This document shows positions 1-64,000 of a stretch of 64,000 nucleotides of DNA, one piece after another. The notes below the pieces were generated by a model. The model ran no database searches. It had not been told where the DNA came from and was given only the letters and a program-made list of their open reading frames with translations. Made by a program: the position numbers and the translations under genes. Source of the stretch: Bacteroidota bacterium (GTDB lineage Bacteria; Bacteroidota; Bacteroidia; UKL13-3). Position 1 is the stretch's first letter; each line of letters starts with the position of its first letter. The stretch covers positions 15,421 to 79,420 of the forward strand of contig JANYDU010000001.1 of assembly GCA_025359805.1 (NCBI GenBank), given 5' to 3'.

Positions 1-724
1 TGGCAATAGCCACTGTTCCTTTTTCTTCAGACACCACTAAAACAATGGCATCGGTTTGCTCTGTAATTCCAATAGCCGATAGGTGACGAAGCCCATATTT
101 ATTTTGTATATCGGGGTTATCGCTTACTGGTAAAACTGCATTGGCGGCTTTAATTTTACTACTGGCAATAATTACTGCACCATCGTGTAAAGGGCTATAT
201 TTATTAAAAATACTAATGAGCAAACGTTTGGTAATATGGGCATCAATTATTTCTCCGCTGGTGCCAATAAATTTCATTTCTGAAGTTTTGGGCATCACAA
301 TAATTGCCCCTTGATGTGTTTCTGCTAAAAATTCACAAGCATCTACAATTTCTTCAAAATCGGTATGAAAACTTTTTTCTATTTTCCAGTTCCAAGGTAA
401 AAATCTAAAGATGGATTTTTTTTCAGCCAAAAAACTTCGCTTGCCTACTATTAATAAAAACTTTCTAATCTCTTGTTGAAAAACAATTAAAATGGCGAGA
501 AATCCAACTTTGGTAAATTCACCCAAAGTCCATTCCAATAAGGGCATTTTAAAGTATTTAACCACCAACCAAAAAATATAAATGGTGATGAGTCCAATTA
601 ACATATTAAAAGCCAAACTGCCTTTTAATAGCCTATACAATTGATGCAAAATTCCTATCACCAACAATACGTCAATGCAGTTAACTAAGGTAAATTTCCA
701 ATCATAAAAATTAAATATTTCCAT
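1..724 (-). CDS. dacA: Diadenylate cyclase CdaA/DacA (DisA_N domain, N-terminal TM helices); 3' end runs off the window
   Basis: Absent from the ORF track; translated by hand from ATG 724: MEIFNFYDWKFTLVNCIDVLLVIGILHQLYRLLKGSLAFN...SPLHDGAVII...KYGLRHLSAIGITEQTDAIVLVVSEEKG. It has the DGA and RHx motifs and lies directly after folP, a usual arrangement in Bacteroidota. Confidence 0.93.
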   Translation of the reverse strand, partial: MEIFNFYDWKFTLVNCIDVLLVIGILHQLYRLLKGSLAFNMLIGLITIYIFWLVVKYFKMPLLEWTLGEFTKVGFLAILIVFQQEIRKFLLIVGKRSFLAEKKSIFRFLPWNWKIEKSFHTDFEEIVDACEFLAETHQGAIIVMPKTSEMKFIGTSGEIIDAHITKRLLISIFNKYSPLHDGAVIIASSKIKAANAVLPVSDNPDIQNKYGLRHLSAIGITEQTDAIVLVVSEEKGTVAIA

Positions 725-1625
725 GTGTAGCTTTTACAATGTTAATACATTCTGCGGCTTCTTTTACATCGTGTACTCTTAAAATAGTTGCACCATTTAA
801 TAAGGCAATTGTATTTGCTGCCGATGTTGCATTTAAAGCATGTTGCGCATCAACTCCGGCAATTTTTTGTATCATTCCTTTTCGTGATAATCCAGCTAAA
901 ATAGGCAATCCAAAAATTTGAAAATCATGAAGCGCATTTAATAATTGATAATTGTGTGTTAAACTTTTTCCAAAGCCAAAACCTGGGTCAATAATTATAT
1001 CAGTAATTCCTACAGCTTTTGCATCAGCCACTTTTTGTGTAAAATAATTCATCACTTCAAGTACTACGTTTTTATACTCAGGATTGAGTTGCATATTTTT
1101 AGGAGATCCTTTTTTATGCATCATTATATAGGGTACTTTTAATTTTGCAACCGTGGCATGCATCTCCACATCATCATCTCCGCTTGAAATATCGTTTACA
1201 ATTTGCGCTCCGGAATGTATCGCTTCATGTGCTACTTTTGCTCTAAAAGTATCGATAGAAATAATGGCTTCCGGAAATTTTTTAGCAACTGTTTCCACAA
1301 TTGGAATAGCTCTTTTTAACTCCTCTTCAACAGATATATCATCTGCTCCTGGTCGGGTTGAGTATGCTCCAATATCAATGAAGGTTGCTCCATCTTTAAG
1401 CATTTTTTCCGTTTGTTTTAAGGCTTCATCTAAAATAAAATGCTTGCCGCCATCATAAAAAGAATCGGGTGTAACATTGAGGATTCCCATTACTAAAGGG
1501 TTTTCGAGGTTGATGAGCCGTCCTCCACAATTTAAAGTTATTTTTCTAAATAGGGTTTGCAATTTGATTTGGTCTGTTATTTTTGTTGGGTCAACAAATA
1601 AACAACTCTCAACTTGATTAATCAA
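711..1625 (-). CDS. folP: Dihydropteroate synthase
   Basis: Motifs VMGILNVTPDSFYDGG, IDIGAYSTRPG, SIDTF, DPGFGFGK, GLSRK, LRVHDV. The true start is probably downstream of 1625, since the ORF overlaps the divergent gene. Confidence 0.97.
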   Translation of the reverse strand: MINQVESCLFVDPTKITDQIKLQTLFRKITLNCGGRLINLENPLVMGILNVTPDSFYDGGKHFILDEALKQTEKMLKDGATFIDIGAYSTRPGADDISVEEELKRAIPIVETVAKKFPEAIISIDTFRAKVAHEAIHSGAQIVNDISSGDDDVEMHATVAKLKVPYIMMHKKGSPKNMQLNPEYKNVVLEVMNYFTQKVADAKAVGITDIIIDPGFGFGKSLTHNYQLLNALHDFQIFGLPILAGLSRKGMIQKIAGVDAQHALNATSAANTIALLNGATILRVHDVKEAAECINIVKATHGNI

Positions 1626-2159
1626 ACTTCATCACAATACGATTCGGCAATTACAAAATGTCGCAACATCTTTATCAAAAAAAATAAAGATTATGGAACT
1701 TCATGGCGAGTAATGCGTTTATCATCTATTACCGATCAAATTTTTATTAAAGCTCAACGATTAAAAACCATTGAACTAAAAGGCGAACAAAAAATAGGTG
1801 ACGATGAAATATCAGAGTACATAGGCATTGTTAATTATTGTGTGATAGGATTAATTCAGTTGGAATTAAAAGAGTCAACTGAAATGGAATTGCAAACCGA
1901 GCTACTTACTACTTTATATGATAAATATATTTTGTTAACTAAAAGTTTAATGGAAGAAAAAAATCATGATTACGGAGAAGCTTGGCGAGATATGAGAGTG
2001 AGTACATTTACGGATATGATTTTGATGCGACTATTACGAATTAAACAAATTGAAGATAGCCACGGAAAAACGATTATGAGTGAAGGTGTGGATGCAAACT
2101 TGCAGGATATGATTAATTATTCGGTATTTGCATTAATACGTTTGGCGGAAAAAAATTAG
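1614..2159 (+). CDS. DUF1599 (nucleotide-modification-associated domain) tandem protein
   Basis: Two internal repeats: KNKDYGTSW..R..S.TDQI and KNHDYGEAW..R..TFTDMI, each followed by D/E.xxNY. Confidence 0.8.
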   Translation: MINQTSSQYDSAITKCRNIFIKKNKDYGTSWRVMRLSSITDQIFIKAQRLKTIELKGEQKIGDDEISEYIGIVNYCVIGLIQLELKESTEMELQTELLTTLYDKYILLTKSLMEEKNHDYGEAWRDMRVSTFTDMILMRLLRIKQIEDSHGKTIMSEGVDANLQDMINYSVFALIRLAEKN

Positions 2160-2216
2160 GAAATAATTAAGGTATAGAAAACGATTTTTGTTTTCATAAA
2201 ACAAATTCAAATCAGC

Positions 2217-3335
2217 ATGAAAATAGTAGCACAAATAAGCAGAGTTTTAGTAGGCGTTTTATTTATTATTTCGGGATTTATAAAAGCAAATGATACGATA
2301 GGGTTTTCCTATAAATTAGAAGAATATTTTGAAATTTTTCACATGCCATTCTTTGCCCATTATGCTGTGGCGATTGCCATGTTTATTTGCATTTTTGAAA
2401 TTATTGTTGGTGTTGCATTATTGCTTGGTGCGTATTCAAAATTAAATGCGTGGTTGCTTTTGTTGATGATTGTTTTTTTTACACTTCTTACCGGATATTC
2501 AGCCATAACAGGAAAGGTTACAGATTGTGGTTGTTTTGGTGATGCCATTAAATTAAAACCTGTTCAATCGTTTATAAAAGATGTAGTATTATTAGTTTTT
2601 ATATTGATTGTTTTTATTAGAAACAAAGACATCAAACCGATATTTAAAAATAAAACCATTCAAAGTATTGGATTATTTGTTGGGCTGTTGGTCACTACTT
2701 TTTTTACATTTTATACTTACATGTTTTTACCTAAGATTGATTTTTTACCCTACAAAATTGGAAACGATATAGTAAAGCAAATGGAGTATCCTGAAGGTGC
2801 TTTACGTGATAGTTTTGAAATGGTTTTTATTTATGAAAAGGATGGAAAGCAAATAGAAATTAGTTTGAATGATATTGGAAAAGTAGATACCACTTATAAA
2901 TATATTGATAGAAAAGATAAGTTAGTTAGAGAAGGATACCATCCACCTATTCATGATTTTAAATTGTATGATGCCAGTGGAATTGAATTTACCGATAGCT
3001 TATTAAAAGGAGCAGATTATAAATTAATATTGATACAAAAAACAATTACAGATTCGCGTAAAACGTTAGAGCCACAAATTGCACGTTTAGCAGAATTGTG
3101 GCAACAAAACGGAAAACAATTTTGGGCACTCACTGCAAGTCCGTTGGATGAAGTAGAGTTATATCGGCACGAAAATCAATTCACTTTTCCATATTATAAT
3201 ATGGATGCTACACCTCTTAAATCAATGGTAAGAAGCAACCCAGGTTTATTATTGATGAAAGGAAATGTGGTAGTAAAAAAATGGGGTGCATATAATTTAC
3301 CAACTTATGAAGTGGTTAAAAAATATATGAAATAA
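2217..3335 (+). CDS. DoxX/MauE-like membrane protein (BT_3928 type) with periplasmic C-terminal domain
   Basis: Four to five N-terminal TM segments, DCGCFGD motif, soluble C-terminal region ending RSNPGLLLMK. Confidence 0.8.
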   Translation: MKIVAQISRVLVGVLFIISGFIKANDTIGFSYKLEEYFEIFHMPFFAHYAVAIAMFICIFEIIVGVALLLGAYSKLNAWLLLLMIVFFTLLTGYSAITGKVTDCGCFGDAIKLKPVQSFIKDVVLLVFILIVFIRNKDIKPIFKNKTIQSIGLFVGLLVTTFFTFYTYMFLPKIDFLPYKIGNDIVKQMEYPEGALRDSFEMVFIYEKDGKQIEISLNDIGKVDTTYKYIDRKDKLVREGYHPPIHDFKLYDASGIEFTDSLLKGADYKLILIQKTITDSRKTLEPQIARLAELWQQNGKQFWALTASPLDEVELYRHENQFTFPYYNMDATPLKSMVRSNPGLLLMKGNVVVKKWGAYNLPTYEVVKKYMK

Positions 3336-3339
3336 AATA

Positions 3340-3897
3340 GTGGCAATCTCCAATACCCAACACGCATCACCCAATCTCCAACATCCAACATCTAACATTT
3401 ATCTTATAGGAATGATGGGGGTGGGAAAATCCACTATCGGAAAAAAAATGGCTTCCATACTAGGTTACATCTTTATTGATTTAGATAAAGAAATAGAGAA
3501 ACAAGAAGGCAAATCAATCAGCACCATTTTTGAAAATGAAGGAGAAGAATATTTTAGAAAATTAGAATCACAAGCTCTTCAATCCATCGAAAAAAAAAAT
3601 ATTATTATAGCAACAGGTGGAGGAACACCTTGCTATAATAATAATATGGAGCATATCAAAATGGTTGGAACAAGCATCTACTTAAAGGCGAATTCAGGAC
3701 TCATTTTTCAGAGAATACATTATCATATTGATAAACGACCTTTACTAAAAGGTATGAATGAGGAGCAGTTAAGAACCTATATTGAGCATAAAATAATTGA
3801 AAGAGAACCTTATTATAGTCAAGCTGACTATGTTTTTGGTATACCTGCATCATCAGCCGAAAGTATAGTAAAATCAATACATTTAGAGTTGTTATAG
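3340..3897 (+). CDS. aroK: Shikimate kinase
   Basis: Motifs IYLIGMMGVGKST, DLD, EGEEYFR, ATGGGTP, RPLL, REPYY. Confidence 0.95.
   Translation: MAISNTQHASPNLQHPTSNIYLIGMMGVGKSTIGKKMASILGYIFIDLDKEIEKQEGKSISTIFENEGEEYFRKLESQALQSIEKKNIIIATGGGTPCYNNNMEHIKMVGTSIYLKANSGLIFQRIHYHIDKRPLLKGMNEEQLRTYIEHKIIEREPYYSQADYVFGIPASSAESIVKSIHLELL
3344..3399 (+). repeat. Degenerate 7-nt tandem array, 8 units (CAATCTC CAATACC CAACACG CATCACC CAATCTC CAACATC CAACATC TAACATT)
   Basis: Read directly; lies inside the aroK N-terminal extension. Confidence 0.75.
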
Positions 3898-4050
3898 GTG
3901 TTCAATATTTGCTTGTTGCCCGATAATGTTGAAAACGTGTGAAAATCTTCTTTGTAAAAACTTTCAATAAACCTCTGTTGGCGCTTGCTTTATTCATTCT
4001 CTTTCATAAGTTTGTTAGTGTAATAACTAACCTTTAAAAACTTTATCATC

Positions 4051-4323
4051 ATGAACAAATCAGACTTAATTGACAACATCGCAGGTGCTGCGAAAATCAC
4101 TAAAGTACAAGCTGCTGCTGCTTTAGATTCTTTTATGAGCTCAACACAAACTGCTCTTAAAAAAGGCGACAAAGTAATCTTAGTTGGATTCGGAACTTTC
4201 TCTGTAAACAAACGTGCAGCTCGTAAAGGTCGTAATCCTCAAACAGGAAAAGAAATTAACATCCCTGCAAAAAAAGTAGTTAAATTTAAAGCAGGTGCTA
4301 ACCTACAAGCTAAAGTTAAGTAA
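4051..4323 (+). CDS. hup: HU DNA-binding protein
   Basis: MNKSDLI...[35 protein letters not shown]. Confidence 0.97.
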
Positions 4324-4343
4324 TTAACTTTTGTAGTTTAAAT

Positions 4344-4377
4344 AAAAAATCCTACTCTGTATTGAGTGGGATTTTTT
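4344..4377. terminator. Bidirectional intrinsic terminator between the convergent hup and dnaB
   Basis: aaaaaatcctactc-tgtatt-gagtgggatttttt, a stem flanked by A and T tracts. Confidence 0.85.
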
Positions 4378-4640
4378 TTGCGATTTTTTTCAACTTTGAA
4401 AATTAGAAAGGACAACCGTTAATTTTTTTTTGAACAAGATTTAGAGAAGCTCAACTAAAAGAAACTAAAAGCTGTAAAATGAATTTAGAGCTGTAATTAA
4501 TGAGTTGAGTTTTTAAGTAGATTTTATTTTCAAAAGACACTGATAGTATCAATCAAAAAATGATTAGAGCAACTTTGAATGACTTTAAATAAGTTGATAC
4601 TAGTTATTGAATTAGAAGAAACTTTAGTGCAATACAAACT

Positions 4641-4683
4641 CTCCATCTCACTAATTCACTTCTCATTAATCACTCCTCATTCT
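4641..4683. repeat. Degenerate heptamer array just downstream of dnaB
   Basis: ctccatc tcactaa ttcactt ctcatta atcactc ctcattc. Confidence 0.6.
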
Positions 4684-4689
4684 TTATCC

Positions 4690-6210
4690 CTAAAACGGAG
4701 CTGGAGTATATTCATCATCATCAATTCCCATATCATTTAGTTTGGAACTAATGGTAATGGTTCCGGGATTATCCGTCAATACACTTGGGTCATTTTGGAA
4801 TTCAAAATCAGTAATATCTTTAAATTTAGTAAACTCATGCACAAAGCGCATGCGCACCTTATCCAATGCTCCATTACGATGCTTAGCAATATGCAATTCT
4901 GCAATTCCAAAGGTTGAACTGCCATCTTCAAATGCGGTAATTTGATAATATTCAGGTCGGTAAATAAACATTACCATATCCGCATCTTGCTCAATAGAAC
5001 CCGATTCACGCAAATCCGACAGCATTGGAATGGCTGCTGTTCCACGCTTTTCTGATGCCCTGCTTAATTGTGCCAATGCAATAACAGGTACATCTAATTC
5101 TTTTGCTAATGCTTTTAATGAACGTGAAATATAACTTACTTCTTGCTCACGATTTCCATTTTTATTATTTGAATCATCGCCACGCATCAACTGCAAATAA
5201 TCAATCACAATCATGTCGATATTATTTTGTTCTTTCAATCTTCTACATTTTGATCGCAACTCAAAAATAGAAAGTGAAGGCGTATCATCAATAAAAATAG
5301 GAGCTTCATTTAAGCGAGCAATTTTACTGTTTAATTGTTGCCATTCATGTTCGGCAAGTGTTCCTTTTCTTAGTTTATCGCCAGTAATTTCTGCCTCTCC
5401 ACTAATCATACGAGTAACCAATTGTTTTGACGACATTTCTAAAGAAAAGATAGCAACTGCTCTTGGAGTTTCGGCTGATAATGATGCATTGCGAGCAAGT
5501 GTTAATGCCAATGCTGTTTTTCCCATGCCGGGACGAGCCGCAAGAATAATTAAATCAGATTTTTGAAAACCAGAAGTGATGCGATCTAATTTAGTGAAGC
5601 CCGAAGGAATTCCTGTTAATCCGCCTTCTTTATCTTTTAATGATTCAATTTCTCGAATAGCTTCTTTAATCACATAATTCATTTGTTTGTAATCGCGCTT
5701 AATATTTCCTTGCGATACTTCAAATAATTTTTTCTCGGCACTATCTAATAATTCAAACGCATCAGTTCCTTCTTCAAAAGATTCGCGTTGTATTTCACTT
5801 GAGATGCGAATGAGTTCACGTTGAATAAATTTTTGTGCAATGATACGTGCATGGTATTCAATGTTTGCTGCCGATGCTACTCTATTGGTAAGCATGGTAA
5901 TAAAATAGGCACCACCTACAATATCCAATTGCCCACGTTTACGAAGCTCAGATGTTACCGTTAAAATATCTATGGGTTGGGCATTACTAAACAAATCACG
6001 AATGGTTTGAAAAATAATAACGTGAGATTCCTTATAAAAACTTTCGGGTCTTAAAATATCAGAAATAATAGTAATGGCATTTTTTTCCAACATCAACGCT
6101 CCAAGTACAGCCTCTTCTAAATCTGTTGCCTGAGGTTGTAATTTTCCGCCTTCAATAAATGTATTGATATCTATATTTCTTACTCTCTTATTTTTTGTAT
6201 TGTCTGCCAT
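4690..6210 (-). CDS. dnaB: Replicative DNA helicase
   Basis: LEEAVLGALML N-domain, AARPGMGKT Walker A, FSLEM, IDYLQLM, LAQLSR, SDLRESGSIEQDAD, IAKHRNG. No intein. Confidence 0.98.
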   Translation of the reverse strand: MADNTKNKRVRNIDINTFIEGGKLQPQATDLEEAVLGALMLEKNAITIISDILRPESFYKESHVIIFQTIRDLFSNAQPIDILTVTSELRKRGQLDIVGGAYFITMLTNRVASAANIEYHARIIAQKFIQRELIRISSEIQRESFEEGTDAFELLDSAEKKLFEVSQGNIKRDYKQMNYVIKEAIREIESLKDKEGGLTGIPSGFTKLDRITSGFQKSDLIILAARPGMGKTALALTLARNASLSAETPRAVAIFSLEMSSKQLVTRMISGEAEITGDKLRKGTLAEHEWQQLNSKIARLNEAPIFIDDTPSLSIFELRSKCRRLKEQNNIDMIVIDYLQLMRGDDSNNKNGNREQEVSYISRSLKALAKELDVPVIALAQLSRASEKRGTAAIPMLSDLRESGSIEQDADMVMFIYRPEYYQITAFEDGSSTFGIAELHIAKHRNGALDKVRMRFVHEFTKFKDITDFEFQNDPSVLTDNPGTITISSKLNDMGIDDDEYTPAPF

Positions 6211-6256
6211 GTTTTCTTACGCACTCAATCTTTATTTTTTCTAATTGATCACCTCT

Positions 6257-6264
6257 CAAATGTA
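6257..6264 (-). promoter_or_regulatory. Bacteroidota -7 promoter box TACATTTG upstream of dnaB
   Basis: Exact match to TAnnTTTG, 47 nt upstream of the ATG. No well-spaced -33 element seen. Confidence 0.55.
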
Positions 6265-6740
6265 AAATTAAGGTTGATTCAAAAAATATTTACTTGTATC
6301 GTTTTCACTTGTACACATGTTTCTTAAATGATGTGTATCAAATGTGAATTGAAATACAAAAGTTAATCTAATTACTTAACCATCATTCTATACTTTTCAA
6401 CATGGTATGCGATGATGATTAATTTTTACCACTCGTAACTGTTTGATTTAGGTTAACGGTTTTATAGAGATAATAATTTTTTAACATGCAATATTGGATA
6501 TAAAATCATTGACATTTAAAAGTATTGGTACAAAAAGGCAATGCCTCTAAAAGCTCATTTGGCAAGGGTTTAAGCGATTTATTAATGTAACATGCTGATA
6601 ATGAATTAACATAAATTTTAGAATTATTTTGGGTTGCTTTTTTTAAAATCGAACAGTGAAATAAGTTAAGCATTTGATAATACATTTTTGTGATTGTGAT
6701 TAACCGAAAAAGTACATATTTGTAGCTCTTTATTTTTTGT

Positions 6741-8846
6741 ATGATTAGTAAAACGGGTTTACTTTTTTTTGTATATATATTTTTAGTTGTTAAGCTATAC
6801 GGGCAAAGTGGATTTAGTCAACAAAACACAAATGTTGGCAGATTAAGTATGACTTTTAGTAATGCGGGAACTGTTGGAAACCCCAAAATAGCAAGTAATA
6901 CACAAGGGCTTTCTTCTATGGCATTTCCTCAAAAAGGTAAAGAACATTTATTTGAATCAGGCTTTTGGGTTGGAGCAGTTGTAAATGGGCAAAAATTAGT
7001 TTCTACAAGTGCGTTTGATGCTTCTTCAGGATATTCTACTGGAGCTTCGGGTTATGAGTTTAGTCCGCTTGGCCAACCTTCTCAACGTTCATCATTAACA
7101 AGCAGTTCAAATTATACGTCATCCGCAATTTCACATCAAGATATGTTATTTAATTGTTTTGATGATAGTACCATTGTTCCTGGAACCAGCTTCCCAATTG
7201 CCGGTCACGTTAATCCTTTAGGGGCACATGTACATTTAGAAACCTATGCTTGGAATTATCCTTATGCCGATTTTTTTGTGATTTGTGAATACACCATCAC
7301 CAATAAATCAACTAAACGTTGGGATTCTGTTTGGCTTGCTCAATGGGCCGATTTGGTGGTAAGGAATGTAAACGTAACCCGACAAACTGGAACAAACTTT
7401 TATAACAAAGGAAGAAACGGAGTTGATAATTTTTATAAATCAATTTATGCTTATTTGAGTGATGTAAATGCTGATGATATTAATTTCATCCAATCTTATG
7501 GAGCCATGCAATTTTTGGGTATAAATTGGAGGGGGATGTTTTTTAATCCTGATAAACCTGACACGTTTATTTCGAGAGGATTTACCAAACCTCAAGTGAA
7601 TTATAATTTTTGGAATTTCACTGCCGTTACTCCAGAATATACAAAACCCAGTGACGATTTAACACGTTATGATAGAATGGGAATTACTGTTGACTCAGCA
7701 ACTTTATACAATTCAAACGGCCCTGTAAATGGAGCTCCAAATAATTGGATTCAACTATTATCTGCTGGTCCATTAGTAAGTGTTGAACCCGGAGAATCTT
7801 TTAGTTATGTGGTAGCTTATGTGGCTGCAAATAAATTAGGAACACAACAAGTAGCCGGAGGAGGCTATACCAGCACAACTGCAACAAGAGCAGAATTAAC
7901 AGAACATTTTAAAAGAACTCGTGCTACGTATTTAGGAGAAGATGTAAATGGTGAAGGAAAATATAAACCAGAATTGGATGTGAATGGAAATGGAAAATTA
8001 GATCATTATGTATTGCCCACTCCACCTGCAACCCCACGTATAAAAATTATTGCATCAGATAATAAAGCAGAAATTTATTGGGATGCAGCTTCTATTGAAT
8101 CTGTGGATCCTGTTTCTCGCAAAAAAGATTTTGAAGGTTATAGAATTTACAGAACAAATATTGGCGATGATTTAAATCAAAGTTTATCCGATAATCAAAA
8201 CGTTATTGCTCAATGGGATTCTGTCGGAAATACAATTGGATATAATAATGGGTTTGACCAAATAAAATTATCATCACCCAAAATATTTGATGGCGATACC
8301 ATACAATATTGGTTTAAATATGAAATGGACAATTTGCAAAATGGCTGGCAATATTTATTTATTGTAACTGCTTTTGATGAAGGCGATGATCAACTTGGAA
8401 TTGAATCTTTAGAATCATCGCATACCGAAAGTGCAACAAGTGTATATGCAGGTACAACAGCAATGGCAATTACCGAAAAAAACTCAACTCATATTGGCGT
8501 GTATCCAAATCCCTATAAAACTACTGCTGCTTGGGATGGAAACACATCTCGCACACACAAAATTTATTTTTATAATATTCCTGATAAATGTGATATTCAT
8601 ATTTATACAAGCAGTGGTGATTTAATTGCAACACTTAATCATGATGCACAAACTTATAAAGGCGATGATTCAAAATGGTTTCAACAATTTAGCACCAACG
8701 ATAAAAAAGTTTTTTCGGGAGGTGAGCACGCTTGGGATATTTTATCAGATTATAAAACACAAATTGCAACTGGTGTATATTTATTTACCGTAAAGGATTT
8801 AAAAACTGGAAATGTAGAAGTTGGTAAATTTGTAATTATAAAATAG
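6741..8846 (+). CDS. Secreted protein with Ca-binding DxNGxG loops, an FN3-like segment and a C-terminal T9SS/FlgD-like domain
   Basis: Signal peptide; EDVNGEG and LDVNGNGKLD; AEIYWD..FEGYRIY..YLFIVTAFD; C-terminus VYPNPY...HAWDILS...ATGVYLFTV...GKFVIIK. Confidence 0.7.
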   Translation: MISKTGLLFFVYIFLVVKLYGQSGFSQQNTNVGRLSMTFSNAGTVGNPKIASNTQGLSSMAFPQKGKEHLFESGFWVGAVVNGQKLVSTSAFDASSGYSTGASGYEFSPLGQPSQRSSLTSSSNYTSSAISHQDMLFNCFDDSTIVPGTSFPIAGHVNPLGAHVHLETYAWNYPYADFFVICEYTITNKSTKRWDSVWLAQWADLVVRNVNVTRQTGTNFYNKGRNGVDNFYKSIYAYLSDVNADDINFIQSYGAMQFLGINWRGMFFNPDKPDTFISRGFTKPQVNYNFWNFTAVTPEYTKPSDDLTRYDRMGITVDSATLYNSNGPVNGAPNNWIQLLSAGPLVSVEPGESFSYVVAYVAANKLGTQQVAGGGYTSTTATRAELTEHFKRTRATYLGEDVNGEGKYKPELDVNGNGKLDHYVLPTPPATPRIKIIASDNKAEIYWDAASIESVDPVSRKKDFEGYRIYRTNIGDDLNQSLSDNQNVIAQWDSVGNTIGYNNGFDQIKLSSPKIFDGDTIQYWFKYEMDNLQNGWQYLFIVTAFDEGDDQLGIESLESSHTESATSVYAGTTAMAITEKNSTHIGVYPNPYKTTAAWDGNTSRTHKIYFYNIPDKCDIHIYTSSGDLIATLNHDAQTYKGDDSKWFQQFSTNDKKVFSGGEHAWDILSDYKTQIATGVYLFTVKDLKTGNVEVGKFVIIK

Positions 8847-8856
8847 ATTGCCCAAT

Positions 8857-8878
8857 TGTTCTCGACTACGTTCGAACA
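8857..8878. repeat. Single REP-like palindrome of the Bacteroidota GTTCTCGACTACGxTCGAAC type
   Basis: tgttctcgactacgttcgaaca, an imperfect hairpin just after the stop codon. Confidence 0.5.
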
Positions 8879-8886
8879 GACATTTA

Positions 8887-8934
8887 AACTAACAACTATA
8901 AACTAATAACTAAACAACTAATAACTAAACAACA
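8887..8934 (+). repeat. AACTAA(T/AC) 7-8 nt tandem array abutting the ATG at 8935
   Basis: aactaac aactata aactaat aactaaac aactaat aactaaac aaca-ATG. Confidence 0.75.
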
Positions 8935-11403
8935 ATGAAAAAATCACTACTAATTTTATGTGCACTTATTGCAACTGTTGTTGCCAAAGCGCAGTATGGT
9001 CCTTATCCAATTATTCCAATTGATACGGTTCAGTTTGTAAGCTCTTCAAAACTAACGCGTGTGCCACCAACTGATTCTTCGGATTATGTAAATCCCGTTA
9101 AGAAAAATTTGCAATATGGAGATACGGTACGTGTAGATGGATATGTAATGATGGATCCTCGTGCGTATGGATTATCCATATCACGTAAAGGAACCTTTAT
9201 CCAACGTGATACCAACGGTACTGGAAAGCCATGGTCTGGTGTTTTGGTTTTAGCTGATCCAAGTCCAAGTGTTATTACCCCATCATCAATCACTGCTAAT
9301 AATACAATAGGCGGTTTTTTAACTGAAACTAAATTTTATAGTAACCTGCAAATGGGAACTAAAGTGCGTGTTACTGGAGTAATCAGGCAGTTTAATGTTA
9401 CAGGAACTTCAACAGGTGAAACACAAATTGATATGATTCATGATGTGTCAGCTAATTTAAATTCCGTTCAAGTATTGGATGCAACTCCAAGAACTATTTC
9501 TCCATTGGTTATGACAGTGGATTCATTTATGACCGGAAGCACTGCTGCTGGTAATGCTACTGTTAACAGAACAACGGCAGAAAAATATGCAGGAATGTAT
9601 GTAGAGTTAAGAAACGTAACAGTTGCTACCAGAGCAGCAAATGGAAGTAAATGGGTATGGTCTGTAATTGATGATAATGGTAATGCTATTCAGATAAGAG
9701 ATTTTTCAGGGTATTTTAGAAATGATGGTTTAGAAGACACATCTCTTCACTTGGCTCATAATTTTACTCCACCACAAATTGGAGCACGATTGGCTTATAT
9801 ACGTGGTGCCATCACTGAGGCAATTTCAAATGGTGTTCCAGTATATTGGATAGCTCCTTTAAACCCGAGTGATATTGGTGGAATTACTTATTCATCACCA
9901 AATGTTTCTTCGGTTAATCGCATTCCAAATATTGCTACTCCAACGGATAGCGTATTGATTGTAGCAACTGTTTTAACAGGTTCTCGTCCCGTAGCTACTG
10001 CAAAATTATTTTATACAGTTGGGTATAACTCTTTAGTTTTTGATTCAGTTGCTATGACAAAAAATATTCCTACACCTGGAGTTTGGTATGCAAAAATTCC
10101 TAATAAAGCTGTTGGTTCTATAGTTAAATATTGGATGAAAATTATTGATTCAAATGGCGTGTTTAAAAATTACCCTGATACATTTGGAACTAAATCAGCA
10201 TATATTGTTACAACAAATGGAATAAACTCAATTGCACAATTACAATATAGTCCATACACTGATGTATCAACCATTTGGAATAATGATTCATTATTAAATA
10301 TTAATATTCAAGGAACAGTAACTGGAATTAACTTTATAGCTACAGGGCAAAGTTTATTAACTATACAAAATGGAACAGGAGCAAACTCTGCAATTTATAT
10401 TCAGCGTGCTGCATCCAATGATGCAACAGCAGGTTGGGCAATTGGCGATTCAGTTGCTATTACTGCAGCAACTGTTAAAGAAACATTTAATGTAACAACA
10501 TTGAATAGCATTGCAGCAACAAAAATTTCAAGTGGACGTCCGTTACCTCCATTTGCAACAGGCTTACCTATTGATTCATTCCGATTAAACAAAGTATTAT
10601 ACGCTCGCCCATGGGAAGGTGTATTAATGCGTTGGGATAGTATGGTAGTGCTTAATGTAAATCCTGATGCGCCAAGTAATTTTTATGAATGGTCGTTTGC
10701 AAAAGATACTTTAGCTCCAACTGGTCTTCGTGTGGATGATATGAATGCATCAATACATAACGTAAGTGCGCTTGTAAGAAAAGGATTGAAATTAAATTTT
10801 GTTCAAGGCCCGATGTTTTTTAGCCATGGCGATTTTAAAATGATACCTCGTAGTTTAAATGATATTGATTTAAGTCGTATTGATTCTATTAAGCCTGTAG
10901 TTAGCCTTAAAGGAAAAGCATTTGATACAGTATTTGTAAACAGCACTTATGTTGATTCGGGAGCAACAGCATTGGATAATATTGATGGAGATATTACTTC
11001 AAAAATCGTAAAAGTAGGAACAGTAAATACTGCCGTACTTGGAAATTACACACTCACTTATTCTGCCACAGATAGCTGGGGAAATATAGGTACTGTTCAA
11101 AGAAAAGTGAACGTAAAATCGACAGTAGGTATTCATGAAAATGAAATAATGGCTGCTGCTGTTTCAATTTATCCTTCACCTGCACAAAATGAAATTACTA
11201 TTTCTGCAAGTGGAATTCAATCATTGCCTGTAACCATTTCGATAATTGATATTGTTGGAAAAGAACTGATGGCGAAACAAGTTAAGCAAGGAACTTTTGA
11301 AGAAAAAGTTGATATAACTAAACTTCAAAATGGAATTTACTTCTTAACTATCAGCAATGATAAAGGAAGCCGTACTATTAAGTTTTTAGTGAACGGTAAA
11401 TAA
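8935..11403 (+). CDS. T9SS type-A secreted protein with duplicated OB-fold-like modules and a DUF5011-like Ig domain
   Basis: Signal peptide. Two similar modules (DTVRVDG..TFIQ..GTKVRVTG..AEKYAGMYVEL and NINIQGTV..LTIQ..GDSVAIT..ARPWEGVLMRW), then PVVSLKG..ATALDNIDGDIT..GNYTLTY. C-terminal domain SIYPSPA..NGIYFLTI..TIKFLV. Confidence 0.75.
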   Translation: MKKSLLILCALIATVVAKAQYGPYPIIPIDTVQFVSSSKLTRVPPTDSSDYVNPVKKNLQYGDTVRVDGYVMMDPRAYGLSISRKGTFIQRDTNGTGKPWSGVLVLADPSPSVITPSSITANNTIGGFLTETKFYSNLQMGTKVRVTGVIRQFNVTGTSTGETQIDMIHDVSANLNSVQVLDATPRTISPLVMTVDSFMTGSTAAGNATVNRTTAEKYAGMYVELRNVTVATRAANGSKWVWSVIDDNGNAIQIRDFSGYFRNDGLEDTSLHLAHNFTPPQIGARLAYIRGAITEAISNGVPVYWIAPLNPSDIGGITYSSPNVSSVNRIPNIATPTDSVLIVATVLTGSRPVATAKLFYTVGYNSLVFDSVAMTKNIPTPGVWYAKIPNKAVGSIVKYWMKIIDSNGVFKNYPDTFGTKSAYIVTTNGINSIAQLQYSPYTDVSTIWNNDSLLNINIQGTVTGINFIATGQSLLTIQNGTGANSAIYIQRAASNDATAGWAIGDSVAITAATVKETFNVTTLNSIAATKISSGRPLPPFATGLPIDSFRLNKVLYARPWEGVLMRWDSMVVLNVNPDAPSNFYEWSFAKDTLAPTGLRVDDMNASIHNVSALVRKGLKLNFVQGPMFFSHGDFKMIPRSLNDIDLSRIDSIKPVVSLKGKAFDTVFVNSTYVDSGATALDNIDGDITSKIVKVGTVNTAVLGNYTLTYSATDSWGNIGTVQRKVNVKSTVGIHENEIMAAAVSIYPSPAQNEITISASGIQSLPVTISIIDIVGKELMAKQVKQGTFEEKVDITKLQNGIYFLTISNDKGSRTIKFLVNGK

Positions 11404-11424
11404 TATTTTTAATTTATTTTGATG

Positions 11425-11453
11425 AAAGCCTGCTGCAATTTGTAGCAGGCTTT
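11425..11453. terminator. Intrinsic terminator after the T9SS pair, probably bidirectional
   Basis: aaagcctgctgca-att-tgtagcaggcttt followed by T tract. Confidence 0.85.
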
Positions 11454-11456
11454 TTT

Positions 11457-11533
11457 CTTTTGTCATTCTGGTTTCTCTTCTTTTGTCATTCTGATTTCTC
11501 TTCTTTTGTCATTCTGAACGCAGAGAAGAATCT
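11457..11533. repeat. 23-bp direct repeat x3 derived from a GTCATTCTGA REP-like unit
   Basis: cttttgtcattctg(g/a)tttctctt twice, then cttttgtcattctgaacgcagagaagaatct. Confidence 0.8.
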
Positions 11534-11656
11534 GTCATGCTGAGGCACGAAACATCTTGCAGTGCACAAGGCAATACTGCCCATCAGAAAACTATATTGT
11601 TAAAATTATCATCCAATTCCATCGCCAATGCAGATGCTTTGTTCCTCAGCATGACA
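11533..11656. mobile_element. 124-bp MITE/BIME-like element with 25-bp terminal inverted repeats
   Basis: tgtcatgctgaggcacgaaacatct (11533-11557) versus agatgctttgttcctcagcatgaca (11632-11656): 22/25 complementary. No coding capacity. Confidence 0.65.
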
Positions 11657-11663
11657 AGGGACT

Positions 11664-12446
11664 TTATTGCTCATACCTAAACATAGTGGAAACATTATTT
11701 GCAATAGTAGTTGCCAATGAAGGATTGATGGTGTAAGTATCTGTTGTATTTTGTGTTTTAAGATTGATACCATTTAACAATTTTCCATAATCACATGTGA
11801 TATGAACTTCTTGATTTTGGTTTGCCAAAACGGTAAAATTTTGTTGAGGCATGGTAATGTTTTTTAGTAAAGCATTGGAACCAATTTTAAAACTGAACGG
11901 AACATTTAAAGCACCAGCATGAGTTGCACTTGTATCTGCTATTCCCTGAAAATTCATAAAAATATATCCTTGTGATGTATTGCCAAACCACATTGGAGGA
12001 TTTTGTGAATATAACGGACTTAATGAATCAAACGAGGAAGGTTTTTTTACATTTGTTGTGGCATCAATTCCAACAGTAAATGAAACAGAAGTATAATTTC
12101 CGGCAGGTAAATTTCCAACCAAATACATTTCTGGGTCGTATTTTTTAAGTAGGTAAACACCACTCATTTCATAAAATGAACCATCTACTTTTTGAGCCTT
12201 TATTCCCGAAATATAAAACTGTGCAAGGCTCACAGAAATCCTGTGTCCATAGGCATCCATTAAAGTATCTCCGTAATTTGCTTCTATAGTATCAATATTG
12301 GTATGCAAATGAAAAGATAAAGTTCCTGTTGCAGTTGGTTGATTATTAACCGGACTTGTATTATCACTTTTTTTACAAGATGAAATAGCTATTACAATGA
12401 GTAAAAAAAGGAAGAAAATTATTGGTGTTAATTTTGAAGTTTTCAT
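11664..12446 (-). CDS. MbnP-like lipoprotein (putative copper binding)
   Basis: Lipobox ISSC after ATG 12446; motifs FYISGI, VSFTVGID, GYIFMNFQG, YHIG-equivalent FKIG, CDYGKLL, TIANN. Confidence 0.7.
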   Translation of the reverse strand: MKTSKLTPIIFFLFLLIVIAISSCKKSDNTSPVNNQPTATGTLSFHLHTNIDTIEANYGDTLMDAYGHRISVSLAQFYISGIKAQKVDGSFYEMSGVYLLKKYDPEMYLVGNLPAGNYTSVSFTVGIDATTNVKKPSSFDSLSPLYSQNPPMWFGNTSQGYIFMNFQGIADTSATHAGALNVPFSFKIGSNALLKNITMPQQNFTVLANQNQEVHITCDYGKLLNGINLKTQNTTDTYTINPSLATTIANNVSTMFRYEQ

Positions 12447-12465
12447 ATTATTTAGTTTAAGAATT

Positions 12466-13503
12466 TTAAAAAGTAATCTGCCAACCGGCATATAAAAATT
12501 GTTGTTGTTTCATTTGAATTCCATTTACATTTTGGTAAACCGGAATTCCATATTCAACAGAAAATTTATTTCTTGATTTCACATAAAAGTTTGCCCCTAT
12601 GTATGCACTTATTTTTTCGCCCCCACTATTATTTGCATTTGAAGAAGGCTCATTGATTGAGTACAATCTGTTATCAAAACCAGTTATTGCATTTGTAAAA
12701 TTATATTCGGCACGTACAGAATTACTAAACCATTTATGCCATTTATAAACACTCCATGAAGTAAAATTTAATTCATTTCCCAAACGATATTGTGCAGCAT
12801 TATCGTTTAATCTTACAATTGCTATTCCTTGAGCACCCCAATAAAAACTATTATACCGACCGATGTAAGTGATGCCTGGTAGTAATTCAAAGGAACCCGA
12901 ACCTAACTGCATAACATACGATGAAATCTTATTTTGGTTCATAGATGAGTTATCGGTAACATTAATATTTCCTGTTGGTAAACTTACACCAGCAGTTAAT
13001 GAAATGATATGTTGTTTTTTATTTATGAGTTTATAAATGGCGTATAATTTAGTATCGCTAATTCCAGATGTGGAGCCAATCATTTGCCCATTGTTTAATG
13101 TTGGCATTTCCATTCCTTTCATTTGTGGCGATGAAGATGGAAACATATTCATACTCATTGTTTGAGTATTATAATTAAACATTCCCATTAAAGTGAATTT
13201 ATTTGATATGCCATACATTGCCATCACCATGTGCATGTTCATCATCATTTTATCAGGGCTCATAATATATTGATTGAATACTTGATTATCGCTTACATTT
13301 TTTGTTCCAGAAATACTTCCATCCATCATCATATTCATATACCGATACGAAAACATCCACTCTCCTTTTTGATGATTGTTAAACAGCATTACACCTGCAG
13401 GAGCTTGTCCAGCTGGGCTTGTGGCACAACAACTTTCATCACATTGTGCAAATGATTTTAAACAAACACATAGCAACATCACAACAAATAAATTTGTCTT
13501 CAT
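12466..13503 (-). CDS. Met-rich outer-membrane beta-barrel transporter (putative Cu/metal uptake)
   Basis: Signal peptide; APAGVM..KGEWMFSYRYM; GISDTKL; GVSLPTG; MQLGSGS; terminal aromatic residue (WQITF). The ORF track starts at 13518; ATG 13503 is preferred. Confidence 0.65.
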   Translation of the reverse strand: MKTNLFVVMLLCVCLKSFAQCDESCCATSPAGQAPAGVMLFNNHQKGEWMFSYRYMNMMMDGSISGTKNVSDNQVFNQYIMSPDKMMMNMHMVMAMYGISNKFTLMGMFNYNTQTMSMNMFPSSSPQMKGMEMPTLNNGQMIGSTSGISDTKLYAIYKLINKKQHIISLTAGVSLPTGNINVTDNSSMNQNKISSYVMQLGSGSFELLPGITYIGRYNSFYWGAQGIAIVRLNDNAAQYRLGNELNFTSWSVYKWHKWFSNSVRAEYNFTNAITGFDNRLYSINEPSSNANNSGGEKISAYIGANFYVKSRNKFSVEYGIPVYQNVNGIQMKQQQFLYAGWQITF

Positions 13504-13602
13504 AAAAATTTTGTTCACGAATTTTTGTATCGATAAAAATAAATAGTCAGCACATTTTCGCTAAAGAAAATTGCAGAAATAATGGAGAGTAAAAATAAAT
13601 GC

Positions 13603-13974
13603 TTAACCTATTTGAGGAGGCTGAAAAATGCTAAACAGCGGGCAAGGATAAGTTGAAGTTTGTGAGCTTACAATAGGTTTGTTTGATGATGAAGAAAAAC
13701 AAATAAGTTGAAATTTTTCAGTTGAGCAAAAGAGTGTAAGCTCCTGAATTTCTTTTAAACTAAAGGGTATCTTTTTTGAATTTTCATCTTCAGATTTTAG
13801 TTGTTTATTCATGTAGCATTTTCCGTTACAATGCATTTGAGGCTTATTCTTATTTACACAAAAAGCCGATGTGATATAGGCTTTATTGAGCTGATAATAG
13901 AGGTACATCTCCACTTTACTAAAAAACTGGAGCATCAATACAAACAATAAAAATATAGAAATTATTTTTTTCAA
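13603..13974 (-). CDS. Small membrane-targeted Cys-motif protein (C-x9-C-x3-C) with C-terminal FQPP; DUF2946/CruR-like uORF candidate
   Basis: Hydrophobic N-terminus; CVNKNKPQMHCNGKCYM; ends SIFQPPQIG. First gene of the Met-rich barrel/MbnP unit. Confidence 0.65.
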   Translation of the reverse strand: MKKIISIFLLFVLMLQFFSKVEMYLYYQLNKAYITSAFCVNKNKPQMHCNGKCYMNKQLKSEDENSKKIPFSLKEIQELTLFCSTEKFQLICFSSSSNKPIVSSQTSTYPCPLFSIFQPPQIG

Positions 13975-13981
13975 TGCGCCC

Positions 13982-13989
13982 CAAATGTA
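13982..13989 (-). promoter_or_regulatory. -7 promoter box TACATTTG 7 nt upstream of the uORF TTG
   Basis: Exact TAnnTTTG match, implying a near-leaderless transcript. Confidence 0.55.
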
Positions 13990-14158
13990 AATGTAAAATC
14001 TGAAATGAAAATAGTAACTGACAAAAATTAGGAAATTATTAAGCCCTACAATTCAGAGATATCAATTAGATATTATTTTTAAAATCTGTGGAAGCCTATT
14101 TTACAAGACTTTTCTTTTAAATAATGCAAACACTTTAAAAAATTCTTAGTAGTATTGT

Positions 14159-15496
14159 TTGCGTATGACAAAGTTAAATTTCAAAAAAGTTAAAGCATTT
14201 TTTGTGCATGATGTTTGGCATGTTAAAATTGAAAAATTTCCAGTTTGGCAAAGATGGTTTATCCGTTTTTTAAGAATTGTGATTCTTGGCATCAGAGGTT
14301 ATCAAGAAAAAAATTTAGTGCTTAGCGCATCTGCATTAACTCTTTACACTATACTTTCTATTGTTCCTGTAATTGCCATGATATTTGGAATTGCTCAAGG
14401 TTTTGGGCTTGAAGCCTATCTTACACAACAATTAAAAGAAGCCTTTTCATCACAACCGGAAGTACTCAATAATTTACTAACCTATTCACATAATATGCTT
14501 AGCAGTGCGCATGGAGGATTGATAGCCGGACTTGGATTTATATTATTAATTTGGTCGGTTGTGCAAGTGTTGGGGAATATTGAAAGTGCTTTTAATGCTA
14601 TTTGGTTTGTAACAAAAAGTCGTTCGTGGACTCGAAAATTTACAGATTATTTAGCAATAATGTTGGTGGCTCCAATTTTTATTATTTTAACGGGTACAGC
14701 TAATATTTTTATCTCCACAGAAATTATAACTATTGCAAATGATATTGCATTTTTAGGAAAAGGCGCACAAAATTTAATTATTATCTCCATTAATTTTATT
14801 CCGTATTTAACCACTTCTTTATTATTTTTTATGGTGTATTTGGTGATGCCCAATACACGCGTAAAACCTAAAGTAGCGCTAATATCTGGAGTGATAACCG
14901 GAAGTGTTTTTCAATGGTTTCAATGGTTGTATATTGGGTTTCAAATTGGTGTTTCAAAATACAATACGGTGTATGGTAGTTTTGCTTCAATCCCATTATT
15001 TATTATTTGGCTTCAATACAGTTGGATTATTGTTTTAGTGGGAGCCGAAATCTCTTATTGTATTCAAAATATAGTGCATGTAGAAGGCGAAAAACAAACT
15101 AAAAATATCAGTCATAAAATGCGCATGTTGTATAGTTTATACATCATCAATTTTATTGTAAAAAGATTTAAAAATGCAGAACGTGCTCCCGATGTTGGTG
15201 AAATTTCTGATAAGCTAGAGGTGCCGTTAAACCTATGTAGAACTCTCATTGAAAATATGTTGCGATGTAATTTGGTTGCCGAAACAATTGAAGAGTATAG
15301 CAAAGAGCATTGTTATATTCCCGCACTTGATATTGCACATTTAAAATTAGGCTTTATCATTAATAAATTAGAAAGTAGGGGCGATTTAAAACGTATTGGA
15401 AATTCGGATACACTTCATCATATCAAAATAAATTATAACGATTTGGAACAAGCGATGAACGATTCTTCATCCAATAAAAACATTGCCGATTTTTAA
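14159..15496 (+). CDS. YihY/virulence factor BrkB family membrane protein with C-terminal wHTH-like domain
   Basis: ASALTLYTILSIVP, IESAFNAIW, YNTVYGSFASIPLFIIWLQYSWIIVLVGAE. Confidence 0.9.
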   Translation: MRMTKLNFKKVKAFFVHDVWHVKIEKFPVWQRWFIRFLRIVILGIRGYQEKNLVLSASALTLYTILSIVPVIAMIFGIAQGFGLEAYLTQQLKEAFSSQPEVLNNLLTYSHNMLSSAHGGLIAGLGFILLIWSVVQVLGNIESAFNAIWFVTKSRSWTRKFTDYLAIMLVAPIFIILTGTANIFISTEIITIANDIAFLGKGAQNLIIISINFIPYLTTSLLFFMVYLVMPNTRVKPKVALISGVITGSVFQWFQWLYIGFQIGVSKYNTVYGSFASIPLFIIWLQYSWIIVLVGAEISYCIQNIVHVEGEKQTKNISHKMRMLYSLYIINFIVKRFKNAERAPDVGEISDKLEVPLNLCRTLIENMLRCNLVAETIEEYSKEHCYIPALDIAHLKLGFIINKLESRGDLKRIGNSDTLHHIKINYNDLEQAMNDSSSNKNIADF

Positions 15497-16071
15497 TGCC
15501 GAGTTTAACTCCTCAACACATTTTACAGGCGTATTCACTTGGTGTTTTTCCGATGGCTCATGCCGATGAAGGGAATAAAATTTATTGGCACGAACCCGAA
15601 ATGAGAGGCATCATTCCGCTCGATGGATTAAAAATTAGTAAGTCTCTGCAACAAACTATACGATCTCAAAAATTTTATATAACCATCAATAAAAGTTTTA
15701 TTGAAGTGATGCGAAATTGTGCCAATAGAAAAGAAACTTGGATTTCGGAGGAAATTATTCAAATGTTTACCGAACTAAAAGAATTAGGTTATGCTTTTAG
15801 TTTTGAAACAAGAAACGAAAAACAAGAATTGGTTGGAGGGTTATATGGCGTGGCAATGGGTAAAGCATTTTTTGGCGAATCAATGTTTCAGATAGAAAAC
15901 GATGCATCAAAAGTAGCATTGGTGCATTTGGTTGATTGGCTCAAAACAAATCATTTTATACTTCTCGATACCCAATATGTTACCAAACATTTAATTACTT
16001 TAGGTGCAATTGAAATTACCCAGCACGATTATTTAATAAGATTATGTGAAGCGCTTAAAGATGTGTTGTAA
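15496..16071 (+). CDS. aat: Leucyl/phenylalanyl-tRNA-protein transferase
   Basis: AYSLGVFPM, YWHEPEMRGII, TWISEE, LVGGLYGVAMGKAFFGESMF, DASKVAL, LLDTQ. Confidence 0.96.
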   Translation: MPSLTPQHILQAYSLGVFPMAHADEGNKIYWHEPEMRGIIPLDGLKISKSLQQTIRSQKFYITINKSFIEVMRNCANRKETWISEEIIQMFTELKELGYAFSFETRNEKQELVGGLYGVAMGKAFFGESMFQIENDASKVALVHLVDWLKTNHFILLDTQYVTKHLITLGAIEITQHDYLIRLCEALKDVL

Positions 16072-16090
16072 TCTTATATTTGTTTCTGAA

Positions 16091-17110
16091 ATGCTTAAGA
16101 ATTATTTCGGTTTAGGATTAAAAATTATTTTGTTGTTGTGTTTATTTGTTCAAACAACATTAGCACAATTATTTTTTGGAAACAGAATGCAATTTACACA
16201 GCTTTCTATCGATTATAAAGCGCTCCCAACACGCTCTGTTAAACAACCTGATAGTAATTACAAATACGCTTCTCATGAGTTTGGAATGAGTGCATTTGTG
16301 CCGGTTTATGCTAAACAATTTGAACATGCTGAGCAAAAAAATAATCTTGGAATTTTTGTTACACCAACACTTCGGTTTAGCAATTTTAATTTAAGTTATT
16401 TACCCTCAAGAATTTTTATAAACGCAGGGTGTGGTGTAGGAACTTATTATCACTTTAAACAAAAAAATACACTTACGGCAATACTGCAAGCACAAGTAAA
16501 TGAAGATGAATTTACTATTAATAATGTGGTATTAAGGTATGGAGGGATGCTTGTTTATAACCATAAAAGTAGTGAGCGTTTTTCCTATTATTTAGGAACA
16601 ACTTATACGTATATTTTTGGTGATGGATATTTACTTCCTGTTATTGGCGGTCGATTTAAAATGGGAAAAACATCACAATTAATGGTTGCACTTCCCTATC
16701 ATATTAATTTTACGCATCGCTTTAATTCAAAACTTAGATTATCCGTTTCATTAAAACCAAATGGAGGAATTAACCGTTACCAAAACCGATATAATTTTAA
16801 TACCAATGATGAAGTATTGATGATGCGTAGGCGAAGTTTAGTATTTGGAACAAGTTTATATTATCAACTAAAAAATAATATTTTAATAGGTGGCGAATTA
16901 GCTGCTGTATTGGCACAAAAAGTAACTTTTACTACACAAGATAATTCACAAACCTTTGTAAGTAATAGTATTGCTAACGGGCTGCAATTAAGCTTACGAT
17001 TAATTTGGAGACCTTGGCAAAATACCCTGCGGAATAAAGAAAAAATGGCTAAACAAAAAGCCTCTGAATACCCTGATGATTTAAATGATACAGATATTTT
17101 AGGGCTTTAG
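16091..17110 (+). CDS. Outer-membrane beta-barrel protein (DUF6268-like)
   Basis: Signal peptide from ATG 16091; alternating amphipathic strands; YLLPVIG motif. Confidence 0.6.
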   Translation: MLKNYFGLGLKIILLLCLFVQTTLAQLFFGNRMQFTQLSIDYKALPTRSVKQPDSNYKYASHEFGMSAFVPVYAKQFEHAEQKNNLGIFVTPTLRFSNFNLSYLPSRIFINAGCGVGTYYHFKQKNTLTAILQAQVNEDEFTINNVVLRYGGMLVYNHKSSERFSYYLGTTYTYIFGDGYLLPVIGGRFKMGKTSQLMVALPYHINFTHRFNSKLRLSVSLKPNGGINRYQNRYNFNTNDEVLMMRRRSLVFGTSLYYQLKNNILIGGELAAVLAQKVTFTTQDNSQTFVSNSIANGLQLSLRLIWRPWQNTLRNKEKMAKQKASEYPDDLNDTDILGL

Positions 17111-17121
17111 AAAATGGCCTG

Positions 17122-19278
17122 CTATTTATTTTTATTGATATGTGAAACAGCCATTCGCAATTGGACAAAACTGTATTTATCCTTTAATTTATCCTTAAGC
17201 GGAGTAAGTGTATCTTCTTCACTTATATAATAAGCATTGGCAATTTCTTGCAACTCATCCTTACTTAAAAAAGTATAAATATTTAATTCTCCTGTTTCAA
17301 CAAAAGAAGATAAGTGTGATTCAATAGTGCTTATCGCTAACCCTCTAAGTGTAGCAATTTCGGGTATAGTTTTTCCTTCTCGGTGCAAATTAAGTGTATC
17401 CACTTTTGATTGTCCTTTTGCAGCTTTATCTCTTGTAATTATTTTTTCTTCTTTCTGTTTTTTTTCAATGATGTCAATATCAAAACTTAACTCTCCAAAA
17501 GTGATACGTTGCACTGCATTTAATTTTTTCCAAATAGTTGCTTCTAATTCATTTACCAAAACATGGTATTGCTTTACTTTTGATTTTCCTTTTAACAGCG
17601 TTTGAATTTCGTTAAGGGGTCTTATTATTTCTTGATGTAATGCATTAGCAAAATATTGTTTTGCTTTAGTAACACGCTCGTTTAACAGCTCAGTATTTAT
17701 TGGTTGTTGGTTTAATATATTCTCTAATTGAGAAATAAATTTTTTAGCAAATTGTTGTTGTGTTTCTGCCCTAATTAATAAACCTAAACTCACACCTTTT
17801 AGGGTATCTTTTTCGGGTAATTTTTTTTCAGATGTTTGTTCATCAAAATATTTTAATGCTGTAATTATTTTTTGCCAATCGAATGTTTTTAATAAAAGTT
17901 GGGAGGCAAACTTTGGTTTTTCAGTTTGCAAAAAATCGGCAATACTTTCTATGCTGTTTTCTTGCGAAGTAAATTTTACAATGCGGTGGTCGTTTAAAAT
18001 ATTGTTTGATGTAATGGGTGATAAAAGGGTAATTCCATCTAATGTTCGGCAACGGCTTAAAGCCACATATACTTGTCCAGCAGCAAATGATGCCCCTGCA
18101 TCAATGTTGGCATAATCAAAAGTTAATCCTTGGCTTTTATGAATAGTAATAGCCCATGCTAATCGAATTGGATATTGCAAAAAACTTCCTAATTCTTCCT
18201 CTTCAATTTTATTGGTTTCTTTATTTAAAGTATACTTTATGCTGCTCCATTTTTCTTTTTCTAGTTCAATAGTTTGTTTGTTATCGTTTAATTCAACAGA
18301 AATATTTTCATCACTTAGTTTGATAATTTTTGCGAGACTTCCATTGTAATATTTTTTCTCTTCATTATCATTTTTAATAAACATTACCTGTGCGCCAATT
18401 TTTAATTCCAATTGTTTTTCAGTGGGTAAGGCTTTGTCAGAAAAGTCGCCTTTTATCTCTCCCGTAAACAAATGTTTTTTGCCTTGTAGTTTATTTAATT
18501 CCTCACGATTAATTGTATCTGCCATATAATTATGAGTAGTGAGTGTAATTCCTTCTTGCTTAATTTGCTTAGCCTGATAACGTGTTTTTAGTAATTGTAT
18601 GTCATCATCATTTAATGTATTGTTTCTAATATTATTGAGTAATTGGATGAACAGTTCTTCATTTTGTCGATATACTTTTTTGAGTTCGATAAATAGCAAT
18701 GGGTGTTGTTCAATAACTTTTGCATTAAAGAAAAACGGACTCTCATAATGTTCTTTCATCAGGTTCCATTCTGCATCATTTACAACGGGTGGCAATTGAA
18801 ATAAATCGCCAATAAATAATACTTGAATTCCCCCAAAAGGTTTGTTTTTTTGATTTCTAAAATGTTTTAAAATTTCATCAATGGCATCAAGCATATCTGC
18901 ACGAAGCATACTCACTTCATCAATAATTAATAATTCTAAATCATTTAATAGTTCAATTTTATCTTTACTAAATCGAATGTTTTTTATCAACCCATATTTA
19001 TCAACCGTGGCGTTGTTTCCAAATATTTTTTGCTCATCAGGCAAATAAGGAATAAATGGAAGTTGAAAAAAAGAGTGCATGGTAACACCTCCTGCATTAA
19101 TGGCAGCAACACCTGTAGGCGCAACTACTACCATGTTTTTTGATTGATGCTGTTTGATGTGTTTTAAAAAAGTAGTTTTACCCGTACCGGCTTTTCCGGT
19201 TAAAAACAAATTGCTATTGGTAAATTGGAGGATTTGAGTAGCAAGGTTAAATAAACTATTTTCTTCGAGTTGGTTCAT
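17122..19278 (-). CDS. PIF1/RecD-like SF1B helicase with C-terminal helix-turn-helix
   Basis: LTGKAGTGKTT, APTGVAA, IIDEVSM, GDLFQLPPV, WAITIHKSQGLT, GQVYVALSRC; C-terminus IPEIATLRGLAISTIESHL. Confidence 0.9.
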   Translation of the reverse strand: MNQLEENSLFNLATQILQFTNSNLFLTGKAGTGKTTFLKHIKQHQSKNMVVVAPTGVAAINAGGVTMHSFFQLPFIPYLPDEQKIFGNNATVDKYGLIKNIRFSKDKIELLNDLELLIIDEVSMLRADMLDAIDEILKHFRNQKNKPFGGIQVLFIGDLFQLPPVVNDAEWNLMKEHYESPFFFNAKVIEQHPLLFIELKKVYRQNEELFIQLLNNIRNNTLNDDDIQLLKTRYQAKQIKQEGITLTTHNYMADTINREELNKLQGKKHLFTGEIKGDFSDKALPTEKQLELKIGAQVMFIKNDNEEKKYYNGSLAKIIKLSDENISVELNDNKQTIELEKEKWSSIKYTLNKETNKIEEEELGSFLQYPIRLAWAITIHKSQGLTFDYANIDAGASFAAGQVYVALSRCRTLDGITLLSPITSNNILNDHRIVKFTSQENSIESIADFLQTEKPKFASQLLLKTFDWQKIITALKYFDEQTSEKKLPEKDTLKGVSLGLLIRAETQQQFAKKFISQLENILNQQPINTELLNERVTKAKQYFANALHQEIIRPLNEIQTLLKGKSKVKQYHVLVNELEATIWKKLNAVQRITFGELSFDIDIIEKKQKEEKIITRDKAAKGQSKVDTLNLHREGKTIPEIATLRGLAISTIESHLSSFVETGELNIYTFLSKDELQEIANAYYISEEDTLTPLKDKLKDKYSFVQLRMAVSHINKNK

Positions 19279-19314
19279 GATAAAAATTTGTTTCGGGAAC
19301 AAATTAAAGTAAAA

Positions 19315-22300
19315 TTATTTTACCTCACGGTTTCCAATAATTAATTCGATAGTTCCATGTCTATGAATATGTAATCCTGAGCGTTTTTTTATATCAACCA
19401 AATAAACATAAACACCCTCACTTGCTTCTACACCTTTTTCGTTTTTTCCATTCCAATTAAATTTTGGATCAGTTGATTCAAAGAATAAATTTTCCCAACG
19501 GTTATAAATCCAAATATGAAATACATCGCACTTTTGTGATACTCCTCTTATCTCAAAAAAGTCATTCACTCCATCTCCATTTGGAGTGAACACATTTGGA
19601 ATAATTACTTCTTCAATAGTATCTCCGTCTATATAAAATGTTTTTGTAACAGAATCTGCACATGGGCTTCCGGGATTACTGATGAGGGTAATATTAAAAT
19701 AATCGGTTCGTGGATATTGATGAATTGGATTTATTTCTGTTGACGAATCGCCATCACCAAAATACCATTTATATGGAACGTTTGAAGTGAGCGAAGTGAA
19801 ATTATTAAAAGTAACTTTTAAAGAGCAACTGTCTCTTCCAATTCCAAAATCAGCTCCCGATTTGGAGTTCACATTAAAAGTTTTGGTAATACTATCTAAT
19901 ACGTTACAAGTTGCCGAATCAACTACAACTAATTTTATTTTTATAGTGCCACTATTTAAAATGGTATCGGTTAAATTTCTTGACGTGTCTTTAAAAATAT
20001 CATTCACAAACCAATAAAAATGTTTGCCCACTTTAGTTTCATTTTTTGTATGTAAAATGAATGGAGCACATAATGTAGAATCAGTTAAACTAAAATTGGC
20101 TTTCGCAATATTTGAAGTGCTATCATAAGTAAAAGTTATACTGCTTGTATCGGCACAAGGAGTATTATCTCCACTAATTAAAATGATGGTATAAGTTCCA
20201 TTTTTGTAAGCGCGAGGTGGAGGGTCTTTTTCATAAGTTGACGAGGTTCCATCACCAAAATACCACGTGTAATTATCTATAGGAATATTTTGATAGGTTG
20301 TACTTTTATTAATGAAATGAATTAATGGTCCGCAGGTATCTCTGTAAATTTCAAAAATGCTTTTTCCTGAAACATTTACAAAAATATTTTTTTGAATGGA
20401 GTCGGATTTATTGCAAGTATTACTATCCGTAATCACCAATTTTATTTTGTATAAATTAGGATTGACAAGTGTATCAAAATAATTAAAATTTGTTGATTGA
20501 AGTAGCCCATTTTTATACCAATAAAAATGTTGCCCCAAATTGTTTACTGTGTTTTCACAAAATAAAAATTGCGGAGCACAACCTACTAGAGGATGTAAAA
20601 TAAAGTTTGAAACAATGTAATATCGATTGCTGTCATAGTCAATAACGCTAAATGCTGTATCTGAACAAAAGCTTCCAGGGTTGGTAACCAGCTTAACCAA
20701 AAATAGATTATTTGATAGGTATTTATGAGTAGGATTTTGTTGTGTAGATGTGTTGCCATCACCAAAATGCCAAACAAATTGATAAGGCGTATTATTATAT
20801 GAAGTAGAATGATTGAAGAATTGAAATGTCCGTCCGCAGGTATCCATAACATAAGAGAATGCTGCATGTGTAGTTGATTTAGTTTGAAGGGTTTGTTGAA
20901 CGGAATCTATTTTTTTGCAACTCACAGAATCCTTTACTATTAATTTTACCACAATTGTTTTTTCGGTTGTAAACGAATCCATAAATTGAAGTGATGAGTC
21001 TTTTAAAACATTATCATAATACCATAAAAATTTCTTTCCATTTATTGATGAATTGGTGAAGGTAACCGTGGAAGGTAAACAGGATTGAAGTGGATTAATA
21101 CTCATTCTTGCATACAGCATTTGAGGAGTTATTTTTACATTAATTGTGTCATAAAGTGTGTCTGTACAAAGTCCTCCAGGTTTGCTAATTAATTTAACAA
21201 TATAGTTTCCTGAATCTTTATAAATATGTATTGGATTTTTTTGTGATGAAGTATCTCCATCGCCAAAATACCAAAAATAATTTTCTGTGTCTCCAGGGTA
21301 AATTATAGATTGATTGACAAAAGAAGTTTTAAAAGAACATGTATCAAATTGAACTGCAAATTTACTCTGAACCGAGCCTTCAATAGTTAGCGTTTTAGTA
21401 ATGCTATCAATAATGATACATCTTGATGAATCAATAGCGATCAGTTTAATACTATGAGTTCCTTTTGTTGGAAATAAAAATTGATAATTCATTGTGGTGT
21501 CTTTAAATATTCCATCCACATACCAGTAATAATTTTTTCCATTATAGCTGTTATTGGTAAAGGAAACGTTTCTGTTTGAACAACCTGTGCGGGGAGCAAT
21601 AATAAAATCGGCAATCACGGCATCATTAATTCTAAAATCTAATTTAACACACACTTCACTGCATCTTGGACTTTTATTTTTAGGGGAATAAGAGCCTGAT
21701 GTGGTAGGAAAATTTCCATTCTTACCTTTATCACAACTTGCACAAATAGCCTGATAAATTACGCCACGTTTATCAAATCTACTTGTTCCGCCATCCACAT
21801 GATCGGGGTTTCCGTTTTCGCCTAAAAAACTCGAATAAAATAAACTCTTGGCATCTTTTTTTAAAACGAATAAAAAGAAATCGCTACCATCAGTTGTCTT
21901 TTGTAAAGCATCAGCAGTGCATGTTAAATTTGTTGTGTTGCTATAAAAATTTGTTTTATAAAGAGCTTTCCCATTTCCATAATCATTTACTTCTCCACCC
22001 CAACATGATGCATAAATATTTCCGCATGCATCTACAATAAATGCGGTAGGAGAAATGGTATTATTTTGTATTCCATTTCCAATAACAGTTGAGAGTTCAA
22101 GTGTGTCTAATTCTTTACTAAACCTCGATACATATAAACTTCCTTTTGCATTACTATACACATTATTTGTTACCGGCATCGAATCAAAATTTTGCCCAAG
22201 CACATTTACCTTTCCTTTTGTATCTAATTTTACAAAATACGTTTGATCATATTTTGCACTTCCCCAAAACATAGAACGCATTAACGTACTTCCATTGGCA

Positions 22301-23928
22301 CTAATTTTTGCGATAAATCCATCAACTGGTCCACCAGAAAATGTATTTTTATAAACACCAGTTGTTATCGGAAAATTTCTACTTTGAGTACCGCCTGCTA
22401 CATAAATATTTCCTTGCACATCAATATCTAAAGAATAGGCAGCATCATGATTGGATTCGCCTAAATAGGACGACCAAATTAATTTTTTTAGTGAACTGTC
22501 TAACTTAAAAACGCAAGCTTCTTGCCCGCCCTTATTTGTAGTTTGAAATGCTCCTGTAGTAGTTGGAAAATTGCTAGAAGAAGTTGTTGATGCAATAATA
22601 ATTTCATTGGCATCATTCACTTGCACTTCGCCTCTAAATTCATCGGCATAATTCATGCGTAAACTGTCGGCCAGCATAATCCCATCCCATCCAGAACCTC
22701 CAATATAGGTAGAGCCAACTAAAGCTGTTCCATCACTATTAAATTTTGTAACAATAATATCTGATTCAGTTGTTGTACTATTAAATGTTGTATCAAAAGC
22801 AAAATGTGTTATAGGAAAATTAACAGAATGTGTACTTCCAAAAACAATCAATCGGTTTTGTTTATCAACAATTAAACTATGCGGATATTCATCTCGATTT
22901 CCGCCTAAATAAGTTGCATAAATGAGTGCCGAGCCATCATTATTATATTTACTAACTGAAATGTCGCAGGGGAAACCATTTTGTGGCCATTGCCCAACAC
23001 CGCCATTATAATTTTGTTGAAACGCCCCCGCTGTTGCAGGATATTTTAAACTATTTCCATAATCAGTTACAATTCCGGCAATGTAAGCGTTACCATCATT
23101 ATCATAGGTTGCCGTGTATCCAAAATTATCAACTTGTGAACCGGAGTATGTTGAGAAAACCACAACAGGGTCGATAATTATTGGAAGAGTTGTGTTATAG
23201 TTTCCCATTTTAAAACTCAATACATTTTCTTCCAAAACAAACTCGCACAATACTTCTTTTTGCATGCCTTCAATTATTTGATAGGCGTATGGTTTCATTT
23301 CTATATAATCAAATACACTGGTTTTAACGTATAGTGCTCCAGCTTTTAAACTCATATTATCGGCTCCATCATATTTCATTTTTATAGATGAAGTGTTGAT
23401 ACCGGGCTCAATAATAAAATCATATTTTAATGAACCGGTTTCTTCTTGCGTATAAAATTTAAGATCTACTCCTTGATAAATATTTTTAATAGAAACTTCT
23501 GAATAAGGTTTCACACCTGATTTCCATCGTTTGTTATCATTGCCTAAAAAATAATTGTAATACTGCGTAAAGGGCTTTTCTGAAAGAGGTTTGGCATTTA
23601 TGTTACTGTTTAAAAAACTAATTCGTAGCGCATGCCCTTTTACGGTAAAAGGTTTGTGATAATTTTCAATAGGGCGAGGATGCTTTACCAAATTTGCTAC
23701 ATCATCTTTATCATAAAAAAAATATTGTAACGCATTTTTTTCGATATATAAATGAGCATTAAATAAATTCACTGAATACAAAGAAGGATTATCCCACTGC
23801 CCTTTGTTTTCAATAAATTCAAATTTTTTGGTTGAAGTGTTTTGAGGATTATGCGCAGTTATTACACCAATGCAAACAAGCATCAACAACAAAGAAAAAA
23901 ACAAATATGGTAAATGGTTTTTTTTCAA
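19315..23928 (-). CDS. 1537-aa T9SS type-B cargo: N-terminal FIENKGQ domain, SBBP beta-propeller repeats, tandem PKD repeats, gliding-motility (CHU_C) tail
   Basis: FIENKGQW; repeated YSTY.GG..D..Y...VD; repeated W.FGDG.TS...NP.H.Y; C-terminus IPNVFTPNGDGVNDFF..IYNRW..WNG..GVYVY. Confidence 0.9.
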   Translation of the reverse strand: MKKNHLPYLFFSLLLMLVCIGVITAHNPQNTSTKKFEFIENKGQWDNPSLYSVNLFNAHLYIEKNALQYFFYDKDDVANLVKHPRPIENYHKPFTVKGHALRISFLNSNINAKPLSEKPFTQYYNYFLGNDNKRWKSGVKPYSEVSIKNIYQGVDLKFYTQEETGSLKYDFIIEPGINTSSIKMKYDGADNMSLKAGALYVKTSVFDYIEMKPYAYQIIEGMQKEVLCEFVLEENVLSFKMGNYNTTLPIIIDPVVVFSTYSGSQVDNFGYTATYDNDGNAYIAGIVTDYGNSLKYPATAGAFQQNYNGGVGQWPQNGFPCDISVSKYNNDGSALIYATYLGGNRDEYPHSLIVDKQNRLIVFGSTHSVNFPITHFAFDTTFNSTTTESDIIVTKFNSDGTALVGSTYIGGSGWDGIMLADSLRMNYADEFRGEVQVNDANEIIIASTTSSSNFPTTTGAFQTTNKGGQEACVFKLDSSLKKLIWSSYLGESNHDAAYSLDIDVQGNIYVAGGTQSRNFPITTGVYKNTFSGGPVDGFIAKISANGSTLMRSMFWGSAKYDQTYFVKLDTKGKVNVLGQNFDSMPVTNNVYSNAKGSLYVSRFSKELDTLELSTVIGNGIQNNTISPTAFIVDACGNIYASCWGGEVNDYGNGKALYKTNFYSNTTNLTCTADALQKTTDGSDFFLFVLKKDAKSLFYSSFLGENGNPDHVDGGTSRFDKRGVIYQAICASCDKGKNGNFPTTSGSYSPKNKSPRCSEVCVKLDFRINDAVIADFIIAPRTGCSNRNVSFTNNSYNGKNYYWYVDGIFKDTTMNYQFLFPTKGTHSIKLIAIDSSRCIIIDSITKTLTIEGSVQSKFAVQFDTCSFKTSFVNQSIIYPGDTENYFWYFGDGDTSSQKNPIHIYKDSGNYIVKLISKPGGLCTDTLYDTINVKITPQMLYARMSINPLQSCLPSTVTFTNSSINGKKFLWYYDNVLKDSSLQFMDSFTTEKTIVVKLIVKDSVSCKKIDSVQQTLQTKSTTHAAFSYVMDTCGRTFQFFNHSTSYNNTPYQFVWHFGDGNTSTQQNPTHKYLSNNLFLVKLVTNPGSFCSDTAFSVIDYDSNRYYIVSNFILHPLVGCAPQFLFCENTVNNLGQHFYWYKNGLLQSTNFNYFDTLVNPNLYKIKLVITDSNTCNKSDSIQKNIFVNVSGKSIFEIYRDTCGPLIHFINKSTTYQNIPIDNYTWYFGDGTSSTYEKDPPPRAYKNGTYTIILISGDNTPCADTSSITFTYDSTSNIAKANFSLTDSTLCAPFILHTKNETKVGKHFYWFVNDIFKDTSRNLTDTILNSGTIKIKLVVVDSATCNVLDSITKTFNVNSKSGADFGIGRDSCSLKVTFNNFTSLTSNVPYKWYFGDGDSSTEINPIHQYPRTDYFNITLISNPGSPCADSVTKTFYIDGDTIEEVIIPNVFTPNGDGVNDFFEIRGVSQKCDVFHIWIYNRWENLFFESTDPKFNWNGKNEKGVEASEGVYVYLVDIKKRSGLHIHRHGTIELIIGNREVK

Positions 23929-24013
23929 GCCCTAAATTAATTCGACTAAATTAGTGTTTAAAATGTATTCATGTGCAGTGGTTAAGAAACTTTTAAGAAA
24001 TTTTAATACCATT

Positions 24014-24040
24014 GCAACCTTACCAAAACAAATTCCGTCT
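24014..24040 (+). promoter_or_regulatory. Putative ECF-sigma autoregulatory promoter GCAACC-N16-CGTCT
   Basis: AAC-containing -35 and CGT-containing -10 at ECF-typical spacing, about 25 nt upstream of GTG 24065. Confidence 0.6.
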
Positions 24041-24064
24041 GAACCTATAATTCATAAAATAAAA

Positions 24065-24610
24065 GTGGATAAACAACTTGAGCTGTCGTTAATAAAATCT
24101 TGTGTGAGTGGAGATGGCAAAGCTCAAAAGCGATTGTACGATGAATATTCAAAAATGATGTTTGGTATATGTTTACGATACAGCAATTCAAAAGATGATG
24201 CGAAAGATATTTTGCAGGATGGCTTTATTAAAATTTTTACCAAGATAAGCCAGTATAATTTTTCAGGGTCATTTGAAGGATGGATGAAAAGAATTTTTGT
24301 AAATACTGCTCTTGAACATTACAGAACAAATAAAAATCATATGAATCAAAGTGATGTTGAATATGCTAATAACAATCCACATCATGATTATACTATTGAA
24401 AAAATATCACAAAAAGAAATATTAAATATGCTTAGTAAAATGCCTCCCGGATATCGTAATGTGCTCAACCTTTTTATTATTGAAGGATACTCGCATTCCG
24501 AAATAGGAGAAATGATGGGAATAAGTGAAGGTACTTCCAAATCACAACTTTCGCGGGCACGAATTATTTTACAACAAGAAATTATTAAACAGCAAAAAAT
24601 TAATCAATGA
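24065..24610 (+). CDS. ECF-type RNA polymerase sigma-70 factor
   Basis: AQKRLYDEY, DAKDILQDGFIKIF, FEGWMKRIFVNTAL, MPPGYRNVLNLF..EGYSHSEIG..SKSQLSRAR. GTG 24065 is preferred over the track start 23954. Confidence 0.95.
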   Translation: MDKQLELSLIKSCVSGDGKAQKRLYDEYSKMMFGICLRYSNSKDDAKDILQDGFIKIFTKISQYNFSGSFEGWMKRIFVNTALEHYRTNKNHMNQSDVEYANNNPHHDYTIEKISQKEILNMLSKMPPGYRNVLNLFIIEGYSHSEIGEMMGISEGTSKSQLSRARIILQQEIIKQQKINQ

Positions 24611-25542
24611 GCAGTATAAATAATATAGACGAACTGTTAAAAAACAGTTTTGATAACTTTGAGGCAACACCACCGACCGATGCTTGGAGTGCTATTCAGC
24701 AAGGTTTGCCCAATGCCAGTGTTTCTGGTGCCGAAACTACGGTATCAAATGCATCAACCATTATCAAATCAACAACTCTTGTTACAAAAATAGTATTGGC
24801 AATTGCTTCCATTACAACTATTACAGGTGTGTATTTTGCATACAATTATTTCGATAATCAATCAAATGAAAAAATCGTACAAACAGCTCAACAACCACTT
24901 GTTCAAGCACAATCCAATTCAGAAACAACTAAAATAGAAAACGCATCACCAGTAAAACAAAATATTGTAGCGCCATCTAATACTGAAATGAAAAGGAGTT
25001 CAGTTAAAAAAGAGGATATAAAATCAGCAAGTGAAAATCAAACTGTTTTACAAGAAAATATAGCTACAAATTCCGAAAATAATAAATCGGATATTCAACA
25101 ATCAAATTCAGAGAATAAAAAAATAGTAACAACTATTACTGAACAAAAGGGGATTCAAAATCAACCAAAAACTCAACCCGTTCAGCAATCAAAATCACGT
25201 AAAGATTATTTTGCAAGTGACGAAAAACAAATGTCTGCAATAACCAATGAAAATCAATATCAAAAGCCGAATATTCATAATGCAATAACTCCAAATAATG
25301 ATGGAGAAAATGATAGAATGATTATTGAAATTGAAAATGAATCATTGTATGATTTGAAGATTTATGATGCTGAAAATAATTTGGTTTTTGAAAGTAATAA
25401 TAAAGATAAAACTTGGGATGGAGTGGATATGAGATCAGGACAAATAAGTGAGGTAGGCCAGTATCAATATGTGTTTAAATATCAATACAAAAACAGTGAG
25501 AAAGTGCATACTACAAAAGGCATAATTTTATTGAACAGATAA
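24607..25542 (+). CDS. Putative single-pass anti-sigma factor with a low-complexity linker and a C-terminal T9SS type-B-like domain
   Basis: 4-nt overlap with the sigma gene. N-terminus IDELLKNSFDNFEATPPTDAWSAI; TM at about aa 62-82; Q/S/T/N/E/K-rich linker; tail IHNAITPNNDGEND..IYD..VF..WDG..GQYQY. Confidence 0.75.
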   Translation: MSSINNIDELLKNSFDNFEATPPTDAWSAIQQGLPNASVSGAETTVSNASTIIKSTTLVTKIVLAIASITTITGVYFAYNYFDNQSNEKIVQTAQQPLVQAQSNSETTKIENASPVKQNIVAPSNTEMKRSSVKKEDIKSASENQTVLQENIATNSENNKSDIQQSNSENKKIVTTITEQKGIQNQPKTQPVQQSKSRKDYFASDEKQMSAITNENQYQKPNIHNAITPNNDGENDRMIIEIENESLYDLKIYDAENNLVFESNNKDKTWDGVDMRSGQISEVGQYQYVFKYQYKNSEKVHTTKGIILLNR

Positions 25543-25655
25543 AAAAATTGAAAATATTAAATATTAATTATATGTTAGCGAATTCAATATCACTTAATAA
25601 AAACTTATCGGATAGGTTTTTATTAGCCATTAATAACCAACTAAACAATACTTAT

Positions 25656-28600
25656 ATGAAGCTTTTTCGACATGTGTTTATTTTCATTTTACTTTTAACC
25701 GGCACATCACAATTGTTTGCGCAAGGAACGATTGCACAGCCAGATACAATTTGTGATGGAGATCAGGTTACACTTACACTTAAGTCTTCGGTTATTAATA
25801 CAAGCAAAACAGTTGCTTATTATAAATTTTATTACGATAATACTCACGTAAACACTATGCAGGGTTTAGATAGATCTAACCCTTCTTATATATTTTTTAC
25901 TTGCCCTCCAGGAAATTGGAAAGGTTCGGCAAAAGTAGTTTATACAGATAGTACTTCAGATGATGGAGGTACAGTTGATTTTACAGTTTCGTATAGGCCT
26001 ATAGCTAATTTTTTACTAGATCCCGGATCAAATGATTCAGTGTGTTTTAATGGTGGGCATAATTCAGTATGTTTTATTAATAAATCTCTTCAAAACCCCC
26101 AAACGCCAAGCAATCCTTTAGTATCTTGTTTATGGGTATGGGGCGATGGAAATAAAGATAATATTTGTTCACCAGCTTTGGTTTGTCATTCTTATGCTTT
26201 TTTGAGTGCACTACCCTTTGATGTTACCCTAAAAATTACAGATTCAAAAGGGTGTACAAATGCAATTACAAATCCTCAGGACTCAACAGGAGGACAATCT
26301 GGATTGCCCACAGGTATTCATATTGTAGGCATCTCTAAACCCGATTTTAAATGGAAACAAATAAGCGGACCTTGTTTTAAATCATGTTACCGATTTACAA
26401 ATTTAAGTGCTGTAGCGCTGCAAAAAATTCAGTATTATCAATGGGATTTTGGAGATAAAAATTTGTGTGAAAGTTATTTTGAGCCAGACTCAAATCAGTA
26501 TACAGCGTTTGCTCCATTTTTGCCTCACGTTGCGCTATGTGATTCTGTAATTCATAAATTTGATTCATTGCAATATGATACAATTGTACATTGTTATTGC
26601 GATAGTGGAATTTTTAAACCATCACTAAAAATTATTGATTTGTTGGGTTGTGCAGATAGTCTTCGTAAAACACCACAAAATGCAGGTGGAGCTTTATTAC
26701 CTCAAAACATAAAATTCTATTTTGATATTACTTCTGCAAAAACAGATTTACAGGGAAGTAAAGGTCATGTATTAGCGGATTCGGTTTGTTCGGGAAGTGG
26801 TAATGGTGCTACTATTTGTTTTAATCAAACGCCCGTCTCTTTTGCATCAACAGGAACGGGAGATTTTGTTTGGAATTTTGGAGATCCTAATGATCCTAAC
26901 AACAAAAACTTAGACTCCATGACTTGGAATCCTTGCCATAAATATTCAGGAATGGGTTCGTTTTTCCCAGCTTTAAAAATTAAAAATATTTGCCCTGATA
27001 CTACTTTCAATTATTATGCAGCAAGAGTAGTTGGTCCATATAGAAGATATTTAGATACTTTGCCAGATGATCAAAGAGATTTAATTGATGGCTTAATATC
27101 AAATTCATCGCCTCAATTTATTTCTACAGGTTGGCTTCCTAAAAATGCTATCGGCTTTGATGGGCAAGTACTTGTGCTAAATAATTTGGATAGTGTGCAA
27201 TTGTCTTTTGTTGGACTCGTGGGCAACTTTGCAAAGTATAAAATGATTGGTAGAAATAAGTATTATGGAGATAGTGCTTATTATTTTAATACGTTGCCAT
27301 TTACTTCACCATATTCTTCAGATTTAATTCCGCCTGATTCTATACCTGTTTATAACTACTCCATTGCAGGTGCTACGCCACCGATTTTAAATATAAAAAG
27401 CACTCAATTACCAGTTTCGTGGGAAACAGGAAAGGTAGGAACAGTTCCGGTAGCTTGCGCAAGCATAATTGGGTCTAGTGCTAAACATAAATATTACTTC
27501 AATAGTATTTTAGATACCAATGGAAATATAGCACCTAAAATTTGGTATAAGTTTTCTCGGAGTTATAATTATGGTGTAAGAATTTTAGGACCTTCGGCAT
27601 CTATCGAGTCAGGTACATGGGTTCCAGCAGGAGCTCCCCCAGTTAATATTGATGCAAAACTAAAAAATCAATGTGGACCAAGAGATACAGTTGATTTTGT
27701 AAATGCAACTAATTATGAAATAAATAATCCGGTAGCACCCAATAATTACAGAGGAGGATACAAAGCTAGAAATGTTTGGAGACGTTGGGATTTTGGTGAT
27801 ATTTACGCACCTCAATGTACCTCTTTTACCAAGCCTCATGTTGGTTGGCCTGCTATTCATAATATTAATACCTATTCATATTATGTTCAAAAGGATAATA
27901 AGAATGATTACCTTTCAATACGCGATAGTTTGGTTACAGTAACTGATACCGTTAGAATGTGGAATGATGCCCTAGAACAATATATGAATAGCGATCACTT
28001 CTTTATTAGTAATGGTCAAACCTACCCTGGCAGAAGAAATTGTAATTTCTCTCATGATACTTTACCAAGGCATCATTATCCAAATTGGGATTCTGTTTAT
28101 TTATGGTACAGATACGGACATGATTTTATGCCTTGGGATACCGTTAGATTTACAAATGACCCAACCAAAGCTCCAACTTCTACCCTATACAGAGTAAAAG
28201 CTTGGGATTCAACATGGTGGGGTAAAAAAGTTTACTTAAATATTAATACAGGTGAATGGTCACTCAAACAAGATTCTGCTAAAATGTATAACTATATTTC
28301 GGGCACTTATCCTAAGTATAACCCTTGTACAGGTAAAACTACTATAGGTTATAATTTTGCTACTTCTACAACTGGCATTTGGGTAAAATGGCCTCGTATT
28401 GATACCATGGCTACAGGTGCACAACCTCAAGATTTATGGCCAGGAAACAGCCGTACAAATGGAATAGTGGCAACCCTACTTCCTGATCCTTTTCAAATGG
28501 TTTTGGGCGGTTATTATTTAATTAGTGGAGTAACTATTGATACCGTTACTCATCATCCCTCACTATTTTATACTGATCAGGGAAAAACAATTTTGCTCCC

Positions 28601-31600
28601 AAGCGGTACTACAATTTTACCTGGAAGCAATGAAGATTTGTTTGAATACACTTTCCGAAGAATAATACAGAAATGTTTAACGGTTAAATTACTATTAACA
28701 GATAGTTTAAATAATGAATCCTCTGACCCAGGTAGCGGCAGTAACGCAGCCTGCCCAGATTTATCACAACTTGATATTTGGGATTGTACCAGCGAAGCAC
28801 AAGTTCAGCTGGTATTAGGAAAGCCAGATGCAAGAGGTATGGGTAAAAAAGGAAAAGAATGTCCAGGAAAAGATAAACCAGGTTCTCCTGCGTTGGTATT
28901 TAATAATGCAAATGGATATCCTGGTGTTCAGCTTAATTGTGGACGAACTTCTATTTGGATTGATATTGATTCACTTGCCGATCGTATGGATAATACACCT
29001 TGTTATTTGGATGGATTTACTTCATGGGGAATAGGTACTGTTGGAACTCAATTGGCCCCTGGTCCTGGAACTAATACTACACCAGGAGGATTAACGCGTA
29101 ATACATTTTATACTTTATTAAACTGGAATCCAAATCCTCCAAGCCCTTGGACGGGACCAGGTAGCAACGTATTGCAATATCACATGGGCGGAAATGCAGG
29201 TACACCACCAGCGGCTGATGCATTGCAGGGCTTTGTTACCGTTGGTATTTATTTAGGAAATGGGCAAGCGGATAGTACAATCAATGTTTGGGAATCAAAT
29301 TATAAAACAAATACAACCAATGCTGGCGGACCTCTGAGAGACTGGTTAGGGCGCTTTTATTTTTTCGATGCAGCTTCTCAACAAAATATACCATATACTT
29401 ATCAAACATTGCCTTTGGTTGATTCGGTGGTAAATCAAATGACTCCGCCTCCGGTTCCTATCCCAAATGGTTGGGTAGATGATAGCATTGTTTTTAATTA
29501 TGCTTTTAACAAAATAATTGCAAAAAAACCAATGATAAGATACCCTGCTGTTGGCACAACTCCAGCTATTTGGGATACGATGTATTCAATAGAATATTTA
29601 GATCCTAATTGGCCTAATTGTATGTCGGATACGGTTTGGTATCATAACTTTTGGCATATTAAAGATTTAGATCCAACTTTTGCAAAATCACCGGCTGAAT
29701 TGGCTACACTCAGAGAACGCTATGATACCATGTGGGTGGTATATAGAGATAGTATTCAAGATAGTGTGAAAACTACAGTATGGAGTTGGGGTGATAATAC
29801 CGCAACAATTGATTCATTTTATTATGCTGGCATTGATACCACGAATGATTTCTTTGTTCATGGGGTAAGGCGTGTACGTTATAATATGGACTATACCAAT
29901 GGTTTACCAGGAGTGTTAATGGATTCTACTTTATGGCCTTGTGGAGTGTATGGTACACGACAATTTAAGGAACCAATGAGGTATTATAAACGATATTATG
30001 ATTCGATAGGATTTATAGCTCCTGATGTATTAATGTTATTGAATAAATGTCCTATTCCAGGTGGGCATGATGGTAATGGTCATTATCAAGATTCTATTGG
30101 TTTACCTACTATTTTTACTATTCGACAAAAAGATACTATACTTCTGCCTAAAGGATATTTAAATTATTTTGATATTATTCAAATTATTGCCCCCGATTCG
30201 ATTGTGTTAAAGAGTAGAGATGCAAATGTCAATTTGCCAACTATTAATATTAGTAAGAATGACACGTCTAGATTGCCTCAGCCTTATCATAACATCATTA
30301 ATATTATAGGGTCAATTTTGCCTGATACTATTATATATACAATAACACATTTGGATACACACGCACCTGTAAATGTTCATATAAGCCGTTCAGATTTTAA
30401 TACATTACCAAGTAATCGTAACCGTTTGTTGAGTCCAATTGGATTTATTGGAACTGATACTATTGTATTCAAAAGTGTGTGTCCGAATCCTTCTCATTAT
30501 GATTCTAAATGGTTCCCATATAGCAATTATTTTGATACATTATTTTTAAGACTTAGGGATACATTAATTTATACTCAATACAGAACAATCGATACTGCTT
30601 TAATGATGCTTCCTGTTTCTCATCAATACTTTAAAACAAGTTGGGAAATGAATCCTTCTGGAAAAGTAGCTGGAGCAACAATAACGCAAATGAACAGTTT
30701 TATTGAAAATACCCAAAAATGCCAGTATAGCACAGGTAATGTAATTACTGTAGGTGTGATTGATACGTTACATATTTATGGTGGAGATTGGGTAGAAGAT
30801 ACCATATTCTGTAAAAGTGAAACGGTTCACTTCGTTGATTCGGTTCGTTATTTCCGTTATGATGATCAAATTACAGATGTTCCTAATTTAAATTTTGGAC
30901 GTAGTAGAACAGTTATAACTTATATTGATACACTTGGAATTCCATATAGATCTTGGCAATTTGACTCTACAGATTTTTGGGCTCGGGATGCCAATAACCC
31001 AAGCGACACTCTTGTTAACCCGGGATTTACAACAGGATTTTTATTAGACTTTAAATATTTTGAAGGTAAATGGACTAATTGGGACTTAAATCAGGCAACT
31101 GCAACAATTACACATTTATCAGGACCTTATGGACATTGGGATGTGGTATTACGTGGAGGTTCGGTTCCTGTTGTGGCACCTACAGGAGTGAGTGATTCCG
31201 CAGGATTAGGTTCAAATGTATATCCGGGTAAAATTATTTACTACCCAGCCGGTTTAGGTGGATTAGGTACTGATGGAGGTTTATATGTTTGGGATTTCTT
31301 TGGAGGATGGATTCCTGCATACGCTCCAGTTACTATCGATTCATTAAAAACAATATCAGATTCAGCAGGTCTTGTTAACCCTACATCAGGAAGAACACTT
31401 ATTTATAATAATGGAAAAGGTGCGGTTAAAAGACAAGGGATGTATTATTGGAGTGGAGGTCAATGGGTGTTTATATGTAATAGTCCATACACTTCATTCC
31501 CATACTTTACCCATAAACTATATTGGGATTTTGGTGATGGATCACCAATATATGTTGGGATTAGACCATCACATAAATATGAAATTCCTGGCAGATTTAA

Positions 31601-33197
31601 AGTTACCATGGTGAGCCGTGATAGTATTGGCGCATTTGATACTTGTATTGCCCATGTTGAGGTGATGAAACCAGTAGCCGTTCCTCACGTTTTGTTTCCT
31701 GTAATTGGTTGTAAGGATACAGCCTCATTTGCAGATTCATCATTTGTACTTACTGGAGTGGGAGCTAATAACACTATGGATAAAGTAGATTCTGTTTTCT
31801 GGTGGTTTACGATTAAGTATTCATATCCTAATGGCTTACAAGGTGCAGATACTATGCAATACCGATCCATCTTGCATAATCCAACTTGGTATTATAGTAA
31901 GAAGGGGGTTTATAAAGTTAAATTAGCTATAGTAACAGTGCAAGGTTGCCGAGATACAGCTACAGATTCAATAGTTGTTCAAGGTCCTCGACCGGCCTTT
32001 AAGCTTATTACGGATACAATTGGATGTAAACCATTTAGGGTAGGTATATGGAATATGGCGGATTCATTTGATATGCGGAGTCTTTCAGATACTCCAACTT
32101 TATCAACTATTATTTATTGGACAGAAAGCAGTACACAAACTATTATTTCTGGAAGAAGAGATACCGTATGGCATGTATATCCAGATACGGGTTACTTCGC
32201 TATATATGCAGCCGGACGTGATGCGGATCAGTTCCATACACCAACTTGCCCAATTACTTATACACCAGATTCTTCAGAAGGTGGTGGTTTTGAAAGGCTG
32301 ATTTACATTACGGTTAAGGAGCCTTATCGTGCGAAAATTACAAGCGTTGATACTGTTTGTGTGAATCAATCATTTACTGTGAAAAATACTTCTGATTCGT
32401 TGAGCTATTCTGGTTATAGATTTGAAAGGCGTAAGTTCGATACTAATCTTTCATTTATTGATGGTATACAAAAATTTGGAACGGCACCTCTTATTACCAA
32501 GTTTGATACTATTGGAAGGTATAAGATTATTTTATTCCCTGATAGTTTCCAATCTACTGTTCCTTATCAAGCAAGATGTGCTACACAAGATACGATAACA
32601 GTTACAGCACTTAAACCAAAAGCCATTTTTGACACTTTGGGATCATCTGCTCCTTCTTTTGTATTCAATAATCATTCTATTGCAGCAGATTACTATAACT
32701 GGGTAATTTTTGAGAAAGATGGAATTACTCCACGTAGTGATGGAAAGGCAACTGTATATCCTCCAAACATTGATTGGAAATATAATTTAGGATTGGATAC
32801 TGGAACTTATAAGGTTTGTTTAACAGCCTTTAAGATTATTCCTCCAAACCCATCTACTGACGAGTCATGCCCTGATTCGGTTTGTAAAATTATAAACTAC
32901 ACTTACGAAACGCATATTATTATTCCAAATGTGTTTACCCCTGATGGGGATGGTCATAATGATTTTTATAAAATTGATATTTTAGGAGAATTAAAATATG
33001 ACTTAACCATATTTAATCGTTGGGGAACTAAAGTATTTGCCAGTGATAACAAGGATAATATGTGGAACGGGAAAAATTATAATGATGGTTCTGATTGTTC
33101 AAGTGGAACTTACTTCTTTGCATTTACTTACAAATTAAAAGGAAGCAATGAGGATAAAACAGTTCATGGAACAATAACCCTTATTAAACCAAACTAA
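25656..33197 (+). CDS. ~2510-aa Cys-rich PKD-domain surface protein with T9SS type-B (CHU_C) tail
   Basis: Signal peptide from ATG 25656 (MKLFRHVFIFILLLTGTSQLFAQ); scattered W.[WF]GD PKD signatures; ends IPNVFTPDGDGHNDFY..IFNRWG..WNG..GTYFF. Confidence 0.85.
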   Translation: MKLFRHVFIFILLLTGTSQLFAQGTIAQPDTICDGDQVTLTLKSSVINTSKTVAYYKFYYDNTHVNTMQGLDRSNPSYIFFTCPPGNWKGSAKVVYTDSTSDDGGTVDFTVSYRPIANFLLDPGSNDSVCFNGGHNSVCFINKSLQNPQTPSNPLVSCLWVWGDGNKDNICSPALVCHSYAFLSALPFDVTLKITDSKGCTNAITNPQDSTGGQSGLPTGIHIVGISKPDFKWKQISGPCFKSCYRFTNLSAVALQKIQYYQWDFGDKNLCESYFEPDSNQYTAFAPFLPHVALCDSVIHKFDSLQYDTIVHCYCDSGIFKPSLKIIDLLGCADSLRKTPQNAGGALLPQNIKFYFDITSAKTDLQGSKGHVLADSVCSGSGNGATICFNQTPVSFASTGTGDFVWNFGDPNDPNNKNLDSMTWNPCHKYSGMGSFFPALKIKNICPDTTFNYYAARVVGPYRRYLDTLPDDQRDLIDGLISNSSPQFISTGWLPKNAIGFDGQVLVLNNLDSVQLSFVGLVGNFAKYKMIGRNKYYGDSAYYFNTLPFTSPYSSDLIPPDSIPVYNYSIAGATPPILNIKSTQLPVSWETGKVGTVPVACASIIGSSAKHKYYFNSILDTNGNIAPKIWYKFSRSYNYGVRILGPSASIESGTWVPAGAPPVNIDAKLKNQCGPRDTVDFVNATNYEINNPVAPNNYRGGYKARNVWRRWDFGDIYAPQCTSFTKPHVGWPAIHNINTYSYYVQKDNKNDYLSIRDSLVTVTDTVRMWNDALEQYMNSDHFFISNGQTYPGRRNCNFSHDTLPRHHYPNWDSVYLWYRYGHDFMPWDTVRFTNDPTKAPTSTLYRVKAWDSTWWGKKVYLNINTGEWSLKQDSAKMYNYISGTYPKYNPCTGKTTIGYNFATSTTGIWVKWPRIDTMATGAQPQDLWPGNSRTNGIVATLLPDPFQMVLGGYYLISGVTIDTVTHHPSLFYTDQGKTILLPSGTTILPGSNEDLFEYTFRRIIQKCLTVKLLLTDSLNNESSDPGSGSNAACPDLSQLDIWDCTSEAQVQLVLGKPDARGMGKKGKECPGKDKPGSPALVFNNANGYPGVQLNCGRTSIWIDIDSLADRMDNTPCYLDGFTSWGIGTVGTQLAPGPGTNTTPGGLTRNTFYTLLNWNPNPPSPWTGPGSNVLQYHMGGNAGTPPAADALQGFVTVGIYLGNGQADSTINVWESNYKTNTTNAGGPLRDWLGRFYFFDAASQQNIPYTYQTLPLVDSVVNQMTPPPVPIPNGWVDDSIVFNYAFNKIIAKKPMIRYPAVGTTPAIWDTMYSIEYLDPNWPNCMSDTVWYHNFWHIKDLDPTFAKSPAELATLRERYDTMWVVYRDSIQDSVKTTVWSWGDNTATIDSFYYAGIDTTNDFFVHGVRRVRYNMDYTNGLPGVLMDSTLWPCGVYGTRQFKEPMRYYKRYYDSIGFIAPDVLMLLNKCPIPGGHDGNGHYQDSIGLPTIFTIRQKDTILLPKGYLNYFDIIQIIAPDSIVLKSRDANVNLPTINISKNDTSRLPQPYHNIINIIGSILPDTIIYTITHLDTHAPVNVHISRSDFNTLPSNRNRLLSPIGFIGTDTIVFKSVCPNPSHYDSKWFPYSNYFDTLFLRLRDTLIYTQYRTIDTALMMLPVSHQYFKTSWEMNPSGKVAGATITQMNSFIENTQKCQYSTGNVITVGVIDTLHIYGGDWVEDTIFCKSETVHFVDSVRYFRYDDQITDVPNLNFGRSRTVITYIDTLGIPYRSWQFDSTDFWARDANNPSDTLVNPGFTTGFLLDFKYFEGKWTNWDLNQATATITHLSGPYGHWDVVLRGGSVPVVAPTGVSDSAGLGSNVYPGKIIYYPAGLGGLGTDGGLYVWDFFGGWIPAYAPVTIDSLKTISDSAGLVNPTSGRTLIYNNGKGAVKRQGMYYWSGGQWVFICNSPYTSFPYFTHKLYWDFGDGSPIYVGIRPSHKYEIPGRFKVTMVSRDSIGAFDTCIAHVEVMKPVAVPHVLFPVIGCKDTASFADSSFVLTGVGANNTMDKVDSVFWWFTIKYSYPNGLQGADTMQYRSILHNPTWYYSKKGVYKVKLAIVTVQGCRDTATDSIVVQGPRPAFKLITDTIGCKPFRVGIWNMADSFDMRSLSDTPTLSTIIYWTESSTQTIISGRRDTVWHVYPDTGYFAIYAAGRDADQFHTPTCPITYTPDSSEGGGFERLIYITVKEPYRAKITSVDTVCVNQSFTVKNTSDSLSYSGYRFERRKFDTNLSFIDGIQKFGTAPLITKFDTIGRYKIILFPDSFQSTVPYQARCATQDTITVTALKPKAIFDTLGSSAPSFVFNNHSIAADYYNWVIFEKDGITPRSDGKATVYPPNIDWKYNLGLDTGTYKVCLTAFKIIPPNPSTDESCPDSVCKIINYTYETHIIIPNVFTPDGDGHNDFYKIDILGELKYDLTIFNRWGTKVFASDNKDNMWNGKNYNDGSDCSSGTYFFAFTYKLKGSNEDKTVHGTITLIKPN

Positions 33198-33216
33198 TAG
33201 TTTGAGATTGTTCAAC

Positions 33217-33246
33217 AAAAAACCTCCGAATATTCGGAGGTTTTTT
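33217..33246. terminator. Bidirectional intrinsic terminator
   Basis: aaaaaacctccgaa-ta-ttcggaggtttttt. Confidence 0.9.
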
Positions 33247-33461
33247 TTTGTAGAAAATATCTTTTTCTGTTTTTAAAGAGTAATTAATGAGCATATTTTT
33301 GATTATAAAACTATGCGGGATTTATTGCATGGTTCAATAGAATTATTTAGGGTTATAGGAAACAAAAATACACGCACAACTTAAAAAACAGCGTTCAAAT
33401 CTCTCTGTAAAAAATCGACACGTAGTAGGGAATAAATTTCTGCTATAGAAACAGGTAGGGT

Positions 33462-33788
33462 TTATAATTTTTGTAGGTGCAGTTCACAGGCTTTGCCTAT
33501 GCTTATTTTGAAGCTTTGTTCTTTTAAGAAAGAAGATACAGCCTCATTGTCATTCATTACAGATAACAAATCAAATGCAACTGCTGTTTTTCCTGTTTGA
33601 TTTGCGGCTTTTCCGTTTACAATATCAAGAGAAAAAATGTAACCCAGTTTGTTTTTTGCTCCAGTGCTTTCAAACTCATGTTTGTAAAGTTGTAACTTCT
33701 GATCAGCAGTTGCTGTTTTCTTCAGAAGCAAACGAATTACTGGAAGGTATTTTCTCCATAATTGAACGTATACGCCTTGGTCTCTCAT
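33462..33788 (-). CDS. Conserved hypothetical protein
   Basis: 108-aa ORF with ATG and A-rich leader, globular composition; family not recognised. Confidence 0.65.
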   Translation of the reverse strand: MRDQGVYVQLWRKYLPVIRLLLKKTATADQKLQLYKHEFESTGAKNKLGYIFSLDIVNGKAANQTGKTAVAFDLLSVMNDNEAVSSFLKEQSFKISIGKACELHLQKL

Positions 33789-33964
33789 ATATTATTAATT
33801 GATTTAAAATGGTGCTACCAACACCTAAATTTCGGTAAAGGTATACTTTTAAAGGAAATCTGCACTTGAATTTTTTTTTAGATAGGTATTGTTCAATCCA
33901 ATCTCTAATCAGATTATGATTAATATTGCATCACCCAAAAAGCGTTATCAAATACAAATTCGAT

Positions 33965-34432
33965 ATGAATAATACAGAAGATTATAACAAAATAGAAAAT
34001 GAACTTAGCAATGAAACCATAACAGTAGATGAAATGGACGAAGTAGAGTTAGTGGTATTGCGCCCCACAGATATTGGTTATGTGGTAATGGTAAATGATA
34101 AGCACAAAGGACTTTTGCATTACAATGAAGTGTTTATTGAATTATTTGTTGGAGAAAAATTATTGGGTTTCGTTAAATCAATTAAAGAAGATAATAAATT
34201 GGATATTGTTCTTGGTAGAGCTGGTTTTGCCAAGGTGGAAGATGAAGCCGGAAAAGTAATTGAGTTATTAAAACAACACAAAGGGTTTCTTCCTTTTCAT
34301 GATAAATCATTACCCGATGATATTTATGCTTTTTTTGGAATGAGTAAAAAAACATTTAAAATGACCATTGGAAATCTTTACAAAAAAAAACTCATTAGCA
34401 TAGCTAGTGATGGAATTACTTTACTGAAATAA
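33965..34432 (+). CDS. Short CvfB-like RNA-binding protein (one S1 domain plus winged helix)
   Basis: TDIGYVV..KGLLHYNE..G.VKSIKEDNKLD; GFLPFHDKSLPDDIYAFFGMSKKTFKMTIGNLYK. Confidence 0.8.
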   Translation: MNNTEDYNKIENELSNETITVDEMDEVELVVLRPTDIGYVVMVNDKHKGLLHYNEVFIELFVGEKLLGFVKSIKEDNKLDIVLGRAGFAKVEDEAGKVIELLKQHKGFLPFHDKSLPDDIYAFFGMSKKTFKMTIGNLYKKKLISIASDGITLLK

Positions 34433-34654
34433 ATGGAGTTTGGTAATAAAGAAATTTTGTTGGATTTAGTGAGGGTAAAAATGCCTTTTGGGAAATATAA
34501 AGGAACTTTATTATGCAATATTCCTGTACATTATTTAGAGTGGTTTAAAAGAAAAGGTTTTCCTCCCGGAAAGTTAGGCATTCAACTCGATACCATTTAT
34601 GAAATTAAACTAAATGGGTTAGAAAAGCTGTTGGATCCATTAAAATACATGTAG
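34433..34654 (+). CDS. DUF3820 family protein
   Basis: KMPFGKYKGTLLCNIPVHYLEWF..KGFPPGKLG..YEIKLNGLE. Confidence 0.85.
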   Translation: MEFGNKEILLDLVRVKMPFGKYKGTLLCNIPVHYLEWFKRKGFPPGKLGIQLDTIYEIKLNGLEKLLDPLKYM

Positions 34655-34657
34655 AAA

Positions 34658-35233
34658 TTGATGGGTGAATTCAAGCATTTTATTTTATACAAACCCTTCA
34701 ACATGCTTAGCCAACATGGCACTGAGGGCTACCGAAAAAAAAGAGGATTATCAGAATTGTTTTCTTTTCCAGAAAAAGTTCAACCCATTGGTAGATTGGA
34801 TGAAGATAGCGAAGGGTTACTATTGCTTACTTCCAACACAAAATTAAGTGCATTGGTTAGAGGCTCAAAATTTGAGAAAGAATATTGGATGCAATTAGAT
34901 GGAGAAATTACAGAAGATGCAATTACACAATTGCAAAATGGAGTTACCATAACAGTTGATAAATTGCCTTATTTCACATTGCCATGCAAGGCCTGGTTGA
35001 TTAAGATAGAACCAGATTTTGAAGAACGTGAACGTCCAACTCGTGCTGGTAGGCATAGGCCTTCATCGTGGTTAGCAATTGTTTTAAAAGAAGGTAAACA
35101 TCGCCAAGTAAGAAAAATGACTGCGGCAGTTGGGTTTCCTACTTTACGTTTAATTAGAGTGAGAATTGGAAATACAACTTTAGGAAAAATGAAATCTGGT
35201 GAAGTGGTGGAAGTAGATAGATTTGAATTATAA
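34658..35233 (+). CDS. RsuA/RluE-family rRNA pseudouridine synthase
   Basis: YKPFNMLSQ, GRLDEDSEGLLLLT, EGKHRQVRKMTAAVGFPTLRLIR. Confidence 0.93.
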   Translation: MMGEFKHFILYKPFNMLSQHGTEGYRKKRGLSELFSFPEKVQPIGRLDEDSEGLLLLTSNTKLSALVRGSKFEKEYWMQLDGEITEDAITQLQNGVTITVDKLPYFTLPCKAWLIKIEPDFEERERPTRAGRHRPSSWLAIVLKEGKHRQVRKMTAAVGFPTLRLIRVRIGNTTLGKMKSGEVVEVDRFEL

Positions 35234-35260
35234 TTTCATCATTCCATTTACATTTGCTAG

Positions 35261-36097
35261 ATGCAATTTGCTGAACAAGTAAAAATATTTTTAGCTCAAC
35301 AACAAATTACTTTTGATGAAAAAAATCCCTTTTCAACAAAAAGTAAATTCCCGTTTTTATTCATTGCTGAACACAATTTATTAATTCATTGCATTTGTGT
35401 TGATGCAATTTTATTAAACAATATTCAACTCAATTATTTTTCACATTTAAGTGATGAAGCGAATCACCAAAAAATAAAATTAATTCATCTTTGGGAAGAT
35501 GTTTGGCAACAACAAACGGCATTAATTCAATTACGTTTGCTGGCTCTGTTTGGAAAATCAACACGTATTTATGCACGGCAAACTCAAGTAATTAGGCTTA
35601 ATAAAAAAGTAACAGATGATTTTTTGAATGCGAATCATTTACAAAAAACTACTAACGCCTATTATAAATATGGATTGTTTTTAAAGGATGAATTAGTAGC
35701 CATTTGTACGTTTAGTAAAAGTAGAGTAATGTTAGACGGGCCAGTTCTTTATCGTTCATTTGAAATGGTAAGATTTGCCAACAAAATCGGAACAACTGTT
35801 ATTGGTGGATTGAGTAAATTATTAGAACATTTTATCAAACAACATCATCCTACACACCTTATGACCTATGCGGATAGAGATTGGGGTTTTGGTGAAGGAT
35901 ATAAAAAATTAGGATTTACTTTTATTGAAAATTCAACACCACAATTATTTCTTATTCATCCTAAAGAAATGATTAGACATTATCCTCATCGTTTACCTTC
36001 TAAATTTTTAACAATTGATGAAATGCGAAACGATGGTTACATAAAAATTTATAATGCAGGCAATGCAAAATTTATTTTAGATAACAGAATCAAATAA
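35261..36097 (+). CDS. Hef-like protein: degenerate endonuclease-like N-domain plus Mom/GNAT-like C-domain
   Basis: LIHLWEDVW; IYAR; FLNANHLQ; YGLF..DELVA..TF; E..RFANK..TV.GGLSKLL.HF; TYADRDW.FG.GY.KLGF. Confidence 0.55.
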   Translation: MQFAEQVKIFLAQQQITFDEKNPFSTKSKFPFLFIAEHNLLIHCICVDAILLNNIQLNYFSHLSDEANHQKIKLIHLWEDVWQQQTALIQLRLLALFGKSTRIYARQTQVIRLNKKVTDDFLNANHLQKTTNAYYKYGLFLKDELVAICTFSKSRVMLDGPVLYRSFEMVRFANKIGTTVIGGLSKLLEHFIKQHHPTHLMTYADRDWGFGEGYKKLGFTFIENSTPQLFLIHPKEMIRHYPHRLPSKFLTIDEMRNDGYIKIYNAGNAKFILDNRIK

Positions 36098-36119
36098 AAG
36101 TAAATGTATCATTGCATCA

Positions 36120-37052
36120 ATGATTTCAAACAATCTTATTATTATTTTAGGCCCAACCGCGATTGGAAAAACCAAGTTGGCGGTTAGTGTTGCCAATGAA
36201 TTAAATGCGGAAATAATCAGTGCAGATTCACGACAAGTATATCGTGATATGAATATTGGAACGGGAAAAGATTTAGATGAATATATAATTAATGGCAAAA
36301 AAATTCCGTATCATTTAATTGATATTTTAGAAGCGGGAGAAGAGTATAACTTACATCGTTTTCAAAAAGATTTTTTTAAAGCGTATGATGAAATACTATC
36401 CAGAAATAACATTCCAATTTTATGCGGAGGAACAAGTTTGTATATTAATGCTGTTATAAAAGGACACGCATATACACCGATTCCAGAGAATAAATCGTTG
36501 AGAACTTCTTTAGATGGAATGAATAAAAAAGAACTTGTTGATTATTTTATTGCACTACCCGAAACTCCTTATAAAAGCAAAGCTGATACTTCAACTTTAA
36601 TTAAAATGATGCGTGCGATTGAAATTTGTACCTGGGAGCAAACCAATACACGTGAAGAAAATCAATCGGCAAAAAATTTGAAACCAATTATTTTTGGTTT
36701 GGATATGGATGTTGAAGTGAAAAGAAAACGCATTGAAGAACGGTTGAAGAACCGCTTGCAAAATGGGTTGATTGAAGAAGTAAAAAATTTGTTGGAAAAA
36801 GGAGTGAGTGCAGAAAAACTAATATATTATGGTTTAGAATATAAGTTCGTTGTGATGTATCTCAAGAAAAAAATAACCCTTGATGAAATGCAAAAACAAT
36901 TGACCACTGCCATTCAACAATTTGCAAAACGACAAATGACCTTTTTTAGAAAAATGGAAAACGAGGGTGCAAAAATAAATTGGATTGATGGTTCATTATC
37001 TTTGCCTGAACAAATAAGTTTTGTTTTACAAATCAGAAATCTCAAAACCTAA
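36120..37052 (+). CDS. miaA: tRNA dimethylallyltransferase
   Basis: GPTAIGKT, ISADSRQVYRDMNIGTGK, YHLIDI, CGGTSLY, FAKRQMTFFR. Confidence 0.95.
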   Translation: MISNNLIIILGPTAIGKTKLAVSVANELNAEIISADSRQVYRDMNIGTGKDLDEYIINGKKIPYHLIDILEAGEEYNLHRFQKDFFKAYDEILSRNNIPILCGGTSLYINAVIKGHAYTPIPENKSLRTSLDGMNKKELVDYFIALPETPYKSKADTSTLIKMMRAIEICTWEQTNTREENQSAKNLKPIIFGLDMDVEVKRKRIEERLKNRLQNGLIEEVKNLLEKGVSAEKLIYYGLEYKFVVMYLKKKITLDEMQKQLTTAIQQFAKRQMTFFRKMENEGAKINWIDGSLSLPEQISFVLQIRNLKT

Positions 37053-37065
37053 TTTATAAATTAAA

Positions 37066-37221
37066 ATGGCTGGCTGTGGTTATGTATGTCCGAAGTGTGA
37101 AGGTAAAGGCTTATTAGATGACGGAAGTGTTTGTGATTGGTGTACATTGGAGGAAATAAAAAAAAGTAGTATAAATAAACTAACTACTTTAATTATTTCT
37201 ATGTTTCTATTACATTTTTAA
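37066..37221 (+). CDS. Unannotated 51-aa Cys-rich peptide with two CxxC motifs
   Basis: MAGCGYVCPKCEGKGLLDDGSVCDWCTLEEIKKSSINKLTTLIISMFLLHF; A-rich leader; below the track length cutoff. Confidence 0.6.
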   Translation: MAGCGYVCPKCEGKGLLDDGSVCDWCTLEEIKKSSINKLTTLIISMFLLHF

Positions 37222-38184
37222 ATCGACCACTTCATCCAACAATAATTTTTTATCAATGGGAACAACACCCACTTCTTCGCAAACCAAACCACCGGCTAAA
37301 TTAGAGAGTTCGGCAATTTGTTTATTTGAACATTGCAATGCCAAACATAACGAAGCAACACTAATTACAGTATCTCCCGCTCCGCTTACATCGGCAATTT
37401 TGCGCAAGTGAGCAGGGATATATTCAAACATATTTCCATCTGTTATCATCACACCATGTTCACTCATTGTTACAAACAAATTCTTCAAGTTCATTTCTTG
37501 CATCAACTCTTTTACTACTTGTTCAAATTGAGGTTTATTATGAATATCAAAATCTTTATGAAAGCCTTCTTTGAGTTCTTTTAAATTGGGTTTAAAAAGT
37601 GTAGCACCTTTATAAGAAAGAAAATTTTTCCTCTTTGGGTCAACAGCAATAGGAACATTTTTTTCTGATGCTTTTGATATGATTTGCTGAATATTTTTTT
37701 CGTCCAAAACACCTTTATCGTAATCTTCAAAAATTAATACATTGGTATCATCAAGTAGTTCCGAAACTTTCTCAACTAACTTAAATGAATCTAATTGATT
37801 AAGGTTATGAGTAATTTCGCTATCAATTCTGAGCATCTGTGTACTCTGTGCAATAACTCGTGTTTTAACTGTTGTAATGCGTTCTTTTGAAAGTACAATT
37901 CCACTTGTTCCTATTCCTTTTTCATTTAACAAATCAATCAAATCGTGCCCATCTTTATCATCACCAATTACCGAACATAAAATGGGTTTTGCTCCAAGTG
38001 CAACTAAATTCATCGCTACATTTGCCGCGCCTCCTAAACGATTTTCTTTTTTATTTACTGCCACAACTGGAACTGGAGCTTCGGGTGAAATGCGATCTAC
38101 TTTTCCAAATAAATAAGCATCAATCATCACATCTCCAACCACCAAAACTTTTAATCCATTAAATTTTTCTATTATATTTTTCAT
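37210..38184 (-). CDS. RfaE/HldE kinase domain (heptose-7-phosphate kinase, PfkB family), standalone
   Basis: VVGDVMIDAY, RISPEAPVPVV, GGAANVA, DYDKG, VDPK, PNLKE, DVSGAGDTV. Confidence 0.9.
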   Translation of the reverse strand: MKNIIEKFNGLKVLVVGDVMIDAYLFGKVDRISPEAPVPVVAVNKKENRLGGAANVAMNLVALGAKPILCSVIGDDKDGHDLIDLLNEKGIGTSGIVLSKERITTVKTRVIAQSTQMLRIDSEITHNLNQLDSFKLVEKVSELLDDTNVLIFEDYDKGVLDEKNIQQIISKASEKNVPIAVDPKRKNFLSYKGATLFKPNLKELKEGFHKDFDIHNKPQFEQVVKELMQEMNLKNLFVTMSEHGVMITDGNMFEYIPAHLRKIADVSGAGDTVISVASLCLALQCSNKQIAELSNLAGGLVCEEVGVVPIDKKLLLDEVVDLKM

Positions 38185-38187
38185 TCA

Positions 38188-38228
38188 TTTAGTTTTTAGC
38201 AGTTTGTTGTTGGCTTTTGGCTTTTAGC
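38188..38228 (-). repeat. GC(T/C)AAAA heptamer array abutting the hldE-like start codon
   Basis: Minus strand: gctaaaa gccaaaa gccaaca acaaact gctaaaa actaaa.. then ATG. Confidence 0.7.
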
Positions 38229-38236
38229 ACAATTTT

Positions 38237-39424
38237 TTAATTCAATTTATCAACAGTATTTTTAATTCTTTTTAAGGCTTCAGTTAATTTTTCATCACTG
38301 GTTGCATAAGCAAATCTAATACATTCGGGTGCTCCAAACGCATCGCCTGAAACTAATGCAACATGTGCCTTTTCTAATAAATACATGCATAATTCTTCTG
38401 ACGACTGGATGGTTGTTGTGCCATCTGATTTGCCAAAATAAAAACTCACATCTGCAAAAATATAAAATGCGCCTTCGGGTTTATTGGTTTTAAATCCCGA
38501 AATATTTTTCATTAAATTTAATACCAAATCTCGTCTGCGTTTGTATGCAGTTGCCATATCATGTGTGGGTTGCATAGTGCCTGTAAGTGCTGATAATGCT
38601 GCGCGTTGCGAGATACTGCTTGTGCCTGATGTATATTGACTTTGAATTTTTTCGCAAGCAAAAGCAATCTCTTTATTTGCACCCATGTAACCAATTCTCC
38701 ACCCCGTCATTGCAAATCCTTTTGAAACACCATTGATAGTAATCACTCTATCTTTTATTGCATCAAATTGTGCAATACTTTCATGTTTGCCAATAAAATT
38801 TATATGCTCATAAATTTCATCGCTCATAATATACACATGAGGATTTTTTTCAAATACGTTTGCTAATTTTTGTAATTCATCTTTTGAGTATACCGAGCCA
38901 GTTGGATTGCATGGAGATGAAAACATAAAGAGTTTTGTTTTGGAGGTGATAGCATTTTCCAATTGTTCGGCAGTAATTTTAAAGTCAGCATCAACAGTTG
39001 AATGAATAAATACAGAAATGCCTTCCACCATATTTACCATATCCGAATAACTTACCCAATATGGAGTTGGAATAATTACTTCATCGCCTGGATTAATTAA
39101 TGCTAAAATAGTATTGATGATAGATTGTTTGGCACCAGTTGAAACAACAATTTGATCAATGGCATAATCCAAATTATTATCATTTTTAAATTTATCGGAA
39201 ATGGCTTTTCGCAATTCGGGAATTCCGGCAACTGGTGTGTAAAAGGTATAGCCATCATCAATGGCTTTTTTTGCTGCATCTTTTATATGTTGAGGAGTTT
39301 GAAAATCGGGTTCGCCCAAGGTAAGATTAATAATATCCAATCCTTTGGCAGCAAGCTCACGGCTTAACTTCGACATTTTTATTGTTTTTGATTCAACAAT
39401 TCGTTCTAATCTATCTGCTAACAT
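38237..39424 (-). CDS. Class I/II PLP-dependent aminotransferase (aspartate aminotransferase-like)
   Basis: LGEPDF, YTPVAGIPELR, SPCNPTG, SDEIYE, NGVSKGFAMTGWRIGY, PEGAFY. Confidence 0.93.
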   Translation of the reverse strand: MLADRLERIVESKTIKMSKLSRELAAKGLDIINLTLGEPDFQTPQHIKDAAKKAIDDGYTFYTPVAGIPELRKAISDKFKNDNNLDYAIDQIVVSTGAKQSIINTILALINPGDEVIIPTPYWVSYSDMVNMVEGISVFIHSTVDADFKITAEQLENAITSKTKLFMFSSPCNPTGSVYSKDELQKLANVFEKNPHVYIMSDEIYEHINFIGKHESIAQFDAIKDRVITINGVSKGFAMTGWRIGYMGANKEIAFACEKIQSQYTSGTSSISQRAALSALTGTMQPTHDMATAYKRRRDLVLNLMKNISGFKTNKPEGAFYIFADVSFYFGKSDGTTTIQSSEELCMYLLEKAHVALVSGDAFGAPECIRFAYATSDEKLTEALKRIKNTVDKLN

Positions 39425-39471
39425 CTTTTAAAATTTGAAAGTGCGAATATAATTTTTTTGTAGGCAAAGGT

Positions 39472-40470
39472 TTATTTGATACTTGCTTTTAATATCTCAA
39501 TCTTATCATATAAAATTTTAAAAAACTGATTGCGTTGTTTTTCGGAAACACCGCTGATGAGAATTGATTTACGAACTAAATTTTTTATCCATGCTTCGTT
39601 CTCATTTACCAATTGAATATTGGTGGTGCTTAAAAAATTAAATGTATTATTGCTTACATATGCAATTCTGTTTTCGCCAAAAGTGGCTAAAATACTATTG
39701 TTGCCAATCATCACTTCGCTTCTGTATAAAGCAAAATTTTCAGCACCATTTTCTTCTTTGCCAATTAATTTTGAATTTTTTTCGGCTTTGCGTTTAAGTG
39801 TGTTTACAATTTCGGTAACATGATCGCACATTCTTAATGCTTGCTCTTTATCTTTAAAATATCCCGATTCCCAAAAATATTCAATTTGTTTTAGGGTGCT
39901 GTTTAGGGTATCTTCATTCCAAATTTCTGTTGAGTTTACCTTGTTATAATTTTTGAGTAATTGTTTTGACATGCTGATGAGTTCATCATCTATCATATCC
40001 ATATCAAAATTTTTGTCTTCAAAATCTACATCGTTTAAAATGCTTTTACTCCAATAAAAAAGTTTGAAACAAATAAATTCATCGTTCACAAAATGATGCC
40101 ATACCGGAACGTCATCGGCAGCATATAAAATGGTACTTCCTTCAACAGCGCTAATCCGATTTACATTTTCACTAAGTATACGAAGCCACTTTTTAAAATT
40201 CTCTTTTTTGTTTTCGAGTTTGATATAGTTAAACAAAACGGTTTCAGAATCGGGTTGAGTATTGGCATCGAAAGGAACTTTAAAATAACTGCATATCGAA
40301 GCTATTTCATCAATACTTAAAGGAGTTTCGCAACGCAATCTTCGGTATGCACTATCATTGCTCACACCAAGTAAATCGGCAAGTTCATCAACAAAAGAAA
40401 CATTTTTCCCTAAGGTTGATTTTACTTTTTTTAGAAAACCATCTTGAATTTGTTTTGCTTTTTCTTCCAT
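39472..40470 (-). CDS. Putative transcriptional regulator: N-terminal HTH plus uncharacterised C-terminal domain
   Basis: FVDELADLLGVSNDSAYRRLRCETPLSIDE is HTH-like; divergent from an OM protein gene. Confidence 0.65.
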   Translation of the reverse strand: MEEKAKQIQDGFLKKVKSTLGKNVSFVDELADLLGVSNDSAYRRLRCETPLSIDEIASICSYFKVPFDANTQPDSETVLFNYIKLENKKENFKKWLRILSENVNRISAVEGSTILYAADDVPVWHHFVNDEFICFKLFYWSKSILNDVDFEDKNFDMDMIDDELISMSKQLLKNYNKVNSTEIWNEDTLNSTLKQIEYFWESGYFKDKEQALRMCDHVTEIVNTLKRKAEKNSKLIGKEENGAENFALYRSEVMIGNNSILATFGENRIAYVSNNTFNFLSTTNIQLVNENEAWIKNLVRKSILISGVSEKQRNQFFKILYDKIEILKASIK

Positions 40471-40583
40471 AATAAACTTTTATTTTATGCTGCTTGTACA
40501 ATTTGTTTTGGCAAGTTATACTAATCTGTTTTGATGCCTTGCAAATAATGCAAAAAATTAGGTTGATGCAAATGATATAAGTG

Positions 40584-40607
40584 ATACTTGATATGTACTG
40601 CAAGTAT
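40584..40607. promoter_or_regulatory. 7-10-7 inverted repeat, candidate operator
   Basis: ATACTTG-atatgtactg-CAAGTAT in the divergent intergenic region. Confidence 0.4.
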
Positions 40608-40683
40608 TCAAATTTATCCTGCATAAAGTAGTTTTATTAGGTGTTTTGGCAACTATACTTTTGTTCCCGAAATCAAAAATAAA

Positions 40684-41559
40684 ATGAAAACAATCAATCT
40701 ATTAATCATACTTTTAATTGCATGTGTAAATTTAAATGCACAAGTATCTGATTCAACAAGAACTGATACATTTAAAATAATTAGAACTAACCTGCCTGCA
40801 GAAATTACACTAAAAGATGGCAATATTTTACGTGGTAATATTACCTATCAATACGACTCACTTGTTATGTTTAAATCTAATTTAATAGGCGAAATATCTA
40901 TTCCTCAGGACAAGATTCTAGAGATAAAATATTTCGATACTGATAAAACAGGAAACCAACAAGTATATATTAATTTGGCTAGTCGCTATTTCTTTTCTCC
41001 TTCAGCAATCAATATGAAAAAAGGTGATGGTTATTACCAGAATACTTGGTTCTCACTTAGTACATTTAATTATGCCTTCACAAACTATTTCACACTTGGA
41101 GGCGGATTTGAATTATTTTCATTGTTATTTGGAACACCTTTGGTTATGGTTACTCCAAAATTTTCAATTCCAATTAGCGATAATTTTCATGTTGGTGCCG
41201 GATATATGTTTATTGGCGTATTAGGAAAGGAAGGTGCTCATACTTTTGGGAATATTGCCTACGGCAACTTTACTATTGGTAGCTCAGATTTAAATTTCAG
41301 CATGAATGCAGGAACTAGTATCGATTACCCCGGAAAACCAGTGCTTACCGTTAACGCATTTGCTAAAATTTCTCCAAAATTTGGTTTCATGACAGAGAAT
41401 TGGCTTTTGCCAACATCTGATAGTTACTACAATGTTTACTCCTTTGGAGGAAGAGTTATAGGACGAAAAAATTTGTTCGATATAGCCTTTATCACAAATC
41501 CTGATATCGCAAAATTTATTCCGGCAATACCATACCTTACTTACACTTTGAGGTTTTAA
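40684..41559 (+). CDS. Outer-membrane protein with a small N-terminal beta domain and C-terminal barrel
   Basis: Signal peptide; EITLKDGNILRGNI..IGEISIP; amphipathic strands; ends YTLRF. Confidence 0.6.
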   Translation: MKTINLLIILLIACVNLNAQVSDSTRTDTFKIIRTNLPAEITLKDGNILRGNITYQYDSLVMFKSNLIGEISIPQDKILEIKYFDTDKTGNQQVYINLASRYFFSPSAINMKKGDGYYQNTWFSLSTFNYAFTNYFTLGGGFELFSLLFGTPLVMVTPKFSIPISDNFHVGAGYMFIGVLGKEGAHTFGNIAYGNFTIGSSDLNFSMNAGTSIDYPGKPVLTVNAFAKISPKFGFMTENWLLPTSDSYYNVYSFGGRVIGRKNLFDIAFITNPDIAKFIPAIPYLTYTLRF

Positions 41560-41686
41560 AACTTTGAATAGATTGCTTCGTTATGAAAAGATTATTAAAA
41601 AACATAAAAAACAGACGGATTCCATTTTTATTTAAGCGACAGGATTGATTAAGAGATAAGTCTTTTTGTCATATTATGATGATTCT

Positions 41687-41722
41687 AAAAGTTGGTAAGA
41701 ATATATATTCGAGCCAACTTTT
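41687..41722. terminator. Long hairpin between the OM protein gene and clpB (terminator or operator)
   Basis: aaaagttgg-taa-gaatat/atattc-gag-ccaactttt followed by ctttttat. Confidence 0.45.
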
Positions 41723-41851
41723 CTTTTTATAGGCGTTGAGAGTGCCAATATTTCCAGTATTTGTAAATGGTTTTAGTATTGAGGTAGACGGAAAACGTTG
41801 TTTGATTTTTTTCATTCAACGCTTAATATTCAATAGTCAAAATTTCATCTT

Positions 41852-44470
41852 ATGAACTTAAATAATTTTACCATCAAATCTCAAGAAGCCGTGGAGCAAG
41901 CCGTACAAATTGCTTTGCAAAATGGTCAGCAATCCATTGAACCTGCACACTTGTTAAAGTCGCTTATTCAAACGGATGAAAATGTGATCTCTTACCTATT
42001 TAAAAAACTAAATGCTAATCAATCCCGTATTGAATCTGCTTTGGAGGCTATGATAAAAAGCTACCCGAAAGTTTCAGGAGGCAATCAATATTTATCCAAT
42101 GATGCCAATCAATTATTAGTTAAAGCACAATCTTATCTTAAAGAATTTGGCGATGAGTTTGTTTCTGTTGAACATATTTTATTGGCTATGCTTGATGGAA
42201 AAAATCAAGTAGCTACTTTATTAAAAGATGCTGGACTAAACGTAAAGGATTTGAAAATTGCAATTAACGAATTGCGTGGTGGAAATAAAGTAACCTCCCA
42301 GAATGCCGAAGCACAATACAATTCGTTAAATAAATATGCAAAAAATTTAAATGAATTGGCACAACAAGGTAAGCTTGATCCAGTAATTGGACGTGATGAA
42401 GAGATAAGACGTGTATTACAGATACTATCCAGAAGAACAAAAAATAATCCTGTTTTAATTGGAGAACCTGGAGTGGGTAAAACAGCTATTGCCGAAGGTT
42501 TAGCTCATCGTATTGTAAATGGTGATGAACCCGAAAATTTAAAATCAAAAAAAATATTTTCGTTGGATATGGGTGCATTAATTGCCGGTGCAAAATATAA
42601 AGGTGAATTTGAAGAACGATTAAAATCTGTTATCAAAGAAGTTACTTCTGCCGATGGCGAAATCATTTTATTTATTGATGAAATACATACGCTTGTTGGT
42701 GCCGGTGGAGGAGGAGAAGGTGCAATGGATGCTGCCAATATTTTAAAACCTGCGTTGGCTCGTGGAGAGTTGAGAAGCATTGGCGCAACAACACTTGCCG
42801 AGTATCAACGCTATATCGAAAAAGACAAAGCATTGGAAAGACGTTTTCAAAAAGTGTATGTAGAAGAACCCGATACGGAAGATGCAATTTCCATTTTACG
42901 TGGATTAAAAGAACGTTATGAAGTGCATCATAAAGTACGTATAAAAGACGAAGCCATTATTGCAGCGGTTGAATTATCGCAACGGTATATTTCTGATCGT
43001 TTTTTGCCAGATAAGGCTATTGATTTAATGGATGAAGCTGCTGCAAAATTGCGTTTGGAAATTGATTCGGTTCCTGAGGAATTGGATCAGTTGGAACGAA
43101 GAATTATGCAATTGGAAATTGAACGGGAAGCCATCAAACGTGAAGGAGATACTAATAAAATAAAATCATTGGGAGAAGAAATTGCTAACCTTCAAAATGA
43201 ACGCAATTCATTAAAAGCAAAATGGCAAACCGAAAAAGCTGTGGTGGAAGGAATTCAAGCTTCCAAACAAGAAATTGAAAATTTAAAATTGGAAGCGGAG
43301 CAAGCCGAACGTAATGGAGATTTTGCAAAAGTGGCGGAGATCAGATATGGAAAAGTGAAGGAAGCAGAAAAGAAAGTGGATGAGTATAAATTGAAGTTGG
43401 ATGAAATGCAAAGCGATTCACCTATGGTGAAAGAGGAAGTAACCAGTGAAGATATTGCTGATGTAGTTTCACGCTGGACAGGTGTTCCCGTTACGCGTAT
43501 GTTACAAAGCGAGCGTGAAAAATTATTGAATCTGGAAGATGAATTACACAAACGAGTGGTTGGACAAGAAGAAGCAATTGCTGCAATTTCTGATTCGATA
43601 AGAAGAAGTAGAGCGGGGTTAAGTGATCCAAAACGTCCAATTGGGTCATTCATTTTTTTAGGAACAACGGGTGTTGGAAAAACAGAATTGGCAAAAGCAT
43701 TGGCTGAGTTTTTATTCAATCAAGAAAATGCGTTGGTACGAATTGATATGAGTGAATATCAGGAAAAACATACGGTAAGTAGATTGATTGGTGCGCCTCC
43801 CGGATATGTGGGTTACGAAGAAGGCGGACAGTTAACAGAAGCCATTCGCAGACGACCATATTCGGTTATATTGTTGGATGAAATTGAAAAAGCGCATCCC
43901 GATGTATTTAATATTTTGTTACAGGTTTTGGATGATGGAAGATTAACAGATAATAAAGGTCGTGTTGCTAATTTTAAAAATACCATTATCATCATGACAT
44001 CAAATATTGGCTCCCATATTATTCAGGAAAAATTTGAAAAATATAATGAGAGCAACAAAGAAGAAGTAATTGCAGAAGCAAAAGTGGGCGTGATGGATTT
44101 GTTAAAACATACCATAAGGCCAGAATTCTTAAACCGTATTGATGATGTGATCATGTTCACTCCGCTTACCCGTGAAAATGTGCGTGAGATTGTAGAACTG
44201 CAATTTAAAGCGATTCAAAGAACATTGAGTGAGCAAGGCATTGCATTAAGCGCAACAGAAGAAGCATTGGATTGGTTAGCGCAATTAGGCTATGATCCAC
44301 AATTTGGCGCAAGGCCTTTAAAAAGGGTGATGCAAAAAAGATTGCTCAATGAATTATCAAAAGAGATCCTTGGGGGCAAAGTAAAAAAGGATGCCAAGAT
44401 TTTGATCGCATTAGATGATAAAAACCAATTTGTATTTAATAATGAAGATGAATTTGTGGATATTGAATAA
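41852..44470 (+). CDS. clpB: ATP-dependent chaperone ClpB
   Basis: Two AAA modules ([16 protein letters not shown]), coiled-coil middle domain, [17 protein letters not shown]. Confidence 0.98.
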
Positions 44471-44639
44471 GCGGAAAAAGAATACGTAATAATCCAATCT
44501 AAATGATAAGGAAGAGTAACTATATAGTACTTTAGAGCAACCACCAAGTATAGTGATTGAACAGTTAAATTTTGTATATTGACACCGCAAATTACTAATC
44601 CGAGTTAACCAAAAAACAATACAAATTGAATGACTACCT

Positions 44640-45053
44640 ATGTACTTTAAACCACCTTATTTATTAACTGAATTTGTTTTTAAGACCAGCCGGAGTGGGG
44701 GCAAGGGTGGGCAAAACGTGAACAAGGTTTCTACAAAAGTTTTATTGGAGTTTCCTATTCTTTCATCTCAACTATTAAATGAAGAAGAGAAATCAATTTT
44801 GCTTGAAAATTTGGTCGGTAAATTAACCAAGGATAGTGTATTACAAATTGTGGCGCAGGAAGAAAGAAGTCAACTAGCCAACAAAGAAATTGCATTAAAG
44901 AAAATGTATGCGTTGCTGAATAAATGTTTTATAGTAAAGAAAAAACGCAAGCCTACCAACCCTTCAAAGCCTTCAGTTGAAAAAAGATTGCAAGGCAAAA
45001 AACGCGATGCTAAAATTAAACAATCAAGAAAAATTAATATCGATGATGAATGA
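44640..45053 (+). CDS. arfB: Alternative ribosome rescue peptidyl-tRNA hydrolase ArfB
   Basis: SRSGGKGGQNVNKVSTKV, RSQLANK, basic tail RKPT.PSK.SVEKRL..KK. Confidence 0.93.
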   Translation: MYFKPPYLLTEFVFKTSRSGGKGGQNVNKVSTKVLLEFPILSSQLLNEEEKSILLENLVGKLTKDSVLQIVAQEERSQLANKEIALKKMYALLNKCFIVKKKRKPTNPSKPSVEKRLQGKKRDAKIKQSRKINIDDE

Positions 45054-45223
45054 TTTTAGTTATCTAAATATTAGAAAATTAGTGTCCAGTTTTATGCAGT
45101 AGTATCGGCACAATTATTTATCAGATAGTTACTTAATTTTAATAGATAAGTAAGCAAGTTTTTTTTGATTCAATTCTAACATAAAATATGTTATTATTGC
45201 CACAATTATAAAAAACAGATAAA

Positions 45224-46048
45224 GTGCGAAGATTTTTAGTACAACAAAAATATACATTCATCTTGTTAGGATTAGTTCTGGTGGGGCTTAATTCATGCTC
45301 TTACAAAAACAAGAATATTCTTTTTAAAACCAAGAAAGAAGTAAAATCAAATGATCCTGTGAAAGTTATTGAAATAGATAACAAAAATGATTCTTTATCT
45401 ACTTACAGACACAGAATAAAAGTTGGTGATCGTTTACAAGTAAAGTTTTTGAACAATTATGATATTGGACAAGGAGCGTCTCAAAGTGCAACTTCTTTTG
45501 CAAATTCATCAGCAACAGGGGTTGAGGAAAAAGGCTATTTAGTAAATTATGATAGTACTACAACACTACCTTTAATCGGTCGAATTAATATTGTTGGTTT
45601 AACACGTCTTGAGGCCGCAAAAAAATTGGAAGACTTATACAGTAAATTCATTATTAATCCAATTATTGATTTAAATATAGCTAATTTGAGTGTTACAATT
45701 TTAGGAGAAGTAAATATTCCAGGTAAAACAAGAATAGATAAAGAAACTACTACTTTGATTGATGTGATAGCTTTGGCTGGTGGACTTAAAGATTTTGCTA
45801 AAAAAAACCAGAATGCACGAATTATTAGAGGAAATAAAATCATACTTGTTGATTTAGGTAAAATAGGTGCTATTGGAGATCCTGAATTAATAATACACGA
45901 TAATGATGTAATTTACATTGAACCATACGGAGTGAAGGCTGCTACAGAACCATTCAATGCCCTACTGCCAGTTAGTACTTTGTTAATTGCTGTTACACAA
46001 CTAGTAATACTATCTTTTCAACTTTATAACCTCGCCAAAACAAAATGA
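45224..46048 (+). CDS. wza: Polysaccharide export lipoprotein (Wza-like; Poly_export plus SLBB)
   Basis: Lipobox LNSC; IKVGDRL; LPLIGRINIVGLT; VTILGEVNIPG; LIDVIALAGG. Confidence 0.88.
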   Translation: MRRFLVQQKYTFILLGLVLVGLNSCSYKNKNILFKTKKEVKSNDPVKVIEIDNKNDSLSTYRHRIKVGDRLQVKFLNNYDIGQGASQSATSFANSSATGVEEKGYLVNYDSTTTLPLIGRINIVGLTRLEAAKKLEDLYSKFIINPIIDLNIANLSVTILGEVNIPGKTRIDKETTTLIDVIALAGGLKDFAKKNQNARIIRGNKIILVDLGKIGAIGDPELIIHDNDVIYIEPYGVKAATEPFNALLPVSTLLIAVTQLVILSFQLYNLAKTK

Positions 46049-48552
46049 GTGACTCAAAAGAAACTGGATTTTTAGATAACAGAAATAAGGTTATTGATGT
46101 AAATAAGATATTTGTTATCCTTCTATCTAGATGGTATTTGATTGTTGGATCTATTTTAGTTAGTTTACTAACGGCTAATCTTATGCTTCGTTACGCTCAA
46201 CCAATCTATTTAGCAGAACTTACTTTGAAATTAGAAGATGAAAAACCTAATCAACTTAATGATATTTTCAAATTCGGAAGACCTGCTGGAAAATTAGATA
46301 ATCTTTTAAAAACAGAGAGTGAGATTATTAAATCCAGAACTATGGGCATTAAGACTCTAAAAAAATTAAACTACTTTATTACATACTCTATTAAAGGCAG
46401 TATTATTTCAAGAGAGCTCTATCCAAATAATTTTTTTTATATTTCTTATTTATATGTTGATAGTTCCTTTAAAAATAATAAATATGTAATTAAGTTCAAG
46501 AATGTTTCAACATTTGAAATTGGAATTGATGATGGCAATGTTCAACAAAACGACTTTGAAACTCATCATATAAATGACACTTTTATTTTTAATAGGTCAT
46601 TACTAATTGTCAATCTTACAAATGAAAATCTTCTCAAATCATATCTTGGAATACCAATAAACTTTAAGATAAATGATATAGTTTCTTTAGCAAGTTCATA
46701 TTCGAGTAATTTAAATGTTGAAATTGAAAAAGGTGCTAGTATTTTGAATATGAGTTTTAGTTCCAAAAATGCTGAATTCTCAGCAGATTATCTAAATGCT
46801 ATAACTCAAGTTTATATTGATGAGTCAGTAAACTTAAAATCTCAAGCACTTCAACAGACATTAACTTTCTTGAACGACCAACTTATTGACTTATCTCAGA
46901 AAGTAAGAACTTCTCAAAATGATTTGACTAGCTTTAAAACCCAAAACAAGGGGGGAGAATTAGATGATGTTGGTATTAAGCAATTGGATAAGCTTACAAA
47001 ACTAGAAACAGAAAGAAATATTTTACAGTTAAATTTAAGAATGCTTTTACAGTTGGAAGCGAATGTGAAAAATCCGAAAAACAAATCATTGAGCTATATG
47101 ACTTTTGACAATGAAGATTTTCAGGCTCTCCCTCAACTTTTTAGTCTACTTAACATATTATTAATGGAAAAAATTTCCTTATTATCTCAACATACTTCTA
47201 ATAGTCCTATCGTAATTGAAAATCAAAAAAAATTAGATGAAGTCAAGGAATCTATTCTTAAAAATATTGCCTCATTAAAAGAGAAATTAGCAGAAAAGAT
47301 TAATTACAACAATAATTTAATTAGTGAAACCAATGGAGAGCTTTCTTCACTACCCGCTAAACAACAAAACTTAATCAATATGCAAAGGGAGTTTAAGGTA
47401 AATGAAAAAGTTTATAATTATCTTTTAGAAAAGAAGTTGGAAACTTCAATTAGTCGCTCTTCTATTATTTCTAATGCTACTGTAATTGATAATGCGCTTA
47501 TTCCTACAAATCCAATTTCACCCAAAAAAGACAAGAATTATCTAACTGCATTGATTATAGGATTTGGGTTTGGAATGTCTTTAATATTTATAATTCGTCT
47601 TTTAAATCAAAAAATCCCCGACAAAGAAACTATCGAGTCCCTAAGTAATACCCCTGTTATTGGAGTAATTAAAAAAGTGAATTCGGATGAAGAGCAAAAT
47701 GCGGAATATGATGTATATGTTTTTAAGGGGCCCAAATCTATTTTTACAGAATCAATTAGAGGTATTAGGACAAACATCAATTTTATTCTCAAAGGGGAAA
47801 AAAATAAATCAATAAGTGTTACATCTACTGTGAGTGGTGAGGGGAAAACATTTTGCGCTATTAATATTGCAGCATCTTTAACTATGCTTAATTACAAGGT
47901 AATTATTGTTGGTTGTGATTTGAGAAGACCTAAAATACATCTTTCCTTTCAAGGAATGAGTAATGATATTGGTTTAACCACTTACCTTATAAAGAAAAAC
48001 ACACTTGATGAAGTAATTTTAAAAACAGATTTTGAAAATCTATATGTACTTCCTGCTGGACCAACCCCTCCAAATCCAGCCGAATTATTACAAACTGATG
48101 AAATGGAAAAGCTTTCAGCTATTCTTAAAACAGATTTTGATTATGTGATTTTTGATAATGCACCAGTAGGAATTGTCTCTGATGCTTTTTCACTTATGGA
48201 AAAAGCCGACTTGAATTTATTTATCATTAGAGCTCAATATTCAAAACGTGATTTTGCTTTAATTCCTGATAGATTAAAGATAGAAAGTGAAATCCCTAAT
48301 TTATATACTATTTTGAATGCGTATGAAGAGACTTCTGTAACTTATAGTAGTATATACAAATTGGAAAAAGGAGGTGCGGCCTCAGGAGGAGGATATGGTT
48401 ATTATTATGTAGGATATAATGGAGGGTATGGATATTATGGTAAAAAATATTATTCATCTTACTATTCTGGCTATTATAGTGATGAAGAACCTAAACAAAA
48501 ATGGTGGATGAAATTATTCAACAAAAAAAGAAAAAAAACGAACAATGTCTGA
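46045..48552 (+). CDS. wzc: Polysaccharide co-polymerase/BY-kinase (Wzc)
   Basis: Two TM segments; TSTVSGEGKT, GCDLRRP, IFDNAP; C-terminal Tyr cluster. Confidence 0.93.
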   Translation: MSDSKETGFLDNRNKVIDVNKIFVILLSRWYLIVGSILVSLLTANLMLRYAQPIYLAELTLKLEDEKPNQLNDIFKFGRPAGKLDNLLKTESEIIKSRTMGIKTLKKLNYFITYSIKGSIISRELYPNNFFYISYLYVDSSFKNNKYVIKFKNVSTFEIGIDDGNVQQNDFETHHINDTFIFNRSLLIVNLTNENLLKSYLGIPINFKINDIVSLASSYSSNLNVEIEKGASILNMSFSSKNAEFSADYLNAITQVYIDESVNLKSQALQQTLTFLNDQLIDLSQKVRTSQNDLTSFKTQNKGGELDDVGIKQLDKLTKLETERNILQLNLRMLLQLEANVKNPKNKSLSYMTFDNEDFQALPQLFSLLNILLMEKISLLSQHTSNSPIVIENQKKLDEVKESILKNIASLKEKLAEKINYNNNLISETNGELSSLPAKQQNLINMQREFKVNEKVYNYLLEKKLETSISRSSIISNATVIDNALIPTNPISPKKDKNYLTALIIGFGFGMSLIFIIRLLNQKIPDKETIESLSNTPVIGVIKKVNSDEEQNAEYDVYVFKGPKSIFTESIRGIRTNINFILKGEKNKSISVTSTVSGEGKTFCAINIAASLTMLNYKVIIVGCDLRRPKIHLSFQGMSNDIGLTTYLIKKNTLDEVILKTDFENLYVLPAGPTPPNPAELLQTDEMEKLSAILKTDFDYVIFDNAPVGIVSDAFSLMEKADLNLFIIRAQYSKRDFALIPDRLKIESEIPNLYTILNAYEETSVTYSSIYKLEKGGAASGGGYGYYYVGYNGGYGYYGKKYYSSYYSGYYSDEEPKQKWWMKLFNKKRKKTNNV

Positions 48553-49801
48553 AAATAAAATTGCAATTATTGGTTTGGGGTATGTAGGTTTACCACTTGC
48601 CGTTGAGTTTGGAAAAAAAGTTCATACTATTGGTTTTGATATTAATCAATTGCGTATTGATGAACTTAAAAATGGTTACGATAGAACTTTAGAAGTTGAC
48701 TCTGAAAACTTATCATCATCAACACGGTTGAGTTTTACTTGTAAACTTGATGAAATAAAAGAAGCAAATATTTTTATTGTTACGGTTCCAACTCCAATTG
48801 ATAAAAATAACAGACCTGATTTAACTCCACTCTTAAAAGCTAGCGAAACGGTTGGTAAGGTTCTTAAAAAGGGAGACATAGTAATTTATGAATCTACTGT
48901 TTATCCTGGTTGTACTGAAGATGATTGTGTCCCTATATTAGAAAAGTTTAGCGGGTTAAAATTTAATACCGACTTTTATTGTGGATATTCTCCAGAAAGA
49001 ATTAATCCTGGAGATAAAGTTCATACGGTTACAAAAATTTTAAAAATCACTTCTGGATCGACTCCTGAAGTTGCAGAAAAAGTTAACCAATTATATTCAT
49101 CAATTATTACAGCAGGAACTTATAAAGCAGCATCAATAAAAGTTGCCGAAGCTGCCAAGGTTATAGAAAATTGTCAACGAGATATCAATATTGCTTTTGT
49201 AAATGAGCTTGCATTAATATTTGATAAAATGAATATTGATACACTTGAAGTATTACAAGCTGCTGGTACAAAATGGAACTTCCTTCATTTTCGTCCAGGA
49301 TTAGTTGGCGGACATTGTATTGGTGTTGATCCATATTACTTAACACACAAAGCAGAAGAAATTGGTTATCACTCACAAGTGATATTAGCAGGAAGAAAAA
49401 TAAATGACAATATGGGGGCATTTATTGCCAATAAAATTGTTAAACTGTTAATTAAAAAAGGCGCTAAAGTAAATAATGCAAATGCACTTGTTTTAGGAAT
49501 TACATTTAAAGAAAACTGTCCTGATATCCGAAACTCAAAAGTGATTGATATTATTGATGAACTCAAGGAATTTGGAATAAACGTTCATGTATTTGATCCA
49601 ATGGCTGATAAACATGAAGTGAAAAAAGAGTATGGAATTGATATGATTGATAGACCTGAGGGGAAATACGAGGCTATTATTCTTGCTGTATCACACAAAG
49701 AGTTTGAACAACTAAATTTAAAAGAGTTCTCAAATTCAACATCAGTTGTGTATGATGTAAAATCAATTTTAGATAAATCATTAATTGATGCACGATTATA
49801 A
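48545..49801 (+). CDS. UDP-N-acetylhexosamine 6-dehydrogenase (WbpO/TviB family)
   Basis: GLGYVGLPLA, ESTVYPG, YSPERINPGD, KVIEN.QRD.NIA, GLVGGHCIGVDP. Confidence 0.92.
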   Translation: MSENKIAIIGLGYVGLPLAVEFGKKVHTIGFDINQLRIDELKNGYDRTLEVDSENLSSSTRLSFTCKLDEIKEANIFIVTVPTPIDKNNRPDLTPLLKASETVGKVLKKGDIVIYESTVYPGCTEDDCVPILEKFSGLKFNTDFYCGYSPERINPGDKVHTVTKILKITSGSTPEVAEKVNQLYSSIITAGTYKAASIKVAEAAKVIENCQRDINIAFVNELALIFDKMNIDTLEVLQAAGTKWNFLHFRPGLVGGHCIGVDPYYLTHKAEEIGYHSQVILAGRKINDNMGAFIANKIVKLLIKKGAKVNNANALVLGITFKENCPDIRNSKVIDIIDELKEFGINVHVFDPMADKHEVKKEYGIDMIDRPEGKYEAIILAVSHKEFEQLNLKEFSNSTSVVYDVKSILDKSLIDARL

Positions 49802-49804
49802 ACC

Positions 49805-50767
49805 ATGAAAATATTAATAACCGGAGGTGCAGGATTTATAGGGTCAAATTTAGTGGAAGCATTACTCCAGCTGCCCAATGTTTCTTTAGTTCGGGTACTT
49901 GATAATTTAGCAACAGGTAGTGAAAAAAATATTTTCGAATTTTATACCAACCCAAAATTTGAATTTATAAATGGAGATATTCGTGATTTTGATACGTGCT
50001 TAAAAGCTATGCAAAATATTGATAGAGTTTGTCATCAAGCAGCGCTTGGCTCAGTTCCTCGTTCAATTAAAGATCCAATTACTTCAAACAATGTAAACAT
50101 AACGGGTACATTAAATATTTTTACTGCAGCAAAGGAGTCTGGAATTACAAAAATTGTTTATGCGGCTTCATCATCAACTTATGGTGATAGTGAATCATTA
50201 CCAAAAGTGGAAGACAAAATTGGCAAGCCTCTTTCACCTTATGCAGTCACAAAATATGTAAATGAATTATATGCTGATGTATTTAAGCGTCTTTACAATA
50301 TAGATATCATTGGATTAAGATATTTTAATGTTTTTGGTCCTAAGCAAAACCCAAATGGTGCTTATGCGGCAGTTATTCCATTATTTGTGGATGCTGTTTT
50401 AAATAATAAAAATCCTTTTATAAATGGCGATGGTTCACAAAGCCGAGATTTTACCTATGTAGAAAATGCCGTTCAAGCTAATATTAAAGCGCTTTTTTGT
50501 GAAGATGAGGACGGTTGGAACCAAGTTTACAATGTGGCATTTGGCGAGCGTATAACCATACTCGATTTATTTACTACACTCAAACAATTATCAGGCTCTA
50601 ATGCTAATCCAATATTTAGAGATAAAAGAATAGGTGATATTCCTCATAGTTTGGCTGATATTTCAAAAGCAAAATCCAAGCTAAAATATGAACCTGAATT
50701 TAATGTTAAAATAGGTTTGGAAAAGGCCCTTAATTGGTATAAGAACAACCCAAATTATTTTTTGTAA
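49805..50767 (+). CDS. UDP-GlcNAc(A) 4-epimerase (WbpP/TviC family SDR)
   Basis: GGAGFIGS, HQAALGSVPRS, ASSSTYGD, SPYAVTKYVNE, RYFNVFG, YAAVIP. Confidence 0.9.
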   Translation: MKILITGGAGFIGSNLVEALLQLPNVSLVRVLDNLATGSEKNIFEFYTNPKFEFINGDIRDFDTCLKAMQNIDRVCHQAALGSVPRSIKDPITSNNVNITGTLNIFTAAKESGITKIVYAASSSTYGDSESLPKVEDKIGKPLSPYAVTKYVNELYADVFKRLYNIDIIGLRYFNVFGPKQNPNGAYAAVIPLFVDAVLNNKNPFINGDGSQSRDFTYVENAVQANIKALFCEDEDGWNQVYNVAFGERITILDLFTTLKQLSGSNANPIFRDKRIGDIPHSLADISKAKSKLKYEPEFNVKIGLEKALNWYKNNPNYFL

Positions 50768-50786
50768 ATCTTAATTTATAAAAAAA

Positions 50787-51299
50787 TTGTTATCCCACTC
50801 CACTCAAAAATGGTATGCACTTTATACCAATCCTAGATCTGAAAAAAAAGTTTTTCACGAGTTGAATATACGTGGGTTTGAAACTTTTTTACCTCTGCAA
50901 AAAACATTAAAACAGTGGAGTGATAGAAAAAAGAAAGTTGAAATTCCATTATTCAATTCTTATATTTTTGTTAAAACTGAATTGGAGAAAAATTATTATG
51001 CTATTCTTGAAATTCCGGGTATCGTAAAATTCGTTAAGTTCGGAAAAGAAATAAATTCAATTAGGGATGAACAGATTGATGCTATAAAATTACTGTTATC
51101 TAATTTTGATGATATTGAGTTGAGTGATGAAATTATTCAGGTATATCAAAAAGTAGAAATCATTGCAGGGCCTTTAACTGGATTTAAAGGGATAACAATT
51201 GAAAACCAAGGCAATAAAAACTTTGCCGTTGAATTGGAACAAATTGGATGCACGCTTCGTGTAAATATTCCTAAGCATTTTATCAAAAAAGTTATTTAA
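50787..51299 (+). CDS. upxY: UpxY-family transcription antiterminator (NusG paralog)
   Basis: WYALYTNPRSEKKV, FLPLQ...QWSDRKKKVEIPLFNSYIFV, KOW VEIIAGPLTG. Confidence 0.92.
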   Translation: MLSHSTQKWYALYTNPRSEKKVFHELNIRGFETFLPLQKTLKQWSDRKKKVEIPLFNSYIFVKTELEKNYYAILEIPGIVKFVKFGKEINSIRDEQIDAIKLLLSNFDDIELSDEIIQVYQKVEIIAGPLTGFKGITIENQGNKNFAVELEQIGCTLRVNIPKHFIKKVI

Positions 51300-51330
51300 T
51301 AATTTGCATTATTAAGGGGGAAACTTTACT

Positions 51331-51353
51331 ATTGAGTAGTTTTTCTACTCAAT
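51331..51353. promoter_or_regulatory. Perfect 9-5-9 palindrome, candidate operator of the downstream wHTH regulator
   Basis: ATTGAGTAG-ttttt-CTACTCAAT, about 60 nt before the ATG at 51415. Confidence 0.55.
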
Positions 51354-51381
51354 CTGTGATTCATTACCTGTGACTCACCAA

Positions 51382-51392
51382 GCGAAGCTGTG
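51382..51392 (+). promoter_or_regulatory. ops-like pause element GCGAAGCTGTG
   Basis: GCGAAGC mini-hairpin; G at 51382 and T/G at 51391/51392 fit the G-10 Y-1 G+1 pause consensus. Confidence 0.4.
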
Positions 51393-51414
51393 AAAACAGG
51401 CGCAAAAATAAAAA

Positions 51415-51945
51415 ATGTTAGATACCTTAATTACTTCTAAGACACGTATAAAATTATTGCTAAAATTCTTCTTGAACGATAATACATCATCGTATCTCAG
51501 GAATTTAGAAAATGAGTTTGGTGAAAGTTCGAATGCTATACGACTAGAGTTAAATAAATTTGAAGAAGCAGGATTATTAAAAACTTCTGTAAGCGGAAAT
51601 AAAAAACTTTTTAAAGCCAACAACACACATCCTTTATTTAAGGATATTCAAAATATTTTAATGAAATATACCGGACTCGATCAAGTGATTGAAGAGGTTA
51701 TACAAAAACTTGGAGATGTTGAGAGAGTTTATCTTGTGGGTGATTTGGCAAAAGGAATTAATAGCTCTGTAGTTGATTTAATTTTTATTGGTAGTTTAAA
51801 TAAAAATTATTTAACAAATTTGATTGGTAAATCGGAAAAAATTATTTCAAAAAAAATCAAATACATTATTTATACAGAAGAAGAATTTTCTATTTATAAA
51901 AAACAATTGAAGGATGAGATTTTCATCTTGTGGATAAAAGAATAA
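51415..51945 (+). CDS. Winged-helix (ArsR-like) regulator fused to a degenerate nucleotidyltransferase-fold domain
   Basis: LITSKTRIKLL..F..SYLRNL..EFGESSNAIRLELNKFEEAGLL; C-domain VYLVGDLAKG..VVDLIFIG. Confidence 0.75.
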   Translation: MLDTLITSKTRIKLLLKFFLNDNTSSYLRNLENEFGESSNAIRLELNKFEEAGLLKTSVSGNKKLFKANNTHPLFKDIQNILMKYTGLDQVIEEVIQKLGDVERVYLVGDLAKGINSSVVDLIFIGSLNKNYLTNLIGKSEKIISKKIKYIIYTEEEFSIYKKQLKDEIFILWIKE

Positions 51946-51956
51946 ATGAATAATAT

Positions 51957-53822
51957 ATGGCTAAAGTATTAGGAATATCAGCATTTTATCATGACTCAGC
52001 GGCAGCAATAGTTGAAAATGGAAAAATTATTGCCGCTGCTCAAGAAGAACGATTTACCAGAAAAAAACATGATCCAAATTTTCCAATCAACGCTGTGAAA
52101 TTTTGCTTAGAATATGCAGGGACAAATGTAAATGAACTTGATACAATAGTATTCTATGATAAACCATTGCTTAAGTTTGAAAGACTACTTGAAACCTATT
52201 ATGCATTTGCTCCCAAAGGCTTACGTTCTTTTATTACTTCTATGCCAGTATGGCTTAAAGAAAAAGTCTTTCTTAAGAAGTTAATACACGATTCTATGAA
52301 AGAAATTGAAGGGTACGATAAGAGTAAAGTTAAGCTTCTTTTCCCTGAACATCATTTATCTCATGCGGCTAGTGCATTTTATCCTTCTTCATTTGAAGAA
52401 TCAGCGATTATAACAATTGATGGTGTTGGCGAATGGGCTACCGCATCAATCTGTCATGGAAAAGGAAATAGTATCACAATATTAAAGGAATTAAAATTCC
52501 CACATTCTTTGGGATTATTATATTCTGCATTCACTTATTTTTTAGGATTTAGAGTTAATTCAGGAGAATATAAATTGATGGGGCTTGCTCCATACGGAAA
52601 TGTAGGGTCAGAAGAAGTAAAAAATTATGTAAAGATTATCAAAAATGAATTAATTGAAATTAACGAGGATGGTTCGGTTTGGATTAATCAAAGCTATTTT
52701 AATTATGCTACTGGTTTGAGGATGGTTAATGATTCTAAGTGGGAAACTCTTTTTGGTTTTAAAAGAAGAAATGCTGAAGACGAACTTGAACAAAAACATT
52801 GTAACTTGGGACTTGCAATACAAGAGGTAACGGAAGAGATAGTATTACTCATGGCACAAGAAGCAAAACGATTAACAGGAAGTGATTACTTATGTATGGC
52901 AGGTGGTGTGGCACTAAATTGTGTTTCAAATGGAAAGCTATTGAATTCAGGAGTTTTTAAAGATATATTTATTACTCCACCCTCTGGAGATGCTGGAGGG
53001 GCATTAGGTGCTGCTTTGGCAGGTGATTATATTTATTTCAATACCCCAAGGATATTATCAGGAAACAGAGATGAATTACAAGGTTCCTATTTAGGTAATG
53101 AAGTAACAGAAGATGATATTAACAGAACCGTCAAAAAATATAAAGCTGTTGCAACCAAATATGATGATGTAAATCAATTATCTAAAGCTACTGCTAAAAT
53201 ATTGAGTGAAGGAAATGTAGTAGGTTGGGTTCAAGGAAGAATGGAATTTGGACCGCGTGCATTGGGAGCAAGAAGTATTTTGGGTGACCCACGAAATGAA
53301 GAAATGCAGAAAAAACTCAATCTTAAAATTAAGTATAGAGAATCATTCAGACCTTTTGCTCCATCGGTATTAGCAGATGACAGTGAGGAATATTTTGATC
53401 ATAAAGGTATTTCTCCTTATATGTTATTGGTTCAACCTGTAAAGAAGGAACGGAGAAAAATACTCCCTGATGGTTATGAAGGGTTTAACTTGAAAGAAAA
53501 ATTATACTATTTGCGTTCGGATTTACCTGCAATCACTCATATTGATTTCTCTGCCAGAATTCAAACGGTTCATAAAGATACTAATCCGAACTACTATGAT
53601 CTCATTTCTGAGTTTAAAAAAATAACGGGTGTTGGAGTGGTAGTAAATACTTCTTTTAATGTAAGGGGTGAACCAATTGTTTGTACATCTGATGATGCTT
53701 ATCGTTGTTTTATGCGTACGGAGATGGATTATTTGGTTGTTGGCAATTATTTGTTTGATAAAAAACAACAGCCTGAATGGCAAAAAACAGATAATTGGCA
53801 GGAAGAATTTGTATTGGATTAA
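51957..53822 (+). CDS. NodU/CmcH-family O-carbamoyltransferase (SxtI-like)
   Basis: LGISAFYHDSAAA, EERF.R.KH, EHHLSHAASAF, DGVGE, GEYKLMGLAPYG, AGGVALN, GRMEFGPRALG.RSI, RE.FRPFAP, NTSFN. Confidence 0.95.
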   Translation: MAKVLGISAFYHDSAAAIVENGKIIAAAQEERFTRKKHDPNFPINAVKFCLEYAGTNVNELDTIVFYDKPLLKFERLLETYYAFAPKGLRSFITSMPVWLKEKVFLKKLIHDSMKEIEGYDKSKVKLLFPEHHLSHAASAFYPSSFEESAIITIDGVGEWATASICHGKGNSITILKELKFPHSLGLLYSAFTYFLGFRVNSGEYKLMGLAPYGNVGSEEVKNYVKIIKNELIEINEDGSVWINQSYFNYATGLRMVNDSKWETLFGFKRRNAEDELEQKHCNLGLAIQEVTEEIVLLMAQEAKRLTGSDYLCMAGGVALNCVSNGKLLNSGVFKDIFITPPSGDAGGALGAALAGDYIYFNTPRILSGNRDELQGSYLGNEVTEDDINRTVKKYKAVATKYDDVNQLSKATAKILSEGNVVGWVQGRMEFGPRALGARSILGDPRNEEMQKKLNLKIKYRESFRPFAPSVLADDSEEYFDHKGISPYMLLVQPVKKERRKILPDGYEGFNLKEKLYYLRSDLPAITHIDFSARIQTVHKDTNPNYYDLISEFKKITGVGVVVNTSFNVRGEPIVCTSDDAYRCFMRTEMDYLVVGNYLFDKKQQPEWQKTDNWQEEFVLD

Positions 53823-53851
53823 GAATTAAAAAATAGCAGAAAAAATTTAAC

Positions 53852-55285
53852 ATGCTTTTTAACGATTTTAGATTTTTCATCTTTTTTGCAATAGTATATG
53901 GGCTATTTCTTGCCACTCCTAAAAAGGGCAAGAACATCATTTTGCTATTGTCAAGTTATGTGTTTTATTCTTTTTGGGATTGGAGGTTTCTTTTATTACT
54001 GATGCTTTCTACATTGATTGATTATTTTTTCGGTATAATAATATATCAAGCAGGAACTACTGAAAAGAAAAAGCGTTACATGTGGTTTGGGATTTTTAAT
54101 AATTTATTGGTATTAGGAGTCTTTAAATATTACAATTTCTTCATTGATTCATTTGCAGGAGTTCTAATTCAAATGGGATTTGAGCCCCATTTTCCAATTC
54201 TTAATATTATCCTTCCTGTTGGAATTTCATTTTATACATTTCATGGAATGTCTTATGTAATAGATATATACAGAAATCAGTGCGTGCCCACAAAAAACTT
54301 TGTTAATTATTCTCTTTTCGTTTCTTATTTCCCTCTATTAGTAGCAGGCCCAATTGAACGCGCAACTCATTTATTGCCACAAATTGAAAATAAAGATAGA
54401 AAAGTTACACGCCAAAATATTATTGATGGATTAACTTTAATCTTAATTGGGTATGTAAAAAAAGTGTTAATTTCAGATAATATTGGTTCCAAAGCGGATT
54501 TTATTTTTGGAAACATTTCAACTTCAGGATCCTTTGAATTACTTACAGGACTTATTATATTTTCTTTCCAAATTTACTTTGATTTTTCTGGATATAGTGA
54601 TATTGGAAGAGGAGTATCGAAGTTGTTCGGAATTGATTTATTGATTAATTTTAATCAGCCTTACCTTTCACAGAATATTTCTGAGTTTTGGAAAAGATGG
54701 CATATCTCTTTATCATCTTGGTTAAGAGATTATCTTTATATCTCTTTGGGAGGAAACAGAAAAGGGAAAAACAAAACATATATAAATTTATTTATTACAA
54801 TGTTATTGGGAGGATTATGGCATGGTGCAAGTTGGAATTTTGTGATATGGGGAGGGTTACATGGAGGGTATTTAGCCATTCATAAAATGTTTGGGGGTAA
54901 TAATAAAACAAATGAAATTCGTATTAATTCATTAACTAATGGGATAAAGGTATTCTTAAATATATTATTAACATATATACTAGTGTTGATTACTTGGCTC
55001 CCATTTAGATCAAAATCATTTTCTGATACGACAAGTTTTGTACGAACATTTTTTCAGTTTAATGGAGGTATTAAATTAGAAGATGTTCTGTATATAGGTT
55101 TTCTGTTTTTTGTGTTTCTTATACTTGATCTTCCTGCATATAAGGCTAATAGCCATACGACATTTATTTACAAGTTACCAAATTGGCTTATAGCTTTGTT
55201 ATTTGTAATTATTAGTATAGCAATTGTGGTTAGTATGGCTATGAATCAAAATAATATCAGACCATTTATATATTTTCAATTTTAA
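53852..55285 (+). CDS. MBOAT O-acyltransferase (AlgI/PatA/DltB family) with terminal FIYFQF motif
   Basis: LPVGISFYTF, FPLLVAGPIER, YFDFSGYSD, NF.QPY, FWKRWHISLSSWLRDYLYI, GLWHGASWNF; ends RPFIYFQF-stop. Confidence 0.95.
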   Translation: MLFNDFRFFIFFAIVYGLFLATPKKGKNIILLLSSYVFYSFWDWRFLLLLMLSTLIDYFFGIIIYQAGTTEKKKRYMWFGIFNNLLVLGVFKYYNFFIDSFAGVLIQMGFEPHFPILNIILPVGISFYTFHGMSYVIDIYRNQCVPTKNFVNYSLFVSYFPLLVAGPIERATHLLPQIENKDRKVTRQNIIDGLTLILIGYVKKVLISDNIGSKADFIFGNISTSGSFELLTGLIIFSFQIYFDFSGYSDIGRGVSKLFGIDLLINFNQPYLSQNISEFWKRWHISLSSWLRDYLYISLGGNRKGKNKTYINLFITMLLGGLWHGASWNFVIWGGLHGGYLAIHKMFGGNNKTNEIRINSLTNGIKVFLNILLTYILVLITWLPFRSKSFSDTTSFVRTFFQFNGGIKLEDVLYIGFLFFVFLILDLPAYKANSHTTFIYKLPNWLIALLFVIISIAIVVSMAMNQNNIRPFIYFQF

Positions 55286-55297
55286 ATATAATTTTAA

Positions 55298-56284
55298 ATG
55301 AAGCTAAAAGAGATTTTAATTAACAGTATTTTTTTTATTGTATCCTTCATAATTGTGTTTGCAATAGCTGAGGTTGGTTTCCGATTTTATACGGATAGAA
55401 AAATGATTTATGATATTGAAATGCACAAGTATGCAAAAAAATTAAAGCAAAGAAGTTCTGTTCCTGGATTGAGTCATGAACACATTCCAAATGCTGAAGC
55501 GAGCTTAATGGGTGTTGACGTTAAGATAAATAGTATAGGATTTAGGGATGATGAATTAAGTAGTCCAAAGAGCTCAAATGAAAAAAGAGTTTTGATTATT
55601 GGGCAATCTATCACTTTTGGCTGGGGAGTTCCAAAAGATTCAATCTTTTTAGAGCAAGTTGAACATAGGTTGAATATGGAGAATGATAGTATTAAATATA
55701 GTTTTATCAATTCTGGTATTGGAAATTATAATACTGAACTAGAAAGTATTCTATTGAAAAAAAATCTACCTATTGTAAACCCTGATATGGTAGTATTACA
55801 TTGCTTTCTTAGAGATGCAGAAGTGATTCCTTCAAAAAGTCAAAATTTTCTGATAGCGAATTCCTACTTAATTGCGTATATGTATATTAAAATAAAGCAA
55901 GCATTTTTTTTTAAAAATCAAGCATATAAAAATATAGGAGAATATTATTTGAATATGTACCAACCGACTTCAGAAGGTTGGAAAAAACAACAAGAAGCAT
56001 TGTTAAATATAAGAAAGCAATGTGAAGAAAGGAACGTTCCTTTACAATTAATTATTCAACCTGATTTGAATGATTTAAGTATAAATTCGCCTCAAGAAAA
56101 ATGTTATCAAATCATTCGAAGTTTTTTAAATGAAAATCATTTTTCATTTATAGACATGAGCGGTGTGTATAGAGAAAAGGTAAAAGTGCCAAACTCGATT
56201 TGGGTAAGTCCTGAAGATTCTCACCCAAATTCAGAAGGACACAAAATAATTGCAGACGAATTAATCAAGGTCTTTAAATATTAA
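55298..56284 (+). CDS. Membrane-anchored SGNH-family acyltransferase/esterase
   Basis: N-terminal TM; IGQSITFG (block I); DSHPNSEGH (DxH). Confidence 0.8.
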   Translation: MKLKEILINSIFFIVSFIIVFAIAEVGFRFYTDRKMIYDIEMHKYAKKLKQRSSVPGLSHEHIPNAEASLMGVDVKINSIGFRDDELSSPKSSNEKRVLIIGQSITFGWGVPKDSIFLEQVEHRLNMENDSIKYSFINSGIGNYNTELESILLKKNLPIVNPDMVVLHCFLRDAEVIPSKSQNFLIANSYLIAYMYIKIKQAFFFKNQAYKNIGEYYLNMYQPTSEGWKKQQEALLNIRKQCEERNVPLQLIIQPDLNDLSINSPQEKCYQIIRSFLNENHFSFIDMSGVYREKVKVPNSIWVSPEDSHPNSEGHKIIADELIKVFKY

Positions 56285-56297
56285 TTACACACTTCTT

Positions 56298-57392
56298 TTG
56301 AAAACATTTAAAAATATTATTTCTGTTACTGTTCCAAGTCTATTGTTCACTTTTCTTTTATTAGAGTTAGTATTCAGATTTGTAATACCTGCCACCGATT
56401 CGCCAAAATATAAATTTAACAATGAGTATGGTTTTTTATGTTTTGATGAAGATCAAAATAGAGAAGGAACTTATAGTGTAGGCAGGTTTGCTGAAATTAG
56501 AACGAAGTGGAAACTAAATAACTATAATTGGAATTGTGCATATGATTTTTCCGAAAAAAAAGATTCTTCTATAAAAAGAATTGTGGTTATCGGTGCCTCT
56601 TATGTTGAAGGCTTACTTGTTAATCAAGATGAGAGTTTTACTTATTATTTAAATGAAAAATTAAAAGGTAAATATGAAGTGTATCCTATAGGAATATCAG
56701 GTGTGCCATTATCAGGATATCCAGATATGATTCGATATTCGATTGATAAATTTAAGCCGGATGTTATTGTCCTTTATAACTATTTTGCGAACTTAAACCA
56801 TTCATTCTATATTGATGGAGAATATAATCTATATAAGAAGATAAGATTGAATAATGATTCTGTTTTATTTGTTGATGCGAAAGAATATCACCCAAGTAGA
56901 TTTAGAAGATTTATTGCTAAATCGGCATTTATAAGATATTTGATAGGTAATCTTCAAATTGAAAAATTAAACTTATTTTTTAATACTAATGAAAATACTA
57001 AAGTTGAAAAACAGGAAAGTGTACCTGTAAATACTGGAGATAAAGATTTAATTTTAGGATGTAATTTTATACTTCAAAACATCAGAAATGAGTCAAAAGA
57101 TATTCCTGTCATTCTTATGCAAGATGTGGCGAGAAGCGAAATATATGATGGAAAGCCAGCAAATCTATTATCTGACTATGAAATGAGATCACTCGTTAAA
57201 TCATCATGTGAACAATATGGAATAAGATATATGGATTTATCAGATTGTTTTATTAATGATTATCAAAAAAATAAGAAAAAATTTGAATACCCTACCGATG
57301 CTCACTGGAATCCCTATGGAAACAAGGTGGTAAGTGACTACATATATAACTATTTATTAACCTGTAATTATTTAAACAATGGACTTCATTAA
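56298..57392 (+). CDS. Membrane-anchored SGNH-family protein (AlgJ/AlgX-like)
   Basis: N-terminal TM; IGASYVEG; DAHWNPYGN. Confidence 0.75.
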   Translation: MKTFKNIISVTVPSLLFTFLLLELVFRFVIPATDSPKYKFNNEYGFLCFDEDQNREGTYSVGRFAEIRTKWKLNNYNWNCAYDFSEKKDSSIKRIVVIGASYVEGLLVNQDESFTYYLNEKLKGKYEVYPIGISGVPLSGYPDMIRYSIDKFKPDVIVLYNYFANLNHSFYIDGEYNLYKKIRLNNDSVLFVDAKEYHPSRFRRFIAKSAFIRYLIGNLQIEKLNLFFNTNENTKVEKQESVPVNTGDKDLILGCNFILQNIRNESKDIPVILMQDVARSEIYDGKPANLLSDYEMRSLVKSSCEQYGIRYMDLSDCFINDYQKNKKKFEYPTDAHWNPYGNKVVSDYIYNYLLTCNYLNNGLH

Positions 57393-57528
57393 AGATCTTC
57401 TAAAATTTATCTCTCAAAGGAAAAAGTTTTTTCTTATTCCTGTCATTATCGTATTGCTTCTTCTTGGAATATTAATTGTTTTAGGGGGTGGATCAGCAAT
57501 TGCACCGTTTATCTATACATTATTTTAA
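57379..57528 (+). CDS. Unannotated 49-aa DUF5989/SxtK-like membrane peptide ending FIYTLF
   Basis: MDFIKDLLKFISQRKKFFLIPVIIVLLLLGILIVLGGGSAIAPFIYTLF-stop; overlaps the upstream stop and ends 2 nt before the next ATG. Confidence 0.88.
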   Translation: MDFIKDLLKFISQRKKFFLIPVIIVLLLLGILIVLGGGSAIAPFIYTLF

Positions 57529-57530
57529 TT

Positions 57531-58640
57531 ATGAAAATACTACTGTACAATTTTTTATCACTTCTATTATTAATTATAGTGGTTGAAGTCGTGCTCAGAT
57601 TTTTTCCAGTTGATGATCCCTATCAGAGTTATAAACAATTCATCAAACCAACATTAATCCGATCGCAATTTCTTCCTCATATGAAACTTGAATTCGAAAA
57701 TGAAGATTCACTTCTTGGTTTCAGTTCTTATATGAAAAAAACAAATTTTACTACTAATTCTATGGGATTTAGAGGTGTTGAGATTGATCCTAAAGATACT
57801 AACTCATTTAGAATATTTTGTATTGGAGGGAGCACAACAGAATGTATGAGATTAAATGATGGAGACGATTGGCCTGGATTAGTTCAAAAGTCATTACCTT
57901 TATTTGAAAACAAGAAGGTTGAAGTTCAGAATTGCGGAAAATCGGGAGACGATCTTCAAGACCATCTTTCTATGTTGATATATCGAGTTGCTTATTTAAA
58001 GCCAGATGTAGTTATCATATTTTCTGGTATTAATGATGTTAGAAGATCTTATTTTGATGATAATCCATACAATATTGAATTAAATCGTATATCAAGAATT
58101 CCTTTTATTAAAATGTGGGCCTCAGAATTCCAATTATATAGACGATTTTATAATGTGATTAAAAACCAATCTGCTCCTTCTGCTGAAAGCATTTCAATAA
58201 AATCAAATTATAAAGAACAAGTAATTTACGAAAAAAAGGCTCCACGTTCGGATAGTGTTCCTCCTGTAGACAATGCTATTTACAGAAGTAAATTAAAATC
58301 TATTATTGGAATTTGTAAAGCAAATAATATAAGATTGATTATAGCTACACAAAAAACGAATTGGACAACAAATGATGTAATGCTTAAAAAATGGCTTTAT
58401 ATGAATTTGATTTATGATGTTGCCTATAATAAAGTTATTCTTCAAATGAAAATGGACGAACTTAATAATATTCAAAAAAGTGTGTGTAGAGATTTTAAAG
58501 TTGAAGTTTTGGATGTAGATTCACTCATTCCTGGTTCAGCAAAATACTTTTACGATGATTGTCACTTTAACCCAGAAGGGAGTATAAAAATGTCAGAACT
58601 TGTATTATCTAAAATTAATAACAAAACCAATATAAAATGA
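57531..58640 (+). CDS. Membrane-anchored SGNH/GDSL-family protein
   Basis: N-terminal TM; IGGSTTEC; SGIND (block III); DDCHFNPEG. Confidence 0.8.
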   Translation: MKILLYNFLSLLLLIIVVEVVLRFFPVDDPYQSYKQFIKPTLIRSQFLPHMKLEFENEDSLLGFSSYMKKTNFTTNSMGFRGVEIDPKDTNSFRIFCIGGSTTECMRLNDGDDWPGLVQKSLPLFENKKVEVQNCGKSGDDLQDHLSMLIYRVAYLKPDVVIIFSGINDVRRSYFDDNPYNIELNRISRIPFIKMWASEFQLYRRFYNVIKNQSAPSAESISIKSNYKEQVIYEKKAPRSDSVPPVDNAIYRSKLKSIIGICKANNIRLIIATQKTNWTTNDVMLKKWLYMNLIYDVAYNKVILQMKMDELNNIQKSVCRDFKVEVLDVDSLIPGSAKYFYDDCHFNPEGSIKMSELVLSKINNKTNIK

Positions 58641-59005
58641 AAACTAATACACATAAAAATGACCTTAAAAGTATACTGGTAATTGTTACTGGATTTTTAG
58701 TTCTGTATTTTTTTACCAAGAATGAATGGCTTTTTTATATAGCTTTATCGGTAGCATTAGTATCATTAATAACTCCATTAGGCCAACATGCAATTTTATG
58801 GATTTGGGAAAAAATAGCGCACGTTTTGGGCTGGATAAATACCAGAATTTTATTGACAATTGTTTTCTACGGATTTTTATTCCCAATATCTTTAATTACA
58901 AGAATAAAATTCAGAAATCTTCTTCAACTTAAAAAACAAGGTAAATCTATTTTTGAAGAACGTAATCACTTATATACTAAAGAAGATCTTGAAAATCCTT
59001 GGTAA
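58637..59005 (+). CDS. SxtJ-family membrane protein
   Basis: Two N-terminal TM segments, then WEKIAHVLGWINTRILLTIVFYGFLFPISLI.R..LL.L...S.F; ends LENPW. Confidence 0.8.
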   Translation: MKTNTHKNDLKSILVIVTGFLVLYFFTKNEWLFYIALSVALVSLITPLGQHAILWIWEKIAHVLGWINTRILLTIVFYGFLFPISLITRIKFRNLLQLKKQGKSIFEERNHLYTKEDLENPW

Positions 59006-59010
59006 GTTTT

Positions 59011-60009
59011 ATGGAATTAAAAAATAAAAAAGTATTAGTTACTGGTGCCGATGGATTTATAGGTAGTCATTTGGTGGAGAGACTTCTTGATGAAGGCTGT
59101 ATCGTAAAAGCATTTTGTTATTATAACTCCTTCAATTCTTGGGGTTGGATTGATTCATTTCCAAAAGAAAAAATAAATCAATTGGAGATTTTTACGGGTG
59201 ATGTGCGCGACCCAAACGGTGTGCGCGAAGCTATGAAAGGCTGTGATATCGTTTTTCATCTTGCAGCACTTATTGCTATTCCTTATAGCTATCATTCACC
59301 AGATAGTTATGTGGATACAAATATTAAAGGTACTTTAAATATCGTTCAAGCTGCAAAAGATTTAGGCTTACAAAAAGTGTTGGTAACCTCAACTTCTGAA
59401 GTTTATGGAACAGCCTTGTATGTTCCTATTGATGAGAAACACCCTCGTCAGGGGCAATCACCTTATTCAGCAACAAAAATTGGAGCAGATCATTTAGCAG
59501 ATTCATTTTACAGGAGTTTTAACTTACCAGTAACTATCGTTCGTCCATTTAATACCTTCGGTCCACGTCAATCTGCGCGTGCCGTTATACCAACAATCAT
59601 TACGCAATTACTTGCAGGAAAAACAGAAATAAAATTAGGAGCCATTCATCCAACACGTGATTTACTTTTTGTAAAAGATACCGCAAATGGTTTTGTTGAA
59701 ATTGCGAAATCTGATTCTACAATTGGTGAAGAAATAAATATTGCCACTTCATCGGAAATTGCGGTAGGAGATTTAGCTCAAAAGCTAATTGATATGATTA
59801 ACCCTTCTGCAAAAATTATAACTGATGATATAAGATTAAGACCAGAAAAAAGTGAGGTGGAAAGATTATTTGGCAGCAATAAAAAAATCCTTGAACTCAC
59901 CAACTGGAAACAACAATTTTCTTTAGATGAAGGTTTGCAACTAACCATTGATTGGTTTAAAAATCCTGAAAATTTACAACGATATAAATCTGACATTTAT
60001 AATGTTTGA
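59011..60009 (+). CDS. legB: NAD-dependent 4,6-dehydratase, LegB family
   Basis: VTGADGFIGSHL, YNSFNSWGW, HLAALIAIPYSYHSP, TSTSEVYG, QSPYSATK, RPFNTFGPRQSARAVIP, RLRPEKSEV.RL. Confidence 0.85.
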   Translation: MELKNKKVLVTGADGFIGSHLVERLLDEGCIVKAFCYYNSFNSWGWIDSFPKEKINQLEIFTGDVRDPNGVREAMKGCDIVFHLAALIAIPYSYHSPDSYVDTNIKGTLNIVQAAKDLGLQKVLVTSTSEVYGTALYVPIDEKHPRQGQSPYSATKIGADHLADSFYRSFNLPVTIVRPFNTFGPRQSARAVIPTIITQLLAGKTEIKLGAIHPTRDLLFVKDTANGFVEIAKSDSTIGEEINIATSSEIAVGDLAQKLIDMINPSAKIITDDIRLRPEKSEVERLFGSNKKILELTNWKQQFSLDEGLQLTIDWFKNPENLQRYKSDIYNV

Positions 60010-61147
60010 TCAAATAACTTCATTCATCAAAAAATATTATAATGCAGCAGAAGGCTTTATTCCATTGCATGAGCCAAGGTTTGTGGGTAATGATAAAAAA
60101 TATGTTTTAGATGCAATTGATTCCACCTATGTTTCATCAGTTGGTAAATACGTGGATCGTTTTGAAGAAATGATTCGTGATTACACTGGAGCTAAATATG
60201 CGATAGCAACAGTTAATGGAAGTGCCGCTTTGCACATGAGTTTAATACTCGCTGGAGTAAAACGTGATGAACTAGTTATCACACAACCGTTATCTTTTAT
60301 TGCCACTTGTAATTGCATTAGCTATATAGGTGCAGAGCCTTTATTTATTGATGTTGATATGCACACCATGGGATTATCTGCGGAAAAATTGGAAGTGTTT
60401 TTAAAAGAGAAAACGGAAATTAAGAATGGTTCGTCTTACCACAAAGAAACAGGTAAACGAATTGCAGCTTGTGTTCCTATGCACACATTTGGTCATCCTG
60501 TTGAATTAGATAAAATGGTTGAGCTGTGTAATCAATATCATATTCAATTAGTTGAAGATGCTGCCGAATCTATTGGCAGTAAATATAAAAATAAACATAC
60601 TGGAACTTTTGGTTTGCTTGGTGCATTCAGTTTCAACGGAAATAAAACAATTACTTGTGGTGGTGGTGGTGTAATTATTACCAACGATGAAAAATTGGGT
60701 AAGCTTGCAAAGCATTTAACAACTCAAGCTAAAGTGCCTCATAAGTGGGATTTTGTGCATGATTATGTGGGGTATAATTATCGACTACCCAATCTAAATG
60801 CAGCACTTGCTTGTGCTCAAATGGAAAAATTGGATGAGTTTATTTCAAACAAAAGAATACTTGCACATCAATATAAAAAATTATTTGAAGGAAGTGAAAT
60901 TAAATTTATGTCTGAGCCTGAAAATTCGTTTTCAAATTATTGGCTTAATAGTATTTTACTTAAAAATAGAGAAGAGCGAAACGCATTTCTTACTTTCTCA
61001 AATGACAAAAAAGTGATGACACGCCCAGCGTGGACGCTTATGAATAAATTAGAAATGTTTAAAAACTGTATTTGTGAAAATATTGATAACGCAGTTGATA
61101 TTGAAAACAGATTGGTAAATTTACCTAGTAGTGTGAAGATTTTTTAA
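60002..61147 (+). CDS. legC: LegC-family (DegT/DnrJ) aminotransferase
   Basis: IPLHEP, STYVSSVGKYVDRFE, VPMHTFGHP, EDAAES, SFNGNKTIT.GGGG, GYNYRLPNLNAA, RP.W..M, NLPSS. Confidence 0.88.
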   Translation: MFDQITSFIKKYYNAAEGFIPLHEPRFVGNDKKYVLDAIDSTYVSSVGKYVDRFEEMIRDYTGAKYAIATVNGSAALHMSLILAGVKRDELVITQPLSFIATCNCISYIGAEPLFIDVDMHTMGLSAEKLEVFLKEKTEIKNGSSYHKETGKRIAACVPMHTFGHPVELDKMVELCNQYHIQLVEDAAESIGSKYKNKHTGTFGLLGAFSFNGNKTITCGGGGVIITNDEKLGKLAKHLTTQAKVPHKWDFVHDYVGYNYRLPNLNAALACAQMEKLDEFISNKRILAHQYKKLFEGSEIKFMSEPENSFSNYWLNSILLKNREERNAFLTFSNDKKVMTRPAWTLMNKLEMFKNCICENIDNAVDIENRLVNLPSSVKIF

Positions 61148-61166
61148 TATAAATAAGAGACGATAA

Positions 61167-62966
61167 GTGTTTATAGATTACTGTAAAAAATTACTCATAC
61201 TTCTTACCAATAAAGAAAAAAAGAAATTACTTTTTCTTGCCTTATTAATGATTTTGGGTTCCATATCCGAAATAGTAGGAATTGGTGCACTTCCCGGATT
61301 TATTGCACTTATTGCAAAACCTGAAATGATTCAAAAAATTCCATTTGTATATCGTATAATTCAGCAATTAGGAATTACTTCCCAAAACGATTTGTTAATT
61401 TGGGGGTCTGTTTTTTTGATTATTATTTTTATTTTCAAAAATGGCTATCTTACTTTTTTGGCATACTATAAATCAAAGATTGTATTTGATATTCAGCTTA
61501 GGATGAGTTTTGACCTATTTAAATCCTATTTAAAAGCGCCATATTCTTTTCATTTAAATAGAAATTCATCAGAGTTGCTAAGCAATGTATATGATTCGGT
61601 AAAGATGATAATTGTGGGGGTGATAATTCCATTAATTTCAATTGTTATGGAATCATTACTTTTATTATTGGTTATGGGATTATTGGTTTTTATAGAGCCA
61701 GTTATTTCGCTTATAACAATATTCGTATTTGGTTTTTCGGGATTTATATATTTGAGGTACACAAAAAATAAATCCGTAAATTTTGGAAAGGAATTACAAA
61801 AATTAAGAGATGTTGTATTTAAAATTGTTACCGAAGGTTTGGTAGGATTTAAAGACGCTCGAGTACTTAACAGGGAAGATTATTTTATCAACCACTTTTA
61901 TACAAGTTCTGACAGAAATGCTAAAGGGCTTATGCACCAATCATTTACTAATAGCATAACAAAGCCCATTCTTGAAACTATTGCAATGATTGTAATGCTA
62001 TCCATTACTATTTCATTAGTTGTTAGAAATAATGACATATCGAGCATCCTTCCTTCCTTAGCTTTATTTGGTTTTGCCTCAATCAGACTTTTACCTTCTA
62101 TTAGCATTATTTTATCAGGATTTTCGAGTTTGAGATTTAGCTTTCCATCTATAAATCCAGTATGGAAAGATATGGAGTACTTGAAAAATGAAAAAGTTTC
62201 TCAGGATAGAATTTTTGATGAACATTCTAATGTATCACTCCAAAAACAAATTGAATTTAAAAATGTGAGTTATCAATATCCTGGAGCAGTTACTCAATCT
62301 TTAAAAGATATTAATATTAATATTCCAATGGGTAAGGCTATAGCTTTTGTTGGTTCTTCAGGGGCAGGAAAAACAACTATTGTAGATGTTACACTTGGAT
62401 TATTGCAGCCATCATTCGGAAAGATATTTGTAGATGGAATTGACATACATACAAATATTCCTTCTTGGCAAAAGCAAATTGGTTATATCCCTCAGCATAT
62501 TTTCTTAGCGGATAATTCTATTAGAAATAATATCGCTTTTGGAATTGATGAATCAGAAATTGATGATGTAAAAATTTGGGATGCAATTCGCCTCTCACAA
62601 TTAGAATCATTAATATTAGAATTACCTGAAGGGATTTATACAAATATTGGAGAACGTGGTGTAAGATTCTCTGGTGGTCAGCGTCAACGAATTGGTATTG
62701 CTAGAGCTTTATATCATAATCCTAAAATTCTTATTATGGATGAAGCTACATCTGCACTAGATAATATTACCGAAAAATATATTGTCCAAGAAATGGAAGC
62801 ATTAAAAGGCTCTCGAACTATAATTATCATAGCACATCGTTTAACCACAGTAATGAATTGTGATACTATTTATTTTATGGATAAAGGTGGAATAATAGAT
62901 CAAGGAAGTTATGACAGTTTGATCGAAAATAATCTTGCATTTAAAAAAATGGCACTTGTTGAATAA
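61167..62966 (+). CDS. ABC exporter, fused permease/ATPase (PglK/HetA-like glycan flippase)
   Basis: TM domain; GSSGAGKT; GERGVRFSGGQRQRIGIARALY; MDEATSALD; IAHRL. Confidence 0.9.
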   Translation: MFIDYCKKLLILLTNKEKKKLLFLALLMILGSISEIVGIGALPGFIALIAKPEMIQKIPFVYRIIQQLGITSQNDLLIWGSVFLIIIFIFKNGYLTFLAYYKSKIVFDIQLRMSFDLFKSYLKAPYSFHLNRNSSELLSNVYDSVKMIIVGVIIPLISIVMESLLLLLVMGLLVFIEPVISLITIFVFGFSGFIYLRYTKNKSVNFGKELQKLRDVVFKIVTEGLVGFKDARVLNREDYFINHFYTSSDRNAKGLMHQSFTNSITKPILETIAMIVMLSITISLVVRNNDISSILPSLALFGFASIRLLPSISIILSGFSSLRFSFPSINPVWKDMEYLKNEKVSQDRIFDEHSNVSLQKQIEFKNVSYQYPGAVTQSLKDININIPMGKAIAFVGSSGAGKTTIVDVTLGLLQPSFGKIFVDGIDIHTNIPSWQKQIGYIPQHIFLADNSIRNNIAFGIDESEIDDVKIWDAIRLSQLESLILELPEGIYTNIGERGVRFSGGQRQRIGIARALYHNPKILIMDEATSALDNITEKYIVQEMEALKGSRTIIIIAHRLTTVMNCDTIYFMDKGGIIDQGSYDSLIENNLAFKKMALVE

Positions 62967-62976
62967 TTATAATACT

Positions 62977-63996
62977 ATGGCTTTAGATCTAAACAATAAA
63001 TCAATTTTAATTACTGGTGGAACAGGTTCCTTAGGAAAAGAACTTACCAAAACTATTTTACAAAAATGGCCAAATGTAAAACGCTTAATTATATACTCAC
63101 GAGATGAACAAAAGCAGTTTCAAATGGCTCAAGAATATCCAGAATCAATATATAAATCGGTAAGATATTTTATTGGTGATGTGAGAGATTTGGAAAGACT
63201 AAAAAGAGCATTTACTAACGTAGATTATGTTATTCATGCGGCAGCTATGAAACACGTACATATTGCCGAATACAATCCTGATGAGTGTGTGAAAACAAAT
63301 GTTGGTGGTGCTGAAAATGTAATTAAAGCAGCTCTTGATTCAAGTGTTACAAAAGTTGTAGCACTATCAACTGATAAAGCTTGTGCACCAATTAATCTCT
63401 ATGGAGCTACTAAACTAACTTCAGATAAATTGTTTATAGCTGCAAATAACATAAAAGGAAATAAAGATATTAAATTTTCTGTGGTTCGTTACGGAAATGT
63501 AATGGGGTCAAATGGTTCTGTTATTCCTTTCTTTTTGAATAAAAGGAAAGAAGGGGTTTTGCCAATTACCGATCCCAATATGACACGTTTTAATATCTCA
63601 TTAACTGGTGGAGTTGATATGGTTCTTCATGCGTTAGATGAGGCTTGGGGTGGCGAAGTTTTTGTTCCCAAAATACCATCTTATAAAATTATGGATGTGG
63701 CGAAAGCTATTGGTCCTGAATGTGAGCATCGTGTTGATGGAATCAGACCCGGAGAAAAAATTCATGAAGAAATGATTACCAGTTCAGATTCATTTACAAC
63801 TTATGACTTAGGGAAATATTATGTAATACTTCCTCAAGTTCCCAATTGGGATTTACAAGAATATCTTAAACATTTCGATGCTCAATTAGTAAAAATTGGA
63901 TTCAGTTATTCATCTGGAGAAAATACAGAATGGGAGACAGTAGAGAGTTTAAGAAAATTAATTTCCGAACACGTAGACTCAACTTTTATCGTTTAA
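62977..63996 (+). CDS. pseB: UDP-GlcNAc 4,6-dehydratase (inverting), PseB family
   Basis: ITGGTGSLG, SRDEQKQ, HAAAMKHV..AEYNP.EC.KTN, LSTDKA..PINLYGATK, RYGNV.GS.GSVIP, GIRPGEK.HE. Confidence 0.9.
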   Translation: MALDLNNKSILITGGTGSLGKELTKTILQKWPNVKRLIIYSRDEQKQFQMAQEYPESIYKSVRYFIGDVRDLERLKRAFTNVDYVIHAAAMKHVHIAEYNPDECVKTNVGGAENVIKAALDSSVTKVVALSTDKACAPINLYGATKLTSDKLFIAANNIKGNKDIKFSVVRYGNVMGSNGSVIPFFLNKRKEGVLPITDPNMTRFNISLTGGVDMVLHALDEAWGGEVFVPKIPSYKIMDVAKAIGPECEHRVDGIRPGEKIHEEMITSSDSFTTYDLGKYYVILPQVPNWDLQEYLKHFDAQLVKIGFSYSSGENTEWETVESLRKLISEHVDSTFIV

Positions 63997-64000
63997 AATA

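Follow-up and report, generated by a model that had tools for sequence, protein, structure and literature searches.

A Bacteroidota leader-gene family with a cysteine cluster and a terminal Pro-Pro motif: candidate co-translational metal sensors ahead of copper-linked genes

We analysed a 64,000-nucleotide stretch of a Bacteroidota genome (the window, from whose first letter all positions are counted) and identified on its minus strand a 123-codon leader gene (13603..13974) that belongs to an unnamed Bacteroidota family. The gene begins with TTG and ends with a TAA stop codon at 13605-13603. Its product opens with a hydrophobic segment, residues 4-19 (13918..13965, minus strand), which has K2 and K3 ahead of it and is predicted to be an export signal or signal-anchor. 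A cysteine cluster, C39-x9-C49-x3-C53 (13816..13860, minus strand), comes next, with its codons at 13860-13858, 13830-13828 and 13818-13816 on the minus strand; these cysteines fall in invariant columns of the family alignment, along with N41, P45 and G51, and are presumed to form a site of metal binding or redox chemistry. A spacer made up of residues 54-118 (13621..13815, minus strand), constrained in length and barely conserved in sequence, then leads to Pro119-Pro120, which are encoded by CCT CCT at 13615..13620 (minus strand), with I-F-Q ahead and three codons to the stop. These two codons are a candidate site of ribosome pausing or arrest. The protein ends in I-F-Q-P-P-Q-I-G, including F117-Q-P119-P120. 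The original prediction, made from the DNA letters, had described a 123-residue frame with a hydrophobic N-terminus, a C-x9-C-x3-C motif and a terminal FQPP-QIG, and every one of these elements was found where it had been placed.

The AlphaFold2 model of the leader protein has a mean pLDDT of 79.6 and predicts helices at residues 2-29, 31-38, 52-68 and 71-82. Residues 83-123 are predicted to lack secondary structure, with pLDDT values of 75-79 in the tail, and a PDB fold search with the model returned no match. Likewise, no model was matched in Pfam and NCBIfam scans by the window's leader protein or by 114 aligned relatives. The window's own genome (assembly of 2.47 Mb, completeness 84.5%) has the gene in a single copy.

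The earlier reading had also placed a -7 box seven nucleotides ahead of the TTG codon, and at 13989-13982 the sequence TACATTTG (13982..13989, minus strand) indeed fits TAnnTTTG, the consensus of the Bacteroidota sigma-A -7 promoter box. This box is known to occupy positions -12 to -5, with transcription starting 4-5 nt further on (PMC6847099, PMC9723704), so that a box 7 nt from the TTG would leave a leader of only 2-3 nt and a near-leaderless mRNA in the window. The same arrangement recurs across the family: in 38 of 80 family loci, the start codon follows the end of a TAnnTTTG box by 4-10 nt, as against 6% of the long ORFs in the window's own genome. Counted over the 200 nt upstream, 63 of the 80 loci have a box, where the background rate is 0.11 per 200 nt. 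Given the known distance from box to transcription start, the leaders at those 38 loci would be 0-6 nt long. In F. psychrophilum, leaderless mRNAs make up about 5.5% (PMC9723704). Heuristic start choice across the 80 loci gave 31 ATG, 30 TTG and 19 GTG codons, or about 61% non-AUG starts, and the ATG of the closest relatives aligns with the window's TTG. Because its starts are so often non-AUG, the family is often mis-started or missed in annotation. The near-leaderless promoters are a feature new to the description of this leader family.

The next gene on the same strand (12466..13518, minus strand), which starts at 13518 (GTG) or 13503 (ATG), encodes a predicted outer-membrane beta-barrel of the COG4313/Phenol_MetA_deg type, 345-350 aa in length. 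A Met-rich barrel had been predicted downstream of the leader ORF, and the protein does contain 8.3% Met and is predicted to fold as a COG4313-type beta-barrel; its AlphaFold2 model (pLDDT 72) has 4RL8 as its best PDB match (E = 1.8e-12, TM 0.55-0.72). In the Pfam scan, the window barrel itself matched no HMM, and PF13557 was matched by 3 of 28 barrel relatives. The mature N-terminus of the window barrel carries a Cys motif, QCDESCC; in most family-associated barrels the motif is ACDICGCGG, and a high Met content is limited to the window's copy and one more. The third gene of the group (11664..12491, minus strand) encodes an MbnP-family copper-binding lipoprotein (PF20243, E = 3e-27), which scores 96.2 bits on PF20243 (cut-off 27) and far below the cut-off of the NCBIfam equivalog TIGR04052. 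No MbnH gene follows the window's MbnP, the next ORF being on the other strand, and between these convergent genes the terminator scan found a G+C-rich 14-bp hairpin (11424..11454, not assigned to a strand) that is likely a bidirectional terminator of the operon. At the opposite end, a divergent YihY/BrkB gene lies upstream of the leader gene. We read the leader gene as a real, translated gene, the first of a three-gene operon made up of the leader, a Met-rich Cys-motif channel of the COG4313 type and MbnP. That the operon concerns copper, and its uptake, we infer from the MbnP, the Met-rich Cys-motif barrel and synteny.

The leader gene is genuine, as are its motifs, which go far beyond what chance would produce. 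A word-indexed search returned 10 relatives, in whose alignment C39, C49, C53, F117, P119 and P120 are invariant. A profile search against 1.84 billion cluster representatives returned 7,685 proteins at E <= 1e-3, each standing for a cluster at 50% identity, and 4,738 at E <= 1e-10. A scan of GTDB species genomes found 254 relatives, with every titled one belonging to Bacteroidota, and in an even sample of the phylum the family is present in 145 of 401 species genomes and 70 of 179 genera, in one to three copies each. Across 114 aligned members, C39, N41, P45, C49, G51, C53, P119 and P120 are invariant. Residues 27-60 form the most conserved block of this alignment, followed by about 0.5-1 bit per column across residues 61-115, a second peak at I-F-x-P-P and low values in the tail. 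All 114 members have an N-terminal 15-residue window with a Kyte-Doolittle hydropathy above 1.6 and K or R before the hydrophobic core, and a second segment of that kind is found in only 7%.

Conservation of the terminal Pro-Pro had been named beforehand as the point on which the prediction could fall, and the pair is invariant in the 114 members. It lies at most 12 residues from the C-terminus in 155 of 159 representatives (FHPP in 92, FQPP in 21 and FRPP in 19), with H, Q or R directly before it in 132 of those 155 and a tail of mostly 2-4 residues after it. Between the third cysteine (C53) and Pro-Pro, the distance measures 63-72 residues across 157 representatives, and 79 of 81 genome loci fall within 60-70 residues. 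A nascent-chain ruler would be expected to keep its length (here 60-70 residues) without keeping its sequence, and such a ruler has been reported for DUF2946 proteins (PMC9426467).

Gene context across the family points in a consistent direction. A same-strand gene begins 0-382 nt downstream of the leader in 65 of 66 loci, the one exception (L054) being on a contig that ends just past the small ORF. Of the first downstream genes, 28 encode a window-like barrel of about 308 aa, 15 a TonB-dependent receptor, nine MbnP and six a YtkA-like protein, and MbnH-like di-haem peroxidases and YHS-domain proteins are encoded further downstream. The survey of downstream genes that had been proposed as a check on the idea always places the leader first, before copper-linked genes, across the family loci. 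On the upstream side, half of the genes are divergent from the leader; a conserved upstream regulator was considered and rejected, as the largest cluster of upstream genes covers 4 of 73 loci. Nine genomes have two leader copies within one same-strand cluster, each heading its own sub-operon, as in the order small ORF, MbnP, MbnH, barrel, small ORF, TonB-dependent receptor. Two copies per cluster, each placed before its own sub-operon, fit an action in cis.

This organization recalls CruR (Bp2923) of Bordetella pertussis, a DUF2946 (PF11162) protein (PMC9426467). CruR is likewise a small exported protein of about 120-145 aa encoded by the first gene of its operon; its Cys motif is conserved, and an x-x-P-P stands at the C-terminal end, three residues from the stop. 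The likeness extends to a distance from Cys to Pro-Pro that is kept over a variable spacer, to a long intergenic region, and to the TonB-dependent receptors, MbnPH and other copper proteins encoded downstream. DUF2946 proteins have an export signal and keep their 45-residue spacing within 1-2 residues, and their genes head operons with TonB-dependent receptors, PepSY, MbnPH, YcnI and CopC (PMC9426467). The two families differ, however, in their motifs and spacing: CruR has CXXC where the leader family has C-x9-C-x3-C, a terminal R-A-P-P where the leader family has F-[HQR]-P-P and no R-A, and a spacer of 45 residues where the leader family has about 66. CruR acts via Rho-dependent termination (PMC9426467). 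Unlike CruR, the leader family is confined to Bacteroidota, with near-leaderless promoters and many non-AUG starts.

A second parallel is CutF of Rhodobacter capsulatus (cutFOG; PMC8456105, PMC9973294), which likewise combines a signal sequence, a C-x3-C motif with an upstream Cys and a C-terminal proline motif. CutF carries CXXXC and PPP, and a ribosome stalled there opens the stem-loop that covers the ribosome-binding site of cutO (bioRxiv 10.1101/2025.02.05.636593). The Cys motif of the window's gene differs less than had been suggested, since C-x9-C-x3-C is distinct from the CXXC of CruR but C-x3-C is also the motif of CutF (bioRxiv 10.1101/2025.02.05.636593). CutF is a DUF2946 protein with PPP, whereas the leader family has F-[HQR]-P-P and stands outside DUF2946. 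What the CutF helix covers is a Shine-Dalgarno sequence, an element not used in Bacteroidota. The controlled genes differ as well, with CutF controlling a detoxifying multicopper oxidase and the leader family preceding channels, receptors and MbnP.

Judged by its sequences, the leader family is not a member of DUF2946. The PF11162 HMM was matched neither by the window protein and its 114 relatives nor anywhere in the window's own genome, and DUF2946 rose above its cut-off in just 2 of 201 Bacteroidota genomes. The published table of DUF2946 homologues holds no Bacteroidota (PMC9426467). Remote homology was rejected as well, as an hhalign comparison of 114 family sequences with 30 DUF2946 sequences (Ralstonia loci and their relatives, mostly Burkholderiales and of limited diversity) gave a probability of 0.1% and E = 0.47. 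The cargo, on the other hand, is shared. On a Ralstonia megaplasmid, the gene next after a DUF2946 gene encodes a PF13557 barrel that starts ACATCGCS and matches the window barrel in BLASTP at E = 1e-6; its N-terminal ACxxCGC is also that of the barrels behind the leader family. The same kind of cargo thus stands behind two unrelated leader families. Most likely, the putative Bacteroidota sensor arose independently of DUF2946 or diverged from it past recognition.

Two other known groups bear comparison. The RAPP-like (RQH) arrest motif, (R/Q/H)-(A/G/D)-(P/G/S)-(P/G), stalls the ribosome on its third residue (bioRxiv 10.1101/2023.09.02.556018). Like the leader family, RAPP-like peptides such as ApdA, ApdP and the SecM-type monitoring substrates open with an export signal, continue with a linker that varies and place a proline-containing motif at the C-terminus near the stop, and the R, Q or H that heads RAPP-like motifs are the same three residues that precede Pro-Pro in the leader family; the motif has arisen repeatedly in unrelated peptides (bioRxiv 10.1101/2023.09.02.556018). 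The leader family does not fit the RAPP-like pattern itself, as the A/G/D position is missing, R/Q/H stands directly before Pro-Pro and a conserved I-F lies ahead of it. RAPP-like peptides are encoded upstream of secA, secDF or yidC and have no Cys cluster, in contrast to the leader family. HYC_CC_PP (NF047658), another small protein of Bacteroidota, likewise has a hydrophobic segment at its N-terminus, contains Cys motifs and carries Pro-Pro near the C-terminus. An identity between the two was rejected, as NF047658 matches none of the 114 members but does match two other genes of the window's genome, which adjoin genes for a TonB-dependent receptor, an HMA-like protein and a barrel. HYC_CC_PP further differs in having about 10 conserved residues after Pro-Pro (IYLLxxxxLI), where the leader family has a tail of 2-4, and one of its copies lies after, not before, the receptor gene.

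The intergenic region between leader and barrel (13504..13602, minus strand) is 84-99 nt long, depending on the start of the next gene, and is A/U-rich with 14 C versus 8 G. In the window, the fold of this region is no more stable than that of dinucleotide shuffles (z = +0.52, with 140 of 200 shuffles as good). The original prediction had pointed to a stem-loop at 13550-13574, and the minimum-free-energy fold does contain a weak A/U-rich hairpin there (13550..13574, minus strand), with 6-9 pairs and a bulge and a U-rich stretch after it. As a significant structure it was rejected by the shuffles and carries no weight, and the terminator scan of the window did not call the hairpin at 13574-13550. 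Because it begins 29 nt past the stop, it would also be out of reach of a ribosome on the Pro-Pro codons. The same fold predicts a local 8-bp hairpin with two G-U pairs (13499..13521, minus strand) that covers both the ATG at 13503-13501 and the GTG at 13518-13516; the unpaired value of the window's start region is 0.29 versus 0.44 in shuffles, which is the 13th percentile and non-significant. Family-wide, start masking within the intergenic region alone showed no excess (mean percentile 0.57); this test left out the last codons of the ORF, and a positive family result came when these were added.

In the closest relatives, the last codons and stop of the small ORF form a helix with the region just upstream of the next AUG, and the stretch after the first Pro codon was therefore tested across the family. 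We compared the pairing of the 18-24 nt after the first Pro codon with the start region of the next gene against within-locus controls. Duplex energies averaged -5.7 kcal/mol for the tail with the next start, versus -4.3 kcal/mol elsewhere in the locus (Wilcoxon p = 0.004), and 13 of 57 loci fell in the lowest 5% of their controls (binomial p = 3.7e-6). The dip in duplex energy is confined to offsets 0 to +9 from the Pro codon, and permuting tails between loci gave an effect of the same size. At least eight contiguous Watson-Crick pairs were present in 26 of 96 instances, with helix sequences that differ by lineage. Dereplication left the signal in place, with 22 of 83 clusters in the lowest 5% at 70% identity (p = 8e-11) and 13 of 62 at 50% identity (p = 1e-5). 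This tail-to-start complementarity is the second feature new to the description of the family.

The paired stretch is exactly that which a ribosome parked on Pro-Pro would cover. A terminating ribosome would open the tail helix too, so the helix speaks for coupling to ribosomes at the end of the ORF and not for arrest as such. About a quarter of the family, or more, has CutF-like tail-to-start helices, with none evident in the window, where complementarity ranks at the 36th-41st percentile of controls and the longest run is 6 nt. A metagenome scan for close relatives of the window locus returned only two distant loci, and the nearest proteins are about 50% identical. The proposal that the gene is an analogue of CruR and CutF therefore stands on its architecture, its ruler, its synteny and the RNA pairing at family level, and loses the stem-loop, which is no better than shuffles, as well as any start-masking helix in the window. 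On these grounds, the analogy is well supported.

The reading we favour, by a little over even chances, is of a leader ORF that senses metal co-translationally and in cis, in the manner of CruR and CutF, with copper as the probable metal. On the near-leaderless mRNA, translation would begin at the 5' end, and the N-terminal hydrophobic segment would bring the nascent chain to the Sec translocon. When the ribosome reaches Pro-Pro, the C-x9-C-x3-C cluster would be some 66 residues behind it; as this is roughly the span of the exit tunnel plus the translocon, the cluster would have just arrived in the periplasm. Two prolines alone make only a modest pause site. Metal binding or disulfide formation at the cluster may then alter the dwell time of the ribosome on Pro-Pro. 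A ribosome parked 2-4 codons from the stop would cover the tail and the stop codon and could in this way control the next gene, and in many family members it would keep the helix between the tail and the next start open. In the window, where that helix is weak or absent, the effect might come from plain translational coupling or from a CruR-like effect on termination in the A/U-rich intergenic region with more C than G; if the leader regulates at all, either of these is as likely there as a CutF-like switch. The comparison shows a genuine gene and its family, the invariant motifs, a ruler of fixed length, the order of genes, near-leaderless promoters and, at family level, complementarity between tail and next start; export, the identity of the metal, arrest at Pro-Pro and the direction of regulation are what we infer.

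An alternative that we consider unlikely, but that has real points in its favor, is that the leader product is an ordinary inner-membrane-anchored, Cys-rich periplasmic protein, a metallochaperone, thiol-redox or assembly factor that serves the adjacent copper proteins, with F-x-P-P as a structural or binding motif. The 35-residue Cys block, with N41, P45 and G51 invariant, is kept more strongly than simple metal ligation would seem to require, which counts against a sensor, as does the tail pLDDT of 75-79, which is compatible with a folded mature protein; the mean pLDDT of the whole model and the consistent co-occurrence with periplasmic copper proteins fit such a factor as well. Against it, however, stand the wide differences among the partner genes, which encode barrels, TonB-dependent receptors, MbnP, YHS-domain and YtkA-like proteins, and the occurrence of two copies inside one cluster. 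Such a role also sits poorly with a spacer that is fixed in length but has neither sequence conservation nor predicted secondary structure, with a Pro-Pro position that is fixed relative to the stop codon, and with a model that has no structural match in the PDB. The pairing of the nucleotides after Pro-Pro with the next start region is likewise something that a purely protein-level role does not predict.

Less probable still is a plain translational-coupling leader, in which translation to the stop opens the next start and sets a fixed expression ratio, with no metal sensing and no programmed arrest, and in which the Cys and Pro-Pro residues have some other role in the mature peptide. Since any ribosome that reaches the stop would open the tail-to-start helices, the RNA pairing is accommodated well by such a leader. 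What it leaves unexplained is why Pro-Pro is invariant and fixed at 2-4 codons from the stop, why the Cys cluster is invariant, why 60-70 residues separate the two and why the link with copper-linked genes is exclusive. A chance open frame in what is merely a 5' untranslated leader, to which the TTG start codon and the missing database family match might have pointed, is refuted by the 7,685 related clusters with amino-acid-level conservation along the whole length and by the ATG of relatives at the aligned position, and the promoter box directly before the start also speaks against it.

Extended from the window to the phylum, the co-translational sensor becomes a broader proposal, which we hold more tentatively and at somewhat less than even chances: that Bacteroidota evolved, independently of DUF2946, phylum-wide Sec-coupled nascent-peptide metal sensors in which the ruler is fixed at 66 residues, arrest takes place at F-[HQR]-P-P, the mRNA is near-leaderless with GUG or UUG as a frequent start codon, and the tail pairs with the next start. 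Such a device would amount to a Shine-Dalgarno-independent switch of the CutF type, a portable module placed before each copper-transport sub-operon, in a phylum that works without Shine-Dalgarno-based initiation. If true, post-transcriptional copper sensing by a nascent exported peptide would not be a proteobacterial peculiarity but a solution reached at least twice, and about a third of Bacteroidota species would gate their outer-membrane copper channels, TonB-dependent receptors and MbnP/MbnH systems in this manner. The family is in any case large (7,685 clusters) and has no Pfam or NCBIfam model. Its members, if they do arrest translation, would form a naturally occurring set of arrest sequences for use with Bacteroidota ribosomes, would allow a 66-residue ruler to be tested beside the 45-residue one of CruR, and could serve as a compact regulatory part in genetic tools built for the phylum. 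In addition, the COG4313-type barrels with an N-terminal CxxCGC motif are candidate metal channels common to Proteobacteria and Bacteroidota.

The leader family, whose genes encode small, probably exported, Cys-rich proteins ending in Pro-Pro, is characteristically near-leaderless. A -7 box of the form TAnnTTTG ends 4-10 nt 5' of the start codon in 38 of the 80 leader-family loci (L001-L080); in the genome that the window comes from, 6% of long ORFs have a box at such a distance. The box of the window's leader gene lies at 13982-13989. GTG or TTG accounts for approximately 61% of the predicted starts in the family.

We also observed tandem leader modules within single same-strand clusters at the two-copy loci L088-L096, with an example order being small ORF, MbnP, MbnH, barrel, small ORF, and TonB-dependent receptor. 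Some of the internal leader copies in these clusters start 4 nt past the preceding gene, with an IFxPPP variant. In one close relative (L099), a histidine kinase gene and its partner response regulator gene (1-1437) are located upstream of the leader gene on the same strand, with an opposite-strand gene between this pair and the leader; this upstream arrangement is not conserved outside that locus. A secreted protein of 1,537 aa encoded elsewhere in the window (19315-23928, minus strand), with many PKD-like repeat modules of about 90 aa (FxNxS...YxWxFGDG) and a gliding/T9SS-type domain at its C-terminus, has no relation to the leader-gene finding.

The window's MbnP gene (11664-12491, minus strand) lacks an adjoining gene for the di-haem peroxidase MbnH, and at most related loci the two are paired. 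A lipoprotein-like signal starts at M16 of its product, so the true start probably lies 15 codons downstream of the annotated one. Between convergent genes, a 14-bp G+C-rich hairpin with T/A runs on its flanks (11424-11454) is likely a bidirectional terminator.

Two genes in the window's source assembly match the NCBIfam family HYC_CC_PP (NF047658), one on contig C55 (1456-1842, minus strand; locus L086) and one on contig C21 (1498-1887, minus strand; locus L087). This is a separate small Cys-rich family, with a hydrophobic N-terminus and PP followed by IYLLxxxxLI. One of the two genes is flanked on one side by a TonB-dependent receptor and on the other by an HMA-like protein and a 292-aa barrel, and HYC_CC_PP may be another small-protein family linked to metal. 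Weak DUF2946-like matches (21.7-25.2 bits) were found in five of 201 Bacteroidota-phylum genomes (G013, G040, G049, G138, and G165); in G013, G040, and G138, where both genes were located, they lie on contigs other than those carrying the leader-family copies. These could be genuine members of DUF2946 that occur in classes other than Bacteroidia, or they could form a bridging family.

The window's barrel gene has two possible starts (13503-13518, minus strand): a GTG at 13518, giving MNKIFMKTN, which aligns with the MSIFKTT of its nearest relatives, and an ATG at 13503, giving a barrel with a shorter signal peptide. A CxxCGC motif occurs at the mature N-terminus of COG4313/PF13557-type outer-membrane barrels from both Ralstonia and Bacteroidota, with the genes following DUF2946 in the former (L085, pGMI1000MP, 361-1884, minus strand) and the leader family in the latter (L001-L080). 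Barrels carrying this motif are candidate thiophilic-metal channels common to Proteobacteria and Bacteroidota.

Follow-up and report, generated by a model that had tools for sequence, protein, structure and literature searches.

A putative anti-sigma factor of the Dma type that ends in a type-B T9SS sorting domain in Bacteroidota

Introduction

Why would a gene that is coupled to an ECF sigma factor gene encode a membrane protein ending in a type IX secretion system (T9SS) sorting domain? This question is raised by one locus of the window, i.e., the whole 64,000-nucleotide stretch of Bacteroidota DNA that was analysed, in which the sigma gene and its partner gene lie between two giant genes for T9SS type-B cargo. 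A preliminary description of the locus had proposed that the partner is an anti-sigma factor tethered in the inner membrane, and that sigma would be released when the T9SS or a PorP-like protein gripped its C-terminal domain (CTD). Here, we analyzed the sigma gene, the partner gene and their neighbours in the window and in related genomes.

Results

The sigma factor gene and its candidate promoter

The ECF sigma factor gene (24065..24610, + strand) encodes 181 aa from a GTG start and was assigned with Pfam and TIGRFAM models, the product matching Sigma70_r2, Sigma70_r4_2 and ECF in Pfam and scoring 96 bits against TIGR02937. The GTG start is kept in 8 aligned loci, and the start context AAAAGTG and the length of 181 aa are conserved among related loci. 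In a sigma tree, the sigma of the window and the sigmas adjoining OMP_b-brl_2 partners formed one clade (SH-aLRT 93), and the 7 other ECFs of the same genome fell outside it. From its place in this tree, the sigma probably belongs to ECF21.

An ECF-type promoter sequence, TGCAACC-N16-CGTCTGA (24013..24042, + strand), is located about 22 nt 5' of the sigma start codon. The pattern GCAAC(C)-N16-17-C(A/G)TCT precedes the sigma gene in 8 aligned loci as well as in several that are more distant. Its strict form occurs once in the 2.47-Mb genome, before the sigma gene. Since the element resembles the ECF consensus, it is a candidate for the sigma's own promoter, and the sigma may be autoregulated. 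A relaxed motif gave 16 matches in this genome against roughly 9 expected (a rough estimate), and no coherent gene set was found among these 16.

The partner carries a conserved N-terminal module

The anti-sigma-like partner gene (24607..25542, + strand, 311 aa) is translationally coupled to the sigma gene, as the preliminary description had stated: the sigma stop codon TGA overlaps the partner ATG at 24607 (ATGA). In the product, a 38-aa N-module and one hydrophobic helix are followed by about 140 aa of disordered linker, and a CHU_C/type-B T9SS CTD forms the end; this architecture is identical in all full-length homologues (37-81% identity). The short N-terminus, single transmembrane (TM) helix, low-complexity linker and type-B CTD described earlier were thus confirmed.

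The N-module (24607..24720, + strand, residues 1-38, INNIDELLKNSFxxFEATPPxDAWSxIQQG) is the putative cytoplasmic sigma-binding part. No other part of the protein is as well conserved: 22 of the 52 invariant columns fall within the module, and its profile collected 411 clusters at 50% identity. When compared by hhalign with the N-termini of sigma-adjacent, Dma-like OMP_b-brl_2 proteins, the module was homologous with a probability of 98.4% (E=6e-15). An orthologous ECF sigma gene was directly 5' of, or overlapping, the partner gene in every related locus examined where the N-module was found (9 named loci, 18 phylum-wide and 29 order-wide, plus 20 further regions), and the ATGA overlap is frequent among them.

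Searches of Pfam/NCBIfam with partner residues 1-220 (E<0.1) returned nothing besides a chance ExbB match; no classical anti-sigma domain model (ZAS/RsrA, RskA, FecR) matched the partner, and a PDB sequence search with the N-module gave no match. A Rosetta-stone test among the relatives yielded no sigma/anti-sigma fusion proteins. Tandem repeats of the N-motif turned up in the same search. Three features of the N-module, namely the highest conservation within the protein, an invariable position behind an orthologous ECF sigma gene and homology to the Dma-type N-terminus, make an anti-sigma role of the partner very probable, in support of the anti-sigma-like N-terminus of the preliminary description.

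The hydrophobic segment is probably a signal-anchor followed by a long tether

The single TM helix (24775..24846, + strand, about residues 57-80) was located by hydropathy, with a Kyte-Doolittle maximum of 1.75 at residues 57-75. AF2 with a 7-sequence alignment did not build this segment as a helix. In the 118 clusters of the family that end in a CTD, the conserved module comes first and the helix begins at residue 47-70. The net-charge difference of the helix flanks favours N-in in 94 of 118 proteins; K+R counts by themselves (1.42 vs 1.33) indicate no clear topology. No conserved AxA-type site follows the segment in the family. The position of the helix and the charge of its flanks support a signal-anchor and not a cleavable signal peptide, in agreement with the topology that the preliminary description had asked to be checked. 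An alternative start that would turn the helix into a signal peptide was rejected: only TTG codons 34 and 64 are available, of which codon 34, the only one before the hydrophobic segment, gives a poor signal peptide, and codon 64 falls within the segment and gives no good one.

These results bear on the simplest alternative, that the partner is a small secreted T9SS cargo with a cleaved signal peptide and that its adjacency to sigma has no regulatory meaning. The CHU_C domain does stand at the extreme C-terminus, and one source labels a close homologue "gliding motility-associated-like protein". We nevertheless regard this alternative as highly improbable, as the hydrophobic segment does not begin until residue 47-70, behind a strongly conserved module, neither TTG start rescues a signal peptide, the sigma gene precedes the partner gene in all loci examined, often with the ATGA overlap, and the N-module is common to beta-barrel partners. 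Moreover, the true cargo neighbours carry classical signal peptides.

The helix is followed by a disordered low-complexity tether (24847..25260, + strand, about residues 81-218), which is rich in Q/S/N/K/E/T, poorly conserved in sequence and predicted by AF2 with pLDDT 24-40. The distance from TM helix to CTD in the 118 clusters has a minimum of 123 aa and a median of 154. Neither Pfam nor AF2 gave a folded domain in the partner other than the CTD, consistent with the earlier reading (linker pLDDT <50, CHU_C as the sole Pfam match).

The type-B CTD has lost the RW of the NRWG block

The protein ends in a CTD-like domain of T9SS type B (CHU_C; 25261..25542, + strand, stop codon included), which lacks the R-W of NRWG. 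It is matched by PF13585 at residues 222-308 with 53.1 bits (cut-off 27) and by TIGR04131 with 35.2 (cut-off 35), residues 222-310 of 311 being covered in all, and no OMP_b-brl match was found in this region with Pfam. AF2 predicted a beta-sandwich with pLDDT about 90. In Foldseek, CTDs of T9SS substrates were matched, among them 8glk_D and the PorZ entry 5m11.

At the motif site the partner reads IYDAENN, so that D-A-E-N stands in place of NRWG. The same site is IFNRWGT in the 2549-aa neighbour and IYNRWEN in the 1537-aa one. This contrast, which had been noted at first for the three proteins of the locus, extends to the family: R-W of NRWG is present in 0/118 anti-sigma CTDs and in 24/27 cargo CTDs, and the W of the block in 0/118 and 25/27, respectively. 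In the 118 clusters the terminal GTxTLIR is also weakened, while PNxFTPNGDGxND, WDG and GxY are retained; in this domain, four of five conserved blocks are kept. In the SprB CTD every one of five conserved type-B motifs is required for secretion (PMC12618676), and the RW would, judged by alignment, belong to one of the published motifs A-E. PorP/SprF-like barrels bind type-B CTDs (PMC9143113).

Mean identity is 39% among the anti-sigma CTDs and 57.5% among the cargo CTDs, i.e., the former evolve faster. The two groups cluster apart, with 3 label changes vs 25 in shuffles. A recent fusion or pseudogene was ruled out by the 118 CHU_C-ended proteins and by this separation, and a recent fusion is also opposed by the finding that anti-sigma CTDs are no nearer to their own neighbour's CTD than to those of other loci (38.7% vs 37.9%), i.e., there is no locus-specific co-variation with the adjoining cargo CTD.

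The loss of the most conserved cargo motif, the faster evolution and the TIGR04131 score lying just at the cut-off would fit a CHU_C-like beta-sandwich that was co-opted for common periplasmic sensing of a ligand or stress that has nothing to do with type IX secretion; only history would then connect it to the sorting domain. Such a sensor would have no need of a long tether to work at the inner membrane, the remaining cargo motifs are kept across 118 clusters, a type-B cargo gene is linked without exception, and paralogues with a type-A CTD or an OMP barrel at the end exist in parallel; we consider this explanation quite improbable.

The family is widespread and linked to giant cargo genes

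Using our own HMM, 118 of 153 N-module proteins, mostly the top matches of the 411 N-module clusters, were found to end in this CTD, and Pfam detected CHU_C in 108 of the best 142 of the 411. The survey of sigma partners ending in CHU_C that had been suggested at the outset thus turned up a large family. In the order to which the window belongs, the N-module family is present in 96/119 genomes, mostly in single copy. The four-gene layout recurs in many genomes at 26-41% protein identity, which excludes a chance arrangement. The partner is a real, widespread family and not a chance fusion. In the literature searched, no description of a layout of sigma and CTD-ended anti-sigma was found.

Downstream of the partner lies a giant T9SS type-B cargo gene (25656..33197, + strand, PKD + CHU_C), that of the 2549-aa neighbour, whose CHU_C domain scores 71 bits and has an intact NRWG. 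The ORF opens at 25548, and the ATG at 25656 with the signal peptide MKLFRHVFIFILLLTGTSQLFAQ is the likely true start. With one exception, the cargo signal peptides that were found lie 65-120 nt past the anti-sigma stop. The second giant T9SS type-B cargo gene (19315..23928, - strand, DUF7948-PKD-CHU_C, 1537 aa) is divergent, and a DUF7948-PKD-CHU_C gene is also divergent 5' in most related loci, some of the divergent ORFs being cut by the locus ends.

A promoter-like element, TTGAAAAT-N16-TATGTTAGC (25548..25580, + strand), is located just 3' of the anti-sigma stop codon and was found in nearly all related loci. It is similar to the housekeeping promoter of Bacteroidota, -33 TTG / -7 TAnnTTTG. 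No terminator was detected between the anti-sigma gene and the downstream giant gene, and the strict ECF promoter pattern does not occur before the giant genes in the 2.47-Mb genome. Since the giant gene has its own promoter-like element, its putative control by sigma rests on adjacency and the absent terminator.

In 24/24 loci with enough flank, the gene after the anti-sigma gene encodes a cargo of 1100-2550 aa that has a type-B CTD (CHU_C). The window's genome encodes 15-20 CHU_C proteins. Adjacency to one particular giant among so many, together with the four retained blocks, could mean that the CTD senses the cargo and not the machine. The CTD would pair with the CTD of the giant, or compete with it for a periplasmic chaperone or shuttle, and a backlog of unexported giant would alter anti-sigma stability as a single-cargo feedback. 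Against this stand the missing locus-specific similarity or co-variation with the giant's own CTD and the lack of any known type-B CTD-CTD recognition in the literature searched, and we think it unlikely.

Secretion machinery and paralogues in the same genome

The window's genome encodes SprA and three PorP/SprF genes. None of the latter is in the cassette or the window, the three copies being on other contigs, and the cassette contains no TonB-dependent transducer. Paralogous sigma/partner pairs are present in the same genome: the partner of one ends in a type-A T9SS CTD and that of another in an OMP beta-barrel. The type-A paralogue has PKD and SdrD_B-like domains with a type-A CTD above the Pfam cut-off and, by its domains, looks like a real surface protein. 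From these two paralogues, outer-membrane-directed modules look interchangeable on the scaffold.

A surface protein on this scaffold is in line with a further explanation, in which the CTD still functions in export. The T9SS would carry the CTD across the outer membrane and a PorP/SprF-like barrel would anchor it, so that the protein spans both membranes like Dma and senses events at the surface or outer membrane, not secretion capacity. The Dma scaffold shared by the partner, the tether that is always at least 123 aa and the report that type-B cargo remains bound to PorP-like proteins (PMC9143113) agree with it. However, RW is missing from all the anti-sigma CTDs, and the SprB CTD needed all five motifs; type-B signals reportedly need 150-235 aa, but the partner has a disordered stretch in front of its 90-aa domain; a hydrophilic tether crossing the outer membrane would have to remain inside the translocon; and inner-membrane-tethered PorA did not reach the surface (PMC12152298). 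This explanation appears improbable to us.

Discussion

We propose that the partner is a Dma-type single-pass anti-sigma factor whose RW-less CTD may act as a tethered pseudo-substrate of the type-B machinery, freeing sigma; we give this reading a probability of roughly 45%. The N-module (38 residues) would hold sigma in the cytoplasm, the single helix would anchor the partner in the inner membrane, and the disordered tether of at least 120 residues would cross the periplasm. As a tethered pseudo-substrate, the RW-less type-B sorting domain would dock from the periplasmic side on a PorP/SprF-type shuttle or the SprA translocon, with no surface release. The docking, or force and proteolysis after it, would inactivate the anti-sigma factor; the freed sigma would then fire its own candidate promoter (24013-24042), and read-through would raise the expression of the giant type-B cargo. 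Anti-sigma function and an N-in/C-out topology are strongly indicated; contact with a T9SS component, the way in which the signal would run and the make-up of the regulon are weakly suggested. A secretion-sensing mechanism is plausible by analogy, its precedent being the signal from the PorA CTD to PorY/SigP, and the layout may tie gene expression to the secretion machine.

A bolder version, which we find doubtful, is that the family represents a large class of anti-sigma factors, not recognised so far, that serve as checkpoints across the envelope. The RW-less, hence unsecretable, tethered CTD would probe the T9SS; an energised translocon or a free PorP/SprF shuttle would grip it, the tether would be stretched and cut, and sigma would be released, so that a 2500-residue adhesin is made only when it can be exported. 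If the checkpoint reading is true, then, with the barrel-ended and type-A-ended paralogues of this genome taken into account, Bacteroidota would wire one anti-sigma scaffold separately to BAM, the PorV branch and the PorP/SprF branch of outer-membrane traffic. A conserved single-copy anti-sigma factor with a modified sorting signal provides a direct, testable handle on secretion-expression feedback, and the RW-less CTD is a natural separation-of-function variant for what a type-B signal needs for binding versus translocation. The Dma concept is widened as well: at least three outer-membrane-directed ends, the barrel among them, look interchangeable on the scaffold.

Compared with type-B cargo proteins (SprB, Fjoh_3952, PG1035), the partner has the same CHU_C/TIGR04131 beta-sandwich at the extreme C-terminus, with the PNxFTPNGDGxND, WDG and GxY blocks. 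It differs from them in having no cleavable signal peptide, no passenger domain and no folded extension before the 90-aa core, and in the absence of RW in 118 of 118 clusters of its family. In the FecI-FecR-FecA system, as proposed here, a single-pass anti-sigma factor holds the ECF sigma, presumably touches an outer-membrane barrel protein with its periplasmic end and releases sigma through regulated proteolysis. Unlike FecR, the partner has no FecR domain and its cassette no TonB-dependent transducer, and the presumed outer-membrane contact would be a T9SS shuttle or translocon.

To our knowledge, the sole described feedback of this kind is the PorA-PorXY-SigP route of P. gingivalis. There, too, a T9SS CTD is the signalling module of a pathway (PorA-PorY/PorX-SigP) ending in an ECF sigma (PMC7712824, PMC12152298), and the PorA CTD signals in the periplasm to PorY and SigP, also when it is inner-membrane-tethered and unexported (PMC12152298). 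PorA differs in being a free cargo that has a type-A CTD and loses its signal peptide by cleavage, in acting via a two-component kinase, whereas here the anti-sigma factor itself carries the CTD, and in having T9SS component genes as its regulon.

In Dma1 and Reo, sigma is bound directly by the N-terminal region, and the linker is disordered and spans the periplasm (PMC10927553). The partner and Dma both have a Bacteroidota-only ECF sigma gene directly 5', and in both a short N-terminal region for sigma binding (putative here) is followed by a single TM helix and a tether that is long, disordered and periplasmic. The sigmas of the partner and of the OMP_b-brl_2 proteins form one clade, and the window's genome also encodes a classical barrel-ended paralogue. 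Because its N-module is homologous to that of sigma-adjacent OMP_b-brl_2 proteins, the partner is, judged by sequence, a Dma-like anti-sigma factor with a secretion tag in the place of the barrel. The differences lie at the C-terminus, a type-B T9SS sorting domain of ~90 aa and not an 8-stranded outer-membrane barrel, in the machine that would be met, the T9SS and not BAM, and in the cassette, which has giant T9SS cargo genes where Dma has NigD-type genes. Neither of the Dma papers mentions the T9SS. The preliminary description, which did not name Dma, had seen here a new form of the secretion-monitoring logic of FlgM and SecM. With the Dma family (PMC10927553) as the closest known relative, the architecture is instead a variant, and Dma, FecR and the PorA CTD are nearer analogies than FlgM or SecM.

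Organization and conservation of the cassette

The partner gene beside the ECF sigma gene very probably encodes an anti-sigma factor. The source is a metagenome-assembled Bacteroidota genome (2.47 Mb, 33% G+C, completeness 84.5%). The sigma gene (24065-24610, +) carries Sigma70_r2, r4_2 and ECF domains (TIGR02937, 96 bits). As listed its ORF opens at 23954; GTG 24065 is the most likely start, and both this GTG and the 181-aa length are conserved among relatives. The anti-sigma-like partner gene (24607-25542, +, 311 aa) begins with an ATG that overlaps the sigma stop codon TGA. The pair lies between two giant type-B cargo genes, a divergent one upstream (19315-23928, −, 1537 aa, DUF7948-PKD-CHU_C) and a same-strand one downstream (+, to 33197; 2549 aa when the ORF is opened at TTG 25548). 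The downstream giant's signal peptide (MKLFRHVFIFILLLTGTSQLFAQ) begins at ATG 25656, which is therefore probably the true start. All sequence statements of the preliminary description for the pair and its neighbours were correct, among them that the partner C-terminal domain (CTD) reads IYDAENN where the neighbouring cargo tails read IFNRWGT and IYNRWEN.

Wherever the partner's N-terminal module was found in a related locus, it was immediately preceded by an orthologous ECF sigma gene, usually with an overlap. A same-strand CHU_C protein of 1100-2550 aa comes next in all 24 CHU_C-type loci with enough flank, with a classical signal peptide in 20 of the 24, namely those where the start was located. 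Most loci also have a large divergent gene upstream, a CHU_C protein wherever seen whole.

Seven full-length homologues (37-81% identity) were identical to the partner in architecture, with the N-terminal 32 residues almost invariant and the linker free to vary. Searching 1.84 billion representatives with a profile built from residues 1-85 yielded 411 clusters at 50% identity; the best 142 of these comprised CHU_C in 108, PKD in 19 and an outer-membrane beta-barrel in about 8. The gene occurred in 96 of 119 genomes of the source organism's order, sampled as one family with 17 genera, mostly as a single copy of ~300 aa, and a phylum-wide even sample of 400 genomes gave just one further CHU_C-ended copy. 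One copy of this Bacteroidota cassette (L005, CALRIT020000014.1) came from a metagenome assembly that is labelled as the cyanobacterium Vulcanococcus limneticus; it matches L003 and L004 in layout and has an almost identical sigma factor, and is probably a binning contaminant.

Promoters

A classical ECF-type promoter, TGCAACC-N16-CGTCTGA (24013-24042, +), precedes the sigma gene. It is conserved in aligned loci and occurs once in the genome, which points to autoregulation of the sigma factor; no further regulon members were found in this genome by the ECF promoter. Right after the anti-sigma stop codon, nearly all related loci have an element TTGAAAAT-N16-TATGTTAGC(R)AA (here 25548-25580, +), ~100 nt before the giant's signal peptide, which resembles a housekeeping-type -33/-7 promoter of Bacteroidota and would serve the giant gene. 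Since this element is conserved and no terminator was found between the anti-sigma and giant genes, the giant probably has a basal promoter of its own, to which read-through from the ECF promoter would add. There is no support for this sigma factor also controlling the divergent giant. A comparable TAATTTAG box lies ahead of that gene on the reverse strand (about 23957-23964).

Architecture of the partner protein

The partner begins with a 38-residue module that had no match in Pfam, NCBIfam or PDB. In six relatives (P0012, P0040, P0044, P0047, P0052 and P0112), 3-6 tandem ~30-aa units FxxFEAxPxxxxWxxI stand ahead of the TM helix; the module that pairs with sigma is thus a short motif capable of repetition. 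A single hydrophobic helix follows (about residues 57-80), then an unconserved Q/S/N/K/E/T-rich linker (pLDDT <50) and a CHU_C/type-B T9SS domain (residues 222-308; PF13585, 53.1 bits; TIGR04131, 35.2, barely at cut-off). The CTD was modelled by AF2 as a confident beta-sandwich, whose best structural matches included T9SS substrate CTDs in translocon complexes (8glk_D, 8gl8_D) and the PorZ entry 5m11.

We read the helix as a signal-anchor that would leave the CTD periplasmic, because in each of the 118 CHU_C-ended proteins it begins at residue 47-70, deeper than normal signal peptides lie; the stretch N-terminal of it is the best-conserved part; in 94 of 118 the net charge of the helix's 15-residue flanks points to N-in (K+R counts alone were uninformative); and neither of two internal TTG codons, as alternative starts, yields a plausible signal peptide. 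The helix-to-CTD distance is at least 123 residues in all 118 clusters (median 154), in a tether rich in E/T/K/S/N and nearly devoid of aromatics. A length kept without sequence conservation fits a periplasm-crossing spacer, as proposed for Dma.

The altered sorting domain

The 118 anti-sigma CTDs were aligned with 27 from cargo proteins of this genome and of related loci. The N-R-W-G block is kept at 85-93% per position in cargo CTDs, whereas anti-sigma CTDs have neither W nor any aromatic there; R and W occur together in 24 of 27 cargo CTDs against 0 of 118, and R alone in 25 of 27 against 12 of 118. Both groups keep PNxFTPNGDGxND, WDG and GxY, while the terminal GTxTLIR, kept in cargo, is weakened in anti-sigma CTDs. 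The same contrast was seen pair by pair in 24/24 loci. The two groups form separate clusters, and an anti-sigma CTD is no closer to its own neighbour's CTD (38.7% identity) than to those of other loci (37.9%). Mean identity is 39% among anti-sigma CTDs and 57.5% among cargo CTDs, the former evolving faster.

Secretion of the SprB CTD needs each of five conserved type-B motifs (Paillat et al. 2025, PMC12618676), one of which we take the RW block to be. Type-B signals are cited as 150-235 aa (PMC12618676), whereas the partner has a 90-aa core with a disordered region before it. Plain T9SS cargo would account for a type-B end, and a truly exported CTD, on a protein spanning both membranes, for the long tether; from the lost RW, the altered motifs and the disordered region, we infer that the partner CTD is probably not handled like cargo, though it may nonetheless bind some of the T9SS machinery.

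Relation to Dma

Remoter matches of the N-module profile were sigma-adjacent proteins of 440-620 aa with an OMP_b-brl_2 end. These have the Dma architecture, in which an ECF21 sigma factor is paired with an N-terminal sigma-binding region, TM helix, disordered periplasm-spanning linker and outer-membrane barrel (Pardue et al. 2024, PMC10927553); sigma binding by the N-terminal region was shown experimentally for Dma1 and B. fragilis Reo (PMC10927553; PMC13088901). Profile-profile comparison of the CHU_C-ended N-termini with those of the sigma-adjacent OMP_b-brl_2 proteins, a set with B. thetaiotaomicron Dma1 outside it, gave 98.4% probability (E=6e-15) over residues 1-38. Sigma factors beside such partners form one clade (SH-aLRT 93), separate from seven other ECFs of the genome, with the CHU_C-linked ones a fully supported subclade.

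The genome has three sigma/partner pairs of this scaffold: the present one (24065-25542, +) with a type-B CTD; a classical Dma-like pair ending in OMP_b-brl_2 (contig C54:18147-20295); and a pair (contig C43:18248-20514) that belongs to the same ECF clade and overlaps by ATGA, whose 557-aa partner combines an N-motif variant, TM helix and linker with PKD and SdrD_B-like domains and with a type-A T9SS CTD (PF18962, 37.8 bits, cut-off 27). One anti-sigma scaffold thus appears to bear three kinds of outer-membrane-directed module in one genome. In another family (genome G363, loci L013/L076), two CHU_C cargo genes come after a CHU_C-ended partner that has PKD ahead of its CTD. In a weakly resolved tree, the sigma factor of this partner clusters with one that is barrel-linked and not with the clade of the present sigma factor, so the CHU_C end may have been gained more than once.

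Discussion

The preliminary description proposed that the tethered CTD could be gripped, and that pulling or cleavage would release sigma. We likewise propose that the CTD is a tethered pseudo-substrate that would dock onto the type-B handling machinery, whose engagement, or cleavage, would then free the sigma factor; we put this whole chain at slightly below even odds (about 0.45). Some physical link of the partner to T9SS is an even bet. Type-B CTDs bind PorP/SprF-like barrels (PMC9143113), and SprA and three PorP/SprF-like shuttles are encoded in the genome, all outside the cassette. That the giant is expressed only when secretion capacity exists is less likely than not. Rival readings are a CTD that senses cargo backlog and a CTD that serves as a sensor unrelated to T9SS.

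Experimentally, the best precedent for a CTD acting as a signal is P. gingivalis PorA, whose CTD, in the periplasm, binds PorY and activates SigP (PMC7712824, PMC12152298); it signals even if tethered to the inner membrane and left unexported (PMC12152298). None of the papers searched connects anti-sigma factors to CHU_C or to CTDs of type B, and the two Dma papers (PMC10927553, PMC13088901) do not mention T9SS. The Dma-type anti-sigma factor is already known; it ends in a barrel, and what is new here is a secretion tag in the barrel's place.

Follow-up and report, generated by a model that had tools for sequence, protein, structure and literature searches.

A saxitoxin-type SxtI-J-K-L gene set forms an optional cassette in a Bacteroidota surface-glycan locus: a possible tyrosine-tail shuttle for carbamoyl groups

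The window analyzed here is a stretch of 64,000 nucleotides from a Bacteroidota bacterium (GCA_025359805.1 JANYDU010000001.1:15421-79420), in which positions 51957-59005 hold seven tightly packed genes, all on the + strand, in the order CT-MBOAT-SGNH-SGNH-K-SGNH-J (CT, carbamoyltransferase; K, SxtK; J, SxtJ; Table 1). A sequence-only reading had placed an SxtI-like CT, an MBOAT, SxtJ and SxtK homologues and GDSL/SGNH proteins between upxY and legB. Every one of these families lies where it had been put, and the profiles for SxtJ (PF19588) and SxtK (PF19451) both score above their Pfam cut-offs. The borders are corrected in two respects: a 176-aa wHTH-like gene separates upxY from the CT gene, and the most likely start of legB is the ATG at 59011 rather than the TTG at 58999. 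The end of the SGNH2 gene overlaps the start of the SxtK gene by 14 nt. A promoter and terminator scan of the operon, using a sigma-70 consensus that is not apt for Bacteroidota, gave sites no more numerous than those in shuffled sequence.

Table 1. Genes of the cassette and its flanks, with positions counted from the first nucleotide of the window
Feature	Coordinates	Strand	Evidence
UpxY-family NusG-like antiterminator, head of glycan operon (flank, outside cassette)	50787..51299	+	NF033644 143.3 bits (cut-off 100); PF02357 1e-21
wHTH-like putative regulator, 176 aa, conserved left cassette border	51415..51945	+	Orthologues in relatives
Carbamoyltransferase (CT), SxtI/NodU/TobZ type, soluble, Kae1-like N domain and YrdC-like C domain	51957..53822	+	PF02543 3e-91; PF16861 1e-74
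MBOAT, AlgI/PatA/DltB type	53852..55285	+	PF03062 3e-29
SGNH1, N-terminally anchored, SxtL-like family, directly 3' of MBOAT	55298..56284	+	Profile and phmmer; Pfam sub-threshold
SGNH2, second anchored SxtL-like SGNH	56298..57392	+	Profile and phmmer; Pfam sub-threshold
DUF5989/SxtK microprotein, 49 aa	57379..57528	+	PF19451 85.2 bits (cut-off 27)
SGNH3, third anchored SxtL-like SGNH, between SxtK and SxtJ	57531..58640	+	PF13472 56 bits, above Pfam cut-off
SxtJ-family small membrane protein, three helices	58637..59005	+	PF19588 27.7 bits (cut-off 24.4)
legB and legC, legionaminic-acid pathway, right cassette border	58999..61147	+	TIGR04180 505.5 bits (475); TIGR04181 541.2 bits (420)

The 176-aa regulator-like protein has no match in Pfam or NCBIfam, and its look-alikes in the Atlas are ArsR/PaaX/DeoR-type HTH clusters from Bacteroidota, which serve as a lead only. 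In a genome of the same genus (G401), an 87% identical orthologue of this gene is followed after about 110 nt by legB (93% identical). Because G401 joins the regulator gene directly to legB, the block at 51957-59005 is an optional seven-gene decoration cassette in an UpxY-controlled capsule or O-antigen locus. DUF5989, the domain of SxtK, occurs in 35/119 genomes of the family and in none of three congeners. In other genera of the family (loci L085, L094 and L096), orthologues of the regulator-like gene stand before CT modules, and related cassettes fill the same slot.

Both domain profiles of the CT are matched from end to end (PF02543, positions 1-346 of 346; PF16861, 1-170 of 170), and the protein matches the solved structures of GdmN, NovN and TobZ over their full length (E 8e-87 to 5e-75), with residues 9-607 aligning to GdmN. 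It carries EFGPRALGARSILGDPR, the GPRALG(x)RS motif (GPRALGARS), which is the putative catalytic site of SxtI (bioRxiv 10.64898/2026.06.11.731795). By family, it is predicted to be a carbamoyl phosphate- and ATP-dependent carbamoyltransferase; the NodU model gives 145 bits against a cut-off of 1000, and the protein is therefore not a NodU equivalog. HypF/HypE, TobZ, GdmN, NovN, NodU and WapO have the same two-domain fold (full-length alignment, E ~1e-85), but are not known to require membrane partners of the SxtJ/SxtK type. HypF, which belongs to this superfamily, attaches carbamoyl to the cysteine at the C-terminus of HypE, which provides a precedent for modification of a C-terminal protein residue, and aryl carbamates are able to carbamoylate serine hydrolases. 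A genomic link between SxtK and carbamoyl phosphate is seen in two Bacteroidota families, in which the SxtK gene lies directly upstream of carA-carB.

SxtK matches PF19451 over its full length (profile positions 1-49 of 49) and consists of an amphipathic N-terminus, an RKK sequence, a single transmembrane (TM) helix and a C-terminal FIYTLF (nt 57508-57525). The RKK ahead of the helix predicts an N-in, C-out topology. Phe10, Lys15, Leu19, Pro21, Pro43, Phe44, Tyr46 and Phe49 are invariant (alignment A1), and F-[IVL]-Y-x-x-F forms the exact C-terminus of all 160 DUF5989 proteins retrieved (155 distinct). FXYXXF is an acyl-shuttle motif of DltX and bacterial MBOATs; experiments have shown it to bear D-Ala in DltX and acetyl in PatA and to hand the group on to the serine of an SGNH protein (PMC12148441). 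Only 5 of the 10,174 ORFs in the genome end in FxYxxF (chance expectation, 1.3), namely those of three MBOATs, SxtK and one junk ORF. A Pfam-A search (E up to 10) with SxtK and two homologues reported no DltX-type family, only DUF5989, plus DUF5976 at E 1.2, and an exact sequence look-up of SxtK from the window found no record. Long frames that might have joined DUF5989 or SxtJ to a larger protein were rejected as natural fusions, since they contain no further domain and probably reflect ORFs called too long in high-GC DNA.

The cassette MBOAT (PF03062, 102.7 bits against a cut-off of 27) ends in RPFIYFQF, of which FIYFQF (residues 472-477; nt 55265-55282) is an FxYxxF acyl-shuttle tail that matches the DUF5989 profile weakly (E 0.066). 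By its score with the DltB model TIGR04091 (162 bits against a cut-off of 375; 2e-47), it is classed as a relative of DltB and not as a DltB equivalog. Each of the other two MBOATs of the genome is followed by a partner type of about 310 aa; the cassette MBOAT has no such partner and is followed instead by SGNH1, which shows no similarity to those partners in BLASTP. The arrangement resembles the PatA/PatB and AlgI/AlgJ/AlgX O-acetylation pairs, in that an anchored SGNH follows the MBOAT and NgPatA ends in a similar FIYANF, but differs in that the SGNH partner is SxtL-like and the pair is embedded in a carbamoyltransferase module.

These features raise the question of whether SxtK is itself a DltX-like partner of the MBOAT pathway, serving acetyl or aminoacyl transfer, with the CT functionally independent and merely co-located. 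SxtK and DltX are alike in architecture, as single-pass microproteins with a C-terminal FxYxxF, and an MBOAT gene is present in the cassette operon and also neighbors the module in a small number of further loci (L084, L090, L092 and L157). However, an MBOAT within 10 kb of SxtK was found in 0/40 Bacteroidota loci, for which reason the MBOAT was rejected as a regular component of the module, and is absent from nearly all of 80 cross-phylum loci. In addition, the cassette MBOAT already bears a tail of its own, and SxtK co-occurs with CT and SxtJ even where the genes are unlinked. Such a role for SxtK is therefore very improbable.

The score of SxtJ against PF19588 is marginal, and the assignment is supported by synteny and by an iterated profile, which recovers 124 homologues adjoining SxtK and CT. 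Only Trp57 and Pro83 are invariant (alignment A3); conservation extends to none of its His, Ser, Tyr or charged residues, and the AlphaFold2 model (pLDDT 88) places helices at residues 5-27, 30-45 and 47-91. SxtJ is probably a scaffold. The sequence-only reading regarded SxtJ and SxtK as lacking an established function, which agrees with the literature, in which both are assumed to act together with SxtI (PMC2679770).

SGNH1, SGNH2 and SGNH3 are the sole members of the SxtL-like family in the genome. All three have an N-terminal TM helix with a conserved Glu, and the catalytic Ser of block I (Ser101) and His of block V (His345) are invariant in 33 sequences including all three paralogues (alignment A2). 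Positive-inside charge counts at the anchors show a bias that is not decisive for topology. The best relative of SGNH1 (3e-31) belongs to a SAR11 J-SGNH-SGNH-K-CT module lacking an MBOAT. Orthologues of SGNH2 occupy the CT-SGNH-K position in L096 (1e-68) and L070 (5e-46), and an orthologue of SGNH3 lies in L085 (5e-144) where SGNH3 does here, between SxtK and SxtJ. Against SGNHs adjoining SxtK in Microcoleus and Trichodesmium, phmmer gives E values of 4e-10 to 9e-7, with SGNH1 matching the Microcoleus protein at 4e-10; sxtL itself has been linked to Lyngbya and Trichodesmium genes (PMC2684587).

In the AlphaFold2 model of SGNH3 (pLDDT 83), residues 2-23 form a TM helix and the protein has an SGNH core; its best Foldseek match is CgnD (PDB 8a2n; E 4e-9, TM 0.48 and 0.58, 14% identity), and generic SGNH esterases are also among the nearest. 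PatB, DltD and AlgX are absent from the top 50, and a transferase role of SGNH3 is therefore not favored over a hydrolase role; a search of the family profile against PDB sequences likewise confirms the SGNH superfamily while leaving transferase and hydrolase unseparated. The crocagin cluster that encodes CgnD also encodes a carbamoyltransferase, CgnI (PMC10070186), as does the cassette, but CgnD is a soluble, slow RiPP leader peptidase, and neither SxtJ nor SxtK is reported in that cluster.

This ambiguity bears on the possibility that carbamoylation is completed in the cytoplasm, where the CT would act directly on a nucleotide-sugar or undecaprenyl-linked repeat at the inner face, SxtJ and SxtK would anchor or regulate it, and the SGNHs would be esterases trimming O-acetyl or carbamoyl groups. 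The solved CT relatives TobZ, GdmN and NovN transfer carbamoyl straight to their final small-molecule substrates, SxtJ lacks a catalytic signature, the SGNH3 fold resembles esterases and hydrolases, SxtL has been proposed as a decarbamoylase (PMC2885083; PMC2679770), and WapO is believed to act on the LPS core of Pseudomonas, carbamoylating it while the inner core is assembled (PMC8005017). Left unexplained are the identity of the last six residues of all 160 DUF5989 proteins with a proven acyl-carrying motif, the accompaniment of the trio by anchored SGNH genes across phyla, and the pairing here of a same-tail MBOAT with an SxtL-like SGNH. Cytoplasmic carbamoylation of this kind is considered rather unlikely.

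The CT, SxtJ and SxtK genes are adjacent in 29/40 Bacteroidota loci, 17/20 loci of the same family and about 70/80 loci of other phyla, and in most loci an anchored SGNH gene adjoins the trio. The set, usually with an SGNH, is found in well over 100 loci from many phyla, a combination far beyond chance, and the module with its anchored SGNH spans at least 10 phyla, including non-toxic cyanobacteria, with SAR11, Nitrospira, Acidobacteriota and Verrucomicrobiota among the taxa. Five genomes have SxtK unlinked, and even there a single CT and a single SxtJ are present per genome. DUF5989 is present in 148/401 Bacteroidota and 78/401 cyanobacterial genomes sampled.

The cassette has four families in common with sxtI-sxtJ-sxtK-sxtL of saxitoxin clusters (a TobZ/NodU-type CT, PF19588, the ~50-aa PF19451 and GDSL/SGNH), and non-toxic Oscillatorian cyanobacteria have CT-J-K-SGNHx3, that is, the sxtI-J-K-L order. 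It differs from saxitoxin clusters in that it lacks a toxin pathway, sits in a surface-glycan operon and contains three SGNH paralogues and an added MBOAT in an altered order. The likeness is drawn from the families and from non-toxic cyanobacterial sequences: the matches listed in a protein search from the Microcoleus SGNH were all near-identical Microcoleus proteins, those listed from the Microcoleus SxtK were all from non-toxic taxa, and 20 cyanobacterial SxtK loci hold either the ordinary module or a J-K pair next to a GT4 gene, with a toxin cluster in none. Literature searches on DUF5989, and on carbamoyltransferase, SGNH and polysaccharide in combination, found nothing relevant. DUF5989 proteins of some non-toxic cyanobacteria carry the name SxtK in UniRef.

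The sequence-only reading had suggested a native envelope-glycan carbamoylation module that was recruited into toxin synthesis, and this idea is partly supported. The part concerning recruitment gains from the distribution: the module is far more widespread than saxitoxin, and the economical direction is therefore one in which the toxin cluster recruited SxtIJKL from a module of housekeeping type. As to the envelope glycan, the module here sits in a glycan locus as an optional cassette, and the glycan would be its putative target; in Microcoleus and several SAR11 genomes, the module is flanked by housekeeping rather than glycan genes. The module might thus act on another target (peptidoglycan, a lipid or a small metabolite, for example), with its placement in a glycan locus incidental, and in saxitoxin producers it serves a small alkaloid (PMC2679770). 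However, the cassette is inserted exactly between the regulator gene of the operon and legB, with genes tightly spaced or overlapping, the same slot holds related cassettes in other genera, and in Nitrospira the neighbors of the module are GT4, methyltransferase and polysaccharide deacetylase genes; incidental placement is thus distinctly improbable.

The preferred model, in which confidence is evenly divided between acceptance and doubt, is that two interleaved tyrosine-shuttle systems modify the exported glycan outside the cytoplasm. In the first (SxtI/J/K/L-type), the cytoplasmic CT would make carbamoyl-AMP from carbamoyl phosphate and ATP and load the carbamoyl group onto the invariant tyrosine of the SxtK C-terminal tail, with SxtJ as a membrane scaffold; a membrane-anchored SGNH would then take the group on its catalytic serine and pass it to a sugar hydroxyl. 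In the second, the MBOAT, otherwise ordinary, with the same tail type fused to its own C-terminus, would acylate another SGNH belonging to the SxtL-like family, probably with acetyl. That an MBOAT with the same tail shares this SGNH family in one operon argues that the SGNHs read the tail whichever protein bears it. The gene families, the conserved module and tail, the intact SGNH catalytic residues and the differing presence of the cassette between congeners are observed; from these we infer a carbamoyl-tyrosine intermediate, the membrane side on which transfer occurs, the acceptor and the pairing of SGNHs with shuttles, and carbamoyl transfer to the glycan of this locus is a proposal from gene content.

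A close parallel is the Dlt pathway (DltB, DltX, DltD), in which a single-pass microprotein ending in FxYxxF likewise stands beside a membrane-anchored SGNH-type enzyme, and in which acyl-Tyr on the tail gives acyl-Ser on the SGNH and then modifies the envelope polymer (PMC12148441). It differs in that its donor is DltA/DltC with an MBOAT, whereas here the donor would be a soluble ATP-dependent carbamoyltransferase and the group carried by SxtK would be carbamoyl. Against the shuttle stand the lack of an SxtK match to any DltX HMM, the absence of an identified membrane-crossing route or catalyst for carbamoyl in the CT-SxtJ-SxtK module, in which the CT is soluble and SxtJ has no conserved catalytic residue, the direct action of the solved CT relatives, the proximity of the SGNH3 fold to CgnD and esterases, and the occurrence of modules outside glycan loci.

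SxtJ, SxtK and SxtL have been without a tested function since the saxitoxin cluster was described, and DUF5989 is found in about one-third of sampled Bacteroidota and one-fifth of sampled cyanobacterial genomes, as well as in SAR11, which is abundant in the sea. The tail motif points to a specific mechanism, modeled on the proven chemistry of DltX and PatA and amenable to bench tests, and the clean presence or absence of the cassette between congeners is usable for comparative glycan chemistry. If the shuttle mechanism fails, the block is still a clearly delimited accessory cassette for decoration in a glycan locus of the legionaminic/pseudaminic-acid type. Tentatively, and with somewhat more doubt than trust, CT-SxtJ-SxtK-SGNH may represent a further class of trans-envelope group transfer beside MBOAT-SGNH, AT3-SGNH and Dlt, in which a tyrosine O-carbamate on a 50-residue microprotein feeds an extracytoplasmic SGNH transferase, with saxitoxin SxtIJKL as a recruited copy. 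If true, the locus in the window would combine two shuttles as a natural hybrid, with the MBOAT tail supplying acyl and SxtK supplying carbamoyl groups to paralogous SGNHs that act on one glycan, and the last carbamoylation step of saxitoxin would take place at or across the membrane. Bacteria would then have a new route for carbamoylation of surface polymers, three orphan genes of the toxin cluster would be explained, and a large domain of unknown function would gain a role.

The region at 44–64 kb of the window forms a single glycan locus encoded entirely on the plus strand. In the sequence-only reading, SxtI-, SxtJ-, SxtK- and SxtL-type genes were noted together with an MBOAT gene in a surface-glycan locus; this gene set is confirmed because all seven genes are present and tightly packed, with intergenic gaps of at most 29 nt or overlaps, SxtJ being marginal in Pfam. 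The preceding 176-aa protein resembles Bacteroidota-specific HTH regulators of the ArsR/PaaX/DeoR type, and several genera keep its gene between upxY and the genes for decoration or Leg. Downstream, genes for legionaminic acid (LegB and LegC) and pseudaminic acid (PseB) share one operon, each scoring above its equivalog cut-off, with the ABC exporter gene situated between LegB/LegC and PseB. Elsewhere on the plus strand, the window contains an undivided ORF of 2549 aa (25548–33197).

Genes of the glycan locus and of the seven-gene block (CT to SxtJ)
Feature	Position	Strand	Remarks
Wza-like exporter	45224-46048	+	PF02563
Wzc-like kinase	46045-48552	+	
TviB-type UDP-GlcNAc dehydrogenase, then TviC-like epimerase	between Wzc-like kinase and UpxY	+	
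UpxY antiterminator	50787-51299	+	NF033644, 143 bits vs cut-off 100
176-aa regulator-like protein	51415-51945	+	no Pfam or NCBIfam family
SxtI/NodU/TobZ-type carbamoyltransferase (CT)	51957-53822	+	
MBOAT	53852-55285	+	
SGNH1	55298-56284	+	
SGNH2	56298-57392	+	
DUF5989/SxtK	57379-57528	+	
SGNH3	57531-58640	+	
SxtJ	58637-59005	+	Pfam 27.7 bits vs 24.4; backed by profile searches and synteny
LegB, LegC, PglK/MsbA-like ABC exporter, PseB	downstream of seven-gene block, within 58999-63996	+	

The seven-gene block is an optional cassette. The window derives from a 2.47-Mb Bacteroidota MAG that is 84% complete; a genome of the same genus (G401) lacks the block: about 110 nt separate its regulator-like gene (87% identical) from its legB (93% identical), after which comes legC. 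Comparison of the two shows that the cassette is bounded exactly by the regulator stop codon on one side and the legB start on the other. The legB ORF is listed from a TTG at 58999, overlapping sxtJ, and the G401 alignment indicates that the true start is the ATG at 59011. A search of 119 genomes of the family found DUF5989 in 35, and none of three congeners had it. Simpler versions occupy the same slot in other genera of the family, in the orders regulator–CT–SxtK–SGNH3–SxtJ (locus L085), regulator–SDR–CT–SGNH2–SxtK–SxtJ (L096) and CT–SxtK–SGNH–SxtJ–LegB–LegC (L094). The window cassette looks like the L085 type with MBOAT–SGNH1–SGNH2 inserted between CT and SxtK.

The module is widely distributed. 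DUF5989 occurs in 148 of 401 Bacteroidota and 78 of 401 cyanobacterial genomes of the sampled sets, and a pattern scan of species-representative genomes returned at least 600 stretches, those listed coming from Bacteroidota, Cyanobacteriota, Pelagibacteraceae, Nitrospira, Acidobacteriota, Verrucomicrobiota, Elusimicrobia, Patescibacteria and several proteobacterial classes. CT, SxtJ and SxtK lie side by side in 29 of 40 Bacteroidota loci, 17 of 20 loci of the same family and about 70 of 80 loci of other phyla, usually accompanied by one to five anchored SGNH genes. Where SxtK is unlinked, exactly one CT and one SxtJ are still found in each of five genomes. In two other Bacteroidota families, SxtK lies immediately upstream of carA–carB on the same strand (L046:5741-10132 and L059:5844-10146), with CT and SxtJ elsewhere in the genome; carA–carB encode carbamoyl phosphate synthetase. 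Other arrangements were also observed. In four Bacteroidota loci (L058:9951-12736, L069, L055 and L044), DUF5989 divergently adjoins a MacB/FtsX-type permease gene pair and no CT lies beside it. In three cyanobacterial loci (L204, L206 and L207, e.g., L206:7970-13234; genomes of 3.6–4 Mb), a GT4 glycosyltransferase gene precedes SxtJ and SxtK; no TobZ-type CT adjoins, and the carbamoyltransferase HypF is encoded about 1 kb away on the opposite strand.

In Microcoleus, Tychonema and Lyngbya, CT–SxtJ–SxtK is followed by three SGNH paralogs of 410–445 aa, the same gene order as that of sxtI-J-K-L in saxitoxin clusters. In Trichodesmium, SxtJ–SxtK is followed by five SGNH paralogs, and CT was not detected within that stretch. 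Published work traces sxtI, sxtJ, sxtK and sxtL to an origin shared with genes of Lyngbya and Trichodesmium; it lists sxtJ and sxtK as hypothetical genes acting "in conjunction" with SxtI, and regards a decarbamoylase role as possible for sxtL (PMC2679770, PMC2885083, PMC2684587). The proposal that a glycan-carbamoylation module was recruited into toxin synthesis is supported in part: the module is widespread beyond toxin producers and is surrounded by glycan genes here and in Nitrospira, but the surroundings in Microcoleus and at most SAR11 sites are housekeeping genes.

SxtK consists of an amphipathic N-terminus, an Arg-Lys-Lys motif, a single TM helix and an invariant C-terminal PFIYxxF (alignment A1 of SxtK proteins). 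Every one of the 160 DUF5989 proteins gathered, 155 of them distinct, has F-[IVL]-Y-x-x-F as its exact C-terminus; by its sequence, this tail is the FXYXXF "acyl shuttle" hexapeptide. On the microprotein DltX the FXYXXF tyrosine is loaded with D-alanine, and at the PatA C-terminus with acetyl; an SGNH protein (DltD or PatB) then accepts the group on its catalytic serine and modifies the envelope polymer (PMC12148441, citing Schultz et al. 2023). The cassette MBOAT likewise ends in RPFIYFQF. Only 5 of 10,174 ORFs of at least 40 aa in the window's genome end in F.Y..F, versus 1.3 expected by chance: three MBOATs, SxtK and one 60-aa junk frame. The DUF5989 profile matches the last 61 MBOAT residues weakly (E 0.066). 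SxtK matches no DltX model, so the tail would be a shared device rather than a sign of family membership with DltX. In the literature searched, which was covered in part, no paper ties DUF5989 to the acyl-shuttle motif.

SGNH1, SGNH2 and SGNH3 belong to one family (alignment A2), in which the serine of block I and the histidine of block V never vary and the Gly and Asp of blocks II and III almost never do. A glutamate within the N-terminal TM anchor (SGNH3 Glu19; motif ExxLR) is conserved at 90% or more among SxtK-associated SGNHs of different phyla and may make an intramembrane contact. Each window SGNH matches cyanobacterial SxtK-adjoining SGNHs by plain phmmer (4e-10 to 9e-7), and SGNH1 has its best match (3e-31) in a SAR11 SxtJ–SGNH–SGNH–SxtK–CT module without MBOAT. 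The genome encodes no SGNH of this family other than these three. Downstream of each of its other two MBOATs stands an unrelated protein of about 310 aa; for this reason, the cassette MBOAT seems to have an SxtL-like SGNH as its partner. Both other MBOATs (contig C23:75120-76586, L202:5121-6587; contig C47:49835-51280, L203:4836-6281) end in FIYFQF, and one lies in a nonulosonic-acid-type locus with cytidylyltransferase and UDP-GlcNAc 2-epimerase genes. The ~310-aa proteins have no Pfam match, yet contain SGNH-like motifs (ILGSS..., D..HLN). The predicted SGNH3 model (pLDDT 83) combines a confident TM helix with an SGNH core. Its nearest structure is CgnD, an SGNH hydrolase encoded by the crocagin cluster; that cluster likewise has a carbamoyltransferase. 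Generic esterases come next, and PatB, DltD and AlgX are absent from the top 50 matches.

CT is a complete homolog of GdmN, NovN and TobZ with the GPRALG motif. A carbamoyl tyrosine shuttle, to which we give about even odds, would begin with cytoplasmic carbamoyl-AMP made by CT; the carbamoyl group would pass to SxtK Tyr46 as an O-carbamate, and an anchored SGNH would take it onto its own serine and then transfer it to the glycan. MBOAT would provide a parallel route for an acyl group via its own C-terminal tail. Such chemistry is plausible because HypF, a member of the CT superfamily, attaches a carbamoyl group to the C-terminal cysteine of HypE, and because aryl carbamates carbamoylate serine hydrolases. 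Membrane crossing is the weak point of the shuttle. The predicted SxtJ model (pLDDT 88) has three helices and no feature suggesting a conduit across the membrane; its sole invariant residues are Trp57 and Pro83, which suits a scaffold better than a catalyst. The main rival, in which a cytoplasmic, membrane-tethered CT acts and the SGNH esterases are editors, is reasonable, and the direct action of CT relatives on their own substrates speaks for it against the shuttle; we nonetheless consider it rather unlikely.

The analysis of the window adds the presence or absence of the cassette between congeners, an MBOAT that has an SxtK-like tail and shares the SGNH family, the adjacency of SxtK to carAB and the structural match to CgnD. 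The cassette may, with a probability that we place near one half, be a tyrosine-shuttle system for envelope modification in which the carbamoyltransferase would be the donor enzyme.

Follow-up and report, generated by a model that had tools for sequence, protein, structure and literature searches.

The closest described systems carry acyl groups on the tyrosine of a short C-terminal motif. DltX, a separate microprotein loaded by DltB, bears D-alanine on the invariant Tyr of its C-terminal FXYXXF motif; PatA auto-acetylates an FXYXXF motif fused to its own C-terminus, and PatB takes acetyl from an acetylated FIYANF peptide (PMC12148441). The established partners of these tails, DltD and PatB, are SGNH transferases, and pathways other than Dlt are said to be without a DltX-like microprotein (PMC12148441).

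A second set of related proteins comes from the cyanobacterial paralytic-shellfish-toxin (sxt) clusters, which hold SxtI, SxtJ, SxtK and SxtL. The sxt literature says of SxtJ and SxtK only that they “combine with SxtI”, and makes SxtL a decarbamoylase by prediction. Carbamoyl transfer onto a protein side chain has a precedent in NiFe hydrogenase maturation, where the YrdC/Kae1-type enzyme HypF carbamoylates the flexible C-terminal Cys of HypE. Serine hydrolases, for their part, are readily carbamoylated by aryl carbamates. Both the sxt families with their linkage to the carbamoyltransferase (CT) and the FXYXXF motif are already known; our literature search found no paper joining the two, none with the term DUF5989 and none linking SxtK to a tyrosine shuttle.

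All four sxt families are found together in the stretch of Bacteroidota DNA analyzed here (64,000 nucleotides; “the window”). Here they lie in a capsule locus, where a glycan is the likely acceptor, in contrast to the toxin clusters. The features relevant to this analysis are as follows.

50787..51299, + strand: NusG/UpxY-like antiterminator heading the polysaccharide operon (Pfam NusG, E 1.3e-21)
51957..53822, + strand: CT, a cytoplasmic NodU/TobZ/SxtI-type carbamoyltransferase of 621 aa (Carbam_trans_N, E 3e-91; Carbam_trans_C, E 1e-74)
53852..55285, + strand: AlgI/PatA-type MBOAT with its own tail, FIYFQF, at residues 472–477 (PF03062, E 3e-29)
55298..56284, + strand: SGNH1, N-terminally anchored, with GQS104 and DSH309 (weak GDSL Pfam matches)
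56298..57392, + strand: SGNH2, anchored, with GAS101 and DAH336 (weak Pfam GDSL_2/ALGX matches)
57379..57528, + strand: DUF5989/SxtK microprotein of 49 aa (Pfam PF19451, E 3.1e-24)
57531..58640, + strand: SGNH3, anchored, with a TM helix at residues 2–24 (Lipase_GDSL_2, E 1e-14)
58637..59005, + strand: SxtJ-family small polytopic membrane protein of 122 aa (Pfam SxtJ, E 4.8e-6)

The genes from CT to SxtJ follow one another on the + strand in the order CT, MBOAT, SGNH1, SGNH2, DUF5989, SGNH3 and SxtJ, and the last four overlap or almost abut. The DUF5989 ORF start overlaps the stop of SGNH2 by 14 nt, SGNH3 begins 2 nt past the DUF5989 stop, and the SxtJ start overlaps the SGNH3 stop (ATGA). Apart from the antiterminator, the capsule/EPS surroundings include Wza, Wzc, a UDP-sugar dehydrogenase, epimerases, a DegT aminotransferase, an ABC exporter and a CapD-like enzyme. 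By Pfam, the CT carries both TobZ-type domains, Kae1-like at the N-terminal side (PF02543) and YrdC-like at the C-terminal side (PF16861). A CT-superfamily enzyme placing a carbamoyl group on a partner's C-terminal side chain would resemble HypF and HypE, although that pair works in solution, on Cys instead of Tyr, with no membrane to cross and no SGNH to receive the group.

The DUF5989 ORF encodes MDFIKDLLKFISQRKKFFLIPVIIVLLLLGILIVLGGGSAIAPFIYTLF at 57379..57528 (+). Its start is the first ATG past an in-frame stop, the frame being open from 57376, and there is no competing ORF of at least 40 aa on the opposite strand. The genome has a single copy of the gene. An earlier note on this DNA, made from the letters, had described a 49-aa DUF5989/SxtK peptide with a basic RKK patch, one TM helix, a tail put outside by the positive-inside rule and the ending FIYTLF, in the same operon as an MBOAT ending FIYFQF, and each of these points was borne out. 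The Pfam match to DUF5989 covers residues 1–49 of 49 with 85.2 bits (cut-off 27). A conserved N-terminal amphipathic part is followed by R14-K15-K16, a TM helix within an uncharged hydrophobic run of 22 residues (17–38), a GGGS hinge and, as residues 44–49, FIYTLF with Tyr46. The two flanks of the helix differ in net charge, +3 for the N side against 0 for the C side, which places the tail outside by the positive-inside rule. The MBOAT C-terminus reads RPFIYFQF, so that the two tails have P-F-I-Y in common. Across the 436 stop-to-stop frames of at least 40 aa in the whole window, only the peptide and the MBOAT end in F.Y..F, as compared with 0.09 expected from composition.

The terminal F-I-Y-x-x-F, taken in the earlier note for the established acyl-shuttle motif, does fit FXYXXF as defined for DltX and PatA (PMC12148441) and is conserved family-wide. 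The same note had called the peptide DltX-type; this description holds for architecture and motif and fails for homology. Both proteins are ~48–49 aa long, with a basic N side, one TM helix, a short linker and a terminal F-I-Y-x-x-F, and both genes adjoin genes for anchored SGNH proteins. Listeria DltX (L085:1444-1587; 48 aa) ends in FIYNEF, and hhalign sets its tail in register with that of the peptide at E 0.064 and a probability of 0.9%. No match to Pfam DltX (PF12459) was obtained at E ≤ 10 for 33 DUF5989 members, nor did a PDB profile search with DUF5989 find DltX, and we reject the peptide as a DltX homologue on these three comparisons. The partners also differ, being CT and SxtJ instead of DltA, DltC and DltB, and the cargo would be carbamoyl where DltX carries D-alanyl. 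No DltA- or DltC-type domain was detected in the nine operon proteins scanned, and the window MBOAT has its own tail, unlike the tail-less DltB that accompanies DltA and DltC in a Dlt system. DUF5989 is much more conserved (50–80% identity across phyla) than DltX, for which the search reached only Listeria. The Listeria record alone yielded DltX among the dltB matches followed, and the plasmid dltB genes of L. murinus, B. mycoides and E. faecalis stand alone with no dltX beside them.

The DUF5989 family comprises 4,929 clusters at 50% identity (E ≤ 1e-3). The 80 loci that matched best in the scan all (80/80) retain F44, Y46 and F49, a figure that is somewhat biased toward invariance since only best matches were taken and the tail was part of one of the two patterns used. 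These loci come from at least ten phyla (Bacteroidota, Cyanobacteriota, Nitrospirota, Pseudomonadota, Acidobacteriota, Elusimicrobiota, Verrucomicrobiota and others), and their tails read FIYTLF in 77, FIYSLF in two and FVYTLF in one. Likewise, 119 of 120 near relatives of the peptide end in F[IV]Y..F, and the remaining one is a read-through copy with FIYTLF still inside. Among 146 cluster representatives the three residues are kept in all except one frameshifted copy. Further tail variants met across the family are FIYTIF, FIYAVF, FIYTVF, FIYPLF and FIYALF. F44, Y46 and F49 did not vary in any intact copy seen. The N-terminal part (F3, K5, D6, F10 and RKKFW) is conserved almost as well as the tail across phyla. 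Apparent natural fusions of DUF5989 were rejected: the long cluster representatives owe their length to wrongly called starts in GC-rich DNA, and a 434-aa open frame in one genome (G112) is spurious, the peptide there being an orphan that ends in FIYALF.

The first check proposed in the earlier note was whether the peptide keeps company with CT, SxtJ and SGNH even where MBOAT is absent, and the loci exhibit just this. Of the best 80 matches, which span many phyla, 75 carry CT, 76 SxtJ and 59 an anchored SGNH, as compared with two that carry an MBOAT, each with its own FIYF[QD]F tail. Where both flanks extend for 8 kb or more (38 loci), 29 have an anchored SGNH and nine have none within 10 kb. 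Around these nine lie glycosyltransferases, Wzy_C proteins and sugar-nucleotide enzymes, and no consistent stand-in for SGNH was seen among them. Exceptions to the pattern are explicable; in one (L003) an insertion sequence lies on the upstream side of the peptide gene, and in Trichodesmium the sole CT lies ~22 kb away.

At the level of genomes, DUF5989 was found in 58 of 151 from the phylum. A matching CT clade, delimited at ≥269 bits with other CT subfamilies at ≤224 bits, occurs in 57 of the 58 DUF5989-positive genomes and in 0 of the 93 negative ones; the window CT (309 bits) belongs to this high-scoring clade, which is confined to DUF5989-positive genomes among the 151. SxtJ is found in 55 genomes, all DUF5989-positive (0/93 in the others). 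The CT/SxtJ/DUF5989 triad persists even where its genes are unlinked (G036, G112, G013, G040 and G144). MBOAT, in contrast, is present in 29/58 DUF5989-positive (50%) and 35/93 DUF5989-negative (38%) genomes, values that indicate no association with DUF5989, and the other 29 positive genomes are without any MBOAT. Given its co-occurrence with CT and SxtJ rather than MBOAT, the peptide is not an MBOAT accessory. We take it to be a true and obligate subunit of a membrane module with four parts, namely CT, SxtJ, DUF5989 and at least one anchored SGNH.

Natural gene fusions bear on how these parts are arranged. One locus (L058) encodes a CT-SxtJ fusion of 747 aa, and nine clusters of such fusions (744–748 aa) come from independent sources. 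The fusion places the SxtJ N-terminus in the cytoplasm and backs the earlier suggestion that SxtJ is the membrane partner of CT. In L089–L091 the whole set is reduced to a cassette of SGNH (340–375 aa), CT-SxtJ and DUF5989 (50 aa, FIYTLF), in that order, set among housekeeping genes (FtsK, LolA, RarA, SHMT, NrdR and RibD) with no MBOAT or glycosyltransferase around it, which indicates that the four parts are a self-contained unit. No CT-TM-SGNH fusion was present in the samples examined; a 969-aa frame in G039 considered as such is a GT4-CT fusion from another CT subfamily.

SxtJ itself matches its family profile above the cut-off (PF19588; 27.7 bits, cut-off 24.4), and a profile built from 73 SxtJ relatives matches the window protein at E 1.2e-36. 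Its AF2 model (pLDDT 90.5) has predicted helices at residues 7–27, 30–45 and 47–91, and the fold search returned no PDB analogue. Few SxtJ residues are conserved (P47, W57, P83, R89, G92, D94 and a terminal E-x-P-F/W), and none is obviously catalytic.

The three SGNH proteins differ in their closest relatives. SGNH1 begins 12 nt downstream of MBOAT and has an N-terminal hydrophobic anchor, so that a fused FXYXXF tail followed by an anchored SGNH reproduces the PatA/PatB-type pair, and by position SGNH1 is likely the MBOAT partner. In the tree, SGNH1 clades (100/96) with two SGNH genes flanking an MBOAT in L076, and its wider clade includes MBOAT-less cassettes; as this wider clade and the SGNH of the minimal cassette are without MBOAT, a firm SGNH1-MBOAT pairing was rejected. 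SGNH3 clades (99/85) with the SGNH proteins of L015, L016, L030 and L047, all from MBOAT-less CT/SxtJ/DUF5989 modules, and is an orthologue of the SGNH genes embedded in such modules. SGNH2 is a distant paralogue of SGNH3 (phmmer E 2e-10) on a long, unresolved branch. More broadly, the SGNH proteins beside MBOAT and those beside DUF5989 are intermixed in one tree, the MBOAT-adjacent SGNH of L054 included, and have in common an N-terminal anchor and the conserved Ser and His. The family found next to MBOAT in PatA/PatB-like pairs thus also adjoins DUF5989, and one SGNH family beside either tyrosine tail favors a shared type of donor. The difference from PatA/PatB is that here a free microprotein bears the motif, with no tie to MBOAT.

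SGNH3 has the residues of the superfamily blocks I (Ser), II (Gly), III (Asn) and V (His). Counted over 56 module SGNH proteins, the catalytic residues are Gly99 (55/56), Ser101 (55/56), Gly139 (48/56), Asn168 (49/56) and His345 (56/56). The AF2 model of SGNH3 has an N-terminal TM helix and an SGNH core with pLDDT above 90. Foldseek matched it best to ordinary SGNH esterases and did not favor DltD or PatB; neither this search nor that with SxtJ tells the competing readings apart.

In an effort to account for these observations together, we consider a DltX-like carbamoyl shuttle the best reading of the peptide, with a rough probability of 45%. It draws on the motif, the coupling to CT and SxtJ, the independence from MBOAT, the CT-SxtJ fusion, the SGNH link and the conservation of both sides of the membrane helix, together with the HypF-HypE and aryl-carbamate precedents. 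The chemical steps, the topology and the pairing of tail and SGNH are what we infer. The cytoplasmic CT would form carbamoyl-AMP out of carbamoyl phosphate and ATP, dock on SxtJ and the conserved cytoplasmic N-terminus of the peptide, and carbamoylate Tyr46. For this, the 11-residue hydrophobic tail past the GGGS hinge would fold back into the bilayer toward CT, much as the DltX tail dips into the DltB funnel. The O-carbamoyl-Tyr tail would then swing to an outward-facing SGNH (SGNH3, perhaps SGNH2), whose Ser101 in SGNH3 would accept the carbamoyl and pass it on to a hydroxyl group on the exported glycan. Alongside this line, the MBOAT would auto-acetylate its own FIYFQF and pass acetyl to an SGNH, probably SGNH1.

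Several observations count against a shuttle. The positive-inside rule puts Tyr46 outside with the CT in the cytoplasm, and no conduit between them was seen. SxtJ has few conserved residues and none obviously catalytic. The peptide is not homologous to DltX in sequence, nine of the 38 fully flanked loci have no SGNH within 10 kb, and the SGNH3 fold is closest to ordinary esterases rather than DltD or PatB.

The alternative that survives best, though we hold it unlikely, is a membrane adaptor. SxtJ and DUF5989 would merely tether or activate CT at the inner membrane face, CT would carbamoylate a lipid- or nucleotide-linked sugar directly, and the SGNH proteins would belong to the glycan locus as esterases or acetyltransferases in their own right. 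The cytoplasmic location of CT is in line with this, as are the natural CT-SxtJ fusions, which indicate that tethering matters, the want of obvious catalytic residues in SxtJ and DUF5989, and the nine fully flanked loci with no SGNH nearby. Other CT subfamilies, moreover, operate without SxtJ or DUF5989, as in the GT4-CT fusion of G039. Nonetheless, an adaptor leaves unexplained why conservation across phyla should be strongest in an outward, uncharged tail with a terminal F-x-Y-x-x-F, and why an anchored SGNH is retained in the minimal cassette.

A hydrolytic or editing role for SGNH is less probable still. Here Tyr46 would be carbamoylated, but the SGNH proteins would be decarbamoylases or esterases, or the acceptor would be something other than a glycan. 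While esterases are the closest structural matches of SGNH3 and the sxt literature names the GDSL neighbor a decarbamoylase, that assignment of SxtL is a prediction only, the window locus is a glycan locus, and the established FXYXXF partners, DltD and PatB, are SGNH transferases (PMC12148441).

Far less plausible is the proposal, also raised in the earlier note, that the MBOAT loads the DUF5989 tail besides its own and that the peptide carries acetyl, not carbamoyl. Two tails in one operon with a common P-F-I-Y would suit it, as would the loading of a separate microprotein by DltB (PMC12148441). The window MBOAT already has its own tail, however, and with MBOAT in 2/80 of the best-matching loci and 29/58 DUF5989-positive genomes MBOAT-less, the MBOAT cannot in general be what loads the two tails. 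A pilin-like or chance small ORF, suggested by the JGI name “competence protein ComGC” on relatives and a weak PDB match to the geopilin N-terminus (E 0.19), was rejected as highly improbable, as the peptide lacks both a G-F prepilin cleavage site and Glu5, matches its Pfam family over its full length and is strictly coupled to CT and SxtJ.

Returning to the carbamoyl shuttle, a broader and slightly more tentative reading is that CT, SxtJ, DUF5989 and an anchored SGNH constitute a third class of trans-envelope group-transfer machine beside MBOAT-SGNH and AT3-SGNH, in which the Tyr of a free microprotein may carry carbamoyl from a cytoplasmic ATP-dependent CT to an extracytoplasmic SGNH transferase. 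The two lines in the window operon would be kept apart by their tails, FIYTLF for carbamoyl and FIYFQF for acetyl. If true, exported glycans would be O-carbamoylated outside the cytoplasm with need of neither MBOAT nor AT3, the tyrosine-shuttle principle would reach beyond acyl groups, and SxtJ, SxtK/DUF5989 and the SxtL-type GDSL protein would gain a testable role, there having been none since 2008. The module is common, occurring in 38% of the sampled phylum genomes, in ~4,900 clusters at 50% identity and in many phyla. With two tyrosine tails and three SGNH proteins in one operon, the window is a natural control. The other two MBOATs of the genome also end in FIYFQF and have a different, DltD-like partner (GSS...D-x-x-H-L-N).

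In the three N-terminally anchored SGNH proteins encoded in the window operon (SGNH1, SGNH2 and SGNH3), the anchor carries an E-h-h-h-R motif at its outer end, in the following variants.

55298-55400, SGNH1 anchor region: AEVGFR
56298-56390, SGNH2 anchor region: LELVFR
57531-57610, SGNH3 anchor region: VEVVLR

Many SGNH genes across the sampled DUF5989 loci (L001-L080) encode it too. Under a strict pattern the motif is found in 33 of 87 module SGNH proteins, and the SGNH of the minimal cassette also carries it, as AEWVLR. It is absent from the DltD of Listeria, the SGNH partner in the Dlt pathway. Possibly the tyrosine tail, the C-terminal FXYXXF hexapeptide, docks at this motif. In Trichodesmium erythraeum IMS101 (L053:9572-20149), six anchored SGNH paralogues stand in tandem after SxtJ and DUF5989, with the genome's sole carbamoyltransferase (CT) ~22 kb away; in other filamentous cyanobacteria three to five SGNH genes follow CT, SxtJ and DUF5989.

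In one gammaproteobacterial lineage (nine clusters), CT and SxtJ are fused into a single protein of 744-748 aa, for example in these genes.

L058:243-2486, CT-SxtJ fusion
L089:8001-10244, CT-SxtJ fusion
L090:8001-10238, CT-SxtJ fusion
L091:3792-6029, CT-SxtJ fusion

Here SGNH, CT-SxtJ and DUF5989 form a three-gene cassette set among housekeeping genes, and no glycan genes lie near it. A contrasting and presumably fully cytoplasmic carbamoylation design is represented by genome G039, where a GT4 glycosyltransferase is fused to a CT of another subfamily (L088:4257-7157; 966 aa); this genome lacks both DUF5989 and SxtJ.

SxtJ proteins (58637-59005 in the window; alignment A4) have a conserved extreme C-terminus, E-x-P-F/W, preceded by a Lys/Arg-rich stretch. 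The terminal residues are ENPW in the window protein and KNQF, EKPF or TRQF elsewhere.

Two DUF5989 genes are orphans far from CT and SxtJ (L017:1188-1337, and L087:5383-5529 of genome G112). The latter encodes the tail FIYALF and adjoins FtsX-type permeases; CT and SxtJ of G112 lie on other contigs. FIYFQF, the end of the window MBOAT, also terminates the two further MBOATs of its own genome. Each of these (regions C47:49835-52211 and C23:74154-76586) is followed by a DltD-like anchored protein of 306-319 aa with LGSS...D-x-x-H-L-N motifs, which has no significant Pfam match and is unrelated to SGNH1-3.

Between the NusG-like gene and CT in the window, a 176-aa ORF (51415-51945) without a Pfam match may encode a small regulator of the operon. 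The Wzc-like protein has a long Gly/Tyr-rich C-terminal tail (48400-48552), GGYGYYYVGYNGGYGYYGKKYYSSYYSGYY, whose tyrosine cluster is unusually extended for a BY-kinase.
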